64,000 nucleotides of DNA from an uncultured Chloroflexia bacterium (lineage in GTDB: Bacteria; Chloroflexota; Limnocylindria; Limnocylindrales; CSP1-4), in assembly GCA_963720315.1 (NCBI GenBank), contig CAVRFC010000005.1, positions 863,437 to 927,436 of the forward strand, given 5' to 3'. How positions within the stretch are numbered: the stretch's first letter is position 1; every line of letters begins with the position of its first letter. Positions 1 through 64,000 of the stretch are shown here, piece by piece. Position numbers and translations under genes: made by a program. The notes beneath the pieces are model-generated. The model was not told where the DNA came from and ran no database searches. It saw only the letters and a list, made by a program, of their open reading frames with translations.

Positions 1-995
1 GCAACGTGACGATCACGAACCAGACGGCCGGCGGCTATCTATCGGTCACCCCGACAGCCGTCGCCAACCCGCTCAGTTCGACGATCAACTTCCCGGTCGG
101 CGACAACCGGGCGAACAACCTGACCGTCCCGCTATCGGCCGACGGCAAGCTGGCCGCCGTCTACAAGGCACCGGGTGGCCGGACGACCCAGCTGATCTTC
201 GACGTCACCGGCTACTTCGTCGCCGGCAGTGCCGAAGCCGAGTACAAGCTGATCACGCCGGTGCGCGCCCTGGACAGCCGGTTCGGTACCGGGCTGAGCG
301 GGGCGTTCCAGAAGGACGTCCCACGCGAGCTGTCGATCGGGCCGGCCCACGTCCCGGCCGGTGCGGTGGCGATCACGGGCAACCTGACCGTCGTGGGCCA
401 GACGGGAGCCGGCTTCCTGTCGATCACCCCGGTCTCGGACTCGACCCCCTCGACGTCCAACCTCAACTTCCCGCTCGGTGACACGCGGGCCAACGGGTTC
501 GTCGCGCCGCTCGATCCCCAGGACGACCTGTGGATCGTCTACAAGACGACGGCTCCGGGTGCCCGTTCGGCGCACGTCCTGCTCGATGTCACCGGCTACT
601 TCGTCGACGACTCGACGGGCCTGCTCTTCTACCCGTTGACCCCGGGTCGGGTCATGGATACCCGCAGCGTTCCACTGTCGGGCCTGTCCGGATCGTTCAA
701 TGCAAACGTGCCGCGGCGGCTGGACATCACCGGCCACTGGGGTGCGCCGCTCGGCGCCCAGGCCGTCACCGGCAACCTGACGGTCGTCAATCAGACTGCC
801 GCCGGCTACGTCTCGGCGACCCTCAATTCGGAGGCCAGCCCGACCACGTCGGTCCTGAACTTCCCGCTGGGTGACACTCGGGCCAACGGCGCGACCCTGC
901 CGCTCAACGCCGGCGGTCGCTCATGGTTCGTCTACAAGGCTCCGGGCGGCCGGACGACCCACCTCATCTTCGACCTCTCCGGCTACTTCGACTAG
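1..995 (+). CDS. 3' part (5' end outside window) of a secreted repeat protein: three tandem ~115-aa copies of an uncharacterised domain (GNLTVVGQT-AG(Y/F)LS-TP ... LNFP-GDTRANG ... VYK ... (I/L)(F/L)DVTGYF)
   Basis: ORF 6..995 is open to the window edge. Three internal repeats are visible in the translation, and the same repeat occurs 3x at 21.6-22.7 kb. TAG stop at 993-995 is followed by a hairpin. Confidence 0.75.
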   Translation, partial: NVTITNQTAGGYLSVTPTAVANPLSSTINFPVGDNRANNLTVPLSADGKLAAVYKAPGGRTTQLIFDVTGYFVAGSAEAEYKLITPVRALDSRFGTGLSGAFQKDVPRELSIGPAHVPAGAVAITGNLTVVGQTGAGFLSITPVSDSTPSTSNLNFPLGDTRANGFVAPLDPQDDLWIVYKTTAPGARSAHVLLDVTGYFVDDSTGLLFYPLTPGRVMDTRSVPLSGLSGSFNANVPRRLDITGHWGAPLGAQAVTGNLTVVNQTAAGYVSATLNSEASPTTSVLNFPLGDTRANGATLPLNAGGRSWFVYKAPGGRTTHLIFDLSGYFD

Positions 996-1028
996 TCGTC
1001 GCGACCGAGAGGCAACCCTCGCAACGAC

Positions 1029-1055
1029 AACGGCCCGCCGTCCCGGCGGGCCGTT
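1029..1055. terminator. Bidirectional stem-loop between convergent genes
   Basis: Perfect 12-bp inverted repeat AACGGCCCGCCG / CGGCGGGCCGTT with a 3-nt loop, located between the stop at 995 (+) and the mscL stop at 1106 (-). No clear U-tract. Confidence 0.55.
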
Positions 1056-1105
1056 CGATTGCGGGCATCTGGCCGCGGCCCTTGGACCCGCCACCGCCCG
1101 GTCAA

Positions 1106-1480
1106 TCAGATCGTGCTCGCGCACGCCCGGCACTTGGTCGCGCCGAGCGCGTTCGGCTCCATGCAGAATGGGCAGGTCTTGACCTCCGCCTGCGCCTCCT
1201 CCTTGATGAACAGCCTGGCGATCTGCCAGACAACAAAGGCGACAATGACGAAGGCAACGACTGCGTTGATGAACGCACCGTAGCGGATAGCCGCCCCACC
1301 GCCGATATCAATCGCAAGGTCCGAGAAGTCCGCCTGCCCTAGCAGCCTCCCGACGGGCGGCATGATGATGTCGTCCACGAGCGACGTGACGACCGTGCCG
1401 AGCGCTCCGCCGATGATCACGCCGATCGCAAGCGCGAGAGCGTTGGTCTTGAGCAGGAACGCCTTGAACTCCCCGATCAT
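1106..1480 (-). CDS. mscL: Large-conductance mechanosensitive channel MscL with a C-terminal CxxC-X10-CxxC zinc-ribbon extension
   Basis: MIGEFKAFLLKTNALALAIGVIIGGALGTVVTSLVDDIIMPPVG... is the canonical MscL N-terminus/TM1, followed by TM2. The tail is KTCPFCMEPNALGATKCRAC. Confidence 0.9.
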   Translation of the reverse strand: MIGEFKAFLLKTNALALAIGVIIGGALGTVVTSLVDDIIMPPVGRLLGQADFSDLAIDIGGGAAIRYGAFINAVVAFVIVAFVVWQIARLFIKEEAQAEVKTCPFCMEPNALGATKCRACASTI

Positions 1481-1588
1481 CGGCAGCGCCCTCCCTCGTT
1501 GAACGTTCTCTCTCGGGCTGACGATGGTACGCTCCGAACCCCCCGGGCGTGCACACGGCGCACCTCATCTGAGCGGGAGCCGCAACCA

Positions 1589-3280
1589 ATGGACCAGTCG
1601 TTCCGCGACGAGATGACGACGGGCTATGCCCTGGACGAGCCGTCCGTCGTGATCGGCAGCCCGATGCTCGATGGCGAGCTCTACAACGAGCCGCGGGTCC
1701 GGGTAGCGCTCTCGATGATGAACCGCCACGGGCTGATCGCCGGGGCGACCGGGACCGGCAAGACCAAGACCCTCCAGCTGCTCGCCGGCGAGCTGTCGAA
1801 GGCCGGCGTGCCGGTCTTCATCTCCGACATCAAGGGCGACGTCTCGGGTATGGCCGCACCCGGCGATGCGGCGAACCCCAAGGTCCAGGAGCGGGTGGCA
1901 TCCCTTGACTGGACGTTCGCGCCGTCGGGTCACCCGGTCGAACTGCTGTCGCTGTCGGGACTCCTCGGCGCTCAGGTCCGGGCGACCGTCTCGTCGTTCG
2001 GGCCGCTGCTCCTCGGCAAGGTCCTCGACCTCAATGAGACGCAGACCTCGATCCTGTCGCTGATCTTCAAGTACTGCGACGACAACCAGCTCCCGCTGCT
2101 CGACCTCGCCGACCTGGCGACGACCCTCAAGTACCTCGCGTCGGACGAGGGCAAGCCGATCCTCGACGAGTACGGCGGGATGTCGAGCGCGTCGGTCGGC
2201 GTGCTGCTGCGCTCGATCATCGTCCTCGAGCAGGAGGGGGTCGACGCCTTCTTCGGCGAGCCGGAGTTCGAGGTCGGCGATCTCCTCCGGACGACGCCGG
2301 ACGGCCAGGGCGTCGTCAGCATCCTCGAGCTGTCGGACGTCATGGACCAGCCCCGGATGTTCTCGACGTTCATGCTCTGGATGCTCGCCCAGCTGTACGA
2401 GCACCTGCCCGAGGCGGGCGACCTGCCGAAGCCGAAGCTCGTCTTCTTCTTCGACGAGGCGCACCTCCTGTTCGACGACGCGTCCGAGGCGCTGATGGAC
2501 CAGATCGAGCGGACGGCGCGACTGATTCGATCGAAGGGCGTCGGCGTCTACTTCGTCACCCAGGCGCCGACCGATGTCCCCTCATCGGTCCTGGCCCAGC
2601 TCGGCAACCGGATCCAGCACGCGCTCCGGGCGTTCACGCCCGACGACGCCGACGCGCTGCGCAAGACCGCCCGGACGTTCCCGATGACCGAGCGCTACGA
2701 CGTCGAGAAGACGCTCACGTCGCTGGGCATCGGCGAGGCGCTCGTCACCGTTCTGTCTCCACGGGGCGTGCCAACGCCGCTCGCTGCCACCCGCCTGCTG
2801 CCGCCGGACTCGCTGATGGCGCCGCTCCCGCCGGCGGAGTTCCAGGCCCGCATCGCGGCGAGCCTGCTGGCGACGAAGTACGCGATGGCGATCGATCGCG
2901 AGAGCGCCCACGAGATGATCTCTGGGCGCATCGCCGCCGCCCGGGCCGCGGCCGTCGACGTCGCCGCCCAGAACGCGGTTCGGGACCAGGTGAGCCCGAC
3001 GTCGGCCGGCGGGCTCAACACCATGACACCTGCCCAGCAGCAGCGCGAGATCGCCCGCCAGGCGCGGGCGATGGCCGCCGCCGAGAAGGCGGCCGAGCGC
3101 CAGCGCCAGGCCGAAGCGCGGCGACAGGCGTCCCTCGAGCGCGTCCGGCAGGCGGACGCCCGGAGGCGTGACAAGCAGGTTCAGACGGCGATCAGGACCG
3201 GCGGCAAGGTCCTCACCTCGAAGGCCGGCCAGGACATCATTCGGGGCGTCTTCGGGACGCTGTTCGGCCGCAAGGGCTGA
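1589..3280 (+). CDS. DUF853 / HerA-like (YjgR-type) P-loop NTPase
   Basis: Walker A GATGTGKTKT and Walker B LVFFFDEAHLLF, with a charged coiled C-terminal tail. ATG at 1589 chosen over the upstream alternative start at 1499. Confidence 0.85.
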   Translation: MDQSFRDEMTTGYALDEPSVVIGSPMLDGELYNEPRVRVALSMMNRHGLIAGATGTGKTKTLQLLAGELSKAGVPVFISDIKGDVSGMAAPGDAANPKVQERVASLDWTFAPSGHPVELLSLSGLLGAQVRATVSSFGPLLLGKVLDLNETQTSILSLIFKYCDDNQLPLLDLADLATTLKYLASDEGKPILDEYGGMSSASVGVLLRSIIVLEQEGVDAFFGEPEFEVGDLLRTTPDGQGVVSILELSDVMDQPRMFSTFMLWMLAQLYEHLPEAGDLPKPKLVFFFDEAHLLFDDASEALMDQIERTARLIRSKGVGVYFVTQAPTDVPSSVLAQLGNRIQHALRAFTPDDADALRKTARTFPMTERYDVEKTLTSLGIGEALVTVLSPRGVPTPLAATRLLPPDSLMAPLPPAEFQARIAASLLATKYAMAIDRESAHEMISGRIAAARAAAVDVAAQNAVRDQVSPTSAGGLNTMTPAQQQREIARQARAMAAAEKAAERQRQAEARRQASLERVRQADARRRDKQVQTAIRTGGKVLTSKAGQDIIRGVFGTLFGRKG

Positions 3281-3430
3281 CCGCCAGCAGGGTCTTCGGC
3301 CAAGTCGCAACGATCCCAGTGGTGCATGGAGGCACCGATCCGCTGAAAGCGGGGGTAGGATCGAATCGGACGCCGTTCGGCTCGTGCCGTGCGGTTGACG
3401 GGGGCAGCCGAGCGCGCGGACGAGGCACCG

Positions 3431-4263
3431 ATGCGGACCATCGCGATCATCAACCGCAAGGGGGGCTGCGGGAAGACGGCGGCCGCCGTCAGCCTCGCCG
3501 GCGCGCTCGGCAAATCCGGCCGTCGCTCGCTCCTCATCGATCTCGATCCCCAGGGGTCGGCGTCGTCGTGGATCGGACCCGGTCCAACAGACGGGCGCGA
3601 GCTGTTCGAGACGTTCCTCGGCACCCAGAGCCTGGCCGATCTCGCGCAGCCATCGCGAGCCTCTGGCGTCGATGTCGTACCCGCGTCATCGTGGCTTGTC
3701 ACCGCCGAGCGCACGCTCCAGGTGGATCTCGCGCTCGGCGCGATCCGAGCCCTCGAGCGCCTGCCGGCCGCCTGGGACTTCGTGCTCATCGACTGCCCGC
3801 CAACGCTCGGCTACCTCGCCAGCGCCGCCCTGTGCGGCTGCCATGAGGCAGTGCTACCGCTCCAGCCGCACGGGCTGGACGCGTCGGGGGTCGATCCGGT
3901 CCTCGAGGAAATGGCCCGGATCAGGCGGCAGCTCAACCCCGGCCTTGTCCTGACCGGCATCATCCTTGGTCGCGTCAGCCGGACGAATCACGCCCGGGAC
4001 GTCATGGCGTGGCTCCGCCAGACCTACGGACACGACGTATTCGAGCCCACGATCCGCGACAGCATCCGGGTGCCCGAGGCGGCGACGGCCGGACTCCCCG
4101 TCACCGCCTATGCGCCGGCTGCGAAGGTGGCCGCCGATGTCCGCGGTGTCGCCGACGAACTCATAGCGCGCGACCCCGACCCGCAACCCGCGTCGCCGAC
4201 GAGGCCGATGGGCAGGCCGGCTGGCGAGGCCTGGTCGGCCGGCTGGTCGGATCGCGGGCCTGA
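3431..4263 (+). CDS. Orphan ParA/Soj-family ATPase; 3' end unresolved
   Basis: MRTIAIINRKGGCGKTAAAVSLA (deviant Walker A KGGxGKT) and LLIDLDPQGS. The ParA-like region ends near 4180. As given, the frame has no stop until 5143 and runs antisense through PPK2. The end at 4263 assumes a 1-nt frame error (stop of the neighbouring frame). Confidence 0.65.
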
Positions 4264-4303
4264 ACATGGCCCCGGCCCGGCGGCGGGCCGGACCCGCCCG
4301 GTC

Positions 4304-5134
4304 CTACTCGACGATCACGCCCGTGAGGTCCTCGGTCGGCTCCGGATAGCGCGGATCGAGGTCGTCGAGCGTGTCGGCCAGGATGTCGCTGACGGCGAGG
4401 TTGCGGAACCACTTCTTGTTCGATGGGATGACGTACCACGGCGCCTTGTCCGTCGAGCAGCGCGACAACGCGTCCTCGTAGGCGGCGATGTACTCGTCCC
4501 AGTGCTTCCGTTCCTCGAGGTCGCCGAGCCGGAACTTCCAGCGCTTCGTTGGATCGTCGAGCCGGGCCTGGAAGCGCTCGCGCTGCTCGTCGCGATCGAT
4601 GTAGAGGAAGAACTTGATGATCGTCGTGCCTTCCTCGGCGAGCAGCTGCTCGAAAGCCTTGATCTGGTCGTAGCGGCGCGACCAGACGGCTTTCGGAACG
4701 ATGTCGTGGACGCGCACGACGAGGACGTCCTCGTAATGCGAGCGGTTGAAGACGCCGATCTCGCCCTTGCCGGGGACGCGTTTGTGGACGCGCCAGAGGT
4801 AGTCGTGGGCGAGCTCCTCGGGCGAGGGCACCTTGAACGCGGTGACGGGACAGCCCTGCGGGTTGAACGCGCCCATCACGTGGCGGAGCGTCCCGTCCTT
4901 GCCGGCCGCGTCGATTCCCTGGAGGACGACGAGGACCCGATGCTTGCCCTCGGCCCAGAGGCGGTCCTGGAGATCGGTCAGCCGGGCGAGGCCGGTCTCG
5001 AGCTCCTCGGCCGCGGCCTCCTTCGTCCAGCCGTGTGTCGCCGCCGGATCGACCTTCGCGAGGTCGAGGCGCGTGCCAGGACGGACGCGGAGGGCGGCGC
5101 GCAGGTCGGCGGGGTCGGCGGGCGATCGGGCCAT
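4304..5134 (-). CDS. ppk2: Polyphosphate kinase 2 family (polyphosphate:nucleotide phosphotransferase)
   Basis: VLVVLQGIDAAGKDGTLRHV (P-loop), FNRSHYEDVLVVRVH and WYVIPSNKKWFRN are typical PPK2 motifs over the full length. Confidence 0.9.
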   Translation of the reverse strand: MARSPADPADLRAALRVRPGTRLDLAKVDPAATHGWTKEAAAEELETGLARLTDLQDRLWAEGKHRVLVVLQGIDAAGKDGTLRHVMGAFNPQGCPVTAFKVPSPEELAHDYLWRVHKRVPGKGEIGVFNRSHYEDVLVVRVHDIVPKAVWSRRYDQIKAFEQLLAEEGTTIIKFFLYIDRDEQRERFQARLDDPTKRWKFRLGDLEERKHWDEYIAAYEDALSRCSTDKAPWYVIPSNKKWFRNLAVSDILADTLDDLDPRYPEPTEDLTGVIVE

Positions 5135-5178
5135 CGGCTGTAGGATGACACGCAGGCCACACGCAGGGAGTTCTTCCG

Positions 5179-6624
5179 ATGACGACCACCGCCGGCACCA
5201 AGCCGCACCCGATCTTCCTCGCCGGCCGCTGGGTCGAATCGGACGATCCGCTGGTCGTCACGAACCCGGCCAATCCGGACGAGCCGGCCGGCGCAACGTT
5301 CAACGCCAGCGAGGCCCAGTACGAGGAAGCGGTCGAGGCGGCCGTCGCAGCCTTCGAGGTGACCCGGACGTTGCCCGCCTACGAGCGCGGCGCGATCCTG
5401 CGGAACATCAGCGCCGGGATCAAGGCCCGACGCGAGGAGCTCGGCAAGATCATGGCCCGCGAGGCCGGCAAGCCGATCCGCGACGCGCTCATCGAGGTCG
5501 ATCGGGCGGTCATCACGTTCCGCCTCGGCGCCGAGGAGGCGGAGCGGATGGTCGGCGAGACGATTCCGCTGGACCTCATGCCCGCGTCCAAGGGCCGCGT
5601 CGGCATCACCCGCCGGTTCCCGATCGGTCCGATCGCCGGGATCAGCCCGTTCAACTTCCCGCTCAACCTCGCCGCCCACAAGCTGTCGCCGGCGATTGCC
5701 TCGGGCAACACGATCGTCCTCAAGCCGCCGTCGAAGGACCCGCTCACGATGCTGACCGTGGCCGAGATCATCGAGGAGGCCGGCCCGCCCGCCGGTTCGG
5801 TCAGCATCCTGCCGATGACCCGCGAGCTCGGCGACAAGATGGTCGCCGACGAGCGCTTCAAGCTCCTGACGTTCACCGGCAGTCCCTCGGTCGGCTGGCG
5901 GATGAAGGAGCGGGCCGGCAAGAAGAAGGTCGTCCTCGAGCTCGGCGGCAACGCGGGGGTCATCGTCGACAAGTCGGCCGACCTCGACTGGGCCGTCCGC
6001 CGGCTGCTTGTCGGTGCGTTCACGTATGCCGGTCAGGTCTGCATCAGCGTCCAGCGGATGTTCGTCCACGAGGACATCTGGGACGAGCTGATGAAGCGCT
6101 TCGTCGAGGGCGCGAAGTCGATCAAGATGGGCGATCCGCTCGATCCGGAGACGGAGCTCGGGCCGATGGTCGATGGGGCCGCCGCCGAGCGCACCCAGCG
6201 CTGGGTCGACGAGGCGGTGGCGATGGGCGGCAAGGTCCTGCTGGGCGGCAAGGCCGACGGCAACTTCTTCCCGCCGACGATCCTCACCGATGTCCCACCG
6301 CAGGCCCAGGTCTGCTCGAACGAGGCGTTCGCCCCGCTCGCCGTCGCCTTCCGGTTCAACGACTTCGGCGATGCCATCAGGCAGGTCAACGATTCGATGT
6401 TCGGGCTCCAGACGGGCGTGTTCACCAACGATCTCGCCAACTCGTGGCGGGCGTTCAACGAGCTCGAGGTCGGCGGGGTGATCGTCAACGACGTGCCGAC
6501 CTACCGGATCGACCACATGCCCTACGGCGGCGTCAAGGATTCGGGCCTCGGCCGGGAGGGCCTCCGCTGGGCGATCGAGGACATGACCGAAGTCCGGATC
6601 ATGGTGCTGGCCCAGCCCGGGTAA
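5179..6624 (+). CDS. NAD(P)+-dependent aldehyde dehydrogenase family protein
   Basis: ELGGNAG ... GQVCISVQR (catalytic Cys region), FTGSPSVG, full ~480-aa ALDH length. GGAG-like RBS before the ATG at 5179. Confidence 0.9.
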   Translation: MTTTAGTKPHPIFLAGRWVESDDPLVVTNPANPDEPAGATFNASEAQYEEAVEAAVAAFEVTRTLPAYERGAILRNISAGIKARREELGKIMAREAGKPIRDALIEVDRAVITFRLGAEEAERMVGETIPLDLMPASKGRVGITRRFPIGPIAGISPFNFPLNLAAHKLSPAIASGNTIVLKPPSKDPLTMLTVAEIIEEAGPPAGSVSILPMTRELGDKMVADERFKLLTFTGSPSVGWRMKERAGKKKVVLELGGNAGVIVDKSADLDWAVRRLLVGAFTYAGQVCISVQRMFVHEDIWDELMKRFVEGAKSIKMGDPLDPETELGPMVDGAAAERTQRWVDEAVAMGGKVLLGGKADGNFFPPTILTDVPPQAQVCSNEAFAPLAVAFRFNDFGDAIRQVNDSMFGLQTGVFTNDLANSWRAFNELEVGGVIVNDVPTYRIDHMPYGGVKDSGLGREGLRWAIEDMTEVRIMVLAQPG

Positions 6625-6665
6625 TCGGGCTCCTTGGCCGCTACGTTGTCCGCGTAATCGGGCTC

Positions 6666-6839
6666 CCTGGTCCGCCAGCCGGACCAACGGACGAACGGGA
6701 CTCTCGACCTGGCCCAATTCGGCCTGCTCCACCGTCTACTGGTCCGGCAGCCGAACCAGATGGCGAACGAAGCCAGGGATCCGGCCCGATTTGACTGCCC
6801 CGCCCGCTCGTTGGTCCGCGAGCCGGACCGGGCGCGGCC
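6666..6839 (+). repeat. Copy A of a ~172-nt three-hairpin intergenic repeat (MITE/REP-like, terminal inverted repeats)
   Basis: Contains three TGGTCCG-N3-5-CGGACCA palindromes plus the conserved spacers ACGGACGAACGGG and CCCGCTCGTT. Aligns along its length with 7547..7718 and 9865..10038. Ends 1 nt before the stop of the HTH gene. Confidence 0.85.
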
Positions 6840-7502
6840 TCAGAGAATTACGATGGCACCCCGTCCCGGGTCCCGCCCCGCACTCAGCGCCGCCATCATC
6901 TCGCGAGTGCGGGCCGGCATCAGGTGGTCCAATCCCACTCCGATCGACGCCAGAGCCCGACGATTAGCCCGGGTGTCGGACACCAACAGGATCAGGTGAC
7001 CAGTCGGATCGTCGCGGACCTTAAGCCCGAGGCGCCGCTCCAGTGCCTGTCCATCGGCGATCCGCGTCTCAGCTTCGACGCGAGCCCGCCACGGCGTCGG
7101 ATGGCGACCGGTGATCTCCGCGTCCCATGCCCGCAGGTCGCCCTCGATGGGAAGCGGCACCTCGGTTCGCCACCGTAGGCTCGGGTGAAGTCGCGCCCTG
7201 AGGCGGTCGAGCAGCTGCAGCTGTGCGCGGTCTCGGATCGGGTCACCGGCCGGGTAGGCTCGAAGGCCCAGGTCGAGACCCACGACAGCGCACCACGCTC
7301 CGAGCTCGGCGATCGACACGCGCTCCAACTCCCCTCGCTCGAAACGCAGGAGCTGTTGATGCGAAGCGGTTGACGCGGCCGCGACCTCCCGAAGGCTGAG
7401 GCCGGCGCCCACGCGCGCCTGCCGATGTTCCTGCCCCAAACGCCTGAAGGCGTCCTTCGCGCGTCGGCGCCCTCGATCCGCCGGTCGCTCGCGGGTTCCC
7501 AT
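6840..7502 (-). CDS. XRE-family helix-turn-helix protein with an uncharacterised C-terminal domain
   Basis: The N-terminus RQARVGAGLSLREVAAASTASHQQLLRFERGE is a Cro/C1-type HTH. The C-terminal ~130 aa has a D...E-x-E-like pattern (RAWDAEI ... RVEAETR) weakly reminiscent of a PD-(D/E)xK fold. Confidence 0.75.
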   Translation of the reverse strand: MGTRERPADRGRRRAKDAFRRLGQEHRQARVGAGLSLREVAAASTASHQQLLRFERGELERVSIAELGAWCAVVGLDLGLRAYPAGDPIRDRAQLQLLDRLRARLHPSLRWRTEVPLPIEGDLRAWDAEITGRHPTPWRARVEAETRIADGQALERRLGLKVRDDPTGHLILLVSDTRANRRALASIGVGLDHLMPARTREMMAALSAGRDPGRGAIVIL

Positions 7503-7546
7503 GCTCGCATCATCCGACTCTGGGCTTTACCGGCGCTTTACTGACA

Positions 7547-7718
7547 CCCGGTCCGCCAGCCGGACCAACGGACGAACGGGCGAGTGGAACCGGGCCGAAT
7601 CGACCCGCTCCTCCCTCTGTTGGTCCGGTGGCCGGACCAATGGACGAACGAAGCCTGGAATCCGGCCCGATTGAGCCGTCCCGCCCGCTCGTTGGTCCGC
7701 GAGCCGGACCAAGGGCCC
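7547..7718 (+). repeat. Copy B of the ~172-nt three-hairpin repeat
   Basis: Same three palindromes and spacers as copy A, in direct orientation. Lies between the HTH gene start (7502) and the terminator of the lyase-like gene. Confidence 0.85.
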
Positions 7719-7733
7719 GAGATCAGAGAAACG

Positions 7734-7763
7734 ACGAACCCGCCGGTGGCCCGGCGGGTTCGT
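7734..7763 (-). terminator. Stem-loop downstream of the minus-strand gene 7788..9680
   Basis: ACGAACCCGCCGG-TGGC-CCGGCGGGTTCGT, a perfect 13-bp stem 25 nt after the stop codon (CTA at 7788-7790). Confidence 0.6.
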
Positions 7764-7787
7764 TCTGCGACTAGCTCCGAGGGAGCC

Positions 7788-9680
7788 CTATGACCGCTGC
7801 ATCACGAAGAACGCGTCGACGGCGAACCACGGCCGGCCCGACGTCCCGAGGGCGCGGACCGTGACCGTATGGCTGCCGTCGGACGTGAAGATCGTCTGGA
7901 GGATTCGCCTCGCCCGGAAGCTGGACGAATAGGTATCGATGGTGACCAGCAGCGCACCGTCGAGGTAGACCTCCGCCTTGCCTCGGGTCGGGCCGGTGGG
8001 CCCGACCAGTCCGAAGCTCGGACCGTTGAACGTGAACGTGACCCTCGAGCCCCTCGTCTCCGAGGCACGCGCCTTGCCACCGAGGTAGTCGGGATGGCCG
8101 GCGGTGACCCACGTACCGGTGTAGGTAGCCGCCGTCTCCTGGGCAACGCTGGCGGTTAGCGTCGGTCCCGTGACCCAGGCAGAGGCCCTATCGGCCTTGT
8201 CGAACGCCCGGACCCGGTAGCGGTAGGCTCGTCCCGGAACCGCGGCGACGATCGCGGATGTCGAGCTGGCGGACGCCAGCGTGACATTGGCCCACGATCC
8301 GCCGTCGATCGACTGCTGGAGCTGGTACAGCGCCAGCGTCGTGGCGTCGCCGGTGAGCTTCCACGAGGTGTAGAGCGGCACGGTCCCGGCCGCGAACGAC
8401 AAGCCACCGGGAATCCGCGTTGATGGACCGGTCGTCCCGACGGTGGCCGTTCCGGAAACCGGCGTCGGTATCGGCGTTGGTGTCGGGGTCGGGGCCGGTG
8501 TCGGCGCAGGTGTCGGGTCCGTACCGCTGGCATTCGGGCCGTAGATCCAGTCGGTGAACCCGAAGTTCTTGCCGAACCGGACCGGCGGCGAGAGCTTGTA
8601 GCTCGTGCCGTACCGGGCGTCGAGCAGCCAGGTCTGCCACTCGTCATCGTCAGTCGCCGGCCACTTCGCTCGGTTGTAGAGGAATCGGACGGCTCGCAGC
8701 AGTGCCTTGTTCTCCCAGTTCCAGCTGTCGTAGCCGGCGACGCGGAGGAGCTCCGCCTGGAGAAGGGCGCCCTGCAGGCTTTCCCACGGATACCCGGTTC
8801 CGGTCGGCGGCCAGCGGAACGAACCGCCGCGGCGCATGTCGTCCGGGATGACGCCGTCGATGCTGATGCCGGCCTTCAAACAGCCGGTTGGGTTGATTCC
8901 CACCGGTTTCGCCGCATTGCACTGCCACGTCAGGTCGTCGCCGAAGTTGAATCCGGCGTACGTGGCGCGCGATCCGAGGAACCCCCGGAAGACCGTTGCC
9001 GCTCGCACCATCTGCGCCGTATCGCCGAGGTAGGCGGCTATCGCGACTCGGGCGGCGCCCGCATGGTTGCCCCAGTTGTTAGGGCGCTTCTCGTGGGTCA
9101 TGACGAGCGTCTGCCCATCGAGCACCTTCGTGAGCAGAGAGCGAAGCCAGGGCCTGAACCTCTCGTTGAATGCCGGGTCGGCGGTCTTCAGCGAGATCAG
9201 GTCGGCGGCGATCACGAGGCTCGGCAGGTTACGTCCGAGCGCGAGCGTCCGCCCGCCGACTTCGGTGCCTTTGGCTGCCTTCAACGCCGCGATGACGGCC
9301 GTTCGATAGCTGACGGTCCCGGTCCGCGCATACACCAGCGCCTTGGCCAGGACGGTGATGTCCGAATTCTCGTCCTGGTCGGACAGGGTCAGGGTGCCGA
9401 CGGCCTGATCGGCCACGGCCTTCAGGCCTCTCCAGGCCGCGCCCGACATCGGCTTCGTCCGAAGGGTGGCCGCCGAGACGAGCACGGGCCGAGTGGCGGC
9501 CTCAGCGCTATCAAGTCCCGGATCGACGAACAGTTGCGAGAGGATCAGCGTGGCGGCGAGAAGGACCTGTCCGACCACGATGACGCTGCGGTGACGGTTT
9601 CTGCGAGGTAGACCGAGGGTGACTCCCCCGGCCGCTTGACGTGGCGCCCTCTGGGCGCCGTTGGGCGGAATCCCCGACAT
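7788..9680 (-). CDS. Secreted polysaccharide-lyase-like protein (alginate-lyase/heparinase-type alpha-toroid) + Pro/Thr linker + FN3-like + beta-sandwich CBM-like domain (paralog 1)
   Basis: Signal anchor IVVGQVLLAATLIL; HEKRPNNWGNHAG motif shared with 17898..19565 and 38605..40595; [15 protein letters not shown] linker; C-terminal GPTGPTRGKAEVYLDG beta-sandwich. ATG at 9680 preferred over the ORF maximum at 9827. Confidence 0.75.
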   Translation of the reverse strand: MSGIPPNGAQRAPRQAAGGVTLGLPRRNRHRSVIVVGQVLLAATLILSQLFVDPGLDSAEAATRPVLVSAATLRTKPMSGAAWRGLKAVADQAVGTLTLSDQDENSDITVLAKALVYARTGTVSYRTAVIAALKAAKGTEVGGRTLALGRNLPSLVIAADLISLKTADPAFNERFRPWLRSLLTKVLDGQTLVMTHEKRPNNWGNHAGAARVAIAAYLGDTAQMVRAATVFRGFLGSRATYAGFNFGDDLTWQCNAAKPVGINPTGCLKAGISIDGVIPDDMRRGGSFRWPPTGTGYPWESLQGALLQAELLRVAGYDSWNWENKALLRAVRFLYNRAKWPATDDDEWQTWLLDARYGTSYKLSPPVRFGKNFGFTDWIYGPNASGTDPTPAPTPAPTPTPTPIPTPVSGTATVGTTGPSTRIPGGLSFAAGTVPLYTSWKLTGDATTLALYQLQQSIDGGSWANVTLASASSTSAIVAAVPGRAYRYRVRAFDKADRASAWVTGPTLTASVAQETAATYTGTWVTAGHPDYLGGKARASETRGSRVTFTFNGPSFGLVGPTGPTRGKAEVYLDGALLVTIDTYSSSFRARRILQTIFTSDGSHTVTVRALGTSGRPWFAVDAFFVMQRS

Positions 9681-9864
9681 CCTGCTCCCTTCTACCAGAA
9701 CGACACGCTGGGGCGTGCCGAACGAAGTTATGGCCCGGCCGCTCGGAGGGCGGGGCAATTGACGGTAGAACGGGTGCTGCGCGTGACCTCGCGCCTGGGG
9801 GTCGCCCGTCCTGACCGTAGTTTGCACCGCGCGTCAAATCCGGCCCTACCCCGGTCGTTGACCG

Positions 9865-10038
9865 TCTGGTCCGCTAGGCGGACCAACGGACGAACGGGAC
9901 CATGGAACCGCGCCGAATTGAACCGCTCCTCCGTGTGCCGGTCCTGTAGCCGGACCAAGTGACGAACGAAGCTGGGAATCCGGGTTGACTGGAGCATCCC
10001 ACCCGCTCGTTGGTCCGCCAGCCGGACCAAGGCGACCG
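9865..10038 (+). repeat. Copy C of the ~172-nt three-hairpin repeat
   Basis: Same architecture as copies A and B, slightly more diverged in hairpin 2. Lies upstream of the lyase-like gene and before the ACAD gene. Confidence 0.8.
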
Positions 10039-10109
10039 GCCCAGAGCCGTCGTCTCGTCGCTCGGGACGCTTGGAACGACGGTGCGGCCGGCGCATCATG
10101 CTCCGACCG

Positions 10110-11286
10110 ATGGACCTGACGCTCGATCCAGGACAGCTCGAGCTCCAGGCGCGCGCCCGGGCGTTCGTCATCGATGTGCTCCAGCCGCTCGAGGAGGAGT
10201 TCGAGCGAGCGAACGGGCGGCTTTCACGGAAACAGGGGAGCGACCTTCGCAACGCCGCGATCGAGGCCCGACTTCAGGGCGGCTCGCTGCCGCGGGAGGT
10301 CGGTGGCCAGGGCTGGACGGTCCTGGAGCAGGTGATCGTTCATGAGCAGCTGGGCCAGGTCACGGGTGGGCTCTGGTCGTACATCCCCGGCGCCTACAAC
10401 GCGCTGGTCCACGCGACGCCGGAGCAGCGCGAGCGGTACCTCGATCCCTCGCTCCGCGGCGAGCGGTCCGGCAGCTACGCCGTCACCGAGGAGGCCGCCG
10501 GCTCCGACGCCCGAACGCTCGCGGCGACCGCGATGCGAGACAAGGCCACCGGGGACTACATCCTCAACGGCGAGAAGTGGTTCGTCACAGGCCCCGACGA
10601 CACCGATTTCATGATTTTCCACTGCGTCGTGGTCGACGGCGACAAACGGCTGCCGACGCTCTTCCTCGTCGATTACGACACGCCGGGCGTGACGCTGAAG
10701 CACGACCCGGACTACATGCACACGTTCGCCGACCGCCACCCGCAGTTCGTCCTCGACGACGTCCGGGTGCCAGCGACCGCGGTGCTGGGCGCGGTGGGGG
10801 AGGCCGACGCGCTGACAAACGAGTGGTTCGTCGAGGAGCGGATCCACATCGGGGCGCGCTGCAGCGGGGCGATGGAGCGGCTCCTGGCGCTGGCAGTCGA
10901 ATGGGCCACGAGCCGGCGACAGTTCGGCGAACGGATCTACGACTTCCAGGGCGTCTCGTTCCCGCTCGCCGACTCGGCCGCGGACGCGTCCGCCGCGCGG
11001 CTCCTCACCCGCGAGGCGGCCTGGCTCGCGGACACCGGCGCGGACCCAGAAGGTCGTTCACGCCAAGGCGTCGCTCGCCAAGCTGTTCGCCTCGGAGGCC
11101 GCGTTTCGGTGCGCCGACCGCGTCGTCCAGGTCTTCGGTGGCCGCGGTTACATGCGCGAGTTCCCGGCCGAGCGCTTCTTCCGCGAGCTGCGTGTCGACC
11201 GGATCTGGGAAGGCACCTCGGAGATCCAGCGATTGATCGTCGCCCGGGCGATGGAGACGCGCGGCGTGTCGAGGGTCGTCGGGTGA
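10110..11286 (+). pseudogene. Acyl-CoA dehydrogenase, reading frame broken near 11047 (possible sequencing indel)
   Basis: N-terminal 310 aa lie in frame 3 (YAVTEEAAGSDA, GEKWFVTG). The C-terminus KVVHAKASLAKLFASEAAFRCADRVVQVFGGRGYMREFPAERFFRELRVDRIWEGTSEIQRLIVAR continues in frame 1 and ends with TGA at 11284-11286. Confidence 0.85.
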
Positions 11287-13519
11287 GCGCGGAGGCGAAG
11301 GCGACCGAGGTGCCGACCGTCGCGCCGACGACGCCGCGGGCCATTGACCTTCGGCCCCTCTTCGCTCCTCGCTCCATCGCCGTCGTCGGCGCGTCGCCGC
11401 GGAGTGGCATCGCCAAGATCGTCCAGCACAACCTGACGGTCATGAAGAGCGCGACCCGCTGCCACTTCGTCAACCCGCGCTACGACGAGCTCTACGACCA
11501 GCCGTGCTACCCGTCGCTCGACGCGCTGCCCGGAGATCCCGGACACGGTCCTCGTGGCGCTCAATCCGCTCCGGGCGGCCGCCGTCACCGAGGAGGCCGC
11601 CCTGGCCGGCGTCCCGAGCGTGATCATCCCCGGCGGCGGCGTCGTCGAGGGCGGCGAGGCGGCAGCCCAGATGCAGCGCGATGTCCGCGAGATCGCGGTC
11701 CGCCACGGGATCGCCCTCCTCGGCCCGAACTGCATGGGCATGATCGACCTGACGACGAACGCGGCGACCTACATCGGGGATGTCAATCCGTGGCTGCCGC
11801 GGGGCGGCGTCGCGGGCATCGCCCAGTCGGGTTCGGTGACGGACGCGTTCATCCACTCCGGGTCGCGGATCGGCTTCTCGCGGGTCATCGGCTGCGGCAG
11901 CGAGGTCGTCCTCGATGCCTGCGACTTCCTCGCCTACTGCCTCGACGACCCCGAGACCCACTCGGTCATCCTGTTCATGGAGGGCTTCAAGCGGCCGGAG
12001 CGGTTCCTCGCCCTCGCCGATCACGCGCTCGAGCTCGGCAAGCCGATCATGGTCGTCAAGGTCGGACGCAGTCCGCAGGCGCAGGCCGCGGCGGTCGCCC
12101 ACTCGGGCTCGCTCGCGGGCGAGGACCGGGCAACCGATGCCGCGCTGCGGGCGGCGGGTGTCATCCGCTGCGACGACCTCGACGAGCTCCTCGAGACCGC
12201 GGAGCTCGTCGCCGGCTGCCGCCGGCTCGGGCGGAGCGTTGGCCGCGGTCGGACGGGTGTCGTGACCGTGTCGACGGGCGAGGCCTCGCTCATCGCCGAC
12301 CTCGCGCCGCGAACCGGCATCGACCTGCCACCGGTCCCGGCGGAAACCCGCGCCCGGCTGCTGCGCGACCTTCCGACGCTCGGCTACGTCGGCAACCCGC
12401 TGGACCCATGGGGCGCCACGGACCCGACGACGGCCTACGCCGCGGCGTTCGATGCGTTCGCCGATTCCGGCGCCTACGACGTCCTCGCGATCGTCCACGA
12501 CTTCCCGTACCGATCCCTTCCCGGCGAGGTCGAGGTCGCGCACGCCGTGACGGATGAGCTGATCCGCGCCACGGCGGATCGTCCCGAGCTCATGCCGGTG
12601 TACATCTCCCTGACCTCGGGCGAGCCGCCGCCGGAGACGAAGCGCCATCTCGACGAATCAGGCGGCGTGCCGATCCTCCGGGGAACCGTCGAGGCGTTCA
12701 CGGCCATCGCCTCGCTGGCCGCCTGGGAGGGCGCCCGAACCCGACGGATCGACGGAGGCCCGATCCGGACGGGCTGGCCGGCGCTGGCCTCCGACCGGAC
12801 GCCGTGGGGCTTTGACACCGACATGGCAACCGGGAGCGCGCCCAGCGCCGGTGATGCCCGCGCCCTCTCCGAGCGCGAGAGCCTGGCCATCCTCGCCGCC
12901 GCCGGCATCCCCGTGGTCTCGGCGCGCTCCGCCGCCGACGCCGATGCCGCCGTCGCGGCCGCCGCCGAGATCGGGGGCAGCGTCGCCCTCAAGCTCGACG
13001 CCGAGGGCCTCGCCCACAAGAGCGACGTCGGCGCGGTGAGGCTGGACCTTGCCGGCGACGACGCGGTCCGCCGCGCCGCCCAGGAGCTGCTCGCGCTCGG
13101 CGCGGGGCTGGCGGCCGAAGGATCGGCCACGATCCGTGGCTTGCTCGTCGAGCCGATGGCCCCGCCCGGCCTCGAGCTCATCGCCGGCGTCAGCCGCGAC
13201 CCGCAGTTCGGCCCGATCGTCCTCGTCGGCATCGGCGGCGTCCTGGCCGAGGTCCTCGACGACGTCTCACTCCGCCTCGCACCGGTGTCCTCGAGCGAAG
13301 CGCTGGCGATGCTCGCGGAGCTCCGCGGCGCGAGACTCCTGGACGTCACCAGGGGCCGGCCGGCGATCGATCGCGAGGCCGTCGCCTCGATCCTCGTCGC
13401 GCTCGGGCGCGCTGGCCGTGGCGCGCCCGGACATCCGGGCGATCGATCTCAATCCCGTCATCGCCGGCCCTGAAGGTGCGATCGCGGTCGACGCCCTCGT
13501 CGTCCTGGAGCCCGGATGA
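11283..13519 (+). pseudogene. ADP-forming acetyl/acyl-CoA synthetase (CoA-binding + succinyl-CoA-synthetase-like + ATP-grasp fusion), two frame breaks (~11535 and ~13400)
   Basis: GTG at 11283 overlaps the ACAD stop (GTGA). RSIAVVGASPRSG lies in frame 3, the main body 11554..13473 in frame 1 (LLGPNCMGMI, GIAQSGS), and the C-terminus ALAVARPDIRAIDLNPVIAGPEGAIAVDALVVLEPG in frame 2, ending at 13519. Confidence 0.85.
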
Positions 13520-14355
13520 GCGGCGACGCCGACCTCGTCCTGCGCGAGCCGACGTCGTGGGGCGTCCGGCTCACGCTCAATCGGCCGGCCAAGCTCAACG
13601 CGATCAGCAAGGAGCTGCGCGAGGCGCTCACCGAGGCGATCGAGGAGGCGACGAACGACGACGCGGTCCGGGTCATCGCCATCGCCGGAGCCGGCCGCGC
13701 GTTCTGCGCGGGCTACGACCTGTCCGAGGGCCAGCCGGAGAGTGCCTGGGAGTGGCGCGCGGTCCTCGGCGAGGACGTCGCTGCGACACTCGCCGTCTGG
13801 CGCTGCCCGAAGCCGGTGATCGCCCAGGTCCACGGCTACGCCCTGGCCGGCGGCCTCGAGCTGGCGATGGCCTGCGACCTCATCGTCGCGTCGGAGGATG
13901 CCCGGTTGGGCGAACCGGAAATAAGGTTCGGGTCCGCGCCCGTGACCCTCCTGATGCCGTTCCTCATCGGCCAGAAGAAGACCCGCGAGCTGTTGATGAC
14001 GGGCGACCTGATCGATGCCCGCGAGGCGGAGCGGATCGGCCTCATCAACCGTGTAGTCCCCGCCGGACAACTTGTCGCGGAGGTCGATGCGCTGGCGGAC
14101 CGCCTCGCCCGGGTCCCGCCAGACGTCATGGCCCCGACGAAGCTGATGCTCAACCGGGCGATGGAGGTCGCCGGCTTCGCCGAGGCCGTCGAGCTGGGAC
14201 TCGACATCCAGTCGTTCATCAACATGTCGGAGACGTCCCGGGCGTTCGACGAGATCGTCCGGCGCGATGGGCTCAAGGCCGCCCTCGCCTGGCGCGACGA
14301 GCGCTACGACGAGCGCCTGCGCGACGCGGGGAAGGCGCCAGACACGACGGCCTGA
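13516..14355 (+). CDS. Enoyl-CoA hydratase/isomerase (crotonase) family
   Basis: VIAIAGAGRAFCAGYDL and GYALAGGLELAMACD are crotonase oxyanion-hole motifs. The ATG overlaps the upstream stop (ATGA). Confidence 0.9.
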   Translation: MSGDADLVLREPTSWGVRLTLNRPAKLNAISKELREALTEAIEEATNDDAVRVIAIAGAGRAFCAGYDLSEGQPESAWEWRAVLGEDVAATLAVWRCPKPVIAQVHGYALAGGLELAMACDLIVASEDARLGEPEIRFGSAPVTLLMPFLIGQKKTRELLMTGDLIDAREAERIGLINRVVPAGQLVAEVDALADRLARVPPDVMAPTKLMLNRAMEVAGFAEAVELGLDIQSFINMSETSRAFDEIVRRDGLKAALAWRDERYDERLRDAGKAPDTTA

Positions 14356-14641
14356 GGGCGCGTCCGGACTTCGGACCGGTGCACGCGCGCGCCACGCCAG
14401 TCCCGGCCCCGGACCGCGCACCTCGCAACGCCTCCGCACCCTACCCGCCATGACGAAGGTACTGCCATTCGTGGTCCCCTCGTCCTGTATCTGTCTACGT
14501 CGTTTGAGCCTGACTATCGGGTGGAACGGCGTCACCCGTTCGGGCAATGCGAATCCCTTGTCGCCCGCAGACGTCCGGTCCAATTACCGCACTGGTTCTC
14601 GGCGTATGCCGAGCCCGCCAACGACGAAGGGGAATGCCCGA

Positions 14642-15235
14642 ATGGATCAACTCGTTATCGAGCGCAGGGTCGAGCGCCGCCGGAAGCGGCGCCGCGGGAT
14701 CGTCGCGCTCCTTGCCGCGCTCTCGGCCCTGACGATCGGCGCCGGCTCCGTCTCCCTCGCGCTGTTCACCGATCAGGACAGCTCGACGTGGTCGTTCACG
14801 ACCGGCACGATCGACATCGAGTCGAACCCGGCGGTCATGGCCGCGATCACCGCGATGATGCCCGGCGATGTCGTGGCCGATAGCCTGACGATCTCGAATG
14901 CCGGGACCGCCGACTTCCGCTACGCAATGACGACCACCGCGACGAACGCGCTCGGCGACGAGCTCGACGTCGAGGTCCGCGAGGAGGATCTCGACGGCGC
15001 CTGCGACGACTTCGACGGTGCCGTCGTCGTCCTCGGTGGCACGCCGCTCGACGGCGCCGGTTTCGGCAGCGCCGCCCAGGGCGCCGACGCGGGCGACCGC
15101 GTCCTCACGGGTGGCTCAAGCGAGGTCCTGTGCTTCCAGGTGAGCCTGGCGCTCACCACGGACAACACGTTCCAGGGCGCCACGTCGCTCGCCACCTTCT
15201 TGTTCCTCGCCGAGCAGACCGCGAACAACCCCTAA
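14642..15235 (+). CDS. TasA/camelysin-like secreted protein with a SipW-dependent-type signal peptide
   Basis: RRGIVALLAALSALTIGAGSVSLALFTDQDSSTWSFTTGTIDIES parallels the B. subtilis TasA signal and first strand (GGGTWAAFNDIKSKDATFASGTLDLSA). Lies directly upstream of a SipW-type peptidase. Confidence 0.75.
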   Translation: MDQLVIERRVERRRKRRRGIVALLAALSALTIGAGSVSLALFTDQDSSTWSFTTGTIDIESNPAVMAAITAMMPGDVVADSLTISNAGTADFRYAMTTTATNALGDELDVEVREEDLDGACDDFDGAVVVLGGTPLDGAGFGSAAQGADAGDRVLTGGSSEVLCFQVSLALTTDNTFQGATSLATFLFLAEQTANNP

Positions 15236-15332
15236 ACCGCACGTCGGCTGCGCTGCGCTGCGACCTGCCATTCGGCGGGTCGCAGCCCAGTTCCCGGCCG
15301 GCGATCGCTCGATCACTCAACCGGAGGCAACC

Positions 15333-16073
15333 ATGAGGATCCTCGCGTCGGCGACTGCCGGCCTGCGGCGATTCCTCGACCTCCTGCTCATCGGACTCGT
15401 CCTCGCCGTGCTGGTGGGCATCCTGCTCGCCAAGCTCGTCCCACTCACCGGCCGCCAGACGATCATCGTCGGCGGCTCGTCCATGGAGCCAGCCATCGGG
15501 CTGGGCGCCGCGATCGTCATCAGGCCCGTTCCGGCCGAGGCACTCGCCGTCGGCGACGTCGTCACGCTGCACGCCGGCGAGAAGAACGCCATCTACACGC
15601 ACCGGATCATCGAGGTCGTCGACCGGCCGGACGGCCGCTGGATCCGGACGCAGGGGGACGCCAACGCCACCCCCGACCCGACGCTGGTCCACGCTTCGGC
15701 AGTCGTGGGCCGGACCGAACTGGCGATCCCCTTCGCCGGATACCTGCTCGCGCTGCTGTCGATCCCGACCGGGGTCCTGTTCCTCGTCGGCGTCGCCGCG
15801 ACGCTGCTCGCGGCGGCGTGGTTGCTGGAGTCGCTCGAACTGGAGCAGACGTCCAGGGTCACGATGACGCTCGTGCCGGGAACCGACCGCGGCCAGGGCG
15901 AACCCATTGCCGCCCGGCCGGTCGCGCCACGGGACCTCGCGCCCGATGGCGGCTTCCTGGGCGGTGCCGGCCTGACCCGGGCCGAGAAGCTCGCCTTCAT
16001 GCGAACCTCGAGGCAGCCCCGGAGCTCGTCGATGCAGACCGCGTCGAGGCGGACCACCCGCCGGCCCGGCTGA
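15333..16073 (+). CDS. Signal peptidase I, SipW/archaeal-ER type (S26B)
   Basis: IVGGSSMEPAIGLGAAIVI (catalytic Ser box), YTHRII, RTQGDAN, a C-terminal TM helix and a long tail. GGAGG RBS 7 nt before the ATG. Confidence 0.85.
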   Translation: MRILASATAGLRRFLDLLLIGLVLAVLVGILLAKLVPLTGRQTIIVGGSSMEPAIGLGAAIVIRPVPAEALAVGDVVTLHAGEKNAIYTHRIIEVVDRPDGRWIRTQGDANATPDPTLVHASAVVGRTELAIPFAGYLLALLSIPTGVLFLVGVAATLLAAAWLLESLELEQTSRVTMTLVPGTDRGQGEPIAARPVAPRDLAPDGGFLGGAGLTRAEKLAFMRTSRQPRSSSMQTASRRTTRRPG

Positions 16074-16083
16074 CGGGCGACAC

Positions 16084-17013
16084 GTGCGCAAGCGGTTCGT
16101 CCTGTCGGCCCTGCTCGTTGCCGTCGCCCTCATGGGTGTGACCGGCCAGGGGACGCTCGCCCGCCTCACCGACCAGGACGCCTCGACCGTCTCCTTCTCG
16201 ACCGACACGCTCGCGCCGCCGACGAACCTCGCCGCGGCCCCGATCGGCCTGACGGCGAGCCTCACCTGGACCCCCAGCGTCGACGGCTACGCGGCCGGCT
16301 ACGAGATCTGGCGGAGCACGACGAGCGGCAGCGGCTATGCGCTGGTCGGGACGGCGACGCCGGGCAGCGCCTCGAGCGCCAGCGACGCCGCCGGCGTGGG
16401 GCTCTTCTACTACGTCCTCCGCTCGTACTTCCAGAACTGGCGCAGCGTCAACAGCAACGAGACGAGCGTGACGATATCGCTGGGCTCGGTCAGCACCGGG
16501 CCCAAGGCTTGCGGCACGAGCGCGGCGGACACCGGTGGCGACGGCAACGGCTACGAGACCGGCACCGCCAGCGCCTGCGCCGACGACAGCGTGATGGCGA
16601 CCGACGTCAACACCGGGACGGCCGCCCGCTCGACGGCCTGCGCGAACGCTGCCAACGACCGCCACCGGTTCCGCGACTTCTCACTGGGCGTGCCCGGCGG
16701 CCTGACCCTCGTCACCGGCATCGAGGTCCGGGCCGACGTCGGAATGAACAACAACGGTGGCACGTCGCGCCTCTGCGTCGAGCTGTCGGGTGACGGCGGA
16801 TCGACCTGGACCGCTGCCAAGGTCCTGACGCTGACGAGTGCCGCGGAGACGACGTACCTGTACGGCGGCGCGGCCGACACCTGGGGCAAGGTCTGGGCGG
16901 CCGGCGAGTTCAGCAACGCCAACTTCCGGGTTCGGTTCACCGATGCGACGAACCAGCCGAACAAGGACTACCTGCTCGACCACGTCTCGGTGAACGTCAC
17001 CTACGTGCCCTAG
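16084..17013 (+). CDS. Second SipW-type-signal protein with an FN3-like domain and an uncharacterised C-terminal domain
   Basis: MRKRFVLSALLVAVALMGVTGQGTLARLTDQDASTVSFSTDTL is the same signal class as 14642..15235. Then LTASLTWTPSVDGYAAGYEIWRS (FN3-like). Confidence 0.7.
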   Translation: MRKRFVLSALLVAVALMGVTGQGTLARLTDQDASTVSFSTDTLAPPTNLAAAPIGLTASLTWTPSVDGYAAGYEIWRSTTSGSGYALVGTATPGSASSASDAAGVGLFYYVLRSYFQNWRSVNSNETSVTISLGSVSTGPKACGTSAADTGGDGNGYETGTASACADDSVMATDVNTGTAARSTACANAANDRHRFRDFSLGVPGGLTLVTGIEVRADVGMNNNGGTSRLCVELSGDGGSTWTAAKVLTLTSAAETTYLYGGAADTWGKVWAAGEFSNANFRVRFTDATNQPNKDYLLDHVSVNVTYVP

Positions 17014-17465
17014 GCGCCCTCGAAGGCCTCGATCGCCGCCCGGTACCGCGGCGGGATCGGCGTCGGGTGCCGCTCGGCGACCTCGATCAGCACGAGCGTC
17101 TGGACGGCCGTGCACATCAGGCGGTCATCGTCGACGCGGTAGGCGGCACACTCGACGGTCGCGCTCGAGCGGCCGATCCGGGACGTCCGGACGAAGACCT
17201 CCAGCAGGTCGTCGAAGACAGCGGGCGCCTCGTACTCGACGCTCATCGCCCGCATCACGAACTCCTGCTCGCCCTGCCACAGCGCTCGCAGCCCGAGATG
17301 GCGGTGGTACTCGAGCCGGGCGTGATCGAAATAGGGCAGGTACCGGCCGTAGTAGACGACGCCCTGGGCATCGGTGTCGGAGAACCACACCCGGGCGTGG
17401 GCCGAAAACCGGAAGGGCGGCTTGCGGTCCGTGGGTCCCGCGTCATAGATGTCACGATTGGTCAT
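17010..17465 (-). CDS. Acyl-CoA thioesterase, 4HBT/YbgC family
   Basis: ARVWFSDTDAQGVVYYGRYLPYFDHARLEYHRHLG is the hot-dog thioesterase signature. ATG at 17465 preferred over the ORF maximum at 17555. Confidence 0.85.
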   Translation of the reverse strand: MTNRDIYDAGPTDRKPPFRFSAHARVWFSDTDAQGVVYYGRYLPYFDHARLEYHRHLGLRALWQGEQEFVMRAMSVEYEAPAVFDDLLEVFVRTSRIGRSSATVECAAYRVDDDRLMCTAVQTLVLIEVAERHPTPIPPRYRAAIEAFEGA

Positions 17466-17897
17466 CGGGCGATCGTACGCGAGTCCCCGATCGCCGATCT
17501 CGTCGAGGATGCCCGGGCCCGCGCCGGGCTGGGTGGTGCGCCGGCGCGCCAGCAACTCGCGATTGAGACGCCTGCGGATCGCCAGTGGGGGCGACGTACG
17601 TACCGCACCCTAGCGCACCCTCCGTATCAGGACCCCCAACGAACACGCCAGCCGCCGACGGACCAAGGTCGGGCTTGGCCCGGAGTGGATCGTCGGGCAA
17701 GGTAGGGGAGTCGCATTCCGCTGACCCTCAGCTCCGGAATGCGCGACCAAAGGCACACCCGTCGCGAGGCGGGGTCGCAAAGCTTCGGACCTGGGAACAG
17801 GTGGCCGGGCTGCCGTCTGAGCTAGCCGCGACGTCACAGCGGCAAATCGGTAGCACCGCCTCCTGCCCGCACGGGCCCGCCGGTAGGAGTCGCCCCC

Positions 17898-19565
17898 ATG
17901 CGAAACATCCGAGTCGCCGATCCTCGGGATCGCGTCCTCGCCGACCCGAATCCCCCGATCCCGACCCGGCGCTCTCGCGGCTCTCGCGCTCGCGACATCA
18001 TTCTCACGATCCCAATCGCGCTCCTCCTTCCCGCGATCGTCCTCTTGTCCGCCCCAACGGCCGCCAGCGGCCCGACCCTGACTGCAACCCCAACGACGAT
18101 CGCGGCCGGCACGAAGGTGACCTTGCGCGCCGCAAGCTTCCCCGCTGGCAGTGACGGCATGATCGTCCTCGACGACGGCGCGGAGGAGCTGGCCCTGTAT
18201 CGCGTCAACGGCAAGGGCAAGTTCCGCGTGGCGGTCGTCATGCCGGTCGCCGTCGCGCCCGGAAAGCACACGGTGCGAGCCCAGTCGGGCTCGGTGACGG
18301 TTGCCGAGCTCGTGGTCACCGTGACCTCCGAAAATGCGGAGCCGACTCCGGTCCCGACACCCAACCCGACCCCGGTCGTGACGCCTCCCCCGACGCCTGC
18401 TCCCACGCCTGCTCCCACGCCGGCACCGACGCCGGTCGTCACGCCTCCCCCGACGCCCGCCCCCACGCCGGCACCGACGGTCGCTCCCGTGCCCACGCCG
18501 ACCGCGACTCCGACTCCGACGCGAACACCAACCCCAACCGCCGCGCCGACGGCGACCCCCCAGCCGAGCTCGACTCCGGCACCGCTGCCGACCGCGACGC
18601 CCGCCCCGACCACCGGCCCGGCTCCGGCGAGCGGCACGATCCTCATCGACCGGGCGACGCTGATGTCCCTCCCGATGAGCGGCTCAGGGTGGCTCGCGCT
18701 CAAGGCGCGCGCCGATCTCCCGGTCGGTTCCCCAAACCTCTCCAACCAGGATGACCCGAACGACGTCACGGCCCTGGCCAAGGCGCTCGTGTACGCGCGG
18801 ACCGGCGTGGTCCGCTACCGCGATGAAACGATCACGATGCTCAAGGCGGCTGTCGGGACCGAGTATCCCGGCGACGCCCTCGGCATCGCCCGAGGTGTCG
18901 CGCCGCTCGTCCTGGCCGCAGACCTCGTCGGCTGGCGCGATCCCACCTGGATGAGCTGGCTCAGCAGGCTCCGAACCTGGGCGAACCCCGACCGTGGCTT
19001 CACCCTGATCAGCATGCATGACAAGCGCCCGAACAACTGGGGGGCCCACTCCGGTGCGGGTCGCATCGCGACCGACCTCTACCTCGGCGACATGGTCGAC
19101 CTCGCTCGCGCTGCGAAGGTGTTCAAGGGGTACCTCGGCGACCGGGCCTCGTACGCCTCGTTCACCTACGGCAGCGACCTTAGCTGGCAGGCGAGCGCGG
19201 TTTCGCCCGTCGGCATCAATCCGGCCGGCGGGACACTTGACGGGATCATGCCGGACGACATGCGCCGCGGCGGCCCGAGCCCGGAAGTCGGCGATCTCGG
19301 CCAGAGCTATACCTGGGAGGCCCTCCAGGGCACCCTGCTCCAGGCGGAGCTCCTCTCCCGCAACGGCTACCCGGCCTGGGACTGGCAGAACCAGGCCATC
19401 CTGCGGGCGTTCTACCGCATCAACGCCCTCGGCTACCCGGCCGTCGGTGACGACCGCTGGCAGCCGTGGCTCATCAACCGCCGCTACGGCACCTCGTTCG
19501 CGGCGTCGACCAGCACGACCGCGGGCAAGAGTTTCGGCTACACCGACTGGCTCTTCGCGAGGTAG
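17898..19565 (+). CDS. Secreted Ig-like + long Pro/Thr linker + polysaccharide-lyase-like domain (paralog 2)
   Basis: Signal anchor [19 protein letters not shown]; about 100 aa of PT-rich linker; [16 protein letters not shown] and the rest colinear with 7788..9680 (e.g. [33 protein letters not shown]). Confidence 0.8.
18372..18479 (+). repeat. Imperfect tandem duplication (60 + 48 nt) inside the Pro/Thr linker coding region
   Basis: CCGGTCGTGACGCCTCCCCCGACGCC... recurs as CCGGTCGTCACGCCTCCCCCGACGCC..., encoding [16 protein letters not shown] twice. Confidence 0.6.
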
Positions 19566-19719
19566 GCTCGCGGCCGCCCGCCCAAGCTCCATCCAAGCGG
19601 CTCCGTTGCCAGTCGGCAACGGAGCCGCTCCCGTTGTAATGCCAACATCGGCAGGCCTCGGCTACCATCAGGTTCCCCAGTACTCATCCTCCCGCGCTCT
19701 CCTTTCGGGGGTTGACTCC

Positions 19720-22714
19720 ATGCCGAAGTCTCGCCGCGCCTCTTCCCGCGCCCTCGTCCGCTGGCTCTCCGGCCTTGTCGGCATCGTCGTCCTGGCCTCG
19801 CTGGCCTCGGCGCTCGTCGGCAGCGTCGCCGCTGCGACCCCGGTCACCGCCGGCTGGCGCGACGACGTCCAGTACGGCGATCCAGCCGCGCCCGGCGGCG
19901 ACGACGTCACCGCCAACCGGAGCCAGAGCAAGCTCTGGACGAACGACGGCTTCTGGTTCGGGATCAGGTTCGACCCGGCCACAACACCGGCCGCCAAGTT
20001 CCGGATCTGGCGCCTCAACATGGCGACGCAGAACTGGACGAACACCAGCGTCGCCGTCGATGACCGCAATCGCTCGCACGCCGACGTGCTCCCGGACGGC
20101 AACCTCGTCTACGTCGCCTCGGCTCGGGCGGAGGGTGCCGCCGGAACCGTCGGCCGCGACCTCCGCATCTACAAGTACACGTACAACACCGTTTCGAACA
20201 CCTACGCAATCGTCGCCGGCTTCCCGAAGCTCATCCCGGGGACGGCTGCCGGGACCGGGTTCTCAACGATCGCCAGGGACGGCAACGGCGACTTGTGGGT
20301 CGCGTTTACCCAGGCGAACCGGGTCCGGATCTCGACCTCGACCGATAACGGCGTCACCTGGAGTGCGCCCTTCGACCTGCCCAACATGGGCAACAACATC
20401 ACCGCCAACGACACCGCCGCGATCGCGAATCTGAACGGCGGCGTGGGCGTCCTCTGGTCCAACCAGGCGGCGACCGATGACACGTTCTACTTCGTCGCCC
20501 ATGCCAGCGTCGACCCGGCCGGCACCTGGAAGGCCACGCGAGTCGGCGTTCGGGAGTGACGGAGCCCGTATGACGCCGACGGCCACATCAGCGTCAAGAC
20601 GGACGCGGCCGGGAATATCCTGGCCGCCGTCAAGACGAACCGCAACGATGACCCTCCCCCGAACGGGGGCGATCCGCTGATCACCGTCTTGAAGCGGGCC
20701 GGCTCGGCCGGAACGCCCGGCTCGTGGGCGTCTCACCCCGTGACGACAGTCACGGTCGGTGGCACCCGGCCGATCCTCGTGATCGACGATGCGGCGGGCC
20801 AGGCCAACGTCTTCCTGACCAGTCCCGAGCAGGCCGCGGACGGCGCGCAGGGGATCTACCGCCGGACGGCCCCGCTCGCGACGCTGAACTTCGGGGCGCC
20901 CTCGATCGGGACGGCCTTCATCAAGAGCGTCACCGAAGTTGCGATCAACGACGCGACCTCGATGAAGGCGAGGACAACGGCGGCGACGGGGATCCTCGTC
21001 GAGGCGACGAACATCCCGACTCGCCACTACCTCCACAACTGCGTCGGCGGTCCATGCCCCGCCCGGCCCGTTGCGAACTTCACGGGGACCCCGACGAGCG
21101 GCCTCAAGCCGCTCAACGTCCAGTTCACCGACACGTCGACGAACGTGCCGACCAGTTGGACGTGGAACTTCGGCGACGGCACTCCGACGTCGGCGCTGAA
21201 GAACCCCAGCCATGTCTACGCGAATGCCGGGAGTTACACCGTCACCCTGACGGCCACGAACGTCGCCGGCAGTGACATCGAGACGAAGACGAACTACATC
21301 ACCGTCTCGAACCCGCTGCCGCCTGTCGCCAACTTCTCAGGAACCCCGAGGAACGGCACAGCGCCGCTCACGGTCCAGTTCACTGATACCTCCACGAACG
21401 CACCGACCAGCTGGGCGTGGGACTTCGACAACAACGGCACCGTTGACTCGACCGCCAAGAACCCCGGCCACGTTTACGCGAACCCAGGCACGTACGGCGT
21501 CAAGCTGACCGTGTCGAACAGCCTTGGCAGCGACGTCGAGACGAAGACGGGCTACATCACCGTCGCAGCAGCCGCCCGAGACGGTCTACAAGTCGTTGAC
21601 GCCTCCCGTCCGTGTCCTCGACACCCGGCCGGGGATCAACAAGGGCCTCGCCGGCGCTTTCCACGCGAACCAGCCGCGCACGCTCAGCATTGCCGGCGCC
21701 AATGGCATCCCGGCTAATGCCATCGCGATCACTGGCAATCTGACCGTGGTTGGCCAGACCCGGGCCGGCTACATCTCGATCACGAAGACCCCGATTGTGA
21801 ACCCGGCTTCGTCAGTCCTGAACTTCCCGACCGGCGACACCCGGGCGAACGGTGTGACCGTCCCACTCAACGGCAACGGCGACCTCGCGATCGTCTACAA
21901 GGCGCCAAACGGTTCCACCGCCCACGTCCTGCTCGACGTGACCGGCTACTTCCGGGTGGCCACGGACGGCACGACGTTCTTTGAGAGGGCGCCGGTCCGG
22001 TTCCTCGATAGCCGCTTCGGGATCGGCCTGTCGGGCGCATTCCAGCCAAACGCCCCGCGGACGCTCAGCATCGCAGGGGCGAGGAACATCCCGGCGGCCG
22101 CCCGGGCGATCACCGGCAACCTGACGGTCGTCGGCCAGACCCGGGCTGGCTATCTCTCGATCACGCCGAACCCCACCGCGAACCCCACGACGTCAACGCT
22201 CAACTTCCCGCTCGGCGATACCCGGGCGAACGGCGTGACCGTCCCGCTCAATGGAAACGGGGACTTGTCCATCGTCTACAAGGCATCGGGTGGCTCGACC
22301 CACGTCCTCCTCGACGTGACTGGCTATTTCCTCGACGGCACAACCGGGATGACGTTCGTCCCGGTCGACGGGTCGCGGATCCTCGATACGCGCTTCGGAG
22401 TCGGCCTCTCGAGCCAGTTCTCGGCGAACCTGCCGCGGACGTGGGTCGTGGCCAACCGGGGCGGCGTGGGTAGCGATGCCAAGGCGATCATAGGCAACGT
22501 CACGGTCGTGGGCCAGACCAAGGCGGGCTACGTCTCGCTGACGCCGACGCCACAGGCCAGCCCAACGACGTCCACGATCAACTTCCCGCTCGGTGACACG
22601 CGGGCCAACAACTTCACGATCGATCTCGGTGGGACCTCCCTCAGCGGGGTCTACAAGGCCCCGAACGGCAACAAGACCCACCTCATCGTGGACGTCTTCG
22701 GCTACTACAAGTAG
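19720..22714 (+). pseudogene. Giant surface protein: BNR/sialidase-like propeller + 2 PKD domains + 3 copies of the GNLTVV...TGYF repeat; interrupted by an in-frame TGA (20557-20559) and a frameshift (~21575)
   Basis: Signal anchor at 19720. SKLWTNDGFWFG motif and Asp-box STDNGVTWS. The sequence after the TGA continues in the same frame (RSPYDADGHISVKTDAAGNILAAVKT), colinear with the paralog at 48.9-51.7 kb. PKD motifs (WTWNFGDG, WAWDFDNNG). The repeat region lies in the frame of ORF 21524..22714. Confidence 0.8.
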
Positions 22715-22729
22715 CGGGGACGCTCACCG

Positions 22730-22758
22730 GGTCGCGGCTCCCGGCGTGGGAGCCGCGA
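22730..22758 (+). terminator. Stem-loop 16 nt after the stop of the giant gene
   Basis: GTCGCGGCTCCC-GGCG-T-GGGAGCCGCGAC, a 12-bp perfect stem. Its 3' arm overlaps the left 29-bp direct repeat. Confidence 0.55.
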
Positions 22759-22779
22759 CGACATCCCCATCGGCATCGA
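22751..22779 (+). repeat. Left copy of a perfect 29-bp direct repeat GCCGCGACGACATCCCCATCGGCATCGAC
   Basis: Identical string at 24388..24416. The two copies bracket a lower-GC 1.6-kb segment. Confidence 0.9.
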
Positions 22780-22916
22780 CGACCACCAGTTCCCCAGCCT
22801 TGACAGGGTCGGTTCCTGGTACCAACCGCGGGTACCAAATCGGGGCGGACAGGCCCGGACGCTCGATGCTCCAGCGGGCAAACCAAGACGGGAAGGCGAC
22901 GGTCGCCGAGTAGTGT

Positions 22917-23561
22917 TTGCCGACCATGGATATCTCGGATATCCCGCGGATCAAGGGACCGCTCAGGTGGGTCGCCTACATCGGCGTGCTGATCATGATG
23001 GGCGGGCTCGCGGTATTCGCATTCGGGCTGCTGTCGATGATCGGGAGTTTCGACCGCGAAAACATCCCCTCCGGCTTTCCGCCCTATGCCATCTATGGTT
23101 TCGGCGTTGCTGCCTTCGGCGCAATCCTCGTGACGATTGCCCTGGCAATTGGCCCGAAGGAGAGCGAGTACAACATGTACGGAGACGTCATACACGGTGA
23201 CGTCATTCGCGACGTGCACGGCAACGTCATCACTCGCCCCAGTGGGCCTGTCGATGCCCGCTACTACGTCATCAACCAGCAGCGCACGTATGTTGGCCAG
23301 ATCGACGTGGCGGTTCGTTCTCTACCGCTGACCCAACCCACAAGGCGCAATGCCGAAGCAGCGATCGACGATGTGAAGCAGTCGGTGGAAAAGCAAAATC
23401 CGCACGAGATTGCCAACGCGCTGGTTCGGCTAACCTCGATCCTGAACGAGGCCGGAGCGCTCGCGACGTCGGCAGATGCGGCGTCTCGGGCCATCGTCGG
23501 TCTAGCTCAGACGCTGGGCGGGTACGGGCAGTCCCTGGTGCAGTGGTTTTCAGCGTTCTGA
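22917..23561 (+). CDS. Hypothetical membrane protein (2 TM helices, GDVIHGDVIRDVHGNVI short repeats, helical C-terminus)
   Basis: ATG-initiated 214-aa ORF with two clear hydrophobic helices and visibly lower GC than its surroundings. No family recognised. Confidence 0.55.
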   Translation: MPTMDISDIPRIKGPLRWVAYIGVLIMMGGLAVFAFGLLSMIGSFDRENIPSGFPPYAIYGFGVAAFGAILVTIALAIGPKESEYNMYGDVIHGDVIRDVHGNVITRPSGPVDARYYVINQQRTYVGQIDVAVRSLPLTQPTRRNAEAAIDDVKQSVEKQNPHEIANALVRLTSILNEAGALATSADAASRAIVGLAQTLGGYGQSLVQWFSAF

Positions 23562-23620
23562 TGACTTAGAGGCGCTAGCGCCGACGCGCCTCGATCCACT
23601 CAGCCGTCGCCTGGAGAGCG

Positions 23621-24375
23621 ATGATGGTCGACAAGACCTGTCCGAACTGCTTGTCGCTGGTTCCGGCTTTCAACGACCACTGCTATACGTGTGGGTACGA
23701 CTTCCCGGACGTCGCCCCCGATGAGACGCTGGCGAGCGCTGCCAACATGCCACCTCCGAGCGTGACGGTTGGGGGGCGCGTTCCGCCGCATGACGGCGCA
23801 CAGTCACGCGACAACGCCCGCCCAGGCGTCGTCACCGCCGCCGTCGCCGTGACCCTGTGGATGGGACTGGGCAACACGATCGGGGGCCTCGGCCACATCC
23901 AAGGTGTGGTCGAGACGGCCACGAGACGGGGCTATCCCTACGATTTCCGATACGCAGGGCTGCTCATCGTCGGGATCACGATCGCTACGTGGGCGTGTTA
24001 TGCCTCTGGGCGGTGCGCGGTCTCGCGCGCGGCGAACGACCTGCGTGGGACCGCGCGCTGAGCGGCACGATCCTGCTGCTCCTCGTCGCTGTACCGCTCA
24101 TTCCCGTCGAGCCGGACAATGCGGTCCTCCAGGCCGCGGTCCCGGGGACAGTGAGCCTGATCGTCCTGTTGGCAGCGCGGCCTCGACTCGGGACATTCAC
24201 GCCTTCGGCTTCGGACAACGAGCCGCAGCTGGTGCCCATCGGGGAATGGGACCCTGAGCTGCGGATCTGTCCGTGGTGCGGGAAGAAAGTCGCGGCGGAT
24301 CGCAAGTCACGCTGCAATCACTGCGGTGAACTCCTCGCCGCGCGATCGTCGCAGCCCCCGGTGAGCCACAGCTAA
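23621..24375 (+). CDS. Hypothetical membrane protein with N- and C-terminal zinc ribbons, apparently split between two frames (23621..24061, then ~24000..24375)
   Basis: CPNC...CYTC at the N-terminus, TM helices in the middle, CPWCGKKVAADRKSRCNHC at the C-terminus of the second frame. The junction near 23990-24010 is inferred, not proven. Confidence 0.45.
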
Positions 24376-25913
24376 CCGGCCGGCTGCGCCGCGACGACAT
24401 CCCCATCGGCATCGACTGTGTCGCCGCCCTCCGTCGCTGTCGCGTCGTCCTCGTCCATCGCCTGGAGAATCACTGTGGCGGCCGCGCCGCCGAGGGCCAG
24501 GATCAGCCAGAAATAGCGGGCGTACGAGAGGTGGAGGAAGAGCCCGCTGGCGAGGTAGCCGACGAGCGCCAGCATGAAGCCGGCGGCCATCGCCGCCAGG
24601 TCCGGCCGACGGCTCAACGCACGGGTCCGAGCGCGGGCGAGCTGGACCAGCGTTGCGACGACCGCTCCGAGGAACATCGTCAGCCCGAGGATCCCGGTCT
24701 CAGCAGCGAGGCCGAGATAGAGGTTGTGGGCTTCGCGGTCGGCCGCCCGGACGCTGACCCCGATCTCGTCGGCGTAGTCGCGGTAGTAAGCGGGAAACTG
24801 GCCCGGACCGACACCGAGGATCGGGTGGTCGGCGAACACTCGCAGGGCGGTCAGGTTCTCGGTCGCCCGGCTCAGCAGCGAGTTGTCGGTCTCTGAGGCA
24901 GCAGGCTCGTCGGACAACAGCGCCCCGAGGTCGGCGAGGCTGGCTAGGCGTGCCCCGTAGGCGGGGACGGCGATGAGGACGACCGCGATCAACGCGGCGG
25001 CCGCGACGAGGTGGCCGACCCGGATATAGCGGAGCGCGACCATCGCGACGAGGATGAGCCCCGCGGCCAGTGCCGCTCCCCGCGAGAACGTCAGCGCAGT
25101 CGCGATCGCCGCGAGGAGGGCGCAGCCCAGCGCGGCCACCCGCAGCCAGCGTTGGCGCTCGCCGGTGAACTGCATGACGGCGAGCGGGATGAGCATCAGC
25201 ATGATCTGGGCATAGCGGTTCTTCTCGCCGATGGGGCCTGCGAGCCGGGCGATGCCCGTCTCCGTAACGCCGGTGGCGGCCGCCTCGGTCTGGGCGAACC
25301 CGAAATACGACGTGCCGTATGTCTCGGTGATCTCCTGGAAGAAGGAGAGCGCCCCGAGGGCGGCTCCGACAAGGAGGAGCACCCAGATCACCGCGCGCAT
25401 GAGCTCGGGCGAGCGGATCGTGTTCGTGATGAGCAGGTAGAGGCCGATCCCCTCGACAAAGAACGTGCCGAGCGACGCGGCCGCATCGCTCGGGTCGCGG
25501 GCGGTTAGCGTCGAGAGAATCTGGACCACGAGGAGACCCGCGATCCACGGCATGGCCGGCGTCAGCACGATCTTGTGGCGACGGATCAGGATGTCGTAGG
25601 CGAGCGGCGCGGCGAGGATGATCGGGACCGACGCGCCGATGGCCAGCGGCACGCTGTGGAACTGGACGAAGACGACCGGGGCATTGCTGTAGATGAGCCC
25701 GACCACGATCAGGACCGCGGCCTCCGGCCGAATCGCCACCACCGCCACGCCGAGCAGGGCGAGCACCCCCGCGATCGCGAGGACCGGCTCATACGCGGCG
25801 ACGATCCCGGCCGCGAGGCTGATCGCGATCGTCAGGATGAGTGCGGTGAGCAGCAGGATCGGTCGCGATCGGTCGCGAGGCGGAGCACCGATTTCCGGGG
25901 CTACCGCGCTCAT
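24372..25913 (-). CDS. O-antigen ligase/polymerase-like (Wzy_C family) polytopic membrane protein
   Basis: About 12 TM helices, a LTFSRGAALAAGLILV motif region typical of Wzy/WaaL-type proteins, and a large periplasmic loop. Start overlaps the GT2 stop by 4 nt. Confidence 0.8.
   Translation of the reverse strand: MSAVAPEIGAPPRDRSRPILLLTALILTIAISLAAGIVAAYEPVLAIAGVLALLGVAVVAIRPEAAVLIVVGLIYSNAPVVFVQFHSVPLAIGASVPIILAAPLAYDILIRRHKIVLTPAMPWIAGLLVVQILSTLTARDPSDAAASLGTFFVEGIGLYLLITNTIRSPELMRAVIWVLLLVGAALGALSFFQEITETYGTSYFGFAQTEAAATGVTETGIARLAGPIGEKNRYAQIMLMLIPLAVMQFTGERQRWLRVAALGCALLAAIATALTFSRGAALAAGLILVAMVALRYIRVGHLVAAAALIAVVLIAVPAYGARLASLADLGALLSDEPAASETDNSLLSRATENLTALRVFADHPILGVGPGQFPAYYRDYADEIGVSVRAADREAHNLYLGLAAETGILGLTMFLGAVVATLVQLARARTRALSRRPDLAAMAAGFMLALVGYLASGLFLHLSYARYFWLILALGGAAATVILQAMDEDDATATEGGDTVDADGDVVAAQPAG
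24388..24416 (+). repeat. Right copy of the perfect 29-bp direct repeat
   Basis: Identical to 22751..22779. Lies inside the last ~15 codons of the minus-strand O-antigen-ligase-like gene (encodes VDADGDVVAA). Confidence 0.9.
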
Positions 25914-27082
25914 CGGTCGACCGACCCGGGGTCGCTGCCGCTTCGCGTCGGCTCCCAGCGCTCAATCCGCTTCCCTCGCAGGACGTTGATCGCGGCGTGA
26001 AGTGAGGCGAGGTTGACCATCACGAAGAAGCTGCCCAGAGCGACCGGGCGCGACCGACCGATGCGGGACGCGGGCGCCAGGAGGCCGACCGCCGCCGCGG
26101 CGTAGCCGCCGAGCTGGAGGATCGCGAGCAAGCGATGGAGGGCGCTCTCCCGGGCGAGGCTGAGGCTCATCGCTCCGGCCAACAGCACCGGGACGGCCAT
26201 CAACCGCCGGAGGAGCTTGTGCCAGGCGAGCTGGATTGCATAGAAGCCGGTCCGCCGCGGGTCGAGGAGTGCCCGTCGCGCGGCCACGCCCCGGAAACCC
26301 CTGCTGATGATCCGGACCTTCCGGCCGTACTCCCTGCTCGTCGTCGCGGCCGGTGGCTCGTACGCGATCGCGTCAGGGGCGAACACGAGCCGCCTCCCCT
26401 GGTCGATGACCGCTGTCGAGGTGTAGAAGTCGTCGGTCACACCGGCGATGATCGTCGGGACCAGCGACCGGCGCAGGGCGTAGATCGCGCCGGTGGCTGA
26501 GACGGTACTGCCCGCGGCGCTTTCGGCGCGCTTCATCAGTCGATCGAAGTCCCAGTAGCTCCGCTCGCCCATCCCTGCGGTCGAGGGATCGTCGGAAGTG
26601 TAGACCTGGTTGCCCGCAACGCCGCCGACGCTCGGGTCGGCCAGCGGCCGGACGATCGCCCGCAAGGCATCCCGGGCGAACGCGCTGTTGGCGTCGGTGA
26701 AGACGACCACGTCGCCGGTCGCCCGTTCCACGGCCGCATTCAACGCGTCAGCTTTACCAACCCGTCCGAGATCGAGGACGGTGACCCGCCCGGATGAGGC
26801 GGCCCGTGCAATCGCCACGGTGTCATCCTCGGACCCGTCCGAGGCGACGATCACCTCGAGCAGGTTTGACGGGTAGTCGAGCGCGGCCAGGTTGGCAAGG
26901 CGATCTGCGATGCTGGCGGCCTCGTTTCGGGCGGCGATCACGACCGAGATGGACGGCTCGATCGCCGCCCTGCTGACCGGGCGCGGTCGGAGAGCCGCCC
27001 GAGCCAGGATCAGAAGCGGTGCGCCGGCGAAGGTGAACGAGATGAGGCCGGCGGAAGCCCAGAAGATGATGCGCCGGATCAC
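25910..27082 (-). CDS. Family 2 glycosyltransferase with C-terminal TM helices
   Basis: SVVIAARNEAASI, EVIVASDGSEDDT, VVFTDANSAF (DxD-type) and C-terminal hydrophobic helices. Confidence 0.9.
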   Translation of the reverse strand: MIRRIIFWASAGLISFTFAGAPLLILARAALRPRPVSRAAIEPSISVVIAARNEAASIADRLANLAALDYPSNLLEVIVASDGSEDDTVAIARAASSGRVTVLDLGRVGKADALNAAVERATGDVVVFTDANSAFARDALRAIVRPLADPSVGGVAGNQVYTSDDPSTAGMGERSYWDFDRLMKRAESAAGSTVSATGAIYALRRSLVPTIIAGVTDDFYTSTAVIDQGRRLVFAPDAIAYEPPAATTSREYGRKVRIISRGFRGVAARRALLDPRRTGFYAIQLAWHKLLRRLMAVPVLLAGAMSLSLARESALHRLLAILQLGGYAAAAVGLLAPASRIGRSRPVALGSFFVMVNLASLHAAINVLRGKRIERWEPTRSGSDPGSVDR

Positions 27083-27155
27083 GCCGTCGACGCTCCTCGG
27101 ACGGCGGTCGCCGGGCGGCCGGCGCCGCCGATGACGAGGGCGCGCACGTATCGAA

Positions 27156-28622
27156 TCAGCGAGCGGAGAGTCCGGCGTCGTCCGGCTCGGTCAGTGTCAA
27201 GGACCGGGCAGCGCGCGATGTGGTTGCCCGGGTACGCTTCCGGGGCTCTCCTCGGCCGCCGGCCGTGGCGGCCGCCCGAGCTGCGACGGGTGCTCGGACG
27301 TCGACCGCCATCGTCGCCGGGGCGGTATCGGCGCGGGCAGAGCGGCGCAGGCGGATCGGTCCGCGCTCAGTCAGGATCACGCCGGACGGCGACGCTCCGA
27401 TGAGTCGAAGGGACTCGCCCGCGAACGCGACATCCTCGCGGCGGGACCGGTCGCGCCGGGCGACGAGGATGACGGAGTCGGCCGCACGGGCTAGGGCGAG
27501 GGTGACTGGCGATGCCTGGATTGGCGCGCCGACGATCACGACGAGGCCGTCGTCGCCGGCCAGCTTCGCGACGACCTCCCGCAGTTGTTCCGGGTCGGCC
27601 CCGTCCAGCCGGGCGCGGCCTGCCGGCAGGAGCGAGAGCGATCCCTCGCGGTCGGCCTGACGCACGGGAACGAGACCGTCTGCGAGCAGCTCGGACAGCC
27701 CGGCGCGGTCCTCCATGCCGTTGATCCGGGTAACGGTCCCGCCGGCCCCGGCTCCGTCGACGAGGACGACATGGCGCCCGAACCGGCTCAGCGCGGCCGC
27801 CAGGTTGGCGCCGACGACGGCCGCCTCGCCCTCCCGCTCGACGTCGGTCACCAGGATGGACCGGAGGGTTGCCCGCTCCGGCCCGAGGGCGACCTTCGCC
27901 GAGATGAGGCGGTACGGTGCCGCCGAACGAGACCCCGGTGTCGTAAGCACGACGAGATCCTCGGGTCCCGGCGGGTCTCCGCTCGGGGCGGGGACGGCTC
28001 CGAGGAACGGCGCCTGGGCGATCTTCGCCAGTTCCTGGCCAGTCCGGATGGTGTTGCCGAAGTATTCGAGCAGGAGGACGAGGATGATCGCCACGACGAC
28101 GCCGGCCAGGGCCGCGAGCAGGACGAGGAGCGAGACCTGGGGCGCGACGGGAGTCGTCTCGGGCCGGGCGAACTCGATGATCTGGATGAGACCCTCCGGC
28201 CGGCTGAGGCCGCGCGACGTCAGCTGCTCGAGCTCTGTCGCAAGCGTGTTGGCAAGCTTCGTCGCGACCTCCGGATCGCCTGCCTGGACACGGATCGTCA
28301 GGATTCGAGTCACGTCGTTGGCGGTCGCGCGCGTCGCGGCCGCGAAGTCGTCGGGGCTCAGATCGAGCCCCAGCTCCTGGATCGTCGAGGTGAGAACCTC
28401 GCGCGTCGTCACGTACTGGGCGAAGGTCTGCACGAGCGCCTGGCTCGCTCGAAGCGTGTCGGTATCGGTGTTCAACGGCCCGACCAGGACCTTGACCTGC
28501 GATTCGTACGTGGGCGCGATCGTCTGGGCGACAAGGTAGCCGCTCAGGCCGGCGATCCAGGCAGCGACGACCAGCGTCCACCACCAACGCTTGGCGACTG
28601 CTAGATACCCGGACAGCTCCAA
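27156..28622 (-). CDS. Polysaccharide co-polymerase (Wzz domain) fused to a degenerate, probably inactive BY-kinase-like P-loop domain
   Basis: The N-terminus YLAVAKRWWWTLVV...YESQVKVLVGP is Wzz-like, followed by a second TM. The C-terminal domain is colinear with CpsD/Wzc kinases, but Walker A is REGEAAV (no GK[ST]) and there is no C-terminal Tyr cluster. Confidence 0.8.
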   Translation of the reverse strand: MELSGYLAVAKRWWWTLVVAAWIAGLSGYLVAQTIAPTYESQVKVLVGPLNTDTDTLRASQALVQTFAQYVTTREVLTSTIQELGLDLSPDDFAAATRATANDVTRILTIRVQAGDPEVATKLANTLATELEQLTSRGLSRPEGLIQIIEFARPETTPVAPQVSLLVLLAALAGVVVAIILVLLLEYFGNTIRTGQELAKIAQAPFLGAVPAPSGDPPGPEDLVVLTTPGSRSAAPYRLISAKVALGPERATLRSILVTDVEREGEAAVVGANLAAALSRFGRHVVLVDGAGAGGTVTRINGMEDRAGLSELLADGLVPVRQADREGSLSLLPAGRARLDGADPEQLREVVAKLAGDDGLVVIVGAPIQASPVTLALARAADSVILVARRDRSRREDVAFAGESLRLIGASPSGVILTERGPIRLRRSARADTAPATMAVDVRAPVAARAAATAGGRGEPRKRTRATTSRAARSLTLTEPDDAGLSAR

Positions 28623-28760
28623 GTTTTGTTCCTCAGGATCCGCGCTTGGCCGGACGGGGCGCGGGAGCCGCGTCGTCTTCCGGTCGGTGGGTGCAGCCTA
28701 TCATCGACACCCGGAGGGGCGGGCATTGGGCGGCCGGCGGCTCCCGCCCGGACGCTGACA

Positions 28761-29738
28761 TCAACGGACCATCTGCACGCGGACCGCCGACAGCGGCGTC
28801 CGAACCGAGACATTGATCCGGCGGAGCAGGAGCCAGCTCGCCGTGCGCAGGTCGTTCACGCCCCGTGCAGTCGTGAAGGCAATCCGGAGACCCGCCGCGC
28901 TGACGGCCTCGGCGACCGCGGGCGAGGCCGCCCCTGACGGATAGGCGAAGACCGGCAGGTTCGACCCGGTCTCGCGAGCGAGGTCATCCCGGGAACCCGC
29001 GATCTCGGCCTCGAGGGCTTTCGGCTCCAGGCGGGGCAACAGCGGATGTGTCCGCGTATGGGGCGCCAGCGCTGCTCCTTCGCCGGCCAGGTCACGGAGC
29101 TTGGCCCAGCCGAGCACGAGGTTCCCGGGCTGCTCGCCGCCGAGCTCCTCGACGAGCCGATCGACTGCCTCGAGCATTCGATCGTGGGCCATCGCCTTCA
29201 ATGCATCCCGGATCGCGCGGTACGCGCGGACCCGCTCCTGGGCCGATCCGAGGGGCAACTCGCCGCTCGGGGACACAACGGAGGGACGCGACGACGTCGA
29301 AACGGCCCGATGGATACGGTCCCACCAGAAGCTGAGCGTTGGAGCGTCCGGGTAGGCGGTCGGTACGAACAGGACAGCCGACAGCCCGCGCGCGCGGAGC
29401 GCCGGCCAGGCGTGCTCGGCGAAGTCGACATAGGCGTCGTCGAACGTGAGCAGCAGTGACCGAGGCGGGAGGGCCGGGCCGCCGTTCGAACGCCGGATGA
29501 GGTCGTCGACTGAGATCACCGCGTGGCGCTTGGCGAGCGTATCGAGCAGCTCGCAGAAGCTGGCCGGGGTCGCGCTGAGCAGTCCGGGCGCGACGTCGAC
29601 GCCGGGCGGCGCGACGCGATGGAATGTCAGGACCGCCAGTGAGTCCGGCCGGCGAGGCACGAGCCGCTCGAGGATGTCGACCGCCGCCGCCGCGGGCGGG
29701 CCGGCGGCGAGCGCCCGAAGAACGCCTGTGAGCGCCAT
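28761..29738 (-). CDS. Polysaccharide deacetylase (NodB/CE4 family)
   Basis: LLLTFDDAYVDF (TFDD motif), HTRTHPLL (H-x-x-x-H) and FAYPSG. ATG at 29738 lies 2 nt after the upstream stop; the Arg-rich ORF extension to 30014 was rejected. Confidence 0.85.
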   Translation of the reverse strand: MALTGVLRALAAGPPAAAAVDILERLVPRRPDSLAVLTFHRVAPPGVDVAPGLLSATPASFCELLDTLAKRHAVISVDDLIRRSNGGPALPPRSLLLTFDDAYVDFAEHAWPALRARGLSAVLFVPTAYPDAPTLSFWWDRIHRAVSTSSRPSVVSPSGELPLGSAQERVRAYRAIRDALKAMAHDRMLEAVDRLVEELGGEQPGNLVLGWAKLRDLAGEGAALAPHTRTHPLLPRLEPKALEAEIAGSRDDLARETGSNLPVFAYPSGAASPAVAEAVSAAGLRIAFTTARGVNDLRTASWLLLRRINVSVRTPLSAVRVQMVR

Positions 29739-29740
29739 CC

Positions 29741-31027
29741 TCAGCCGGCCGGGCGCGCGGCGTCTACCCTCGCCGGGTCGGCGGCCTCGGCCGGCCTCCG
29801 GCCCACGGCCGTCGAGAACAGGCGCCTGCCGGCTGCCCGGAACCCGGCGGCCGCGGTGTGCACGACGTCCGCGACGAACGGCAGCGGATCGTGCCGCGAG
29901 AAGACCGCCTCGACCTTCGGGCCCCTCACGGACGTCAGCCAATCGCCGACCGACAGCTGACCGCGACGGGCTCGGACGAGCGCGGCCTGGAGGTCGTGGC
30001 GCCAGTAGATCCACTTGACGCCGCGATATTCCTGCGTCACCGCGTCCGGCAAGGGCTCGCCGAGGGCGTCCCGGTATGCGGACATGAGGAGCTCCACGCC
30101 ACCCTTCTCGGCGATCGCCGACCGGCCGGTCGGCCGCCCGATGTTCGGCTCGATGATCATCAGCCGGCCGGTCCGTTCATCCTCCTTCGCCTCGACGTAA
30201 CCGAGTCCCCGGTAGGCAACGCTCCCGAAGAGGTCCCGGGCGATCGACTCGGCCTCCGGGCTTCGCACCTCCTCGCCGAGGCAGCTCGTGCCGGTGTCGA
30301 GGGGCCATTGCCGGAGCTTGCGAGCGACGAAGGAGACGCGCTGCGCCGATGCCCGGTCGTAATAGGTGTTGACCGAGTAGAGCGAACGTTCGGGGCCCGG
30401 GACCCACGACTGGGCGATCAGGACGTCCGCCCAGGAAGCGCAAGCGTCGTAGCGGGCGAGCAGCTCGTCGGGCGTCTCGACTCGGATCGCCTTCGCCTTC
30501 GTGGCAGCGAGCCACGCTGGGCCCTTGAGGCCGGGCTTCAGGACCGCCGGGAACGTCAGGGACGCCGCTGCGAGTTCGGCGTCGGCCCGCGAGCGGAGGA
30601 CGGCCGTCGGCGGGATCGCCAGGCCCGTTGCGATCGCGTGCTCGGCGAAGCCGACCTTGTCCATGAGCCGCTCGACGTCGGCGTGGTCGGGCAGGACGAA
30701 TCGGAACGCACCGGCCAGGCGTTCGCGGCCGGCGGAGATCGCAAGCACCGCCGCGTCGGTGCAGGGGATGAGCACGCCCGGCTGGTCGAGGCGGGCGCCG
30801 AGCGCCACGAGGGCGTCGACGAGCGCCTCGCCACGGAGCGTTGCCCGGACGATCGCGATCGGCAGCCGGGTCCGGGCGCAGAAGTGCTGCGCATCGGCGA
30901 CGACGCCAACGACCGGGATGCCCCGAGCCTCGAAGATCCGGGTCGACTGCAGGCCGGTGATGCAGTCCAGCCCGACGATGACGGCGGGCGGGCGGTCGGT
31001 CGGGATCCGACCCGTCGCTCGGATCAA
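29741..31027 (-). CDS. ATP-grasp carboxylate-amine/thiol ligase-like protein (COG3919-like)
   Basis: FPAVLKPGLKG, YSVNTYYD and GLGYVEAKEDERTGRLMIIEPNIGRPTG (ATP-grasp E-x-N). The TTG start at 31027 overlaps the PepM stop (TTGA). Confidence 0.7.
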   Translation of the reverse strand: MIRATGRIPTDRPPAVIVGLDCITGLQSTRIFEARGIPVVGVVADAQHFCARTRLPIAIVRATLRGEALVDALVALGARLDQPGVLIPCTDAAVLAISAGRERLAGAFRFVLPDHADVERLMDKVGFAEHAIATGLAIPPTAVLRSRADAELAAASLTFPAVLKPGLKGPAWLAATKAKAIRVETPDELLARYDACASWADVLIAQSWVPGPERSLYSVNTYYDRASAQRVSFVARKLRQWPLDTGTSCLGEEVRSPEAESIARDLFGSVAYRGLGYVEAKEDERTGRLMIIEPNIGRPTGRSAIAEKGGVELLMSAYRDALGEPLPDAVTQEYRGVKWIYWRHDLQAALVRARRGQLSVGDWLTSVRGPKVEAVFSRHDPLPFVADVVHTAAAGFRAAGRRLFSTAVGRRPAEAADPARVDAARPAG

Positions 31028-31935
31028 GCCGGACCGGCCTCGTCCTCGAGGGCGATCGCTTCCTTCGTGCCGACGAGGTCGAAAATGTGATTGACCGACA
31101 CGATGTCGTCCTCGACGTCGGACGCTCGCCCGGCGACGGCCAGCTTGGCGAGGGTCGCCTCCATCGCCCCAACCGCGGCGCGCATCGGATGGTTGGCAAG
31201 GATGACGAGGTTGAAGCCCCGCTCGTAGAGCTGGGCCGACGAGAAGGTCGGGAAGAGCGTCGGAACGGCGACCAGGGGGAGCTTGCCGAAGCCCTTCCAC
31301 GACGACAGGAATCCGTCGATCTCGGCCAGGGTCTTGTCGCGCGAGTGGATGAGGATGGCGTCGACGCCGGCATCAGCGTAGGCATCGGCGCGTTCGCAGG
31401 CGTCTTCCACGCCGTGACCGGCGATCAGGCTCTCGACCCGGGCGATGAGGATGAAGTCATCGGTCTGCTGCGCCCGCTTCGCCGCCCGCAACCGGCGTGC
31501 CTGCTCTGCCGCCGGGATCAACTCGCGCTTCGTCTCCGCGCCGAGGAGGCTGTTCCGCTTGGGGAACAGGTTGTCCTCGATGCTGATCCCCGAGATCCCG
31601 GCCCGCTCGTACTCCACGAGCGTGCGCACGACGTTGCCGAGTCCCCCGAAGCCGTTGTCGCAGTCGGCGATGACCGGGAGCTCAGTTGCGCCGTCGATCC
31701 GCTGGGCCGCCGCAAGCGCCTCCGACATCGTCGTGAGGTTCAAGTCGGGCAGGGCATGGGCCATCGTCGCGACGCCAAGCCCGCTGACCCAGACGGCGTC
31801 GAAGCCGTGCTCGCCGATCAGCTTTGCGCTCAGGGCATCGTGAGCCCCGACGGCGACGATCGATCGGGTGCCGTGGAGGCCTTCCTTGAGTCGCCTCCGC
31901 TTGGCGTCCGCCCTATTCACGGTGGCTCGGGACAT
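31024..31935 (-). CDS. pepM: Phosphoenolpyruvate mutase (PepM)-like, isocitrate-lyase/PEP-mutase superfamily, with variant motif EDNLFPKRNS
   Basis: WVSGLG...LPDLN, PVIADCDNGFG, GISIEDNLFPKRNSL (PepM hallmark EDK-X5-NS with K->N), ARVES and ILIHS, colinear with characterised PepM as I remember it. Confidence 0.75.
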   Translation of the reverse strand: MSRATVNRADAKRRRLKEGLHGTRSIVAVGAHDALSAKLIGEHGFDAVWVSGLGVATMAHALPDLNLTTMSEALAAAQRIDGATELPVIADCDNGFGGLGNVVRTLVEYERAGISGISIEDNLFPKRNSLLGAETKRELIPAAEQARRLRAAKRAQQTDDFILIARVESLIAGHGVEDACERADAYADAGVDAILIHSRDKTLAEIDGFLSSWKGFGKLPLVAVPTLFPTFSSAQLYERGFNLVILANHPMRAAVGAMEATLAKLAVAGRASDVEDDIVSVNHIFDLVGTKEAIALEDEAGPA

Positions 31936-32881
31936 GGATCGGGGACATCTGTTCCTCCGCGGACACTGGATCGAAACGATCGATGATTGCGATGACTTCC
32001 TGGCCGATTTCCTCCTGCGCGTCGATCGTCTGCGCGCCGATGTGCGGCGTCAGGACGACATTCGGCAGGTCCGCCAACGGCGATCGCTTGCCCTCGCCCT
32101 CTGCCACGTGGACATCGAGTGCGGCGCCGCGGAGCCGGCCGCCGGGCTGCAGGGCGTCGAAGAGCGCCGCCTCGTCCACGACGCCGCCACGGGCGATATT
32201 CACGAGGAAGGCGCCGGGCTTGACCTTTGCCAGCTCAGCCGCGCCGATCATCCCGCGGGTGGTGTCACTGAGGGGGACATGCAGAGAAATGAAGTCGCCC
32301 TCGACGAGGACGCGATCGAGGTCGGCGAGGTCGATCCCCTGGTCGGCGAAGGCACGCGAACGCTCCTCGCTCGGACGCTCGACGACGCCGATCGGGCGCA
32401 TTCCCCAGGCCCCGCCAAGAGCCGCAACGCGGGAGCCGATCGAGCCAAGCCCCACGATCCCGAGCCGCTTGCCGCGCAGGTTGTAGCCCACCAGCTCGGA
32501 CTTCGCCCAGTGGGCCGCCCGCAGATGGCGATCGGCCAGGACGATGCTGCGGGCCAGCGCGATCATCAGGCCGAACGTCAACTCGGCGACGGCCTGGGCG
32601 CCGGGTCCCGGGATGCGGATCAGCTCGATTCCGCGCTCGCGGACCGTCGCGAGGTCGAGGTTGTCGAGCCCGGAGCCGGCGCGGACCAGGAGCCGCAGGT
32701 CGGGTGCGGCGAGCACGCCCGGCCCGATGCTGACGCCGCTCCGGAAGACGATCGCCTGGCGGTCGGACGCGGCCTCAGCGAGGACGTCCTCGGACGCGCC
32801 GATTGCCGTCCGGACATCGTGCCTCGACTGGAGTGCCGCGAGCGCGCCGGGGGCGATCTGGCTCGCGACGAGGATTCGCAT
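31913..32881 (-). CDS. D-isomer-specific 2-hydroxyacid dehydrogenase (SerA/PGDH-like); candidate phosphonopyruvate reductase
   Basis: GKRLGIVGLGSIGSRVA (NAD fold), NIARGGVVDE and TPHIGAQT (catalytic His). Its 3' end overlaps the pepM start by 23 nt, and its ATG shares one nt with the upstream TGA. Confidence 0.85.
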   Translation of the reverse strand: MRILVASQIAPGALAALQSRHDVRTAIGASEDVLAEAASDRQAIVFRSGVSIGPGVLAAPDLRLLVRAGSGLDNLDLATVRERGIELIRIPGPGAQAVAELTFGLMIALARSIVLADRHLRAAHWAKSELVGYNLRGKRLGIVGLGSIGSRVAALGGAWGMRPIGVVERPSEERSRAFADQGIDLADLDRVLVEGDFISLHVPLSDTTRGMIGAAELAKVKPGAFLVNIARGGVVDEAALFDALQPGGRLRGAALDVHVAEGEGKRSPLADLPNVVLTPHIGAQTIDAQEEIGQEVIAIIDRFDPVSAEEQMSPIHVPSHRE

Positions 32882-33754
32882 CACGAACCTGCCACCGACG
32901 GGTTGTCCACGATCGTCGGCTGCCCGATCGAGGCGACCAGTTCGTCGACCGGGGCCGGCGGCGGGACCGGTGCCTGCGTCCCTTCGGCCGGCGCAGCGAC
33001 GCCCTTCGCCTGGCCGCTCACGTCGCCGACGATGGTGCCGCCCGATACGAAGGCGACGATTCGTCCGACGACGTCGTCGATCACTTCGCCAACGGGCCGG
33101 TCGGCGTCGACCACCTGGAACGCCGGGAGGACACGCTCGAGATCGAGGTACTCGAGCCGGCGCTTCGCTACTCGCTCGAGCGATTCTCCCGGCTTGCGCG
33201 CGGATCAGGACCTCCGGCGGGGCGTCGAGGAACAGCGTCAGCTCCGGCTTCGGATACCAGTGGCGAAGCACATAGCCGTGAATTCGCGCGTCGAGCGGCC
33301 GCCGACCGTTGGTCGGGGCGATCGTGGTTGCGTAGTAGTCGGCGAAGAAGTGACGATCGAAGACGACGAGCGCAGGGCGTCGCTGGATGCGCCGGGCGAG
33401 GGCGGCCCGATAGGCCTCCTCGGCGAGCCAGTTCGTGATCCGGATCAGCCGCCGGGCGGCCACGAGCAGGCCACCGCGACGCGAGTCCGGTTCCGAATGG
33501 CCGACCGTCATGTCAGGGTTGCCGCCGCGCCGGCGCTTGATGGCCAGGGCCAGGCGGGTCGTCGGGAGCATGACCGGGCTCGCCGCGAGGTTGACGCCCA
33601 TGTAGAGGTAGCCGGCGTCGAAGGGCAGTCGCCCGATCAGTTCGTGGGCGACGGTCGACTTGCCGGCGCCGTCGATTCCGATGAGCGCGACGCTTCGACC
33701 GATCCTCTCGGGTGGGGCTGGCGACGCCCTACCGGCCGCGTCGTAGTTCCTCAT
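32881..33754 (-). pseudogene. P-loop nucleoside/nucleotide-kinase-like protein (thymidylate-kinase fold), frame break near 33200
   Basis: VALIGIDGAGKSTVAHEL (Walker A) and VVFDRHFFADY. After LDAPPEVLI the homologous continuation RKPGESLERVAKRRLEYLDLERVLPAFQVVDADRPVGEVIDDVV lies in another frame (ORF 32881..33114). Confidence 0.65.
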
Positions 33755-33913
33755 CTGCGTACTAGGACCCCCACCGGAATGCACCGGCGGCGCCGCCGGA
33801 GTCAACGAACCGGGAGTGTAGGTCAAGTTGGGGCCCGCTTGCGCGGGCTGATGGTGCCCGACGCACCGGTCAGGGCCATATCGCGCGCGGAATGTGTTGC
33901 AGGTCAGCAACAT

Positions 33914-35063
33914 TCACGAAGGTGCGTCAGCCGGAAGACCGATTGCCCCGGCGATCAGCCCGTGAAGCGCCGGGATATCCGGCGGGTAAGGGTGCCGGAC
34001 GGAGACGCACGGCTTCCCGCCGAACGCGTCGATCAGGCATTGCTCGACGATGGCCGGCAGCGACTCGATGAACGGGTTGCGGCGATCGGGGAAGGCGTAC
34101 CGGAACGTGAGATAGAGCGCCTGGAGATCGAGGAGCTCGTGGACCACGGTTGCCGCCGTGCGGCGGGCGACGATCGTCCCGTCGATCGGCTCGGCGGCGG
34201 CCTCCGGTTCGCTCGAACTCTCGACCAGGACAACGGCGTCGAGCGGCGTGAGGCCCACCGAGACGCGCCCATCGAAAACGCGCTTCGGCGGGATCTGGAG
34301 CGATCGCTGGTTGTCGGCCATCGCCCCGAGCCGTCGGGCGACGTCGCCAGGGGCCGACGAGCGGATCAATGGCAGGCGCGCGGCGCCGGCGAGGAGTCGC
34401 GCGACCGACGCAGCCGCCCCCAGCCGGAGGCGTCGACCCGTCCCGATCCGGTCTCGCAGCTCGAGGCACCATCGCAAGCTGCCAGTCCCATAGCCGCATG
34501 GGCTCGGGAAGGCCGGCCATCGCGGACCCATCGGCGGTCACGAAGACCCACTCGTCGCCGACATAGGTCGCGCCGCGGTCGGCGAACGCCAGCAGCACCT
34601 CGGACTTGCCGCCCTTCGCCCATCCCGTCACCAGCGTTCCGCGGCCGCCCGCGATGAACGCGCTGGCATGGACCGGGACGATCCCCTTCGAGAGGAGCGT
34701 CAGGTTGATGATCGGAAGGAGGTAGGGGACAGCTGAGAGCCCGCGCTCGGCGACGATCTCGAGCGGTGTCGTGCCGATCTGGGCGACCGGGATCGTGACG
34801 TTGACAGTCGTCTTGCGGCGCCCGCGCAGGACGACAAACTCATCGTCGCCGTAGGCCGCTTCTCGACCGAGCGGTCGGAGGACGCCGCGAACCTCGAGGC
34901 GGTCGACGAAACGTATGGTGATGTCGCCGGTTGCCGCGTCGACCTGGGGCAGGGGTCCGAGCTGGCTGGTGATGGCCGCGACCTCGGGTCGGCCGGCATC
35001 CACGAGGGCGATCGTCAGCAGCCCGTGGAGATCGAGGACGGTCGTGGCCCGATCAGACGACAC
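33914..35063 (-). pseudogene. HPr-kinase-related (HprK C-terminal-like) P-loop protein, frame break near 34480
   Basis: HASAFIAGGRGTLVTGWAKGGKSEVLLAF resembles the HprK P-loop (G-x-S-G-x-GKSE). The C-terminal half continues in ORF 33914..34531. GTG at 35063 overlaps the flippase stop by 11 nt. Confidence 0.6.
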
Positions 35064-36630
35064 GGCGCTCGACCTCGCTCTCCGGCTTGCCAATCAGCTC
35101 GCGAATTACTGGGATCTTCAGCAACTCCGGAAAGTAGCGGCCGATCTGGAGTGAGCTGCGGGTGATGCCAAGGAGCCCGACGGAGACGGCCGCAACGAGC
35201 GGGACTCCGAGAAGCAGCGGCATGTTGGTGACCAGCTGGACAAACGTCAGCGCCGCGAGCGCGGCCGCGATCGTCAGGTACGTCAGGACGTGCCGAAGCG
35301 AGGGCAAGCCGATCGCCGATAGAGAAAGACCCGCCTGGTAGAGCAGGTTCTGGATGATCAGGGTCGATGCCGTCGCGACGCCCGCCCCGAGCGCGCCGTA
35401 CGAGCCGATGAGCAGGACGCTGGCCGTGAGGCTGATGACCGCCGACAGGACGTCGACCGCGACGATGAAACGGACCGATCCCTGGACCCGGAGCGTCAGC
35501 GCATTGAAGCCGAGCGCGGCATTGACGTAATGGCCGATTGAGAGGACGGCGAGGACTGCGGCCGCGTCCGCATACGCCGCGCCGAACAGGAGCACGGTCA
35601 GGGGCCCGGCGAGCGCGACCGTCAGGGCGAGCGCCGGGAACGTCGCCACGGCGATCCAGGCCGAGGTCTGCCAGTACATGTTGCGCAACCGGTTGTACTC
35701 GCCCCGGGCGAACAGGCGTGCGGCGACCGGGACGAACAGGAAGCCGAAGCTCTGGTAGATGACGAGGTTCTGGCGAGCGAGGGGCAGCACGGCGGCGTAG
35801 GCGGCCACTTCGTTCGACGTTGCCAGGCGCTGGAGGATGATGACGACCGCCGACGTCCGTAGCAGGAAGACAACATCGGACGACAGCAACGGCAGGGTGA
35901 AACCGAACATCGCCCGGACCGGAAGGCTGAAGTCGCGGCGCAGGATCCGGCCCGCGATCCCCTTTTGTTCCAGCAGCCGGGCGAGGAGTATCGCGAACGC
36001 GGCCGCCCCGACGATTCCCGCAACGACATAGCCGATCGCCAGGACCTCCGCGGGTTGGTCGGCGAGGATGACGACGGCGACGACGATCAGCTGCAGCCCC
36101 GGCGCGAGAATGTTGCGTCGAAGGACGATCGAGCGGGCGCTCCCGAAGATCGCGAAGCAGGCGGTCGCGAGGCTGTCGAAGGCGCGAACGGGAGCGAGAA
36201 GGAAGAGAAACAGCATCAGCTGTCGAGCGAGCTCGTTCTCGACGATGTCGGTGCCGAACCTGGACTGAAGGCCGATGAGGGCGAGCAGCATCGCGGCACA
36301 GACCCCGCCGACGACACCGAACGCGAGGACCAGGGAGCCCGCCAGCCGACGCTCGTCCCGCTGCTCCTCGTAGAGAGGCACGAACCGCGAGATCGTCTTG
36401 TCGAGGCCGAGCAGGGCCACGGTCGCCGCCAGCGAGGCCACGGACAGGCCGAAGGCGAATGCTCCGAACTCCGTCCGCGACAGCGCCCTGACGATGAGGA
36501 TCTGCGTCGACAGATCGAGTATCAGCCCGATGAACTTCCCGAAGACGAGGATCGTCGAGCCGCGGAAGTGGCCGGCCTCTTCGTGAAGCGTCCCCTCCTC
36601 GCCCGCGGCTACCCGATCTTCCGGCTCCAT
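35053..36630 (-). CDS. Wzx-type polysaccharide flippase (MOP/PST family)
   Basis: About 12-14 TM helices; N-terminus ILVFGKFIGLILDLSTQILIVRALSRTEFGAFAF is typical of polysaccharide-biosynthesis (Wzx) proteins. First gene of the minus-strand operon. Confidence 0.85.
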   Translation of the reverse strand: MEPEDRVAAGEEGTLHEEAGHFRGSTILVFGKFIGLILDLSTQILIVRALSRTEFGAFAFGLSVASLAATVALLGLDKTISRFVPLYEEQRDERRLAGSLVLAFGVVGGVCAAMLLALIGLQSRFGTDIVENELARQLMLFLFLLAPVRAFDSLATACFAIFGSARSIVLRRNILAPGLQLIVVAVVILADQPAEVLAIGYVVAGIVGAAAFAILLARLLEQKGIAGRILRRDFSLPVRAMFGFTLPLLSSDVVFLLRTSAVVIILQRLATSNEVAAYAAVLPLARQNLVIYQSFGFLFVPVAARLFARGEYNRLRNMYWQTSAWIAVATFPALALTVALAGPLTVLLFGAAYADAAAVLAVLSIGHYVNAALGFNALTLRVQGSVRFIVAVDVLSAVISLTASVLLIGSYGALGAGVATASTLIIQNLLYQAGLSLSAIGLPSLRHVLTYLTIAAALAALTFVQLVTNMPLLLGVPLVAAVSVGLLGITRSSLQIGRYFPELLKIPVIRELIGKPESEVERRVV

Positions 36631-36642
36631 CAAGGCCGACGC

Positions 36643-37747
36643 ATGGGCGTGCGCGTGGCTGGTAGTCTCGAAACGGTGGACGCCCTCGAGTCGATCCTCG
36701 CCGAACTCCGCCCCCTGGTTCGCGAGTGGTACCCGGATGCGGACGCAACGGCCGAGCTCGACGTCCTCGACGTCGATTCGCGCGTCGTCACGCACGTGAT
36801 CCGGGTCCGGGTCGCGCGGACAACTGGGCCCCCGGCGACGCTCATCGTCAAGGCCGGCGCGGCGGACACTCCACCGGACGCATCACGATCGGCCGCGCCT
36901 CGTGCCGATGACCGACCAGTCCGACCGCGTGCAGCTGGAATACGAGGCGCTGCGAACCGTAGAGGCCAGAGTGGCGGAGGTCGGCGATCCCCGTTTCGTG
37001 GCCGTCCGCCCGCTCGGCGTCCTGCCCGAGTCGAACGTGCTCGTCATGGAGGCATTCGATGGCGAGCCGCTCCATCGATTCCTCGTGCGACGTCCGTTTC
37101 GATCGAGAGCCGCGCTCGCGCCCTCGATCCTGGCACGGGCGACGGGACGGTGGCTTCGCATCCTGCACGACACCCCGTCGTCGACCCAGGTGCGGCAGGG
37201 GACCAGGGAGGACGTCGTCGACGCCTTTGCCGCGTTCGGCTCGTACCTGGCCGCCGAGAAGGTTTCGCCCCACCTCGACGAGTTCATCGAGGTGGGAATC
37301 GCGTCGGCACGGCGGCTCCCCGATCCGCTGCCGACCGTCATCACCCACGGAGACTTCGCGCCGCGAAACATTCTCGTCGACGGATCGGGCCGGATGGCCG
37401 TCATCGACCTGCTCCTCCGATGGCAGGCGCCGGCCTTCGAGGATATCGCGGGTTTCCTCGTGGCCCTCCAGACGAGCCGGGCAAACGCGGCGACGCGCGG
37501 ACTACTGTTCGGGCGCACCATCGAGAGGCTGGAGCCTGCCTTTCTTACGGGGTATTACGGTTCGGAGCCGGTGCCGCGGAACGCGATCCGGGTCTACGAG
37601 CTCCTGCTCGTCCTCGACAAATGGTCCGCCCGAGCGATCCGGAACCGGACGCTCGGGGGCGTCCGACGCATCCGCGAACGAATGATCGACAGCCACTTCG
37701 ACACCCGGTCACGGTTACTGGCTCGCCGCCTCCGGGAGCAAATCTGA
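36643..37747 (+). pseudogene. Aminoglycoside-phosphotransferase/choline-kinase-fold (APH/LicA-like) small-molecule kinase, probable frame break at ~36870-36905
   Basis: The C-lobe lies in ORF 36902..37747 (ITHGDFAPRNILVD ... VIDLL = Brenner H-x-D-x4-N and metal-binding D). The N-lobe with the conserved Lys strand (PATLIVKAG) lies in the frame starting at ATG 36643. Confidence 0.6.
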
Positions 37748-38611
37748 CTTCCTGAGGTAGAGCACGCCGTAGCGACAGAGTCGCCAGGCCGCCGGGACTC
37801 GCCGGAGGATGGCGCCGTCGATCCGCCGCAGGATCGGGATCTTGCGCCCGAAACCAAACGCGCGCTCGACCATGCTCAGGAGCTGGATCGGGCGGAGCCG
37901 GAACTCAGCGAACGGCGCTCGCCAGGCGGCGATGTCCTGGACCGTGAGCGGCCGGTCGGCGCCTCGCTCATGCTTGCCGGGGTAGGGCAGGTGGGCCCGA
38001 GCGAAGACAACGAGCGGGTTGGTGCCGAGCGGCTCGGAGAAGGTCGCCCGGCCACCCGGCGCTAGCACGCGGGCGAGCTCAGCGGCGCCGATCTCGGGAT
38101 CGAGGTGGTGAAGGATCGCCTTGCCGATGGCGAGGTCGAAGCTGCCCGCCTCGAACGGGAGTTCCTCGCCGGAGGCAGCGTGGAACTCGATCCGGTCGGC
38201 CACGCCGTTGAGCTCAGCGCGCTTCCTCGCAACATCGATGCTGGCCTCAGACAGGTCGAATGTCGTGACGAGGGCCCCGCTGCGGGCCAGGACGACCGAG
38301 AGCTGGCCAAGACCGCAGCCGTACTCGAGGATCCGGCGACCGTTGAGGTCGCCGAGGAACTCCGCCATCCCCGACATCGAAAGGTGGTCCGCGGCGTACC
38401 GCTCGAACGTCATGTCCGGCGGGAGGACGTCCTCAGGGCCGAGTTCGCGGGTGACGTCGGTGTGATGGGCGTGCGCGTCCCACTTCGCGCGCTCGACCTC
38501 GTAGCGGGTCTGCTGATCCACGGGCGTCTCCAGTTTCGGGGTGAGCGTTTCGGACGGAATGGAGGCTACAATACCCGCCCTTCGCCCGACGCCCACGAGG
38601 AGCCATGGCAA
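37715..38611 (-). CDS. Class I SAM-dependent methyltransferase
   Basis: RILEYGCGLGQLSVVLA (motif I), FDLS, FDLAIGKAILHHL. Start uncertain: 38611 overlaps the divergent start at 38605; the alternative GTG at 38521 is plausible. Confidence 0.8.
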   Translation of the reverse strand: MPWLLVGVGRRAGIVASIPSETLTPKLETPVDQQTRYEVERAKWDAHAHHTDVTRELGPEDVLPPDMTFERYAADHLSMSGMAEFLGDLNGRRILEYGCGLGQLSVVLARSGALVTTFDLSEASIDVARKRAELNGVADRIEFHAASGEELPFEAGSFDLAIGKAILHHLDPEIGAAELARVLAPGGRATFSEPLGTNPLVVFARAHLPYPGKHERGADRPLTVQDIAAWRAPFAEFRLRPIQLLSMVERAFGFGRKIPILRRIDGAILRRVPAAWRLCRYGVLYLRKSDLLPEAASQ

Positions 38612-40595
38612 CCGAGCCCGACGAAGGACAACCGGCTGCCGCGACCAGCAACGCTTCGGGAGGCGTCGCGGGCTCGCCCGTTGGCGATCCCGCTGAACCG
38701 CGGACCGCGGATGCTGTTGAGCGGCCGCCTGCCGATCTCAGACGACGAGCTCTCATTCTGACTCCCCTCGTCGCCATCGTAGTCGGGCTTGCCGTCGGCC
38801 TCGCCAATCTCCCTACCGGGCGGCCCGTCACGGCCGGCGACAGTTCGCAGTCGCCATCGGCTGCGGTGGTGACCGAGTCGGGCTACCTCGTCAGCCTCGA
38901 CGAGCTGCGTCGGCGGGGCGACATGGCGGCCCGCGGCGAGGAGCCTCACGCATCCGCCGTCACCAACCTCATGGAATGGGCCGACAAGGCCGTCACCGAA
39001 GCTGCCCGTCCCACGCAGCCGTTGCGGATCGTGGGAACCGACAATGAATTCGTCGACGACGCCCGTCGCGCGTACGGTCTCGGCCTGGCATTTGGACTGA
39101 GCGGTGACGAGCGCTATGCCCAGGCGGCCCGTCGGACCATCCGCAACTGGATGGACGTGGTTACGACGACGACCGACACGTGCCCCGACGGTGGTGGCTG
39201 CCACACGTCGCTGATCATCGGTCGCGCCGGCGCGGGTTTCGCCTTCGGCGCGGACCTCATCGCCAGCTCTGAGGCCTGGACAGCCGACGATCGGGCCGAC
39301 CTCCAGGCCTGGATGCGCGAACGTCCTCCTGCCCGCGGTCTCCCACCGGCCGAACAACTGGGGCGACGCGGGGACGTTTCTGCGCGTCGTCGCTGCCGAT
39401 TACGCGGGGGACCAGCGCGAGTTCGATCTGGCAATCGAGAAGTGGCGATCCCTCATCGATCTGATCGAGCCGGACGGCCGGATTCCCGAGGAGGTCCGGC
39501 GCGGCGCGGCGGGAATCCTGTACACGCAGGAAGCGCTCCAGTACAAGGTGGCCGTCGCGCGAATCGCCGAGCGCCGCGGTATCGACCTCTGGGACTACGT
39601 GGGTGCGCGAGGCGGGTCGCTGCGCAAGGCAATCGACCGCCTGGCGTACTACTGGCAGCGACCCGACGACTGGCCGGACTACGAGGGACCCACGGTTCCC
39701 AGCACCGGACCGCTGTGGGAGATCGTGTACGCCCACTGGCAGGACAAACGCTGGCTCGACATCCTGCTGGACGGCCGTCCGTACGGAGATCAAGGGCACT
39801 CGGCCATCCGCTGGACCACGCTGACCAACGGCATCCCCGTCGAGCCGCTCGTGGCTGGTGGGCCGTCCGGAAGCCCCGGAGCCTACGGCGCGCCCTAGTG
39901 CCTCGGCGTCATCGACGCCGCCGTCGGCTCCGGGCCCTCCAATAAGCGGATTGGCAGTTGCGCTCGGGTCGTCCCTGGGCAACCCGCTGCCCGTGGTGAT
40001 CAGGTGGGTCGCGCCGGAAGTCGCGGGCGCCAACGTCGAGCTGGAAGAGTCCGCCGGCGGGGCCTGGGCGGCCATGAAGATTGGTTCAGACGGTCACTCG
40101 GCGCGCGACTCGCTGCGGCTCGGCCGCGTCACGGCGTACCGGGTTCGGGCCGTCGTCGCGGGCAGCGCCGGGCCATGGGCGGCGCTCGATAGCGTCTCGG
40201 TCGAGCGCATCGAGGCGACCAGCCGGACCGCCGACTTGAGCGGGACATGGGCCCGGGTTGCGTTTTCCGGCTACTCGGGCGGATCCGCCCTCTCGACGGA
40301 CGCGAGTGGGGCGACGATGGTCTGGCGTGGCACGACACAGTCCCTCGCCATCGTCGGGCCCACCGGTCCCACGCGCGGCCGGATGATCGTCACCGTCGAC
40401 GGCGTCCGTGCCGACGATATCGACCTTCGATCCAGCCGCTTCCGGGCTCGGAACGTCCTTTTCACGATGTCCTGGAGCGATGCGGCCGTCCACGAGCTTG
40501 TGATCGAAGCCCGACCGTCAAGCGGCCGCCGGACAGTCGCGGTAGACGACATCGTTACGTTGACATCCACCCTCACCGCTCCACAAGGTTCATGA
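38605..40595 (+). pseudogene. Secreted alginate-lyase-like + FN3/CBM-like protein (paralog 3), at least two frame breaks (~39320 and ~39880)
   Basis: Frame 1 runs to LQAWMRE. Frame 2 continues NVLLPAVSHRPNNWGDAGTFLRVVAADYAG...LWDYVG...IRWTTL. Frame 3 (39858..40595) carries the C-terminal domain colinear with 7788..9680 (GPTGPTRGRMIVTVDG). Confidence 0.8.
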
Positions 40596-40884
40596 CCATG
40601 AGCACGATCAGCCCGCATGTCACCGCCACGATCACCCATGGCAGGGCGAATGTCTCGAATTGGTCCGGCACGAAATCCATGATCAGCGCCCCGACGATCA
40701 GCGTGCCGATCAGACCGGGCACGAGTCCGATCAGCGCGCGCGTCCGCAGCCGCTGCTGGCCCGGCGCGAGCGCCACGACGAGCGCGATCAAGCCGGCGAG
40801 CGACAGGATGACTACGGCTGCGATTCCAACGTTAGCCACGGGTCGATGATACGAACCTTGGGGCTGGGCGGCTGTTGGGTCCAT
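40573..40884 (-). CDS. Small hypothetical membrane protein (3 TM helices)
   Basis: ATG at 40884. ANVGIAAVVILSLAGLIALVV, LIGLVPGLIGTLIVGALIM and LPWVIVAVTCGLIVLMVM are clear TM segments. No family recognised. Confidence 0.5.
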   Translation of the reverse strand: MDPTAAQPQGSYHRPVANVGIAAVVILSLAGLIALVVALAPGQQRLRTRALIGLVPGLIGTLIVGALIMDFVPDQFETFALPWVIVAVTCGLIVLMVMNLVER

Positions 40885-40918
40885 CGCGCCGTCGCAAGAC
40901 GCCATCGTTCGAACCCAC

Positions 40919-42886
40919 GTGACTAAAACTGGTCGGCGGATCGCGATAGGCCTGACCGCCGTGACCGCGATTCTTGGCGTCGCCGTCGCCGTGTCGGTGG
41001 CAAGTCCAACTCCTCCTCCGGCGTCCACCGGAAGCCTGGAACCGCGGGCCACGCTCCCAGCGGAGGAGCCGGACCTGACCGTCCAGTCGTTCAAGGACTT
41101 CTCCGTGCTCCCGGGCCCACCGACAGAGCCTGCCGGTCGGGACCTCCAGTCCCGCCTGTGGACGATCGATGGGCGCTGGTGGGCGGCCATGGTTGAGCCC
41201 GTGTCGCGAGAAACGCGGATCTATGAACTGAGCCTCGACGGTGCGACGTGGTCGGACACCGGCGTCCTCCTCGACGAGCGAGGTGGCGCCATGTCCGACG
41301 TGCTCTGGTCAGGCGAACATCTCTACGTTGCGAGCGCGGTCCCGGGGCGGTCGACCTCGAACGGCGTGCGCGTGAGTCGGTTCAGCCGACAGCCCGGTGG
41401 GCGCTTCCTGCTCGACCCGAATTTCCCCGTCCCGTTGACGGAGCGCGGTGTCTCGGCGGTGTCGGTCGCGCGCGACGAATTGGGCCGTCTGTGGGCCGCC
41501 TTCGTCCAGGACGGGCGCGTCCTCGTTGCGCACTCATCCGTCGACGATGCCGTTTGGGACGCACCTGAGCCAGTCCCCGGCGTCGCCACGCCTGTCGGCC
41601 CGGCCGATGTCGCCACCCTCGTCGACGATGGCACTGGCGGCCTCGGCCTCGTCTGGAGCGATGCGAACGCCCGATCGATCCGATTCGCCGCACGCGACCA
41701 TCTCGACGCCCCTGACCAGTGGTCCGAATCGGAGGTGGCATTCGAGGGCTTGCCGCTCGCCGACGACCCCATCAGCGCCGCTGCCGGTGGGGACGGCACG
41801 ATCTTCGTCGCCGTCGAGACTGCTGTGGCCGATGAGCCAGATGCGGGCCAGACCGACCCCGGCAGCGTGATCCTCGCCCGAGATGCCGACGGCTCGTGGA
41901 GGTCGGCGCTGATCGCGCGGGTCGAGGATCACCTGGGCCAGCCGATCGTCCTCGTCGACCCAGCCGCGGCAGAGGTATACGTGTTCGAGACGTCGCCGCG
42001 CCACGGCGGGACGGTCTATCTAAAGCGCGCCCGGGTCGACCGGCTCGAGTTCCAGCCCGGGCGCGGCTTGACCGTGATCGCCGACCCGAGCAACCCGGAC
42101 ATCGCCTACCTGACATCGACGAAGCAGGCGATCGACGCCGAGGACGGCCTGGTCGTACTCGGGTTCGACAAAGACACCGGACTCTACTGGCATGCGCTGA
42201 TTGCTCCTCCGGCTACGGCCGTGACCCCATCCGCGACGCCGGTCGCTTCGGGCGCGGGCAGTCCAGGCCCATCCCTCGCACCGTCGGCTCCCGGTCCCTC
42301 CCCGTTGTTCACGGACAACTTCGATCCGTGGCCGCCGGGCGGCCCGATCGGCAATGGCTGGGGGATGGCGCCGGCCGATGCGCGCGGGTCACTCACCGCG
42401 GTGGCCGATGGGTCGAATCCCGGCCTGAACGCTCGGCTTCAGGCCACGGGGCCGGCCGCCGTGCGCGCCTGCAAGTCGTTTGCTCCGGTAGCGGCCGGCA
42501 CGTTGGTGTCCGAGGTTCGCGTCCGCCTCGAGCAGATCGGCCCGGCTGACGCCGTGATCACCAGCCTTCGCGACAAGAGCGGCGAGTCGGTCTCGGTCCG
42601 GTTCGGCCAGGGAGGCACGTTTGCCTATTACTCCGGGCAGGTCAAGGTCCGCTCGGCCGTTCCCATCCGGCTCAACACCTGGTACAGGTCGGCCGTGACT
42701 GTCAACCTCGAATCTCGAACCTACGATTGGCGTCTGAGCAGCGACGATGGCTCGCGCATCGTCGCGGTGAAGGGGATTCCGTTCCGGGAGTCGGCGGCGA
42801 CGCAGCTATCGGAGATCTGTGTCCAGACGTCCGTCGGCGCAACGGGGGCTGGTCTCCGGTTCGACGACGTGCGCGTCAGCCGCTAG
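40919..42886 (+). CDS. Secreted propeller-like protein (paralog of the 19.7 and 48.9 kb genes) with a C-terminal LamG/concanavalin-like jelly-roll
   Basis: Signal anchor [32 protein letters not shown] corresponds to SKLWTNDGFWFG. The C-terminal ~190 aa ([11 protein letters not shown]...[10 protein letters not shown]) look LamG-like. Confidence 0.7.
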
Positions 42887-42897
42887 CCTTCCGCGAC

Positions 42898-43846
42898 ATG
42901 CGAATTCTCATCACGGGCGTCGCCGGCTTCGTCGGGTCGCACCTCGCAGAGGCACTCGTCGACCGGGGCCACGAGGTCGTCGGCGTCGATGCGTTCATCG
43001 ACTACTACCCGCGCCGGATCAAGGAAGCGAATCTCGCTGCCCTGATCGAGCGCCCGGGCTTCGAGTTTCACGAGCTCGATCTACGCACGGCTCCAGTCCG
43101 GCCGCTACTCGACGGCGCGACATCGGTCGTCCATCTCGCAGCGATGCCCGGCCTCGCCCGGAGCTGGACAGACGTGGAGCTCTACACGACGTGCAACCTG
43201 CTGGCCACCCACCGCGTGGTCGAGGCGGCGCTCGATGCGGCAGTGCCCAAGCTCGTCCATGCGTCGACCTCGTCTGTCTACGGGTCCGATGCCGTCGGCG
43301 ACGAGACAACCCCGACCCAGCCGATCTCGCCCTACGGAGTGACCAAGCTGGCCGCGGAGCACCTGATCCTTCGCCCACGTCCGAACTGGCGGCCTGCCGG
43401 CCACGATCCTCCGCTACTTCTCGATGTTCGGACCGCGCCAGCGACCGGACATGGCGTATCACGTCTTCATCGAGGCGCTCATCGACGGGCGGCCGATCAC
43501 GGTCTTTGGCGACGGCGAGCAATCACGGTCCAATACGTTCATCGCCGATTGCGTCCGCGGGACGATCGCAGCGATCGAGGGCGCAGACGTGGGCGAGATC
43601 TACAACATCGCGGGCGGCGAGTCGATCACTCTCAATGAGGCCATCTCGAAGATCGCCGGAGTACTCGGTGTCGAGCCGGTCATCAACCACGAACCGGCCC
43701 GACCGGGCGACCAGCGGAGGACCTTCGCCGACACGTCGAAGGCTCGGGCGGCGTTCGGGTTCGAGCCCGTTGTCGGCGCGACCGAGGGCCTCGAAGCCCA
43801 GGTAGCCTGGCAATTGGCCAGACGCGCGGGCAGCCCTCTCGGCTGA
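42898..43846 (+). pseudogene. NAD-dependent nucleotide-sugar epimerase/dehydratase (SDR), frame break near 43378
   Basis: [20 protein letters not shown] (GxxGxxG) and [13 protein letters not shown] (YxxxK). The continuation [33 protein letters not shown] lies in the frame of ORF 43424..43846. Confidence 0.85.
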
Positions 43847-43872
43847 TCAGGCCCGCCCGCTCCGCGCTGGGC

Positions 43873-45006
43873 TCAGTCCGGCGATTTGTGGACGATGATG
43901 TTGTCGAACCAGACAGTCGCTTCGGACCGACCAAGGTCAAGCGCAAGCTGGACGTTCGGATCGGCGGCGAGATGGGTGACCTCGAAGCTGATGGCGCTCC
44001 ATGTCGTCCCAACCTGCAGCACGCGAGACGCCGTGATCTGGCCGCCAGCGGCGATCAGCCGAACCGTCACGTCGCGCGCCGCCGCCGCCTTCACGGACAG
44101 GTTGACGACGTACGTCACCCCTTGGCCGAGCGCGAAGTCGTCGGACGTGAGGGAGATCCCCGAGCGTGCCGGGCTGCCGATGGTGATGTCGACGCGAGCG
44201 GCCGCCGATCCATCCGGGCCCGCGAGTGGCTCGTGGGTCAAGGTGGCCTGCGCGCCGTCAGTCAGCTGGAGCTGCCAGCCATTGACTCCGTCCTCGAATC
44301 CGGGGTTGAAGACGAGGCTCGCCGGGACTCCCGACGGCGGCGGTGAGGCCAGTGGCGGACCGGTGGGCGTGGGTGGCGGCGGCGTTGGCGGGGGCGGGGG
44401 CGGCAAGGTATTCGCTGCCGACGGACTCGGACTCGGCGCGACGCTCGGGCCTGAACGCCCGGCGAGTGCATCGGTGATCCGCTCGTTGAACGCGGGCAAG
44501 GCAGCGAGCAGCTCGATGACAGCCCGCGCGCCGGCGACGTACGCATCCACGTTCCGGATGGAATTCCCCAGCGTTTCGGTGTTGCGAGCCATGACCGCGT
44601 CGTAGAAGACGCCGAGGTCGGTTCCCAGTTCGGCCGTGTCATCGCCGAGCACGAGCCGATCAGCGGCCTCCTTGCCGGCCGTCAGGTCCGTGTTGACGGA
44701 CCGGAGGTGGCCGGCGACCTCGGAAGCGAGCGGGGCCTCGACCGCGATCGCCGACTCGAGCGCCAGGGCACGGTTGGCGAGGCTCTGGTTCACGACCAGG
44801 GCAGTAGCCAGTGCTCGCCGGATCTCAGGGTTCATCGTCGGCACCGCACTCGGTTCAACGGACGGGCCCGATGACGGGACCGGGTTGGTTGGCCCACCCA
44901 TGCCGGCGAGAGCCTGCGTCGCGATCAGGACCACCGCGAGCAAACCGACGAGCGCCGACGCGATCGCTTCCGGCGACGCCACGTCGCGGAGGCGCCGGCC
45001 ACTCAT
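43873..45006 (-). CDS. Membrane-anchored protein with a helical region, poly-Pro linker and C-terminal CBM4/9-like carbohydrate-binding domain
   Basis: TM helix ALVGLLAVVLIATQAL; PPPPPPTPPPPTPTGPP linker; LVFNPGFEDGVNGWQL ... TVWFDNIIV is typical of CBM_4_9-type sandwiches. Confidence 0.65.
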   Translation of the reverse strand: MSGRRLRDVASPEAIASALVGLLAVVLIATQALAGMGGPTNPVPSSGPSVEPSAVPTMNPEIRRALATALVVNQSLANRALALESAIAVEAPLASEVAGHLRSVNTDLTAGKEAADRLVLGDDTAELGTDLGVFYDAVMARNTETLGNSIRNVDAYVAGARAVIELLAALPAFNERITDALAGRSGPSVAPSPSPSAANTLPPPPPPTPPPPTPTGPPLASPPPSGVPASLVFNPGFEDGVNGWQLQLTDGAQATLTHEPLAGPDGSAAARVDITIGSPARSGISLTSDDFALGQGVTYVVNLSVKAAAARDVTVRLIAAGGQITASRVLQVGTTWSAISFEVTHLAADPNVQLALDLGRSEATVWFDNIIVHKSPD

Positions 45007-45902
45007 GTGGCCACGGCCTTCCGCGGCGTCCGCACCTGGAGCTGCTGCTCCAGATCGACGCCGGGCTCGGCCATCACGGCAGAGAACGCGAGGGACAGGT
45101 CGACGCCCCGACGTCCGGTGATCAGCAGCCGATCCGCGAGGACCGCCACCTCGGCGTCGGCGAGGGTGATGCTCGCCGCGACAGCCGACGGGCTGATGTG
45201 AATCGGACCGAGCACGTTCAGCTTCGTGCCGACTCGGGCGAGGAAATAGCGGCTACCGATCTGGAGTGACCCCAAGCCGCCCATGAAGATCCCGCTGCCC
45301 AGGATCGCGACCGTCCCACTCGACCTGGCGATCGGCGCCGGCGCCGCCTCGGGCGTCGCCCTGAGTCCGAGCGTTGTTGCGGAGCGGCGCCCGGGCGCGA
45401 CCCCGGGTTCAGGCGGAGCGATACGCCGGGCAGGACCGCGCGGCTCAGGCCCCGGCGAGGCAATCGTGGAGGGAGCTCCAGCGACATCGGCCTTCGTTTC
45501 GGCTCCGCCGCGCCTGAACTCGAGGCCGCATGCCTCGCATCGCCGTGGCCAACCGCGTGTTCGCGCCCCGCAGGTCGGGCAACGGCCTGGAGGTGCCGCT
45601 GCAAGGAGTCCGACGGCGATCGGGCCCAGGGCGATTCCGAAGGCGAACCAGGCTGCCCAGGATCGCCCGCGCTGGATTGCGAGCCAGCTGGCGAGCGGCG
45701 CGAAGACGATTGCCGAGACGATGAGGGCAATGACGGGAAGTGGCAATCCGGATACGACTCCTTCGGTGCGCACCGACCGGGCGCGCCGGCCAATGGTAGG
45801 CGGCACCGCCGGCACGCGCTGCAGGGAGAGATGCCCCAAAACGGTGCCTACCGTCAACGAGAATGACGCCGTGGACCCGTGTAAGCACGCGTTTAACAGC
45901 AA
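45003..45902 (-). CDS. Hypothetical membrane protein with an internal zinc ribbon (CPTC-X10-CEAC); start uncertain
   Basis: TM helices LPLPVIALIVSAIVFAPLASWLAI and AWFAFGIALGPIAVGLLAA, then GRCPTCGARTRGWPRRCEAC. The stop overlaps the next start (ATGA-type). The true start may be an internal GTG near 45770. Confidence 0.5.
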   Translation of the reverse strand: MLLNACLHGSTASFSLTVGTVLGHLSLQRVPAVPPTIGRRARSVRTEGVVSGLPLPVIALIVSAIVFAPLASWLAIQRGRSWAAWFAFGIALGPIAVGLLAAAPPGRCPTCGARTRGWPRRCEACGLEFRRGGAETKADVAGAPSTIASPGPEPRGPARRIAPPEPGVAPGRRSATTLGLRATPEAAPAPIARSSGTVAILGSGIFMGGLGSLQIGSRYFLARVGTKLNVLGPIHISPSAVAASITLADAEVAVLADRLLITGRRGVDLSLAFSAVMAEPGVDLEQQLQVRTPRKAVAT

Positions 45903-45906
45903 ATCG

Positions 45907-45935
45907 TTATTGAGCCGGCAAGGTGAAGCTAATAC
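45907..45935 (+). promoter_or_regulatory. Candidate sigma-70-like promoter for the ugd operon
   Basis: TTATTG-N17-TAATAC in the only AT-richer stretch of the 195-nt divergent intergenic region. Purely a pattern match. Confidence 0.25.
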
Positions 45936-46097
45936 AGTGGTCCTACGAGCGCGCGGGACTAAAGGTCTACGGTCTCATCCGGTCATCTTCATTTTGGGGA
46001 CCTGCGAACTCGTTCCCGTCGGCCGGGCAAGCCGCGGACCTTGGATACCCGCGTCCCGTGGGGCAAATCGGGAAGTTGGGCAGGGGGAGATCAAGAC

Positions 46098-47513
46098 TTG
46101 AAGGTCACCGTTATCGGTCAAGGCTACGTCGGTCTCGTCACGTCGGCAGGGGCAGCCGCGTGGGGACACGAAGTCGTCGGAGTCGAGCGCCAGGAGGACC
46201 GCCTTCAGGCGCTCCTATCCGGACACGTACCGTTCCATGAACCGGCCCTTAGCGAGCTGGTCGAACTTCACCTGGGAGATGGCCGCCTCCGGTTCACCGC
46301 CGATTCCCAGGGACCAGTTTCAGCGTCGAGCCTGACCTTTGTGGCGGTCGGCACAGTCAACGCGGACCAGGAGTGGGAGACGAAGACGATCCGAGCCTGT
46401 CTGGCGGAGGTCGTCCCGCACATCCCGGACGACGGGGCCGTGGTGGTCCGGTCGACCTGCCCGCCTGACTTCGTCGGACAGCTTCCCGCTTACGTTGACG
46501 GGCTTCGCCGGGATGCCGGTCGCGAACCGATCGCGGTGATGCTCAACCCTGAGTTCACCAAGGAAGGCACCGCGGTCCAGGACTTCCTCACGCCGGACCG
46601 AGTCGTAATCGGTGTGGCCTCGGACCCGCACGAGCACGGTGTGGCGCTGCTGCGCGAGTTCTACGCCCAGGTCGAGGCCCCGGTTCTCGTGCTCTCTGCG
46701 ATGGATGCCATCCTGGCCAAGCTCGGTGCCAACCTGTTCCTTGCGACGAAGATCTCGTTCGCCAACGAGCTTGCGGCTCTGTGCGACCTGTACGGCTCGC
46801 AGATCGAGCGGGTCATCGAGGGCATGGCTCACGACCCCCGAATCGGCGGCTCGTTCTTGCGAGCCGGTATCGGGTTCGGGGGCTCGTGCCTGCCGCACCA
46901 GGTGACGATGACCGTCCGCGAGGCGGCGGCCCGCGGCCACGATACGCCGTTGTTCGCCGCCGTCGATGACATCAATCTCCGCCAGCGACTCACATTTGTC
47001 GATCGCATCGACGCGTTGGTCGACGGCGTCGCGGGCCGGCGCGTGGCGCTCCTTGGACTGACGTTCAAGCCCCACACGGACGACCTTCGTGCGGCACCGT
47101 CGCTGGACATCGCCAGCATGCTGATCGATCGGGGTGCGTCAGTCGTCGCCTTCGATCCGATGGAGACCGCGCGCCGCAACGCCAAGGCCCAAATCCGTCG
47201 GTTGATCGTGGTAAGCAGCGCCCTCGAGGCCGTCAGTGATGCGGACGTGATCGCCCTCGTAACCGAGTGGCCCGAATTCGTGACGCTGCCGTGGGCACAG
47301 ATCGCGAGCGTCGTCCGCCAGCGGATCGTCATCGACGGGCGCAACGCGCTCGATCCCGACGCCCTGCTCGAGGCTGGCTTCGTCTATTCATCCTTCGGGC
47401 GTGGCCATCGGATCCCGGCCGAGCTCGAGAGCCCAGCCGCCCAGGCCCGGGCCCCAGAAGGCACCCGGATCGGAATTCCAATCGGCGCCGAGTTCGCCGT
47501 CGGCGACTTCTAG
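46098..47513 (+). CDS. ugd: UDP-glucose/GDP-mannose 6-dehydrogenase family
   Basis: LKVTVIGQGYVGLVTSAGAA (Rossmann), GFGGSCLPHQV (catalytic Cys), TFKPHTDDLRAAPS. TTG at 46098 is preceded by GGGGGAG. Confidence 0.9.
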   Translation: MKVTVIGQGYVGLVTSAGAAAWGHEVVGVERQEDRLQALLSGHVPFHEPALSELVELHLGDGRLRFTADSQGPVSASSLTFVAVGTVNADQEWETKTIRACLAEVVPHIPDDGAVVVRSTCPPDFVGQLPAYVDGLRRDAGREPIAVMLNPEFTKEGTAVQDFLTPDRVVIGVASDPHEHGVALLREFYAQVEAPVLVLSAMDAILAKLGANLFLATKISFANELAALCDLYGSQIERVIEGMAHDPRIGGSFLRAGIGFGGSCLPHQVTMTVREAAARGHDTPLFAAVDDINLRQRLTFVDRIDALVDGVAGRRVALLGLTFKPHTDDLRAAPSLDIASMLIDRGASVVAFDPMETARRNAKAQIRRLIVVSSALEAVSDADVIALVTEWPEFVTLPWAQIASVVRQRIVIDGRNALDPDALLEAGFVYSSFGRGHRIPAELESPAAQARAPEGTRIGIPIGAEFAVGDF

Positions 47514-47544
47514 CCATGGTGGGGCACACCCGGGGGGATCAGCC

Positions 47545-48207
47545 ATGATCAATTGGTTCACCACGCTCTTCGCCGGCCTCGTCGGACTGATCGTTGGACT
47601 GCTATTTGGCGACCCGCTGCCCGGGGTGGCGTTCGGGCTCGGACTGCTCCTTGGCGGCGCCGCATCCGTCGTCGTCGTGCCCGCGTTGCGAGCCGCCCCG
47701 GCCGGCATCAAGGGCGCAGCCATCGACGACGTGGCTGTGGGCTGGATCGAATTCCACCGCGAGCTGGCGCGGGCGAGGCGGTTCGAGCGTCCGTTCGCCA
47801 TCGTCCGCTTCTCAGTTGGTCGCTCGCCAGACCAGGGGGTCCTCGTGGGCCTTCGCAATGAGATCGCCGCAATCTCCCGCCGCATCGACCGGCTGTGGAT
47901 CGACGAGGACGACATTCTCCTTCTCCTCCCGGAGGCCACCGAGGCAGCAGCGAAAGTCGCTCTGTCCAGGGTCTACGTCCGGGTCCCGGCAGCAGTTGCC
48001 TTCGAGCCCGGGCTCGCGCTGTACCCGGAGCATGGAATCACGAGCGGCGCGTTGATCGCAGCGGTCTACGGCAACGGGCAGGCGGACGTCCCCACGCCGA
48101 TCGCGGCGGCACGACCGGAACTGTGGCTCCAGCCGGCCGCGGGCATGGCCATCCAGACGGAAGGCGCTGCCGGCGGGTCGGACGAAGTGGCGAGCCAGAG
48201 TGGCTGA
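47545..48207 (+). CDS. Membrane protein with a degenerate GGDEF-like domain (GGDEF replaced by DEDDI)
   Basis: Two N-terminal TM helices. EFHRELARARRFERPFAIVRF ... SRRIDRLWIDEDDILLLLPEATEAAAKVA ... GLALYPEHGITSGALIAA is colinear with the diguanylate-cyclase fold but lacks the GG(D/E)EF and metal-binding residues. Confidence 0.6.
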   Translation: MINWFTTLFAGLVGLIVGLLFGDPLPGVAFGLGLLLGGAASVVVVPALRAAPAGIKGAAIDDVAVGWIEFHRELARARRFERPFAIVRFSVGRSPDQGVLVGLRNEIAAISRRIDRLWIDEDDILLLLPEATEAAAKVALSRVYVRVPAAVAFEPGLALYPEHGITSGALIAAVYGNGQADVPTPIAAARPELWLQPAAGMAIQTEGAAGGSDEVASQSG

Positions 48208-48823
48208 TCCCCGAGCGCTCAGCTACCGGCGGTTCAGCCGCACGAAGCGGGCCATGGATCTCATCATCTGCATCGCGGCGATGCCCCTGCTCGTCCCGGT
48301 TCTCCTGGTCTGTGCGCTCGCCGTCCGGCTGGAGTCGACCGGCCCAATCCTCTTCCGTCAGCAACGAACCGGACGTCACGGCGTCCGCTTCGGCATGTAC
48401 AAGTTCCGCACGATGGTCGCCAACGCCGAGGAGTTGAAGGCGTCGCTGGCCCATCTGAACATCCTGCCGCCACCGGATTTCAAGATCATCGACGACCCAC
48501 GGATCACGCGGGTCGGCCGAATCCTCCGAACGACCAGCCTCGACGAGCTGCCACAGATCCTCAACGTCGTGCGCGGCGAGATGTCGTTGGTCGGCCCACG
48601 GCCGACGTCTTTTGCGGCGAGCACCTACCGGCTGTGGCATGCGGAGCGTCTCGAGGTGGTGCCCGGGATCACCGGCTTCTGGCAGATCCGCGGCAGAAAC
48701 GCGTCAACCTTTGACGAACGGCTCAGGCTCGACGTCGAGTACATCCAGCAGATGTCGCCGTTGCTCGATCTCAAGATCCTCTTTTGGACAGTCGGATCGG
48801 TCGTGAAAAGATCCGGAGCGTAG
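48200..48823 (+). CDS. Monotopic phosphoglycosyl transferase (bacterial sugar transferase; undecaprenyl-phosphate hexose-1-phosphate transferase)
   Basis: KRAMDLIICIAAMPLLVPV, YKFRTM, DPRITRVGRILRTTSLDELPQILNVVRGEMSLVGPRP is the signature of the WbaP C-terminal/PglC family. GTG at 48200 overlaps the upstream stop. Confidence 0.9.
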   Translation: MADPRALSYRRFSRTKRAMDLIICIAAMPLLVPVLLVCALAVRLESTGPILFRQQRTGRHGVRFGMYKFRTMVANAEELKASLAHLNILPPPDFKIIDDPRITRVGRILRTTSLDELPQILNVVRGEMSLVGPRPTSFAASTYRLWHAERLEVVPGITGFWQIRGRNASTFDERLRLDVEYIQQMSPLLDLKILFWTVGSVVKRSGA

Positions 48824-48858
48824 TGCGGGGGAATACCGTCATCACGTCGCGACGAGCG

Positions 48859-51671
48859 ATGTGGCTCGAGCGTCGCCAGCGCCGGTCGCGATTAGTCGCC
48901 ATCCTTGGCTTCCTGGTGATCGTGGGGTCGGCTTTGCCGATGGCCGCTCTCGCCGCTCCAGGCGACATCGGCAATGAGGGCCCGTCATTCGACGGCGCCA
49001 GCGGCACCGCCACAGGGTCCAAGCCGGAGAGCAAGCTGTGGTGGAACGACGGGATCTGGTGGGGGAGCCTGTGGGACACCGACACCCTCGACCTACCACA
49101 TTCATCGGCTTGACCTGGCCACCAGCACATGGGTCGACACCGGGGTTCAGCTCGACAACCGGGCCGGCACCCGAGCGGACACGCTCTGGGACGGGACGAA
49201 ACTCTACGTCGCCTCGCATCGGTATTCGTCGTCTCCGGCAGCCGGCTACGCGGCCCGGCTCTACCGGTTCAGCTACAACGCGGCAGCCAAGACCTACACG
49301 CTCGACTCGGGCTTTCCGGCGACGATCCACAACTACCGGGTCGAGACCATGGTGATCGACAAAGACACGACGGGGATGCTCTGGGCGACCTGGATCCAGA
49401 ACAGCCAGGTTCACGTCAGCCACACGAATGGCTCCGACAGCAGCTGGGTCACCCCGTTCGTCCTGCCCGGGCCGGGCACGACCGTCAACATCGACGACAT
49501 CTCGTCGGTCATCCACTTCCAGAAGTCTGGCGAGACCGGTCGCATCGGCGTGATGTGGAGCAACCAGAACGACTCGAAGGTCTACTTCGCCATCCACGTC
49601 GACGGCGATGCCGACACGGTCTGGGACAGCAGCAAGACCGCGCTCCAGGGCCCGGGCGACGCCGACGACCATATCAATCTCAAGTCGGTCCAGTCGGACG
49701 GCAGCGGCAAGGTCTACGCGGCGATCAAGACGAGCCACTCGTCGTCGTCCGCTCCCCTGATCATGGCCCTCGTCTTCAATCCGACGACCGGAACGTGGTC
49801 CAACAGCGTCGCCGGGCGCGTCTCCGACTAGCCATACCCGCCCGATCATCGTCATCGACGACGAGCACGATGTCGCGCATGTCGTCATGACCGGCCCCCA
49901 GCCGCCAGCGACGAGCGGCCAGAACGGCGGGCACCATCTACGACAAGACGGCTCCGTTGGGGACGATGGCCTTCGCGACCGGCGTCGGTACGCCGATCAT
50001 CCGCGACGCAGACGTTCCCGACATGAACGACGCAACGTCGACTAAGCAGAACGTCAGCAGCACGACGGGCCTCGTCATCCTCGCGGGCAATGACACGACC
50101 AACCGGTACTGGTGGAGCTTTGATCCGCTCGGCGGTACCCCGCCGCCGGCGAATCCGCCCGTCGCCGCGTTCTCGGCGACGCCGACATCGGGCCCGGCAC
50201 CACTCGCTGTGGCGTTCACCGACGGCTCGACGAACCTGCCGACGAGCTGGGCCTGGGACTTCGACAACAACGGCTCCGTCGACTTCGACCGCCAAGAACC
50301 CGGTCCATACCTACGCCGCGCCGGGCACCTACTCGGTGAAGCTCACCGTCTCCAATTCGGCGGGCAGCGACGACGAGACTCAAGACGGGCTTCGTCACGG
50401 TCGGCGCCCCGCTCACGTTCACCACCTTCACGCCGGGGGCCGATGCCTTCGTGAGTTCGTCGAGCGCGACGAAGAACTACGGCTCTGACGTTCAATTGCG
50501 CGTCCGCGCGTCCTCGACGAACTATCGCTCGTACCTGACGTTCACTGCGAGCGGCCTCGACGGCCCGGTCAAGTCGGCTCGGCTGCGGCTCTTCGTCAAC
50601 GACGCCAGCCCCGACGGCGGCTCGGTCTACGCCGTCGCGAGCGGCTGGACGGAGAGTGGCATCAACTGGAACAACGCACCCACACTGCCCGGATCGTCGA
50701 TCCGCTCGATCGGCGCCACGCCGCCCGTTGGCAGCTGGGTCGACGTCGATCTCGGCACCGCCATCACCGGCAACGGCACGTACAGCTTCGCCGTCGCCAA
50801 CAACAACACCAACAGCGCCTACTACTCCAGTCGACAGGGGACGAATGCACCCCAGCTGATCGTCGGCTACGAGGCGGGTGGAACGCCGGAGATCGCGCCC
50901 GTTGCGGCGTTCTCGGCGACGCCGAGGTCCGGTCCGGCGCCGCTCTCGGTGACGTTCAGCGACGCCTCGACGAACCAGCCGACAAGCTGGGCGTGGGACT
51001 TCCAGAACAACGGCACGATCGACTCGACCGCCCAGAACCCGGTGTTCGCCTACGGCACGGACGGCACGTACTCGGTGAAGCTGACCGCGTCGAACGGGGC
51101 GGGGAGCGACGACGAGATAAAGATCGATTACGTGACGGTTGCAACGACACCGCCGCCGACGCCGACGCCCACGCCGACGGCGACTCCCACGCTGCCACCG
51201 GGCGGTGGAACGATCACGGTGACCCCGACCGCCGACTCACGGACCAGCCAGGGGTTCCCCGCGAGCAACTACGGCGCAGACGTGTCGCTGCGGGTTCGCC
51301 TTGACCCAACCGGGGCGTACCGGAGCTACGTTCGCTTCGCGGTGGCGGGCATCACCGGGACGGTGGGCTCGGTAACGCTACGGCTGTTCGTCACGGATGC
51401 GAGCCCGAGCAGTGGGACCGTCTACCCCACGACCAACACGTGGGCGGAGTCATCGATCAACTGGGGCAATGGCCCGGCCGCCACCGGATCCGCGATCCGT
51501 TCGATCGGGGCCACGACGCTCGGCGCCTGGGTCGACGTGAACCTGACCGGCGCGATCACCGCCGACGGGACGTACAACTTCCTGATCAGCGACGGCAACA
51601 CCAACAGCGCGTTCTTCTCGAGCCGCGAGGGCGCCAACCCGCCGCAGCTGGTCATCACCCAATCCCCCTGA
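48859..51671 (+). pseudogene. Surface protein: propeller (paralog) + PKD + DNRLRE-type beta-sandwich + PKD + DNRLRE-type beta-sandwich; about 5-6 frame breaks
   Basis: Signal LVAILGFLVIVGSALPMAALA and the SKLWWNDGIWWG motif. Colinear pieces lie in ORFs 48784.., 48974.., 49957.., 50090.. and 50451..51671, with breaks near 49085, 49828, 49930, 50285 and 50390. The two C-terminal modules share ...NYG.D..LRVR....YRSY..F...G....V.S..LRLFV.DASP..G.VY......W.ES.INW.N.P. Confidence 0.8.
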
Positions 51672-52349
51672 CGGCCCGCCTGCCCGCCGCGTTTCGCCCG
51701 TGTCTGGGGCGCTCGATGTCAAGTGCCTGACATCCCTTGTGCGCCCACGCACCACGCTCGAAAGTACCCCCTTGACGTAGTACCTTCGTACCAAGCACAC
51801 TCGCGAACCTAACGGACTGCGCTGGCCGGGGGCTACGAGCGCATCCGTACAGAGGGTAACGGACCAACAGGTGCGCCGGCCGGGGGGCCACGACCGCATC
51901 TGGAGTCCGTCGAGGGGACGCAGGTAGTCAGGCCGCGCTGTATTGGCGCGGCCGGTCCTGACCGGACCATGTCCGGGGTTAGCCGCTAGCCGGGGGGCTA
52001 GGGGACAGAGGGTGCCCGTTCGGCAAGTTCTAGTACGTCGATCTGTTCAGGGCGCCTCGCGCTGTCTCAAGGAGTCCGCGCGCGCCGTGCGTGCCGCGCT
52101 GGGCCCAACGTGACCTTGCGGTCCTTGTGACCGGGCGAGAGCCTGCCGTGCCCTGAACACGGGAGGCTCGCGTGTTTCTTGATGGTGCAAGCCCTGAGTC
52201 GGGCCTGGCGCGGTCAGGAGACGAGGCAGTTTCAACGGCGCGTTTGGGGAGGAAATTCAGGTAGAGGGAGGGTCTATGGCGAGGGGGCGGTGAATTCGGA
52301 CAAGCGATCCCCTGCAGTTGCAGGGACATCCGTATTGAGGAACCTGGAA
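51672..52349 (+). promoter_or_regulatory. Unusually long (~680 nt), lower-GC, hairpin-dense leader/intergenic region; candidate structured RNA (class unknown)
   Basis: No convincing ORF. Three related units each have a YNGGCC-GGGG-GGCYNN hairpin (51825, 51875, 51985). ACAGAGGGT occurs twice. There are perfect hairpins at 51930-51952, 51953-51967, 52145-52162 and 52309-52325, and a GAGGA RBS 9 nt before the ATG at 52350. Confidence 0.4.
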
Positions 52350-53954
52350 ATGACCTTACAGCGCAACAGCCGACGAGCTCGGCCCCGATGGGTGGCCCTC
52401 GTTGGTTTCGTCATGGTGTTTTCGCTCATGGGCGTGGCCACAACCCTGGCGAGCCATCCCGAGGTGAGCCTACCGGGCAGCAACTTCGAGATCGACACTG
52501 ACGCAAATCTGAAGGTTGATGATGTCGGCTCGCTCGATTGGGCGAATGTCGCGAACATTAGCCAGGCGGACACCCTCAGCGGCAGCGGCGACGAATCCTT
52601 CGGCCAGGGCTCGAAGGAGGACACCGCCGTCCCGTCCGTGGTCGACGGTGGCATTCCGCCCAACAAGAGCGATCTGAAGTTCTTCGGCGTCTACCAGGAG
52701 GGAACCGGAAGCACCGGTTTCCTCAACCTCTACTGGGCCCGCGTCCAGGATCCGTCCGGCACGACGAACATGGACTTCGAGTTCAACCAGAGTTCCGCGT
52801 TGTCCGCCAACGGCGTGACGCCAACCCGGACAGTCGGCGATCTCCTCGTGATCTACGATCTGTCGCAGGGTGGAACCCACCCAACTCTGTCGCTCCGCCG
52901 CTGGACCGGCACCGCCTGGGGAGCGCCGGTCGACCTCACGTCGTCCGGTACGGCAACGGGATCGATCAACACGACCGCCATCCCGGCCGCGGACTCCGAT
53001 GGGATCGGTGGCCTCTCGCCGCGGACGTTCGGCGAGGCCCAGCTGGCGATCGCCTCGATCTTCCCTGATCCCACGATCTGCCAGTCGTTCGGGTCCGCCT
53101 ACCTGAAGAGCCGCTCGTCCGACTCGTTCACGGCCGCTCTGAAGGACTTCGTCCCACCGGTGGCCGTCAACATCAGCAACTGCGGCAGGATCTCGATCCA
53201 CAAGCAGGATGACGCCGGGAACGCCCTCGCCGGCGCGACGTTCGTCCTGTACAAGGACAATCCGCCGGTCGGCGGCAGCCGCGGCGCCGAGGACACGCTC
53301 GTCACCGGCAAGTCGTGCACGACGAACGCGGCCGGCAACTGCGAGATCCTCAATGTCCTGGCGGGTGAGTACTGGGTCCACGAGTCGGTCGTCCCGGCCG
53401 GCCACACTGCCGCGCCCGACCAGCACGCGACCGTCGTCGCCGATACCACCGTCTCGCTCACCTTTGTCAACCCGCGCCAGCAGGGCTCGATTAGGGTCAC
53501 GAAGACGGCCAAGCACGCAGGTCCGGGTACCCCGAACCTCGCGGCCACGTTCACCGTCAAGAAGGCCGGCGTCAGTGTCGGCACGATCACGACCGACGGG
53601 ACGACCGGAATCGGCTGCATGGGCGGCCTGTTCTTCGGCGCCTACACGGTCGAGGAGACGAGTGGCCAGCCGGGCTACCTGCTGGACGCCTCGGTCGAGA
53701 ACGCAACGATCTCGGCCGCTGGGACCTGCGCCGGCGCACCGTCGGCCTCGGTCAGCTTCGAGAACATCCCGCTGACGAACCTCACGGTCAGCGTGAGTTC
53801 GCAGGTCACGGGTGGCACCAACTCGAAGATCACCTGCACAGGTCTCACGCCGACGCCCGCCGACGGCACGCCGAACGCGTACGACGACACGTCCGAGACC
53901 GTGAACAACCTCGTTCCCGGTGTCTACACCTGCACGATCGACATCGATCCGTAG
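52350..53954 (+). CDS. Secreted protein with an N-terminal uncharacterised domain and two SpaA/Cna-B-type (prealbumin-like fold) domains; no LPXTG
   Basis: Signal RPRWVALVGFVMVFSLMGVATTLA. GRISIHKQDDAGNALAGATFVLYKDN...GEYWVHESVVPAGH and GSIRVTKTAK...GAYTVEETSGQPGY are Cna-B/SpaA-like. Ends ...CTIDIDP without a sorting signal. Confidence 0.8.
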   Translation: MTLQRNSRRARPRWVALVGFVMVFSLMGVATTLASHPEVSLPGSNFEIDTDANLKVDDVGSLDWANVANISQADTLSGSGDESFGQGSKEDTAVPSVVDGGIPPNKSDLKFFGVYQEGTGSTGFLNLYWARVQDPSGTTNMDFEFNQSSALSANGVTPTRTVGDLLVIYDLSQGGTHPTLSLRRWTGTAWGAPVDLTSSGTATGSINTTAIPAADSDGIGGLSPRTFGEAQLAIASIFPDPTICQSFGSAYLKSRSSDSFTAALKDFVPPVAVNISNCGRISIHKQDDAGNALAGATFVLYKDNPPVGGSRGAEDTLVTGKSCTTNAAGNCEILNVLAGEYWVHESVVPAGHTAAPDQHATVVADTTVSLTFVNPRQQGSIRVTKTAKHAGPGTPNLAATFTVKKAGVSVGTITTDGTTGIGCMGGLFFGAYTVEETSGQPGYLLDASVENATISAAGTCAGAPSASVSFENIPLTNLTVSVSSQVTGGTNSKITCTGLTPTPADGTPNAYDDTSETVNNLVPGVYTCTIDIDP

Positions 53955-53975
53955 TCGGCTCCGCCACTACGAACC

Positions 53976-54007
53976 GAGAAGGACCGGCCGCGAGGCCGGT
54001 CCTTCTC
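53976..54007 (+). terminator. Strong stem-loop after the SpaA-like gene
   Basis: GAGAAGGACCGGCC-GCGA-GGCCGGTCCTTCTC, a perfect 14-bp stem 22 nt after the stop. Confidence 0.7.
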
Positions 54008-54153
54008 TCGTTCGGCCGGCGTCGGCCGGCTCAATGTGTCGGGGTCGCCAGAGCGGGGAGCACGAACGTACGCGCGGATCGGCTGCCGGCCAATGGCGGG
54101 TTCATCCCGCGGCGTTGGTCCCGAGGTCCCGAGGTCCGGCACAAACCTCCCGA

Positions 54154-54912
54154 CTAGCGCACCGACTCACCCGGTCGCATCGCATGGACTTCGACGTCGA
54201 CGAGACCGCGGCCCTGGAGCGCCGCGCGGAGCCCGTCGGGAGTGCCCGCGAGGATTGGAAACGTCCCGTAGTGCGTGGGCAGAACGTGTTTAACGCCGAG
54301 CAGCTCCGTCGCAATGGCGGCTCCCGCGGGGTCCATCGTGAAGTGGCCGCCGATCGGCAGGAAGGCGAGCTCCGGTCGATACCGCTCTGCGATGAGCTGC
54401 ATGTCGCCGAAGACGTCGGTGTCGCCCGCGAAGTAGAACCGGAACCCGTTCTCGAGCTCGACGACGAAGCCGACCGGCTCGCCGAAGTAGATCGGGGCCT
54501 CCGCCCCACCGTAGATGTCGCCCGCTGAGTGATCGGCGTGGACCATCGTGACCTTGATCCCGGCCGCCTCGACCGTCCCGCCCTTGTTCATGCCGATGAC
54601 CGAATCCTTGTGGGCGAAGTTCCGCGCGAGCCAGAGGCTCATTTCGTGCATGCAGGGCCATGTCGGTCGGGTCCGGCTGCCGACCATGAGCGCGTCCCCG
54701 AAATGGTCGTAATGGCCATGCGTGACGAGGAGCAGGTCGCAGCGGTCCACGCTGTCGGCGGACTTCGGGCTGCTCGGATTGGAGAACCAAGGGTCGAAGA
54801 GGATCGTCCGGCCGCCCGGCGTCGTCACCTCCCAGCAGGAGTGTCCGTACCACGTGAAGGTCGTATCGCGATCGATGGCCACGTCGCCTCCTTTGGTTCT
54901 TGTCGACGACAT
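54154..54912 (-). CDS. UPF0173-type metal-dependent hydrolase (metallo-beta-lactamase fold)
   Basis: FTWYGHSCWEV, LLLVTHGHYDHFGD (HxHxDH), FLPIGGHFTM. Confidence 0.85.
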   Translation of the reverse strand: MSSTRTKGGDVAIDRDTTFTWYGHSCWEVTTPGGRTILFDPWFSNPSSPKSADSVDRCDLLLVTHGHYDHFGDALMVGSRTRPTWPCMHEMSLWLARNFAHKDSVIGMNKGGTVEAAGIKVTMVHADHSAGDIYGGAEAPIYFGEPVGFVVELENGFRFYFAGDTDVFGDMQLIAERYRPELAFLPIGGHFTMDPAGAAIATELLGVKHVLPTHYGTFPILAGTPDGLRAALQGRGLVDVEVHAMRPGESVR

Positions 54913-54957
54913 CGTAGGCCGAGCGGCCGGGCGTGTGCCCTCGGCTACACTCGGACG

Positions 54958-55794
54958 GTGCCTGCCGAACGAATCGCGGAGAACCTCGCGTTCATCAACT
55001 GGACCGTCCTGACGGCTCTCGCTATCGGGTCGTTCGGGGCGGTTGCACTGGCCAGCCTCCGGACCGAGGCGACCCGCGGCTTCCTAGCCTTCACGGCGGG
55101 CTGCGCGGTCGTCCTTGCGGTTCTCGCCTTTGCGTCGGACCAGGCGTTGCCCGCCACGCTTGGCGGCTCGCCGATCGTCGCCGATCCGTCGTTCGACATG
55201 CCGCGTAGGATCGCCCTCGCCGCGTTTGGCGTCCTCGCGGCGGCCTACACCATCGCCCTGATCCGGCGCCGCCGCGAACCGCTCCTCGCCGGGGCCGCGA
55301 TGCTCGCCGCGGCGGCCGTCCTGATGTGTGCGGCGCTTGCCTGGGGCGGTGGGTCATTCGGAGCGGTGCCGCTCCTGCTCCAGCTGGTGGTCCTCGCGGT
55401 GGCCACGGGCGGCGTGTTCGCCGCGATGATCCTCGGCCACTGGTACCTCGTGACCCCGAAACTGCCCGAGGCGCCGCTCATCCTCATCGCCCGGTTGCTC
55501 CTCGCGGTCGTCGTGATCCAGATCGTGCTGTTCGCGGTGTGGGTCGCGACCGGGGCCGGACCCGCCGGTGGCGCGCCGTTCGCCGTCCTCGTCGGCCAGT
55601 GGGCGCTCTTCGTCTGGCTGCGATTGATCGTCGGCCTCGTGTTCCCGCTCGTCGTGTCGTGGGCCGCGGTGCAGACCGCGCGGTCGCGGTCGATGGAATC
55701 GGCGACGGGGCTGCTCTACATCAACGTCGGCTCGATCGCGGCCGGGACGATCCTCGCCGCCGGGCTCTATTTCGGCGCGGGGCTCCTGGTATGA
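54958..55794 (+). CDS. Hypothetical polytopic membrane protein (~8 TM helices)
   Basis: GTG at 54958. Continuous hydrophobic helices (e.g. LLLQLVVLAVATGGVFAAMILGHWYLV). No family recognised. Confidence 0.55.
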   Translation: MPAERIAENLAFINWTVLTALAIGSFGAVALASLRTEATRGFLAFTAGCAVVLAVLAFASDQALPATLGGSPIVADPSFDMPRRIALAAFGVLAAAYTIALIRRRREPLLAGAAMLAAAAVLMCAALAWGGGSFGAVPLLLQLVVLAVATGGVFAAMILGHWYLVTPKLPEAPLILIARLLLAVVVIQIVLFAVWVATGAGPAGGAPFAVLVGQWALFVWLRLIVGLVFPLVVSWAAVQTARSRSMESATGLLYINVGSIAAGTILAAGLYFGAGLLV

Positions 55795-55825
55795 CCGGCC
55801 GTCACCGGTGACGGCCGGAATCGCG

Positions 55826-56596
55826 ATGCGGATCAGGGTTCGCCTGTTCGCGATCCAGCGCGAGTTGGCCGGAGCTCGCGAGGTCGAGCTCGAGCTGCCC
55901 GCCGGCGCCTCGATCGAGGGCGCCTGGTCGGCGCTCGTCGCCCTCCACCCGTCCCTCGCGCCCGGCCGGGCATACGTCCGGTTCGCGAGGAACGCCGACT
56001 ACGCGGACCCCGACACTCCGCTCGCCGATGGCGACGAGCTGGCGATCATCCCGCCAGTGAGCGGCGGTGCTGGCTCGCGGATCCTGGAGCTGCGCGACGA
56101 GCCACTCGGGGCGTCGATTCTCGCCGAGCTGGGCGACCGGCTTGCCACGGCCGCGGACGGGGCGGTGGTTGGGTTCATCGGCCGGACGCGTGAGTCGCCG
56201 GGAACGCCGGCACCGGGGCAGGAGGCGGAGGCGGCCCGACACGCAGGCCGCTTGGTGGAATCGCTCGGCTACGAGGCGCACGAGCCGATGGTCCTCTCGA
56301 TCCTCGGCCAGATCGCCGACGAGATCGCGGAACGGTTCGGCGTGGAGCGGATCGCCATCGTCCACCGGACCGGCGACGTGCCGCTCGGCGAGGCGAGCGT
56401 TGCGATCGTCGCCGTGTCGCCGCATCGGGAGGCCGCGTTCGACGCCGCCCGATACGCGATCGACGAAACGAAAGCGCGGGCGCCGATTTGGAAGGCGGAG
56501 CGGTTCGCCGATGGCCACGTGTGGGTCGGGGAGCCCGCCCGCGATCGCCCGCCAGCGGCGAACGACGCGAACGATGCGAGCGAGGAGGGTCGGTGA
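55826..56596 (+). CDS. Fused molybdopterin synthase MoaD-MoaE (MoaX-like)
   Basis: The N-terminal ~80 aa end in DELAIIPPVSGG (MoaD/ThiS C-terminal Gly-Gly at 56063-56068). They are followed in frame by MoaE motifs (VGFIGRTR..., VAVSPHREAAFDAARYAIDETKARAPIWKAE). Confidence 0.85.
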   Translation: MRIRVRLFAIQRELAGAREVELELPAGASIEGAWSALVALHPSLAPGRAYVRFARNADYADPDTPLADGDELAIIPPVSGGAGSRILELRDEPLGASILAELGDRLATAADGAVVGFIGRTRESPGTPAPGQEAEAARHAGRLVESLGYEAHEPMVLSILGQIADEIAERFGVERIAIVHRTGDVPLGEASVAIVAVSPHREAAFDAARYAIDETKARAPIWKAERFADGHVWVGEPARDRPPAANDANDASEEGR

Positions 56597-57420
56597 AGGT
56601 CTACATCAGCGTCGACATGGAGGGGATCGCAGGTGTCAGCCATCCGAAGCCGACCGAACGGGCGGATAGCGGCTATTCCGCTGCCGTGGACCTCATGGTC
56701 GGCGAGGCGAACGCAGCGATCGAGGGGGCACTTGCGGGTGGGGCGACGGAGGTCCTCGTGAACGACAGCCACGGTGGGATGTTCAACCTCCGCCCGGCCG
56801 ATCTCCACCCGGGAGCCCGTATCCTGCAGGGTCAGAAGGCGTGGTCGATGGTCGCGGGCGCCGGCCCCGACGCCGGGTTCGGCGTCGCGCTTTTCGTCGG
56901 GTACCACGCTCGAGCGGGTCATCCGACCGGAACGATCGCCCACACGTTTTCCGGGCGACCGACCCTCACCCGGCTCGACGGGCGGCTCGTGGGCGAGACG
57001 GGGATCAACGCCTCGGTGCTGGGCGCGTGGGGGATTCCCGTCGGGCTCGTCGCGGGCGACGACGCGCTGGCTGGCGAGGTCGCCGACTGGCTGCCATGGG
57101 CCGAGCGGGTCGTGGTCAAGGAGGGCGCCGGCGGCAACGCCGCCGCTTCCCTTCATCCGACCCTTGCCGCCGACCTCGTCCGAGCCGGAGCTGAGCGAGC
57201 CGTTCGCCGGGCCGCGGCCGGCGAGCTCCAGGCCCTCACCGTCCCACCGCCCGTCGTCATCGAGGTCGAGTACCGCAACGCGATCGCCGCCGACTATGCC
57301 GCGATCGTCCCCGGTGCCGAGCGGATCGGGGATCGGGGCGTCCGGTTCGAGGCACCCGATCCGGTGACGGCCTACCGCGGATTCCTAGCCGGGGTTCGGC
57401 TCGCGGGCATCGTCGACTGA
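56593..57420 (+). CDS. M55 family D-aminopeptidase (DppA-like)
   Basis: VKVYISVDMEGIAGV, LVNDSHGGM, GYHARAG. GTG overlaps the upstream TGA (GTGA). Confidence 0.85.
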   Translation: MKVYISVDMEGIAGVSHPKPTERADSGYSAAVDLMVGEANAAIEGALAGGATEVLVNDSHGGMFNLRPADLHPGARILQGQKAWSMVAGAGPDAGFGVALFVGYHARAGHPTGTIAHTFSGRPTLTRLDGRLVGETGINASVLGAWGIPVGLVAGDDALAGEVADWLPWAERVVVKEGAGGNAAASLHPTLAADLVRAGAERAVRRAAAGELQALTVPPPVVIEVEYRNAIAADYAAIVPGAERIGDRGVRFEAPDPVTAYRGFLAGVRLAGIVD

Positions 57421-57494
57421 CCCTTCTCGACACCGAGTCCGCGGCTTCCGTACGGAATTCGCACGTTTGAGGGGGTTAGTACTACTGAAATCAG

Positions 57495-59414
57495 GTGATG
57501 TCGTCGCCCGTCCCACCAGATACGATGCCATCACACATCCATCCCAATCGGGGAGTCGTGACCGGCCAGCACCGCAGTCGCCCGGCGACGCTTGGGGTCA
57601 CCGATCCCGGGGATGCCTCTGCACGCGCCGAGGCGCTTCTTCGCGCAACGAACGAGTTCCTTCGGGCGGACGATCTGCCGGCCCTCGGCCGGGCGATTAC
57701 CGAAGCCACCCTCGCCATGTTCGGCGAGTCGAAGGCGGCCGCCACCCTCATCCGACAAGACGGTTCGATGGCGCTCATGTCGACGACCGGCTTCGCGCCG
57801 GACGAGATCGAGCGGTTGGATGCAGTCGTCGTCGATGACGATCGCCTGGTCCAGGCGGTCGTCGCCGGGAGGGAGCTGTGGACGGACGACGCTGACGCAG
57901 AGGACGTTCGCGAACGTGTTGCCGCGTGGGGTGGTGGCTCCGGGCTCAGCATCCCGATACGGACTACCACCGGCGTGGCCGGGATCTTCAGCATCCTCTT
58001 CGCCGAAGCTCGAACGTTCGATCCCGGGTTCCGCGACGCGATCCGAAGCCTCGCGGCGCAGGCCGGACTCGCCCACGAGCTGATCGCGGCCCGGGACGAC
58101 CTGCGCCGGGCAGCGGCGGACGCGGAGGCCCAGCGGCGGATCGCGACGGCCTTCTTCGACGTGGCCACGCGCCTGGCGACCGTGACCGAGGAGGATGGCG
58201 TGTCGTGGGCGCTTGTCAGCGCGATCTGCGCCGCGACCGGCGCGGCCACGGCCTGGGTCGCTCTCCGAGTCGGCGATACAGAGGAGTTCAAGATTTCGGC
58301 GACAGCGGGCGTGTCGCCGGAGCAAGCAGCGATCCTCGCCTCAATGCCCATCACGCCCGATACGTACCCGGATCTCCGAGCCCTCCTTGACGGGCAAGTC
58401 CTGGCGGGCGTCGACCGTTCCGAGATGGGCGCTCGTCTCGACCTCGGCGGAGGGGTGGCGGCGCCGATCATCGCCGACGGCAAGGTCCGCGGGTTCCTCA
58501 GCATCACGGTCGCCCCGGGCGACTCGTTCGATGTCGAGCGCTGGCAGGAACTCACGATGGGTTTCGCCTCGGTGGCCGCAACGGCCATCTCGCGGGTGGA
58601 AGCACTCGCCGAGCTGCGCGACCAGCGGGAGCTTCTCGCCTCCTCCGTCGCGGAGCGAACGGTCCAGCTGCGCGGCGCGATCGAGGAGCTGCGCAACGCG
58701 AGCCAGGCGAAGTCAGACTTTCTCGCCAATGTCAGCCACGAATTGCGGACGCCCCTCACGGCCATCCTGGGCTTCAGCGAGGTGCTGATCAGAGGCGACG
58801 ACGGTCCGCTCAATCCGCGTCAATACGAGGACATGACGACCGTGCTGTCGAGCGGCCGACGCCTGCTCGATCTGATCGACGACCTCATCGACATTTCTCG
58901 GATCGAGGGCGATCGGCTGGAGCTCGACATGCAGCCGCTCGATCTCGGGTCGCTGTTGTCCGGCGTCGTCGAGGAGCTGCGCGCGCTGGCAGGAGCGAAG
59001 GGCATCGGATTGACGTTCACCCAGGCCCCTGACTCGATGACCGTCGTCGCAGACCGGGTGCGGCTCCAGGAGGTCTTCCTGAACCTCGTTTCGAATGCGG
59101 TGAAGTTCACCCAGCCGGGCGGAACCGTCCGGGTCGCGGCCGGCATCGAAGCGCCCGCCGACCCCGCGGCGAGCCCGATGGTCCGGATCGATGTCATCGA
59201 CACAGGGATTGGCGTCCCGGAGCACGAGCGCGAGAGAATCTTCGAGAAGTTCCATCGGATCGCGGGACCGGAGTACCCGGGGACGGGGCTGGGGCTTTCG
59301 ATCGCGCGGGAGCTCGTGGTCCGGCACGGCGGAACGCTCACCCTCGAGTCCACCGTGGGCCTCGGCAGCCGCTTCTCCGTTATGTTTCCCCTGGCAGCGG
59401 CGCCAGCCCGCTGA
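57495..59414 (+). CDS. Cytoplasmic sensor histidine kinase with two GAF-like domains
   Basis: No TM helix. H-box SDFLANVSHELRTPLTAILGFSE, N-box LNLVSNAVKFT, G-boxes DTGIGVP and GTGLGLSIA. Confidence 0.9.
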   Translation: MMSSPVPPDTMPSHIHPNRGVVTGQHRSRPATLGVTDPGDASARAEALLRATNEFLRADDLPALGRAITEATLAMFGESKAAATLIRQDGSMALMSTTGFAPDEIERLDAVVVDDDRLVQAVVAGRELWTDDADAEDVRERVAAWGGGSGLSIPIRTTTGVAGIFSILFAEARTFDPGFRDAIRSLAAQAGLAHELIAARDDLRRAAADAEAQRRIATAFFDVATRLATVTEEDGVSWALVSAICAATGAATAWVALRVGDTEEFKISATAGVSPEQAAILASMPITPDTYPDLRALLDGQVLAGVDRSEMGARLDLGGGVAAPIIADGKVRGFLSITVAPGDSFDVERWQELTMGFASVAATAISRVEALAELRDQRELLASSVAERTVQLRGAIEELRNASQAKSDFLANVSHELRTPLTAILGFSEVLIRGDDGPLNPRQYEDMTTVLSSGRRLLDLIDDLIDISRIEGDRLELDMQPLDLGSLLSGVVEELRALAGAKGIGLTFTQAPDSMTVVADRVRLQEVFLNLVSNAVKFTQPGGTVRVAAGIEAPADPAASPMVRIDVIDTGIGVPEHERERIFEKFHRIAGPEYPGTGLGLSIARELVVRHGGTLTLESTVGLGSRFSVMFPLAAAPAR

Positions 59415-59416
59415 CC

Positions 59417-59812
59417 GTGACCGAACCCCAGCCACTCATCCTCGTAGTCGACGACACGGTGGAAACGCGGCGGCTGATGCGGCGCCTCCTCGAGCGTGGC
59501 GGCTTCCGCGTGATCGAAGCGGCGACGGGTGAGGAAGCCCTTCGTTCGATCGAGTCGGGCCGTCCCGAGCTCGTCGTCCTCGACCTGCGCCTTCCTGGAA
59601 TATCGGGCCTCGATGTCGCCCGCGCCGTGCGCGCGAGCGCCGATCCGATCATGGCGGCGACAGTCCTCCTCGCCTGCAGCGCTTCGGTCCATGCGGAGGT
59701 CCGCCGAGAGGCCATCGATGCCGGCTGCGACGACTTCGAGGGCAAGCCGTTCGACGTTCGCCTGTTTGCCGAGCGGGTCCGCGAGCTGATCGCGCATCCC
59801 GGCCGCTCCTAG
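59417..59812 (+). CDS. Stand-alone response-regulator receiver (CheY-like)
   Basis: ILVVDDTVETRRL, LVVLDLRLPGISG, EGKPF. Starts 2 nt after the kinase stop. Confidence 0.9.
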   Translation: MTEPQPLILVVDDTVETRRLMRRLLERGGFRVIEAATGEEALRSIESGRPELVVLDLRLPGISGLDVARAVRASADPIMAATVLLACSASVHAEVRREAIDAGCDDFEGKPFDVRLFAERVRELIAHPGRS

Positions 59813-59941
59813 CGCCATACTCAGCCCCTCACGGCGCCGACGATCCGCGCGGCGGACGGGCGCCGGCAGTCCCGAGGAGGCCGTGTCGAGGGCCGAGTCC
59901 ACACCACTCACGTGCCGCTCGGAGCGGCCCTGGGGCGGACG

Positions 59942-61537
59942 ATGAACGCTGTGTCCGCGCCGCTCGGGCCGCTCGATCGCCTCGCGGAACGGGCCGAGAC
60001 GCTGGCCGGCGCATGGGCCGCGCGGGCCCGGGCGTCGACGACGGTCGGCCGCGAGCGGGCGCTGCTGCGCCTGTGTGGCGTGGGCGGGCTCGACGCGGCG
60101 GGCCGGCCGCTCGCCTGGTCGGTCGTGGACCGCTACCTCGCCGGCCGCCGCGGTCGTCTCGGTAGCGGGTTGCTCCTGCCGTTCGCCATGGCCCTCGTGG
60201 AGTACGACCTCCAGCCGCAGCGCCTCGCGCTCGACGTCGCGTCGGGGGCGGTCGATCTCGGGATGGAGGCGGAGCTTCTCCGCGAATCGGACCGCCGGGC
60301 CGTCGCGGAGGAGGAGGCCCGACGGTTGGCGGCGGCTGCGATCGACCGGATCGATGCCAACCGGACCGCCCGGCGCGAGCTGCTCGACGTGCTCGGCGAC
60401 CCGCAGCGGCCGTGGATCGGAATGACCCTCGCCGACCCCGATATCCACGCGGCGCTCACCGCGGCCCGTCGAGCCCTCGATGCCGGGGTCGATCTCGTCC
60501 AGGTCGCGGTCCCGATCGGTCGCGAGCTCGCCGATCGGCTCCGCGATGCAGGACTCGAAGCGCCGGTGTGGCGGCCCCGCGACGGCGAGGGCGCGTCCGC
60601 CGAGGCCGACCACGCCCCCACCGGCAGCCAGCGGGCCCTCACAGCACTCCGGCGACACCTCGACGAGATCGCCGCGCAGCGCCGGAACTATGTCCGGCTG
60701 GCGGCGATCCCGCCGCCCCTCGGCGGGCCCGAACTGGCGGTCGTGGCCGCGTTCGAGCGGGTCGACGTCGCCGATGCCGACGTCATGACCGAGATCGTTG
60801 GTGGGCGGGTCGCTCCCGAGCGAGCGCTGGCCGATCATGCGTTCGCCCACTCGCTCCTCGCCCGCGCCGGCGTGATCGTGTCGCTGTCGGCCGGGCCGCT
60901 CGTCGTGGCGCCGGACCTGGCCAGCGGCGTGCCATCCGATCCTGCGACCCGTGCCGGCCGGGCGCTCGCGCTGCAAGCATTGTCGGTGGCGATTGCCCGC
61001 GGCAACGGGCTGTCCGCCGATCAGCTGATCATCGGGGCGATGCCGTCATGGCTGGTCGGCGAGTCGCAGCCGGCGGCCCGGGCGGCTGCCGAGGTCGCCA
61101 TTCGCCGAACCCTCTTCGCCGGGATGCCCCTGACATTCGAGGAACCACCGGGCGACATGCGGCGCTCGGCCACCGAGACCTGGTCGGCGATCGTGGCCGC
61201 GATCGCCCCTTCCGCCCCGACCGGCGGGCTGATCCTCCTCCGCGCCTCGCCCGATTCGGATCGGGCCGCGGCCCGCGCGCGGCTGACCTCGCGGGTCACC
61301 GCGGAGCTGGAGGGATCGCTGACCCGGCCCGACCTGTCGGGCGTCGCGCTCGATCACGCCCGATCGACCGTAACCGCTGCCGTCGCAACCCTCGAGCGAT
61401 TGGCCGATCATGGCTGGCGCTCGGTCCTAGGGGACTCGCCGGATGGCCACGACCAGGTGAGGCTCGGCGCCGACTCGGTGGCGGAGCGGACCGAGACGTT
61501 CGATCCGTTCGCGGCCGCGCTGGCTGCCGTCGGCTGA
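59942..61537 (+). CDS. Lysine 5,6-aminomutase alpha-subunit (KamD)-like TIM-barrel protein, no adjacent B12-binding partner
   Basis: TTVGRERALLRLCGVGGLD and YVRLAAIPPPLGGPELAVVAAFERVDV are colinear with my recollection of KamD (TVTVERAVCRLLGIDGVD; IRLCNYCSGLCMPEIAAMGAIERLDV). An alternative GTG start exists at 59912. Confidence 0.55.
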   Translation: MNAVSAPLGPLDRLAERAETLAGAWAARARASTTVGRERALLRLCGVGGLDAAGRPLAWSVVDRYLAGRRGRLGSGLLLPFAMALVEYDLQPQRLALDVASGAVDLGMEAELLRESDRRAVAEEEARRLAAAAIDRIDANRTARRELLDVLGDPQRPWIGMTLADPDIHAALTAARRALDAGVDLVQVAVPIGRELADRLRDAGLEAPVWRPRDGEGASAEADHAPTGSQRALTALRRHLDEIAAQRRNYVRLAAIPPPLGGPELAVVAAFERVDVADADVMTEIVGGRVAPERALADHAFAHSLLARAGVIVSLSAGPLVVAPDLASGVPSDPATRAGRALALQALSVAIARGNGLSADQLIIGAMPSWLVGESQPAARAAAEVAIRRTLFAGMPLTFEEPPGDMRRSATETWSAIVAAIAPSAPTGGLILLRASPDSDRAAARARLTSRVTAELEGSLTRPDLSGVALDHARSTVTAAVATLERLADHGWRSVLGDSPDGHDQVRLGADSVAERTETFDPFAAALAAVG

Positions 61538-61563
61538 CCGGATCGCGGCATCGCTGAGCGCGA

Positions 61564-61827
61564 TCAGCCGCCGGACACCGCCGGTATCACGTGAAGCACG
61601 GACTCCGGCCCGACGGGCGTTGCGAGGGACGCCGGGACTCCGTCGACGAACACGTTGATGTGGCGCCGGATTGTCGGCCCCGCATCGACGAGCCGGTTGC
61701 GGATCCCTGGAGCGACCTCGTCCAGCCGATCGATCGCTTCGGCCACGTTCGTGGCCTCGACCTCGCAGCGCCTCGGGGCAGCCGGGATGAGCGAGACGAG
61801 CGACCGCGGCAGGAGGATCGTCGCCAC
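61564..61827 (-). CDS. MoaD/ThiS-family ubiquitin-like sulfur-carrier protein
   Basis: 87 aa, beta-grasp-like pattern, C-terminal ...VIPAVSGG followed by the stop. GTG start lies 2 nt after the BNR gene stop. Confidence 0.75.
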   Translation of the reverse strand: MATILLPRSLVSLIPAAPRRCEVEATNVAEAIDRLDEVAPGIRNRLVDAGPTIRRHINVFVDGVPASLATPVGPESVLHVIPAVSGG

Positions 61828-61829
61828 GG

Positions 61830-62900
61830 TCAGTCGACGACGAGCGTCTCGACGCTCCAGATCGGCGGCAGGTTGGCGGCTACGACTTTCCAGGTCTGGC
61901 CCTCGTCAGTCGAGCCGTAGAGCTGGCCGGTGCTCGTGCCGAAGAACACCCCGACCGGATCGAGGCGGTCGACGGCGAGCGCCTCGCGAAGGACGCCGAC
62001 GAACGCGTTCTCCTGCGGCAGGCCGTCGCCGTGCCGCTCCCAGCTGTCGCCGCGATCGCTCGTCCGCCAGACCGCCAACGCCCCGTCAGGGGCGAGCCGG
62101 CCCTCCTCCGGATGGGTCATCGGGATGACCCACCCGGTCGCCGCGTCGCGCGGGTGGGCGGCCATCACGAACCCGAATTCCGACGGCAGGCCCTCGCTGA
62201 TGTCCTCCCAGTTCAACCCGGCGTCGGCCGAGCGATACACGCCGGAATGGTTCTGCTGGTAGAAGCGGTCTGGTTGGCCGGCGGCCATGACGAGCTTGTG
62301 GACGCACTGGCCGGTCTCCGGGTAGAGATCCGGCCCGCCCACGGCCGCGACGCCGCGATTGCGAGCCTCCCAGGTCGCGCCGTCGTCCTCCGTCGCGAAC
62401 GTGCCGACCGCGCTGATCGCGACCCACATCTTGGCCGTGTCCGTCGGATGGGGAACGATCGTGTGGCAGATGAGGCCGCCTGCTCCTGGTTGCCAGCTCG
62501 GCCGGCTCGGATGATCGCGCAGCCCCGAGACGTGGCTCCAGGTCGCACCGTCGTCGTCGCTCCGGAAGAGCCCGGCGGGCTCGACGCCGGCCCAGATCGC
62601 GCCATGGGCAGCCGTGACGTTCCAGATCGTCGCGACCTTCGGCCCGTCGTCGCCGTACGTCAGCCCTTCGGACGAGTGCGTCCATGTCGAACCCAAGTCC
62701 TCGCTCCTGAACACAGCCGGCCCGTACCATGGCGAGCCGCCGACGGCCAGGATCGCGCCGGTGGCGGGATCGACGGACAGGTCGTGGATCGGCCAGCCCT
62801 CGCAGAGCGGCCCGCGCAGCGACCACGATCGTCGCGTGGCGTCGCCGTCGAACAGGAATGCACCCTTTGGCGTGCCGACGAGCAGCATGTGGCGTGTCAT
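61830..62900 (-). CDS. BNR/Asp-box repeat beta-propeller protein (sialidase/Ycf48-like fold), cytoplasmic
   Basis: Repeated S-x-D-x-G-x-T-W boxes: SEDLGSTWTH, SDDDGATWSH, TEDDGATWEA, SADAGLNWED, TSDRGDSWER, STDEGQTWKV. No signal peptide. Confidence 0.8.
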   Translation of the reverse strand: MTRHMLLVGTPKGAFLFDGDATRRSWSLRGPLCEGWPIHDLSVDPATGAILAVGGSPWYGPAVFRSEDLGSTWTHSSEGLTYGDDGPKVATIWNVTAAHGAIWAGVEPAGLFRSDDDGATWSHVSGLRDHPSRPSWQPGAGGLICHTIVPHPTDTAKMWVAISAVGTFATEDDGATWEARNRGVAAVGGPDLYPETGQCVHKLVMAAGQPDRFYQQNHSGVYRSADAGLNWEDISEGLPSEFGFVMAAHPRDAATGWVIPMTHPEEGRLAPDGALAVWRTSDRGDSWERHGDGLPQENAFVGVLREALAVDRLDPVGVFFGTSTGQLYGSTDEGQTWKVVAANLPPIWSVETLVVD

Positions 62901-62931
62901 CCGATGCCCTCTCCGATGTCGGTTCGTTGGT

Positions 62932-63399
62932 TCAGTTGCCGGCCTTGAACGGGTAGACGACCCAGTGATCGGTTGTGACGGCGTGATGGTCGGGGCGTCC
63001 GGGCACCTTCGAGCGGTCCGGCTTGAAGTGGAGCACGGCCGTGGTCGGGATGCCGCCGGCCTTGCGAACTCGCTCGGTGACGGCGTGGATCGTTGTCCCG
63101 CTGTCCCAGACCTCGTCGACGATCAGCACCCGTTGGCCGCGGAGCTGCGGATCGGCCGGGAACTGGAGGAACGTCGGCCTCGGACCGGGCCGCCCCTCGT
63201 CGTCGTAGTACTCGACGGCCGCCACCAGGATGTTCCGGATACCAAGCCGATAGGCCAGCATGCCCGCCGGAACCAGGCCGCCGCGGGTGATCGCCAGCAT
63301 GACGTCGTAGTCGCCCCGGACCGCGTCTGCGACGTCGGCAACCATCGCCGCGAGCTCATCCCAGGAGACGATGTCCTTTTCGACGCCGACCTCGACCAT
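62932..63399 (-). CDS. Phosphoribosyltransferase (purine PRTase / Gpt-like)
   Basis: RVLIVDEVWDSGTT is a PRPP-binding motif. Size 155 aa. Confidence 0.85.
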   Translation of the reverse strand: MVEVGVEKDIVSWDELAAMVADVADAVRGDYDVMLAITRGGLVPAGMLAYRLGIRNILVAAVEYYDDEGRPGPRPTFLQFPADPQLRGQRVLIVDEVWDSGTTIHAVTERVRKAGGIPTTAVLHFKPDRSKVPGRPDHHAVTTDHWVVYPFKAGN

Positions 63400-63404
63400 G
63401 CCCG

Positions 63405-64000
63405 TCAGGATACCGCCGCAGGGCCCGCCCGGCGGATCGCCTCGATCGTCGAGGGGTCGTCCAGCGCCGACAGGTCGCCGGGGTCGAGCCCCAGGTACGC
63501 GGCCCTGATGACACGCCGCATGATCTTGCCGGAGCGCGTCTTCGGAAGCGCCGGGACGACGACGATCGTCTCCGGCCGGAGGGTCTTGCCGAGGTCCTCG
63601 ACGACCCGTCGGCCGATCGCCGCCCGGAGGTCGTCGCCGTCCGTCTCGCCCGCCCGCAGGGTGCAGACGACGACGATCGTCTCGCCCTTGACCGCGTGCG
63701 GAACCCCGATCGCGGCCGCTTCCACAACGGCGGGGTGGGCCGTAGCCGCAGCCTCGACCTCCGCAGGACCGACACGCTTGCCGGCGACCTTCAGGGTGTC
63801 GTCGGACCGGCCGCGGATGTACCAGTAGCCGTCGGCGTCGACAATCGCCCAGTCACCGTGGACCCAGATCCCGGGATGCCGGCTCCAGTACGTCTCGACG
63901 TAGCGATCCGGATCGTTCCAGAAACCGCGCGTCTGGCCCGGCTGTGGCCGCCGAATCACGAGTTCGCCGACCTCGCCCCGGAGCGGCTGACCGTCCGACC
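63405..64000 (-). CDS. 3' part of an AMP-forming acetyl/acyl-CoA synthetase (5' end outside window)
   Basis: [63 protein letters not shown]. The frame is open to the window edge. Confidence 0.85.

Follow-up and report, generated by a model that had tools for sequence, protein, structure and literature searches.

Background

The closest described counterparts of the locus reported here are the REP and BIME elements with their RAYT proteins (REPtrons, or REPIN-RAYT systems): short palindromes with a conserved adjacent tail, dispersed between genes, combine at regular spacing into composite elements, copies of the repeat flank one protein-coding gene, repeat and protein co-vary across lineages, and copies are inherited vertically at orthologous sites. 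The locus, which lies in a window of 64 kb of Chloroflexota DNA (the whole stretch analysed), shares all these traits but differs in its protein, since a RAYT is an HUH tyrosine transposase of the IS200/IS605 type, whereas the flanked gene is predicted to encode an XRE-type helix-turn-helix (HTH) joined to a PD-(D/E)xK-like domain. Moreover, the element has no GTAG tag, its unit has a period of 72 nt, its copies number tens at most and not hundreds, there is usually a single array per lineage, upstream of the gene, and the expected substrate would be double-stranded or cruciform DNA instead of single-stranded hairpins.

Insertion sequences and the MITEs derived from them, of the Correia, ERIC and BOX types, offer a second parallel: an autonomous unit (here array plus gene, about 1.1 kb) is accompanied by gene-less derivatives (here of about 172 nt) with inverted-repeat ends. 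As in the pneumococcal BOX A-B(n)-C elements, the number of internal modules varies, from the seven hairpins of relative L016 to the short-period arrays of L014 and L020. However, no DDE, serine or tyrosine transposase accompanies the unit, no target-site duplication is visible, and the ends are not simple terminal inverted repeats but, putatively, whole arrays of binding sites.

The attC cassettes of integrons, such as the Vibrio cholerae repeats, are also direct copies of 120-170 nt with imperfect dyad symmetry that bracket single genes, and there too related genomes differ by the presence, absence and possibly the order of cassettes. Here, in contrast, the attC core consensus is unmet, there is no integrase, attI or Pc, the cassettes have their own leader and terminator, and most copies are solitary and scattered on the chromosome. 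The operators of XRE/Cro-C1 regulators (phage OR1-3, the C-boxes of restriction-modification systems) likewise comprise multiple palindromes of the 17-bp class upstream of the regulator's own gene, with a half-site spacing that suits an HTH dimer; the sites described here are 72 bp apart and not adjacent, copies of the array also occur at many other loci, gene 3' ends included, and the protein is fused to a nuclease-like domain in a unit that appears mobile as a whole. Finally, centromere arrays such as sopC of the F plasmid consist of tandem units, each with a 7-bp inverted repeat to which a dimeric HTH protein binds. The present element also has one 7-bp inverted repeat per tandem unit but lies on the chromosome, at scattered sites of three units each; a ParA-like gene 2-3 kb away (within about 3389-4200) shows no linkage to the arrays that is conserved in the other contexts.

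Architecture of the element

The features of the locus are the following.

6617-6637 and 6650-6670, no strand assigned: small tandem duplication, 21 nt twice, 33 nt apart, 90% identical (repeat D16)
6666-6839, plus strand: element copy A, palindromes at 6669-6685, 6741-6757 and 6813-6829
6840-7502, minus strand: 220-aa protein with an XRE-type HTH and an uncatalogued C-terminal domain (Pfam HTH_31, AlphaFold, Foldseek)
7503-7546, minus strand: leader from copy B to the HTH start codon, with the direct repeat GTAAAG-N5-GTAAAG on the gene strand
7547-7718, plus strand: element copy B, 'home' array of the HTH gene, on its upstream side, palindromes at 7550-7566, 7622-7638 and 7694-7710
7734-7763, minus strand: intrinsic-terminator-like hairpin at the 3' end of the lyase-like gene, a 13-bp stem followed by a T-rich run
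7788-9680, minus strand: alginate-lyase-like secreted protein (Pfam PF05426) of about 630 aa, counted from the ATG at 9680, with a reading frame that is open to 9827
9865-10038, plus strand: element copy C, extended to 10050 by a degenerate 3' tail, palindromes at 9868-9884, 9940-9956 and 10012-10028

The initial annotation had described three direct copies of an element of about 172 nt, with nine palindromes and ends that are imperfect inverted repeats, and this description holds. The copies, all in one orientation, are 80-85% identical; their MAFFT alignment has a mean column identity of 85%, flanks included, and a repeat search returns them as a family (D1) of 165 nt at 80-82% identity to copy B. 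Each contains three matches to GGTCCG-N5-CGGACC with at most one mismatch, at the positions listed above. The whole window has 11 such matches against 1.48 ± 1.2 expected, a count reached by 0 of 100 dinucleotide shuffles. The core of a site is TGGTCCG-N3-CGGACCA, dyad-symmetric, and each site has a conserved tail of the ACGGACGAACGG type. The palindromes are spaced by exactly 72 nt, so that each copy amounts to 2.3-2.4 tandem units of 72 nt (for copy B, TRF reports period 72 and 2.3 copies). The element extends about 13 nt past its third hairpin and has a degenerate outer tail on its left side; the arms of its inverted-repeat ends are 33-34 nt long and 74-76% complementary. A profile search with nhmmer finds no fourth copy in the window, all three lying within 3.4 kb around the HTH gene.

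The relation of the copies to the genes is also as first described. Copy A, which sits between the convergent 3' ends of an aldehyde dehydrogenase gene and the HTH gene, ends at 6839, against the HTH stop codon at 6840-6842; copy B is separated by 44 nt from the ATG at 7502; and copies B and C flank the lyase-like gene, copy C lying between it and a divergent acyl-CoA dehydrogenase gene. The left flank of copy C (9835-9864) is similar to the leader beside copy B. A 13-nt direct repeat noted earlier in front of copy A is present but is part of the larger 21-nt duplication, which runs across the point where the aldehyde dehydrogenase stop codon (TAA, 6622-6624) meets the outer left tail and the beginning of copy A. 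In the orthologue alignment, only the window and L003, its closest relative, have this duplication; L012, L016 and L005 do not.

Dispersal and conservation

A genome scan yields 21 element loci, spread over 7 Chloroflexota MAGs, one of which, MFD05747.bin.2.90, has at least 10 elements on five contigs. The proposal of a MITE- or REP-like family is supported by full-length copies at many unrelated intergenic loci of at least 7 MAGs; low copy number and the lack of a visible target-site duplication mark its limits. The dispersed copies match the model from position 2 to position 170; their left boundary, at the first hairpin, is sharp, and their flanks are unrelated. All are intergenic, in all four orientations relative to the neighbouring genes, and several lie directly downstream of genes. 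Solo copies are found at convergent gene ends as frequently as upstream of genes, which argues against a simple regulon. At a second site (L001, L006, L011 and L019), four MAGs have the element. Neither a target-site duplication nor a clean empty site appears in the copies compared, and orthologous copies are stably inherited, so that recent mobility is not apparent.

The palindrome stems are invariant in 23 copies, the covariation analysis detects no stem covariation within the element family, and the pairings between hairpins are not conserved across copies. Between orthologues, the segments made of the first hairpin and tail, and of the tail and third hairpin, are 91-100% identical in nearly all comparisons, with one at 85%. 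Identity is 75-92% at the third codon positions of the neighbouring aldehyde dehydrogenase gene and 48-97% in the spacers. Palindromes and tails are selectively conserved; spacers drift like neutral sites.

The element could be a passive dispersed repeat of the REP, BIME, BOX or MITE kind, moved by some transposase or by recombination and without any tie to the HTH protein, the differences between related loci resulting from RecA-dependent recombination between direct repeats of 170 nt. Much of the above suits this reading: intergenic dispersal regardless of orientation, inverted-repeat ends, variation in the number of tandem units, and the folding of the whole element into one long hairpin (RNA minimum free energy of -88 kcal/mol, z = -3.0). 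Furthermore, no HTH gene adjoins any solo copy, so that the link between gene and solo copies is by identity of site sequence only, and a deletion in L012, an expansion in L016 and an internal deletion in L011 fit homologous recombination or slippage. We nevertheless consider it unlikely. No transposase or recombinase domain of known type is found in the window ORFs tested or in annotated related loci, and a passive repeat leaves unexplained why all copies in the 64 kb, three in number, are placed around the HTH gene, why arrays recur immediately upstream of the homologues of that one gene across six unrelated contexts, and why the palindrome changes symmetrically in step with the recognition helix of the protein.

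Pairing of gene and array across lineages

Homologues of the 220-aa protein form 820 clusters and are found in six unrelated genomic contexts, that of the window included: amidohydrolase/glyoxalase, coxS/coxM and BipA contexts at 64-78% identity, and DnaE and ABC-transporter contexts at 39-47%. A palindrome array, usually with a period of about 72 nt, is directly upstream of the gene in 9 of the 11 lineages examined. All eight lineages at 64-100% identity have upstream palindromes, mostly spaced by about 72 nt, those of L028, L030 and L032 being degenerate; as for the three distant lineages, palindromes are present in L040 and tandem repeats of 60 nt in L041, whereas L039 shows no clear palindromes.

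The half-sites vary by lineage (GGTCCG, GGTTCG, GGTACG, GGAACG, GGCACG, TTGTTCC), and dyad symmetry is kept through two-sided changes: 81% are paired against 69% in shuffles and 28-40% in slid controls, a statistic inflated by the fact that the palindromes of variant lineages were partly found by a palindrome search. The covariation score is 0.331 against 0.123, and 0 of 500 shuffles score as high. The two lineages with GGTCCG both have the recognition helix SHQQLL, at 73% overall identity, and lineages with other half-sites differ at exactly these residues, a correlation that covers about nine lineages. In these sequences, half-sites change symmetrically between lineages and track the recognition helix. 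Among the three readings first offered for the element (mobile repeat, recombination site, operator), it is that of operators for the HTH protein that is most strengthened, by these half-site changes and by the upstream arrays that homologues in five other contexts keep in most lineages examined.

A predicted nuclease-like domain

Residues 20-80, approximately, of the 220-aa protein form the XRE-type HTH (Pfam HTH_31), whose closest structural matches are the autoregulators ClgR, C.BclI/C.AhdI, HipB and SinR. For the C-terminal domain (about 88-220), family searches, Pfam among them, gave no family. Its AlphaFold model (pLDDT of 91, and 87 for the full protein) is predicted to be restriction-endonuclease-like, that is PD-(D/E)xK-like, with alpha-beta-beta-beta-alpha-beta topology. 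Foldseek matches it to phage restriction, homing and other endonucleases and to VRR-NUC, Mrr and MmcB-like proteins, with E between 1e-3 and 1e-2 and TM of about 0.5, and weakly to NucS/EndoMS, YaeQ, SfsA and MUS81; no PDB match falls below E 0.07, and the fold assignment rests on moderate scores. The beta-3 motif is ExE, not (D/E)xK. Residues E114, D127, E143, E145, Q152 and K161 show no variation down to 39% identity, the acidic ones being placed on beta strands 1-3 of the nuclease-like fold. The gene has a low GC3, 0.76 against 0.92-0.94 in its neighbours, in keeping with a mobile module. Its leader is possibly a promoter or operator: GTGAAG/GTAGAG pairs related to the leader repeat occur at the equivalent position in L026, L027, L031 and L037, and a scan with the sigma-70 consensus gives no promoter match.

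A purely regulatory role would make the arrays operators of an autoregulated XRE-family factor with a C-terminal sensor or oligomerisation domain, the dispersed copies being its regulon and nothing being mobilised. The kinship of the HTH with autoregulators agrees with this, as do the geometry of the half-sites (arms of 7 bp whose centres are 10 bp from each other), the position of arrays about 45 nt upstream of their own gene start in many lineages, and the lyase-like gene, which has an array copy and a leader similar to that of the HTH gene and would thereby share its control. We find this account improbable, however, since there is nothing to regulate at copy A and several solo copies, which are placed between the ends of converging genes, three sites 72 bp apart with near-neutral spacers are an unusual layout for an operator, the invariant acidic residues sit on a nuclease-like fold, and gene and array are themselves inserted in a cox operon.

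This insertion is seen in L032, where a segment of 1,205 nt containing array and gene separates coxS from a small ORF and coxM, and similarly in L030; in L026, coxS, the small ORF and coxM are contiguous. By this comparison, array and gene are an insertion of about 1.2 kb within the cox operon in two lineages. The stop codon of the gene abuts or overlaps the neighbouring gene in every context, and in most lineages the array is on one side of the module only, unlike the two-ended classical insertion sequences.

Differences among related loci

Copy A is at the orthologous position in L003, L012, L016, L022, L005 and L038, and its equivalent in L037, E2, adjoins the HTH 3' end. The lyase-like gene, which has a paralogue of 50% identity at 17898-19565, behaves as a variable 'cassette'. 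L012 is without this gene and one element; L022 is without copy C, in whose place are 53 nt of possible remnant; L016 has an expanded copy B. In L037, the two cassettes are in opposite order on one short-read contig, which may be an artefact, an alternative path through the repeats in the assembly graph. The suggestion that the elements are recombination sites is borne out in part, in that relatives differ by whole element-bounded units, though the attC consensus and an integrase are absent; ordinary homologous recombination could also explain all the unit-wise differences at the locus.

That the elements act as structured RNA, either as a small RNA or as a terminator or stabiliser in transcripts, is suggested by their stable predicted structure and by the copies directly downstream of genes. 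It is nonetheless very improbable: the element matches no Rfam family even at E = 10, copies are in all four orientations relative to flanking genes, the stems are invariant and do not covary, inter-hairpin pairings are not conserved, and the lyase gene has a separate canonical terminator beside copy B. Least probable of all is an integron-like array, in which a tyrosine recombinase from some other part of the genome would act on attC-like elements. In its favour, single genes lie between direct repeats that have internal dyad symmetry, related loci differ by entire cassettes and perhaps by their order, and CCAAC and GTTGG, placed inversely, bear a faint likeness to the R'' and R' boxes. Against it, the motifs GACCAAC and GTTGGTC are each one position off the consensus RYYYAAC and GTTRRRY, no integrase is found in the 64 kb or in the related loci, most copies stand alone, the lyase cassette has its own terminator and leader, and the site sequence is invariant and tied to the HTH protein.

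A proposed mobile gene-array module

The data establish the dispersal of the repeat, the selective conservation of palindromes and tails, the conserved adjacency of gene and array across contexts, symmetric changes of the half-sites in step with the recognition helix, the insertion of array and gene into a cox operon, and the unit-wise differences at the locus. Each of the three readings of the initial annotation finds support here and none is complete; the predicted nuclease-like domain and the mobile behaviour of gene and array were unforeseen. The explanation that we prefer, and to which we give about an even chance, is that the arrays are the cognate DNA partners of the HTH-nuclease-like protein, the two together forming a mobile module.

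Each 172-nt element would then be a set of three dyad-symmetric sites, 72 bp apart, acting as partner of the protein encoded at 6840-7502, a dimer of which would bind each palindrome through half-sites with centres 10 bp apart. Array and gene would make up a compact module, some 1.1 kb long, whose chromosomal insertion sites differ between Chloroflexota lineages. Its home array would be copy B, which would autoregulate the HTH gene. In the lineage of the window, gene-less arrays would have spread to other intergenic sites in the manner of REP/BIME elements or MITEs, and the direct-orientation copies at the locus would be points of gain, loss and reordering of single-gene units, HTH and lyase-like. 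More speculatively, and only as a tentative proposal, the nuclease-like domain may cut or resolve the sites, possibly as extruded cruciforms, thereby moving the module and spawning solo arrays; alternatively, host homologous recombination would do both.

On our best reading, then, the module is REP/RAYT-like in its logic, though not in its protein: a pairing of repeat and protein, apparently not described before, that would have moved around the genomes of Chloroflexota.

Three short tandem arrays in the window

The initial annotation described three direct copies of a repeat element, here copies A, B and C (6666-6839, 7547-7718 and 9865-10038). Both a repeat finder and a MAFFT alignment confirm these positions: the repeat finder returns a single family in the window, with three copies of 165 nt at 80-82% identity to copy B, and the mean column identity of the alignment is 85% across copies and flanks. 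The annotated gene map of the locus agrees with our analysis of open reading frames (ORFs) and Pfam domains:

5179-6624, + strand: aldehyde dehydrogenase
6840-7502, - strand: HTH protein
7734-7763: terminator-like hairpin of the lyase-like gene
7788-9680, - strand: alginate-lyase-like protein
from about 10100, + strand: acyl-CoA dehydrogenase

The window contains 11 matches to GGTCCG-N5-CGGACC with at most one mismatch, for a shuffled expectation of 1.5 +/- 1.2 matches, and none of 100 shuffles reached 11. Nine of the 11 lie inside the three copies, in which the palindromes start at the following positions:

copy A: 6669, 6741, 6813
copy B: 7550, 7622, 7694
copy C: 9868, 9940, 10012

The period of the palindromes is exactly 72 nt in the three copies, and Tandem Repeats Finder describes copy B as 2.3 copies of a 72-nt repeat: each element is thus a short tandem array of one unit. 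The unit consists of a palindrome of 17-21 nt, a 3' tail of the CCAACGGACGAACGGG type and a spacer of about 40 nt, and the tail, in inverted form, precedes the following palindrome. The consensus element ends, CCTGGTCCG...ACGG and CCG...CGGACCAGG, are indeed imperfect inverted repeats of each other, with arms of 33-34 nt that are 74-76% complementary in every copy. An nhmmer profile built from the three copies found no further copy within the 64 kb, and a sigma-70 promoter scan gave zero matches.

Identity between the window and five relatives
First palindrome plus tail, and tail plus third palindrome: 91-100% in nearly all comparisons, 85% in one
Third codon positions of the adjoining aldehyde dehydrogenase gene: 75-92%
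Spacers: 48-97%

In an alignment of 23 copies, the six-base arms of both outer palindromes are invariant in all 23, and the spacers are variable. No RNA covariation is found within the element family, the stems being invariant and leaving no informative pairs; the constraint is thus on sequence, and not merely on pairing. The whole element can be folded into a single long hairpin (-88 kcal/mol as RNA, z = -3.0), and the inter-unit pairings of this hairpin differ between copies and are not maintained. Rfam gives nothing at gathering score on the elements, and only chance-level miRNA matches at E up to 10.

A dispersed family in Chloroflexota

A strict 24-base pattern, the first palindrome plus its tail, was used to scan one genome per species. 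The scan found 21 loci, all in MAGs labelled Chloroflexia, Chloroflexota or Candidatus Limnocylindrales, with 3-10 loci per MAG and, in one MAG, ten elements on five contigs; these copy numbers are lower bounds, since they come from an exact pattern. The element profile matches the scanned loci end to end (model positions 2-170). The 23-copy alignment has a sharp left boundary at (C)C(T/C)GGTCCG, a right end about 13 nt beyond the third palindrome that is a degenerate tail (CCAGGnGCCGAnGG), and unrelated flanks.

Every copy is intergenic: all four arrangements relative to neighbouring genes are seen, with no orientation bias versus the flanking genes. Solo copies, that is, elements without an HTH gene, have no recurrent neighbour genes beyond orthology, and no HTH gene was found beside them, the tblastn matches falling at orthologous loci only. 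A second chromosomal site has the element in four different MAGs, so copies there were inherited vertically. The element of one comparison locus, L011, has an internal deletion.

Some variants were seen along the way. At an orthologous site in two MAGs (L014:6500-6660 and L020:170-400), the same palindrome and tail form 4-5 tandem units with a period of 43-51 nt and near-identical short linkers: the same building block in a different architecture. A second repeat motif, GGGGATG(A/G)GTG(C/G)GCAAC, accompanied by GTGCGCAACC-like units, directly follows the element at two unrelated loci of MAG MFD05747.bin.2.90 (L012:2918-3030, and the right flank of L004 at about 4150-4250, - strand); in L012, it makes up an insertion of 113 nt when compared with the window. 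In MAG OTE_51, an extra ORF of 85 amino acids with a hydrophobic N terminus lies between the aldehyde dehydrogenase gene and copy A (L005:857-1114), an interval of only 41 nt in the window.

The HTH gene carries an array in most of its contexts

A word-indexed search with the HTH protein yields 1,515 matches, and an exhaustive search with its C-terminal domain alone yields 820 clusters at 50% identity, nearly all of about 217 amino acids and with the same two-domain layout. The named members of the family are all from Chloroflexota; the window's own HTH protein has no exact protein on record. Genomic surroundings, taken for homologues of ten further lineages, place the HTH gene in six unrelated contexts.

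Contexts of the HTH gene
Between aldehyde dehydrogenase and acyl-CoA dehydrogenase genes: the window's clade
Amidohydrolase and glyoxalase genes: L023-L029
Between coxS and coxM: L030, L032
Beside bipA: L031
Beside dnaE: L039, L041
Beside an ABC transporter gene: L040

Palindromes are present upstream of the start of the HTH gene in eight of eight lineages at 64-100% identity, and in L040 as well. The distance from the last site to the start codon is 44-70 nt in the window, L026, L027 and L031, where it was examined. The upstream region of L039 contains no clear palindrome array.

Arrays upstream of the HTH gene
L026: GGTCCG..CGGACC, 3 sites, spaced 82 and 72 nt
L023/L025: TTGTTCC-N7-GTAACAA, 3 sites, 72 nt
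L027: GGAACG..CGTTCC, 3 sites, 72 nt
L028: GTCCCG..CGTGAC, 2 sites, 72 nt
L031: TTGGTTCG-N5-CGAACCAA, 4 sites, 72 nt, near-perfect tandem copies
L032: TGGTACG..CGTACCA and degenerate relatives, irregular spacing
L040: GGCACG-N5-CGTGCC, 4 sites, 41-71 nt
L030: degenerate palindromes
L041: 60-nt tandem repeats with a conserved CAAGCGACCGGCGG tail

On the other side of the gene, what lies at its 3' end varies among the syntenic loci L023, L026 and L027 (a 272-amino-acid unknown protein, none, or Peptidase_S66) and between L039 and L041 (a 634-amino-acid unknown protein or a GH25 lysozyme-like protein). The DNA that flanks the module (the array and its HTH gene) may be a hot spot of gene turnover in other lineages too.

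Half-sites and recognition helix

The half-site geometry that was pointed out for a dimeric HTH protein holds: TGGTCCG-N3-CGGACCA has 7-bp arms and a 3-bp centre, and its half-site centres are 10 bp apart, the spacing of XRE-type dimers. Dyad-symmetric sites with centres about one helical turn apart, upstream of their own gene, are arranged as in XRE autoregulatory operators, and the home array is probably autoregulatory for the HTH gene. An array that is purely a regulatory operator would share this arrangement, and we hold that reading, a main rival, to be unlikely; the copies that lie between convergent gene ends, and the cox operons described below, weigh on the other side.

In an in-register alignment of the lineages, pairing holds in 81% of cells at the eight stem positions, versus 69% for column shuffles and 28-40% for slid controls; changes on both sides are found in 27 cells versus 11 expected, and the covariation score is 0.331 versus 0.123, with none of 500 shuffles as high, statistics to be read knowing that some sites were located because they are palindromic. 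The changes in the half-site fall at positions 4-6, and the flanking G and CG are constant. The recognition helix has the consensus A-S-H-x-Q-L-x-R-F-E-R-G and varies at x and neighbouring positions. The window and L026, whose proteins are only 73% identical, have in common both the half-site GGTCCG and the helix SHQQLL; the other pairs differ.

Recognition helix and half-site
SHAQLW: GGTTCG
SYPQLS: GGTACG
AYTQLW: TTGTTCC
SHARVG: GGAACG
SHTTVS: GGCACG

Over about nine lineages, the changes in the half-site appear to track the residues of the recognition helix, a correlation that lends indirect support to binding of the protein at these sites; a candidate target duplex for the 220-amino-acid protein is TGGTCCGNNNCGGACCA. 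This correlation is left unexplained by the alternative that the element is a passive repeat with no tie to the HTH protein, which the isolation of the solo copies from any HTH gene would suit, and which seems to us improbable, though it is a main rival.

A probable nuclease-like fold in the C-terminal domain

Pfam matches of the HTH protein are limited to HTH_31/HTH_3, and residues 88-220 have no family or match in Pfam, NCBIfam, PADLOC, PHROGs or PDB sequence searches. The AlphaFold model has a pLDDT of 87 for the full protein and 91 for the C-terminal domain, whose topology is helix, three strands, helix, strand (alpha-beta-beta-beta-alpha-beta). This is also the order of the PD-(D/E)xK core, in which conserved acidic residues stand on beta-2 and beta-3, together with a lysine. 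A fold search with the full-length model returned HTH proteins only; since these swamped the search, it was repeated with the C-terminal domain alone. Foldseek then gave weak matches in the PDB (E at least 0.07), nearly all of them nucleases of the PD-(D/E)xK superfamily: NucS/EndoMS, YaeQ, SfsA, MUS81, DdmD, PaqCI and PspGI, which have E of 0.08 or more. Against the viral library BFVD, the matches have E of 1e-3 to 1e-2, probability up to 1.0 and TM about 0.5, and bear the names restriction endonuclease, endonuclease, homing endonuclease, VRR-NUC, Mrr and MmcB-like. Residues E114, D127, E143, E145, Q152 and K161 stay unchanged in homologues down to 39% identity, and the beta-3 motif is ExE, not ExK. 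Judging from the model, the domain likely has a restriction-endonuclease-like (PD-(D/E)xK) fold, with a putative nuclease activity.

Proposed mobility of the module and dynamics of the locus

The cox operons of loci L026 and L032 are orthologous. By the called gene coordinates, coxS of L026 shares 4 nt with the small ORF that precedes coxM; the aligned blocks that correspond to these lie 1,205 nt from each other in L032, and the segment between them contains the array and the HTH gene, the latter on the opposite strand. The cox operon of L030 has the same arrangement as L032. In every context, the stop codon of the HTH gene touches or overlaps the adjacent gene, and the GC3 of the HTH gene is 0.76, with 0.92-0.94 for its neighbours: the unit would thus extend over about 1.1 kb, with the distal array end and the stop codon as its limits.

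Arrangements of the window's locus in its relatives (aldDH, aldehyde dehydrogenase; ACAD, acyl-CoA dehydrogenase; E1-E3, elements of L037)
L003 and L010 (93% identical): A-HTH-B-lyase-C
L016: A-HTH-B-lyase-C, B expanded to seven palindromes, HTH frame broken
L012 (long-read MAG): A-HTH-(one element)-ACAD
L022: A-HTH-B-lyase, without C
L037: aldDH-E1-lyase-E2-HTH-E3-ACAD

The single element of L012 has the left flank of B and the right flank of C. In L022, the position of copy C is occupied by 53 nt, possibly a remnant, in place of 209 nt. In L037, the two units are in reverse order and all breakpoints lie inside elements, in an order that comes from a short-read metagenome, is an alternative walk through a repeat-collapsed assembly graph, and may be an artefact. 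The divergence of the hybrid elements of L012 and L037 is too high to place a crossover from diagnostic positions. The left-end neighbours of B, C, E2 and E3 are related in sequence (GTCAGTAAAGCGCCGGTAAAGCC type), so the lyase-like gene has an array and a leader that resemble those of the HTH gene. These patterns fit recombination at the arrays, equally well site-specific or homologous. A circle with one array might, for example, insert at a resident array; the gene would then end up flanked by two direct copies, as it is by A and B.

The expanded array upstream of the HTH gene in L016 (5836-6255, MAG MFD08497.bin.2.148) consists of three overlapping elements; the HTH frame (L016:6364-6961) is broken at residue ~167, by pseudogene formation or a sequencing indel.

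Neighbouring genes in the window

Frameshifts in neighbouring genes suggest that the window comes from a long-read assembly with indel errors; the repeat structure described here is unaffected. Relative to L022, the acyl-CoA dehydrogenase and CoA-ligase (ATP-grasp_5) genes change frame at ~11050, ~11535 and ~13406, either by long-read indel errors or as pseudogenes; the 828-amino-acid ORF 10071-12557 is thus an artefact.

The lyase-like gene between B and C has a paralogue at 50% identity, a 555-amino-acid alginate-lyase-like gene at 17898-19565 (+ strand), 80 nt downstream of a c-di-GMP-I riboswitch (17742-17817, + strand, Rfam RF01051, 54.5 bits). Both paralogues adjoin an exopolysaccharide cluster at about 24-49 kb (Wzy_C, GT2, GNVR, Polysacc_synt, UDP-glucose dehydrogenase, Bac_transf), and both contain short-period tandem repeats, at 8460-8517 (6/12-nt) and 18381-18502 (12-48-nt units), which probably encode low-complexity linkers. 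ORFs 3-995 and 21524-22714 are paralogous, at about 66-70% DNA identity through shared L003 and L022 matches; the latter, of 396 amino acids, has no Pfam match. Comparison with L022 places a HerA/DUF87-type ATPase, a ParA/MinD-like ATPase (AAA_31/CbiA) and an opposite-strand PPK2 kinase in 1499-5143; the 584-amino-acid ORF 3389-5143, which overlaps the PPK2 gene from the other strand, probably extends too far.

Comparison with known systems

A CRISPR array is rejected, since the 72-nt "spacers" show homology to one another, both within and between copies A, B and C; no cas genes were seen.

Integron attC sites have R''/R' core sites RYYYAAC and GTTRRRY, L''/L' sites and extrahelical bases, and belong with an adjacent intI, attI and Pc. 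The closest motifs here, GACCAAC and GTTGGTC, are each off consensus at one position, and the elements are three equal hairpins, unlike the R-L bulged stem of attC. Neither the window ORFs tested nor the Pfam lists of related loci contain a Phage_integrase-type match. The proposal of cassette recombination sites is partly supported by the whole-unit differences among relatives, but not as attC sites of an integron, an identity that we reject since the motifs depart from the consensus and no integrase was found in the ORFs examined.

REP elements are short imperfect palindromes, dispersed and extragenic, usually in more than 100 copies per genome; the copies of the window's element are dispersed and extragenic, the strict pattern giving only 3-10 loci per MAG as a lower bound. 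As in MITEs, copies A, B and C have terminal inverted repeats. In a REPtron, a Y1 HUH transposase is flanked by repeats, whereas the flanked gene here encodes an HTH and a PD-(D/E)xK-like domain. The parent element of a MITE would carry a transposase between the same ends; the HTH gene lies between two full elements in the window's clade and has an array on the upstream side only in the five other contexts. No ORF tested has a Y1_Tnp match, and the HTH protein is not a recognised transposase. The REP palindrome has a conserved GTAG (or CGTC) tetranucleotide at one end, and CGTC REPs seem to have no transposase of their own (PMC3733652). No GTAG was found beside the stems of our elements, and GACG (CGTC on the other strand) is 6-7 nt from the stem, inside the tail and not at the stem end. 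No direct repeat, as of a target-site duplication, flanks the 23 aligned copies, and there is no clean empty site, the sole case of presence and absence (copy C versus L022) showing 53 nt that are unalignable or a remnant. The suggestion of a MITE/REP-like family therefore stands for dispersal and inverted-repeat ends, but not for GTAG, Y1_Tnp or target-site duplication.

Discussion

The logic of arrays and HTH gene resembles that of REP elements with RAYT, or of IS with MITEs, but without GTAG, without target-site duplication and, in the ORFs examined, without a HUH, DDE or tyrosine recombinase. We regard as evenly balanced the statement, taken whole, that the arrays are the partner sites of the HTH-nuclease-like protein and that the module is mobile. 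The arrays would be binding sites of this protein, the upstream array being the gene's home copy; in the window's clade, gene-less arrays would have spread and come to serve as recombination points. It is possible, if somewhat doubtful, that the protein itself catalyses the movement.

It is tempting, and quite speculative, to conjecture a new kind of selfish or domesticated element of Chloroflexota, in which a site-specific nuclease uses its own arrays to move its gene, seed arrays and shuffle cassettes. The XRE HTH-PD-(D/E)xK nuclease would recognise arrays of palindromes with a 72-bp period, possibly as extruded cruciforms; by using them, it would have moved its own gene, seeded gene-less arrays, and captured and shuffled neighbouring genes as cassettes. 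If true, the element would be functionally analogous to REPIN-RAYT or integron systems, with an unrelated enzyme at its base.

Our literature searches found no description of the repeat or of the protein family. Dispersed palindromic repeats are common in bacteria, and to our knowledge very few of their families have a known cognate protein, the chief case being the RAYTs of GTAG-tagged REPs. For one such family, the comparative data indicate a specific partner with a non-RAYT architecture; the partner's own family has several hundred clusters and no profile match in the libraries searched. A 220-amino-acid protein and a 17-bp palindrome form a directly testable pairing, with natural specificity variants for swaps. 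If the nuclease-like domain is active on the sites, it would define a new way for repeats to proliferate, genes to move and cassettes to form, in a soil phylum that has been little studied. If the protein is only a repressor, the family would be a clear case of an operator array turned into a mobile, promoter-proximal module, one array copy of which now stands before a polysaccharide-lyase-like gene.

Follow-up and report, generated by a model that had tools for sequence, protein, structure and literature searches.

VanH and VanA, a D-lactate dehydrogenase and a D-Ala-D-Lac ATP-grasp ligase, act in succession, the first producing a D-2-hydroxy acid from a 2-keto acid by reduction and the second ligating it, and Cj1438 of Campylobacter jejuni is an ATP-grasp amidoligase of capsule modification; both systems apply ATP-grasp chemistry to cell-envelope polymers. 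The gene cassette described here resembles VanH/VanA in its succession of reductase and ligase, but its proposed keto acid and acceptor differ from those of either system and the sequences are not closely related. In phosphonate metabolism, it is well documented that the PEP mutase reaction can be coupled to a 2-hydroxyacid dehydrogenase that reduces phosphonopyruvate (PMC8942020, PMC12871164). As the original prediction stated correctly, the phosphonopyruvate reductase of the valinophos pathway, VlpB, is such a 2-Hacid_dh_C enzyme and ATP-grasp ligases take part in that pathway (PMC8942020, PMC12723261). The placement of C-P genes in cell-surface glycan loci also has precedents in the AEP-type tailoring of phosphonoglycans and phosphonolipids (PepM-Ppd-AEPT, PntC, LicD), as in polysaccharide B of Bacteroides fragilis (PMC6697681, PMC8942020).

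The cassette lies in a 64,000-nucleotide stretch of DNA (the window) whose source genome is that of a soil Chloroflexota. All of the genes named in the original prediction were recovered on the minus strand, at the same coordinates, in the same order and with the same family assignments. The operon opens with a Wzx-type flippase gene (35053..36630; PF01943 Polysacc_synt, E 6.7e-11) whose product has ~14 TM-like segments and is 77% identical to the Wzx of locus L002, and ends with a Wzy/O-antigen-ligase-family polymerase gene (24372..25913; PF04932 Wzy_C, E 7.7e-22; ~12 TM-like segments). Between the two are encoded, in order, an HprK-like P-loop kinase of the PEPCK/HprK fold (33914..35063), a P-loop kinase of the dTMP-kinase fold (TMK-like; 32881..33754), a PGDH-like D-2-hydroxyacid dehydrogenase proposed to be a phosphonopyruvate reductase (31913..32881; 2-Hacid_dh_C, E 6.6e-52), a PEP-mutase-like enzyme (31024..31935; PF13714, E 4.3e-54), an ATP-grasp ligase of the carboxylate-amine type (29741..31027), a CE4 polysaccharide deacetylase (28761..29738; PF01522, E 2.7e-16), a Wzz/PCP chain-length determinant with a C-terminal tyrosine-kinase-like ATPase (27156..28622; Pfam Wzz and GNVR, NCBIfam TIGR01006 and TIGR01007) and a GT2 glycosyltransferase (25910..27082; PF00535, E 6.6e-26). 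The description of the block as overlapping or abutting holds for most junctions: wzx and the HprK-like gene overlap by 11 nt, the TMK-like stop shares the sequence TGATG with the dehydrogenase start, the PEP-mutase-like and ATP-grasp genes overlap by 4 nt, and 2 nt separate the latter from the deacetylase gene. It fails between the two kinase genes, where the HprK-like stop is followed by 159 nt before the TMK-like gene starts at 33754. The predicted 23-nt overlap of the dehydrogenase and PEP-mutase-like genes is present, and shrinks to 8 nt should translation begin at the GTG at 31920. On the plus strand, an APH/choline-kinase-family gene (36685..37702; PF01636 recorded in the L001 and L002 orthologs) diverges from the operon, and a small PglC-like priming sugar-phosphate transferase encoded outside it (48200..48823; PF02397 Bac_transf, E 1.3e-63) is a candidate initiator of the glycan.

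The PEP-mutase-like protein has the same fold as the mutases of Mytilus edulis (1M1B) and Streptomyces platensis (5UNC) and the hydrolase PPH of Variovorax (2DUA), to which it is 35-41% identical, with the Mg2+, phosphoryl and carboxylate ligands common to all. Alignment to 1M1B shows W44, S46, G47, L48, D58, D85, D87, E114, K120, N122, S123, L124, R159 and H190 to be conserved, so that all catalytic residues of the Mytilus enzyme are kept. Among these is the N122-S123 pair, shared with both mutases, which sets mutases apart from PPH (T) and lyases (C). The best NCBIfam model is that of PepM (TIGR02320), at 260.6 against 202.9 for PPH and 164.2 for PrpB. To this extent the assignment as a PEP mutase is supported; in other respects it is not. 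The TIGR02320 score lies below the curated cutoff of 319.55, and the diagnostic EDKX5NS motif reads EDNLFPKRNS, K116 being replaced by N, a variant that is invariant across 120 homologs and 58 loci. These EDN..NS proteins form a monophyletic family (99/100 NJ bootstraps), and the window protein is excluded from the clade formed by the two characterised PepMs (93/100) and from the one that also includes PPH (77/100), a placement that goes in part against the original prediction. Because of the missing EDK, the sub-cutoff score and this phylogenetic position, membership of the PepM family is not demonstrable for the window protein from its sequence.

The dehydrogenase matches the catalytic part of the TIGR01327 PGDH model (246.7 bits), has no ACT domain, and finds its nearest PDB entries in the PGDHs 1WWK and 1YGY. 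A PGDH-like reductase gene lies directly upstream of the PEP-mutase-like gene, their codons overlapping, in 53 of 55 loci. In locus L028 the gene between those for the HprK-like and ATP-grasp proteins encodes an Ldh_2 protein instead; the best model of this protein is L-sulfolactate dehydrogenase (242.8 bits, all others scoring 135 or less), a replacement in favour of a reduction step whose substrate is a pyruvate with an anionic C3 substituent. As had been claimed, Ppd, AEP transaminase and cytidylyltransferase are lacking from those window ORFs that were scanned, a part of the total, and none was found in relatives over ~10 kb to each side of the gene. The cassette thus resembles that of valinophos in Streptomyces durhamensis (VlpA PepM, VlpB, VlpF ATP-grasp) in pairing a PEP-mutase-type enzyme with a 2-Hacid_dh_C reductase instead of Ppd and in having an ATP-grasp ligase within the cluster (PMC8942020, PMC12723261, PMC12871164), the reductase being likened to VlpB by shared domain and proposed role. 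It differs in that its mutase-like enzyme belongs to the separate EDN..NS lineage, in having two P-loop kinases instead of a PGK-/GAPDH-like gene, and in lying within a Wzx/Wzy glycan operon, whereas the valinophos cluster makes a small molecule. In contrast to AEP-type systems, no Ppd, aminotransferase, nucleotidyltransferase or LicD was found with it, and attachment would use a carboxylate activated by the ATP-grasp ligase, or kinase-made anhydrides, in place of CMP activation.

Members of the EDN..NS family occur in Chloroflexota, Actinomycetota and KSB1, 58 GTDB species genomes in all, with Geodermatophilus telluris and Nocardioides caldifontis among the cultured carriers. An ATP-grasp ligase gene is nearby in all 39 loci with enough flank, and both P-loop kinases are usual companions. 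Wzx, glycosyltransferases, a priming transferase and sulfotransferases are frequent neighbours: of the 39 loci, 24 have a wzx homolog alongside the cassette and 34 a homologous glycan gene. In Limnocylindria the cassette sits between wzx and wzy; a wzx homolog (34-41% identity) travels with it in Actinobacteria; in N. caldifontis it adjoins Bac_transf, GT2, GT4, sulfotransferase and wzx genes, and in a Gaiellaceae MAG a Bac_transf gene. The deacetylase gene follows that of the ATP-grasp ligase in 10/39 loci: it does so in Limnocylindria and in some of the Acidimicrobiia, whereas Nocardioidaceae lack this arrangement. An APH-family kinase accompanies the cassette in several lineages, with homologs near many Nocardioidaceae loci. 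The proposed logic of a PepM-like enzyme, a coupled PGDH-like reductase and an ATP-grasp ligase within a Wzx/Wzy operon is strengthened by this gene-neighbourhood conservation.

Profile searches of the PDB with the ATP-grasp protein returned Ddl, cyanophycin synthetase, RimK and LysX; its AF2 model (pLDDT 88) matched PurK, biotin carboxylase, Ddl and RizA in Foldseek, and its source annotations read "D-aspartate ligase" and "carboxylate--amine ligase". The HprK-like protein gave weak NCBIfam matches to HprK_rel_B and to FomB, a phosphonate-monophosphate kinase with an HprK-like P-loop. FomB is the best or second-best NCBIfam match of the HprK-like proteins, and the best for the G. telluris ortholog (E 3.6e-6), but these matches score low (17-26 bits) and extend no further than the P-loop region. 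The HprK P-loop was likewise the only match of the HprK-like profile in the PDB, and its AF2 model (pLDDT 93) retrieved distant PEPCK and HprK/P matches only. Relative to the FomA/FomB system, the cassette has a dTMP-kinase-fold protein instead of a FomA-type amino-acid-kinase; this TMK-like protein matches thymidylate kinases in the PDB (E 1e-9), with an invariant GxDGAGKST P-loop and DRHF motif.

We give an even chance to a reading in which the cassette works in the cytoplasm, where its enzymes synthesise a C-P acid of the phosphonolactate type and attach it to the repeat unit of a Wzx/Wzy-dependent surface polysaccharide. Given its conserved catalytic residues, the PEP-mutase-like enzyme would convert PEP to phosphonopyruvate, which the coupled PGDH-like dehydrogenase would reduce to phosphonolactate, pulling the unfavourable equilibrium; the genetic context and the sulfolactate-dehydrogenase-like displacement in one lineage point to this second step. 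More speculatively, the ATP-grasp ligase may turn a carboxylate, in the simplest case that at C1 of phosphonolactate, into an acyl phosphate for joining to an amine or hydroxyl of a glycan precursor. The adjacent CE4 deacetylase, in which a crude hydrophobicity scan detected no TM-like segment and which would be soluble, could possibly supply the free sugar amine in Limnocylindria. The two kinases, PEPCK/HprK/FomB-like and dTMP-kinase-like, would putatively act on the phosphonate or a hydroxyl, and Wzx, Wzy and Wzz would export and polymerise the decorated unit. Both the glycan attachment and the identity of the product are what we infer, and the attachment chemistry is a guess, since no phosphonate-specific transferase of the LicD type and no nucleotidyltransferase were found.

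The PEP-mutase-like enzyme might alternatively not be a mutase, in which case an ordinary D-2-hydroxy acid of the lactate, glycerate or malate type would be ligated to the glycan by VanH/VanA logic. The features that set the protein apart from characterised PepMs (clade, score, EDN for EDK) are compatible with this, as is the Cys found at the N122 position in the nearest sister group, as in lyases; PPH is an example of a close PepM relative with a different activity, and the glyoxylate reductase and VanH models are among those matched by the reductase. We nevertheless consider it unlikely: the window protein keeps the PepM catalytic residues, N122, S123 and L124 included, and has no lyase Cys, its reductase is closest to phosphoglycerate dehydrogenases rather than lactate or glyoxylate enzymes, the non-orthologous replacement in L028 points to a C3-anionic pyruvate, and the supply of pyruvate and oxaloacetate requires no dedicated enzyme. 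A C-P acid could also end up in a free, valinophos-like small molecule (a phosphonolactyl peptide or ester), the glycan position being incidental or regulatory. Phosphonopeptides and the valinophos ester are indeed products of ATP-grasp ligases (PMC11867202, PMC12723261), and in an Acidimicrobiaceae locus (L027) the same reductase-mutase pair occurs with methyltransferase, FemAB-like and NRPS C-T-TE genes, suggestive of a head group that can also feed peptide-type products. What makes this outcome quite improbable for the cassette is the tight organization of the five Limnocylindria genes, with overlapping codons, in one operon between wzx and wzy, the recurrence of a glycan context in Nocardioidaceae, Geodermatophilaceae and Gaiellaceae, and the co-occurrence of a wzx homolog. 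Moreover, no dedicated small-molecule exporter was seen, nor, within ~10 kb on either side, a PGK-/GAPDH-like gene, which we take to be of the vlpC-E type of the valinophos cluster.

All five genes of the predicted block are there, but the two kinase genes are not intact in this sequence: tblastn returned split frames for both. Compared with an Illumina contig of 94% identity (L005) and a MAG of 95% identity (L007), they carry uncompensated 1-bp insertions near 34460 (a surplus G) and 33202. Deletion of one base per site restores ORFs of 382 aa (HprK-like) and 290 aa (TMK-like). Were the frameshifts real, the cassette of this genome would be a decaying pseudogene cluster without a product here, whatever its relatives make, and the split frames of two neighbouring genes, APH-like (~36870) and alginate-lyase-like (~39320 and ~39890), which bring the total to five shifts within ~8 kb, could be read in the same manner. 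Since flanking genes are affected too, however, the defect is not specific to the cassette. All five shifts are single-base insertions typical of assembly error, the related long-read MAGs L008 and L009 have many split genes, and the remaining genes are intact. Substitutions in the PEP-mutase-like gene are synonymous, its protein being 100% identical to that of L007 although the 31000-32000 bin, which extends into the end of the dehydrogenase gene, contains 16 DNA mismatches. Because close relatives are all intact and the flanking genes share the problem, sequence comparison makes assembly error the more likely origin of the kinase-gene insertions, and we see only a slim chance of genuine decay.

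The key enzyme of the proposed phosphonolactate decoration comes from a lineage that standard surveys for phosphonates filter out, and is encoded in a cassette conserved across two phyla and situated in glycan loci in both.

The cassette lies within a minus-strand gene string that Pfam and NCBIfam scans trace from 36630 to 24372, in a window with a G+C content of about 70%. The string opens with a Wzx flippase (Polysacc_synt by Pfam; 35053-36630), continues through the cassette proper, namely an HprK-like P-loop protein (33914-35063), a dTMP-kinase-like P-loop protein (32881-33754), a PGDH-like D-2-hydroxyacid dehydrogenase (2-Hacid_dh_C; 31913-32881), a PEP_mutase-family protein (PF13714; 31024-31935) and an ATP-grasp protein (29741-31027), and ends with a CE4 deacetylase (28761-29738), a Wzz/PCP protein (Wzz/GNVR; 27156-28622), a GT2 glycosyltransferase (25910-27082) and a Wzy-type polymerase (Wzy_C; 24372-25913). 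The gene order and starts of the original prediction were borne out, as were its tight junctions: the dehydrogenase and mutase genes overlap by 23 nt, the mutase and ATP-grasp genes overlap by 4 nt, and the dTMP-kinase-like gene meets the dehydrogenase gene at TGATG. The predicted gene block is thus real, but the HprK-like and dTMP-kinase-like genes are frameshifted, which had gone unreported. The operon brings together the flippase, polymerase, chain-length regulator and glycosyltransferase of a Wzx/Wzy locus, to which the relatives' loci add an epimerase and a GT4. No priming sugar-phosphate transferase was found within the operon; a PglC-like Bac_transf protein of 207 aa encoded 11.5 kb away (48200-48823, plus strand) may be the initiator of the glycan. 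Promoter and terminator scanning yielded nothing of use for placing the operon boundaries.

Tblastn with orthologous proteins breaks each of the two kinase genes into two frames, and neither is intact in the window. Aligned with an Illumina contig of 94% identity (L005) and a MAG of 95% identity (L007), the window has one uncompensated extra base near 34460 and another near 33202, and removal of a single base at each site gives ORFs of 382 aa (HprK-like) and 290 aa (dTMP-kinase-like). Two flanking plus-strand genes are also affected, an APH/choline-kinase-family gene (36685-37702) by one shift near 36870 and an alginate-lyase-like gene (38743-40592) by two, near 39320 and 39890, all of them single-base insertions relative to L007. 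In total, five frameshifts fall within about 8 kb and none between 24.4 and 32.9 kb; the seven genes from wzy to the dehydrogenase, as well as wzx and a methyltransferase gene, are intact. Assembly indels are a more likely source of the kinase frameshifts than gene decay, given that related long-read MAGs contain many split genes: at two such loci (L008, L009) most genes were recovered in two or three tblastn pieces, indicating that indel errors are frequent in that data set. The corresponding locus is clean in Illumina-derived contigs (L002, L005), and in the Limnocylindria the entire wzx-to-wzy operon is conserved with its kinases intact. A GC3 frame-plot screen for frameshifts over the whole window was too noisy for use. 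Among the public records compared, the nearest to the window is a Chloroflexota MAG (CAVZKO010000008.1), 95% identical at the DNA level and 100% identical in the PepM-like protein, and homologs bear the names Candidatus Limnocylindria or Limnocylindrales. We note that the window also encodes a PPK2 polyphosphate kinase (4304-5134, minus strand), a second alginate-lyase-like protein (7788-9827, minus strand) and an ADP-forming acyl-CoA synthetase-like protein (11554-13473, plus strand), all with no obvious tie to the cassette.

The central enzyme has the fold of the PEP_mutase/isocitrate-lyase superfamily (PF13714, E 4.3e-54, residues 17-265) and aligns over its full length with the PepMs of Mytilus edulis (1M1B) and Streptomyces platensis (5UNC). 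Its top NCBIfam model is that of PepM (TIGR02320, 260.6 bits), ahead of phosphonopyruvate hydrolase (PPH; 202.9) and PrpB (164.2), at a score below the TIGR02320 equivalog cutoff of 319.55. The signature motif reads EDNLFPKRNS; it departs from EDKX5NS in the replacement of K116 by N, the sole motif difference from Mytilus PepM in the alignment to 1M1B, and retains the NS part. This replacement is fixed, EDN[LVAT]FPKRNS being present in all of the best 120 homologs and at all 58 loci of the family. A phmmer alignment to 1M1B shows conservation of D58, D85, D87, E114, K120, N122, S123, L124, R159 and H190, and the carboxylate site (W44, S46, G47, L48) is likewise kept; these are the catalytic and ligand residues of Mytilus PepM. 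Position 122 separates the related activities, being T in PPH, the catalytic Cys in methylisocitrate lyase and N in the PepM-like protein, and the NS pair can therefore be read as the mutase state. We considered a PPH-like hydrolase and rejected it because of the N rather than T at this position and because the gene context is biosynthetic, not catabolic.

Phylogeny is less favorable to the PepM identity originally assigned to this protein. In neighbor-joining trees built from distances (numpy, 100 bootstraps; distance trees only), the EDN..NS family, comprising the window protein and its homologs, was monophyletic in 99 of 100 bootstraps and fell outside the most recent common ancestor of the Mytilus and S. 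platensis PepMs in 93, and outside the one that also takes in PPH in 77. Profile and tree placement thus went partly against the original prediction, with a score below cutoff and a position outside the characterized PepM clade. Its identity is 41% both to S. platensis PepM and to PPH, and 35% to the Mytilus enzyme; the EDN..CS proteins stand nearest to it, with a mean identity of 44.5%. A search of 1.84 billion cluster representatives showed the EDN..NS family embedded among PepM-like clusters, most of which are EDK..NS, many with a nucleotidyltransferase fusion, and a minority of which have EDN, EDQ or EDS with NS, or EDN with CS. Judged by its residues, the active site appears to be that of a mutase, though motif, cutoff and phylogeny leave PepM membership not established. 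Published phosphonate inventories filter on exact EDKX5NS (PMC8942020; PMC12723261), a filter that excludes the EDN..NS lineage by construction.

The EDN..CS sister lineage (loci L064-L072 and L074-L086) has the motif EDN[IL]FPKRCS, with Cys at the PepM N122 position, and occurs in Binatia, Methylomirabilota and Omnitrophota, at about 50% identity. One member (L074, 9902-11656; 584 aa) carries a MobA/IspD-like nucleotidyltransferase domain fused at its C terminus, an architecture that mirrors canonical PepM-nucleotidyltransferase fusions, and its gene stands alone among unrelated genes (TldD/PmbA, exonuclease, RND efflux).

With one genome scanned for each GTDB species, 80 loci were recovered, of which 58 have an EDN..NS protein; these come from Chloroflexota (Limnocylindria-type), Nocardioidaceae/Propionibacteriales, Geodermatophilaceae, Acidimicrobiia, Solirubrobacterales, Gaiellaceae, Egibacteraceae and one KSB1 MAG; cultured carriers include Geodermatophilus telluris DSM 45421 and Nocardioides caldifontis YIM 730233. 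The neighborhood proposed originally recurs across these hosts. The PGDH-like reductase, a partner enzyme of the kind that could pull the mutase equilibrium forward, lies directly upstream of the mutase gene at 53 of 55 loci, ATP-grasp is present at 39 of 39 and directly downstream at 48 of 56, and the dTMP-kinase-like and HprK-like genes accompany them at 36 and 33 of 39 loci, respectively. A wzx homolog was found at 24 of 39 loci and some homologous glycan gene at 34 of 39. N. caldifontis has genes for a Bac_transf priming transferase, GT2, GT4 and three sulfotransferases, along with wzx, on the flanks of its cassette, and a Bac_transf gene is immediately upstream of the cassette in a Gaiellaceae MAG. 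The N. caldifontis sulfotransferases (L034, 2453-3613, 16859-18061 and 19153-20028) suggest that the decorated glycan may also be sulfated in this organism; an ORF of G. telluris (L021, 12196-13134) has an N-terminal sequence resembling a sulfotransferase of that locus. A different setting is seen in an Acidimicrobiaceae MAG (L027, 6202-15494), where a methyltransferase comes after the reductase-mutase pair and the flanks encode ATP-grasp, a FemAB/FemX-like aminoacyl transferase and an NRPS C-T-TE protein, which suggests that the same head group would here go into a product of peptide type; such settings are where genuine PepM head-group modules occur. As originally noted for Ppd, transaminase and cytidylyltransferase, the operon, the scanned ORFs of the window and the relatives' flanks yielded no Ppd, class-V aminotransferase, nucleotidyltransferase or LicD, and tailoring of the PntC/LicD type accordingly has no counterpart near the mutase in these regions. 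Literature searches turned up no publication about the cassette and none that treats PepM in Geodermatophilus, Nocardioides or Limnocylindria.

Among PDB entries, the phosphoglycerate dehydrogenases 1WWK and 1YGY come nearest to the reductase, which has no regulatory domain. A 2-Hacid_dh_C dehydrogenase beside the mutase, with no Ppd, corresponds to the VlpB-type phosphonopyruvate reductase arrangement as defined in PMC8942020, the likeness to VlpB of Streptomyces durhamensis being one of domain family and gene context. The substrate is addressed by a Solirubrobacteraceae MAG (L028, 8073-14985) in which the PGDH-like gene is absent, an Ldh_2 protein is encoded between the HprK-like and ATP-grasp genes, and two dTMP-kinase-like genes flank the PepM-like gene. 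The best model for this Ldh_2 protein is L-sulfolactate dehydrogenase (242.8 bits; others at most 135). As sulfonates, sulfopyruvate and sulfolactate are isosteric with phosphonopyruvate and phosphonolactate, and this non-orthologous displacement therefore argues, at the level of sequence, for a reductase substrate in which C3 of a pyruvate would bear an anionic tetrahedral group. The window cassette differs from the valinophos DHPPA pathway (vlpABCDE) in having no homologs of vlpC-E, which are PGK-, GAPDH- and reductase-like; such families were absent from the window operon and from about 10 kb either side of the cassette at four relatives' loci (L001-L003, L005).

The two kinases distinguish the cassette further. 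The dTMP-kinase-like protein has a true thymidylate-kinase fold (profile against PDB, E 1e-9), with an invariant P-loop and DRHF motif in its family. Between P-loop and DRH, an ortholog alignment shows a strongly conserved insert, Y-x-G-V-N-L-x-A-S-x-x-M-L-P-T-T-R, which is missing from the thymidylate kinases that matched in PDB and may serve in acceptor binding. The HprK-like protein matches HprK around the P-loop only; its top NCBIfam matches are HprK-related kinase B and the phosphonate-monophosphate kinase FomB, the latter matched by the G. telluris ortholog at E 3.6e-6. Its AF2 model (pLDDT 93) found only distant PEPCK and HprK/P matches (TM 0.2-0.46), and the protein is, by this model, predicted to be a PEPCK/HprK-fold kinase without a close solved relative. 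Phosphorylation of a phosph(on)ate has precedents among FomB-like and NMP-kinase-like enzymes alike, which makes formation of a phosphonate anhydride one possibility for the two kinases, by analogy; phosphorylation of a hydroxyl is the alternative. An AA_kinase/aminotransferase ORF at locus L050 was considered as a FomA analogue and rejected, being ArgB with ArgD of a neighboring arginine operon. By sequence the ATP-grasp protein belongs to the Ddl/RimK/LysX/cyanophycin-synthetase type and by fold to a generic PurK/biotin-carboxylase/Ddl/RizA type; it is named D-aspartate ligase or carboxylate--amine ligase in the sources. Fold searches with the HprK-like and ATP-grasp models gave fold-level matches only and no functional analogues. 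A crude hydropathy scan found no TM-like segment in the CE4 deacetylase, compatible with cytoplasmic action on a precursor.

Together, the conserved residues, the tight gene coupling, the displacement by a sulfolactate-dehydrogenase-like protein and the published VlpB precedent point to a route in which the PepM-like enzyme would convert PEP to phosphonopyruvate and the PGDH-like reductase would take this to phosphonolactate. The ATP-grasp protein would then presumably join phosphonolactate to a glycan precursor, with Wzx, Wzy and Wzz exporting and polymerizing the glycan unit; the attachment step and the kinase roles we infer. We give about even chances to this best explanation, that phosphonolactate is made from PEP and attached by ATP-grasp to a Wzx/Wzy glycan, the cassette thus working much like a VlpA/VlpB branch point set in a glycan operon, with two kinases added. 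The phosphonolactate-glycan reading of the original prediction is accordingly plausible and better supported by the comparative evidence, although its central enzyme is not classifiable as PepM by the criteria in use. It is unlikely, in our estimate, that a wider set of propositions holds jointly: that EDN..NS is a second genuine lineage of C-P bond-forming mutases missed by EDKX5NS censuses, that the kinases turn phosphonolactate into a phosphonyl-(di)phosphate anhydride, and that the exopolysaccharides of abundant soil Chloroflexota and Actinomycetota come to carry a new phosphonolactyl decoration. Were it so, the anhydride would serve as a nucleotide-independent activation of the phosphonate for transfer, or as an acid-anhydride handle alongside ATP-grasp.

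In known phosphonoglycans the substituent is AEP, HEP or methylphosphonate, attached following nucleotidyl activation, and a phosphonolactate-derived substituent installed by ATP-grasp, with or without the kinases, would represent a new decoration chemistry. The cultured carriers make the idea open to direct testing. If the EDN..NS lineage, which occurs in Limnocylindria, Nocardioidaceae, Geodermatophilaceae, Acidimicrobiia and others, is genuine, exact-motif mining would have under-counted soil phosphonate production, and a phosphonolactate-derived glycan, if made, would add a new sink to the redox cycling of soil phosphorus.
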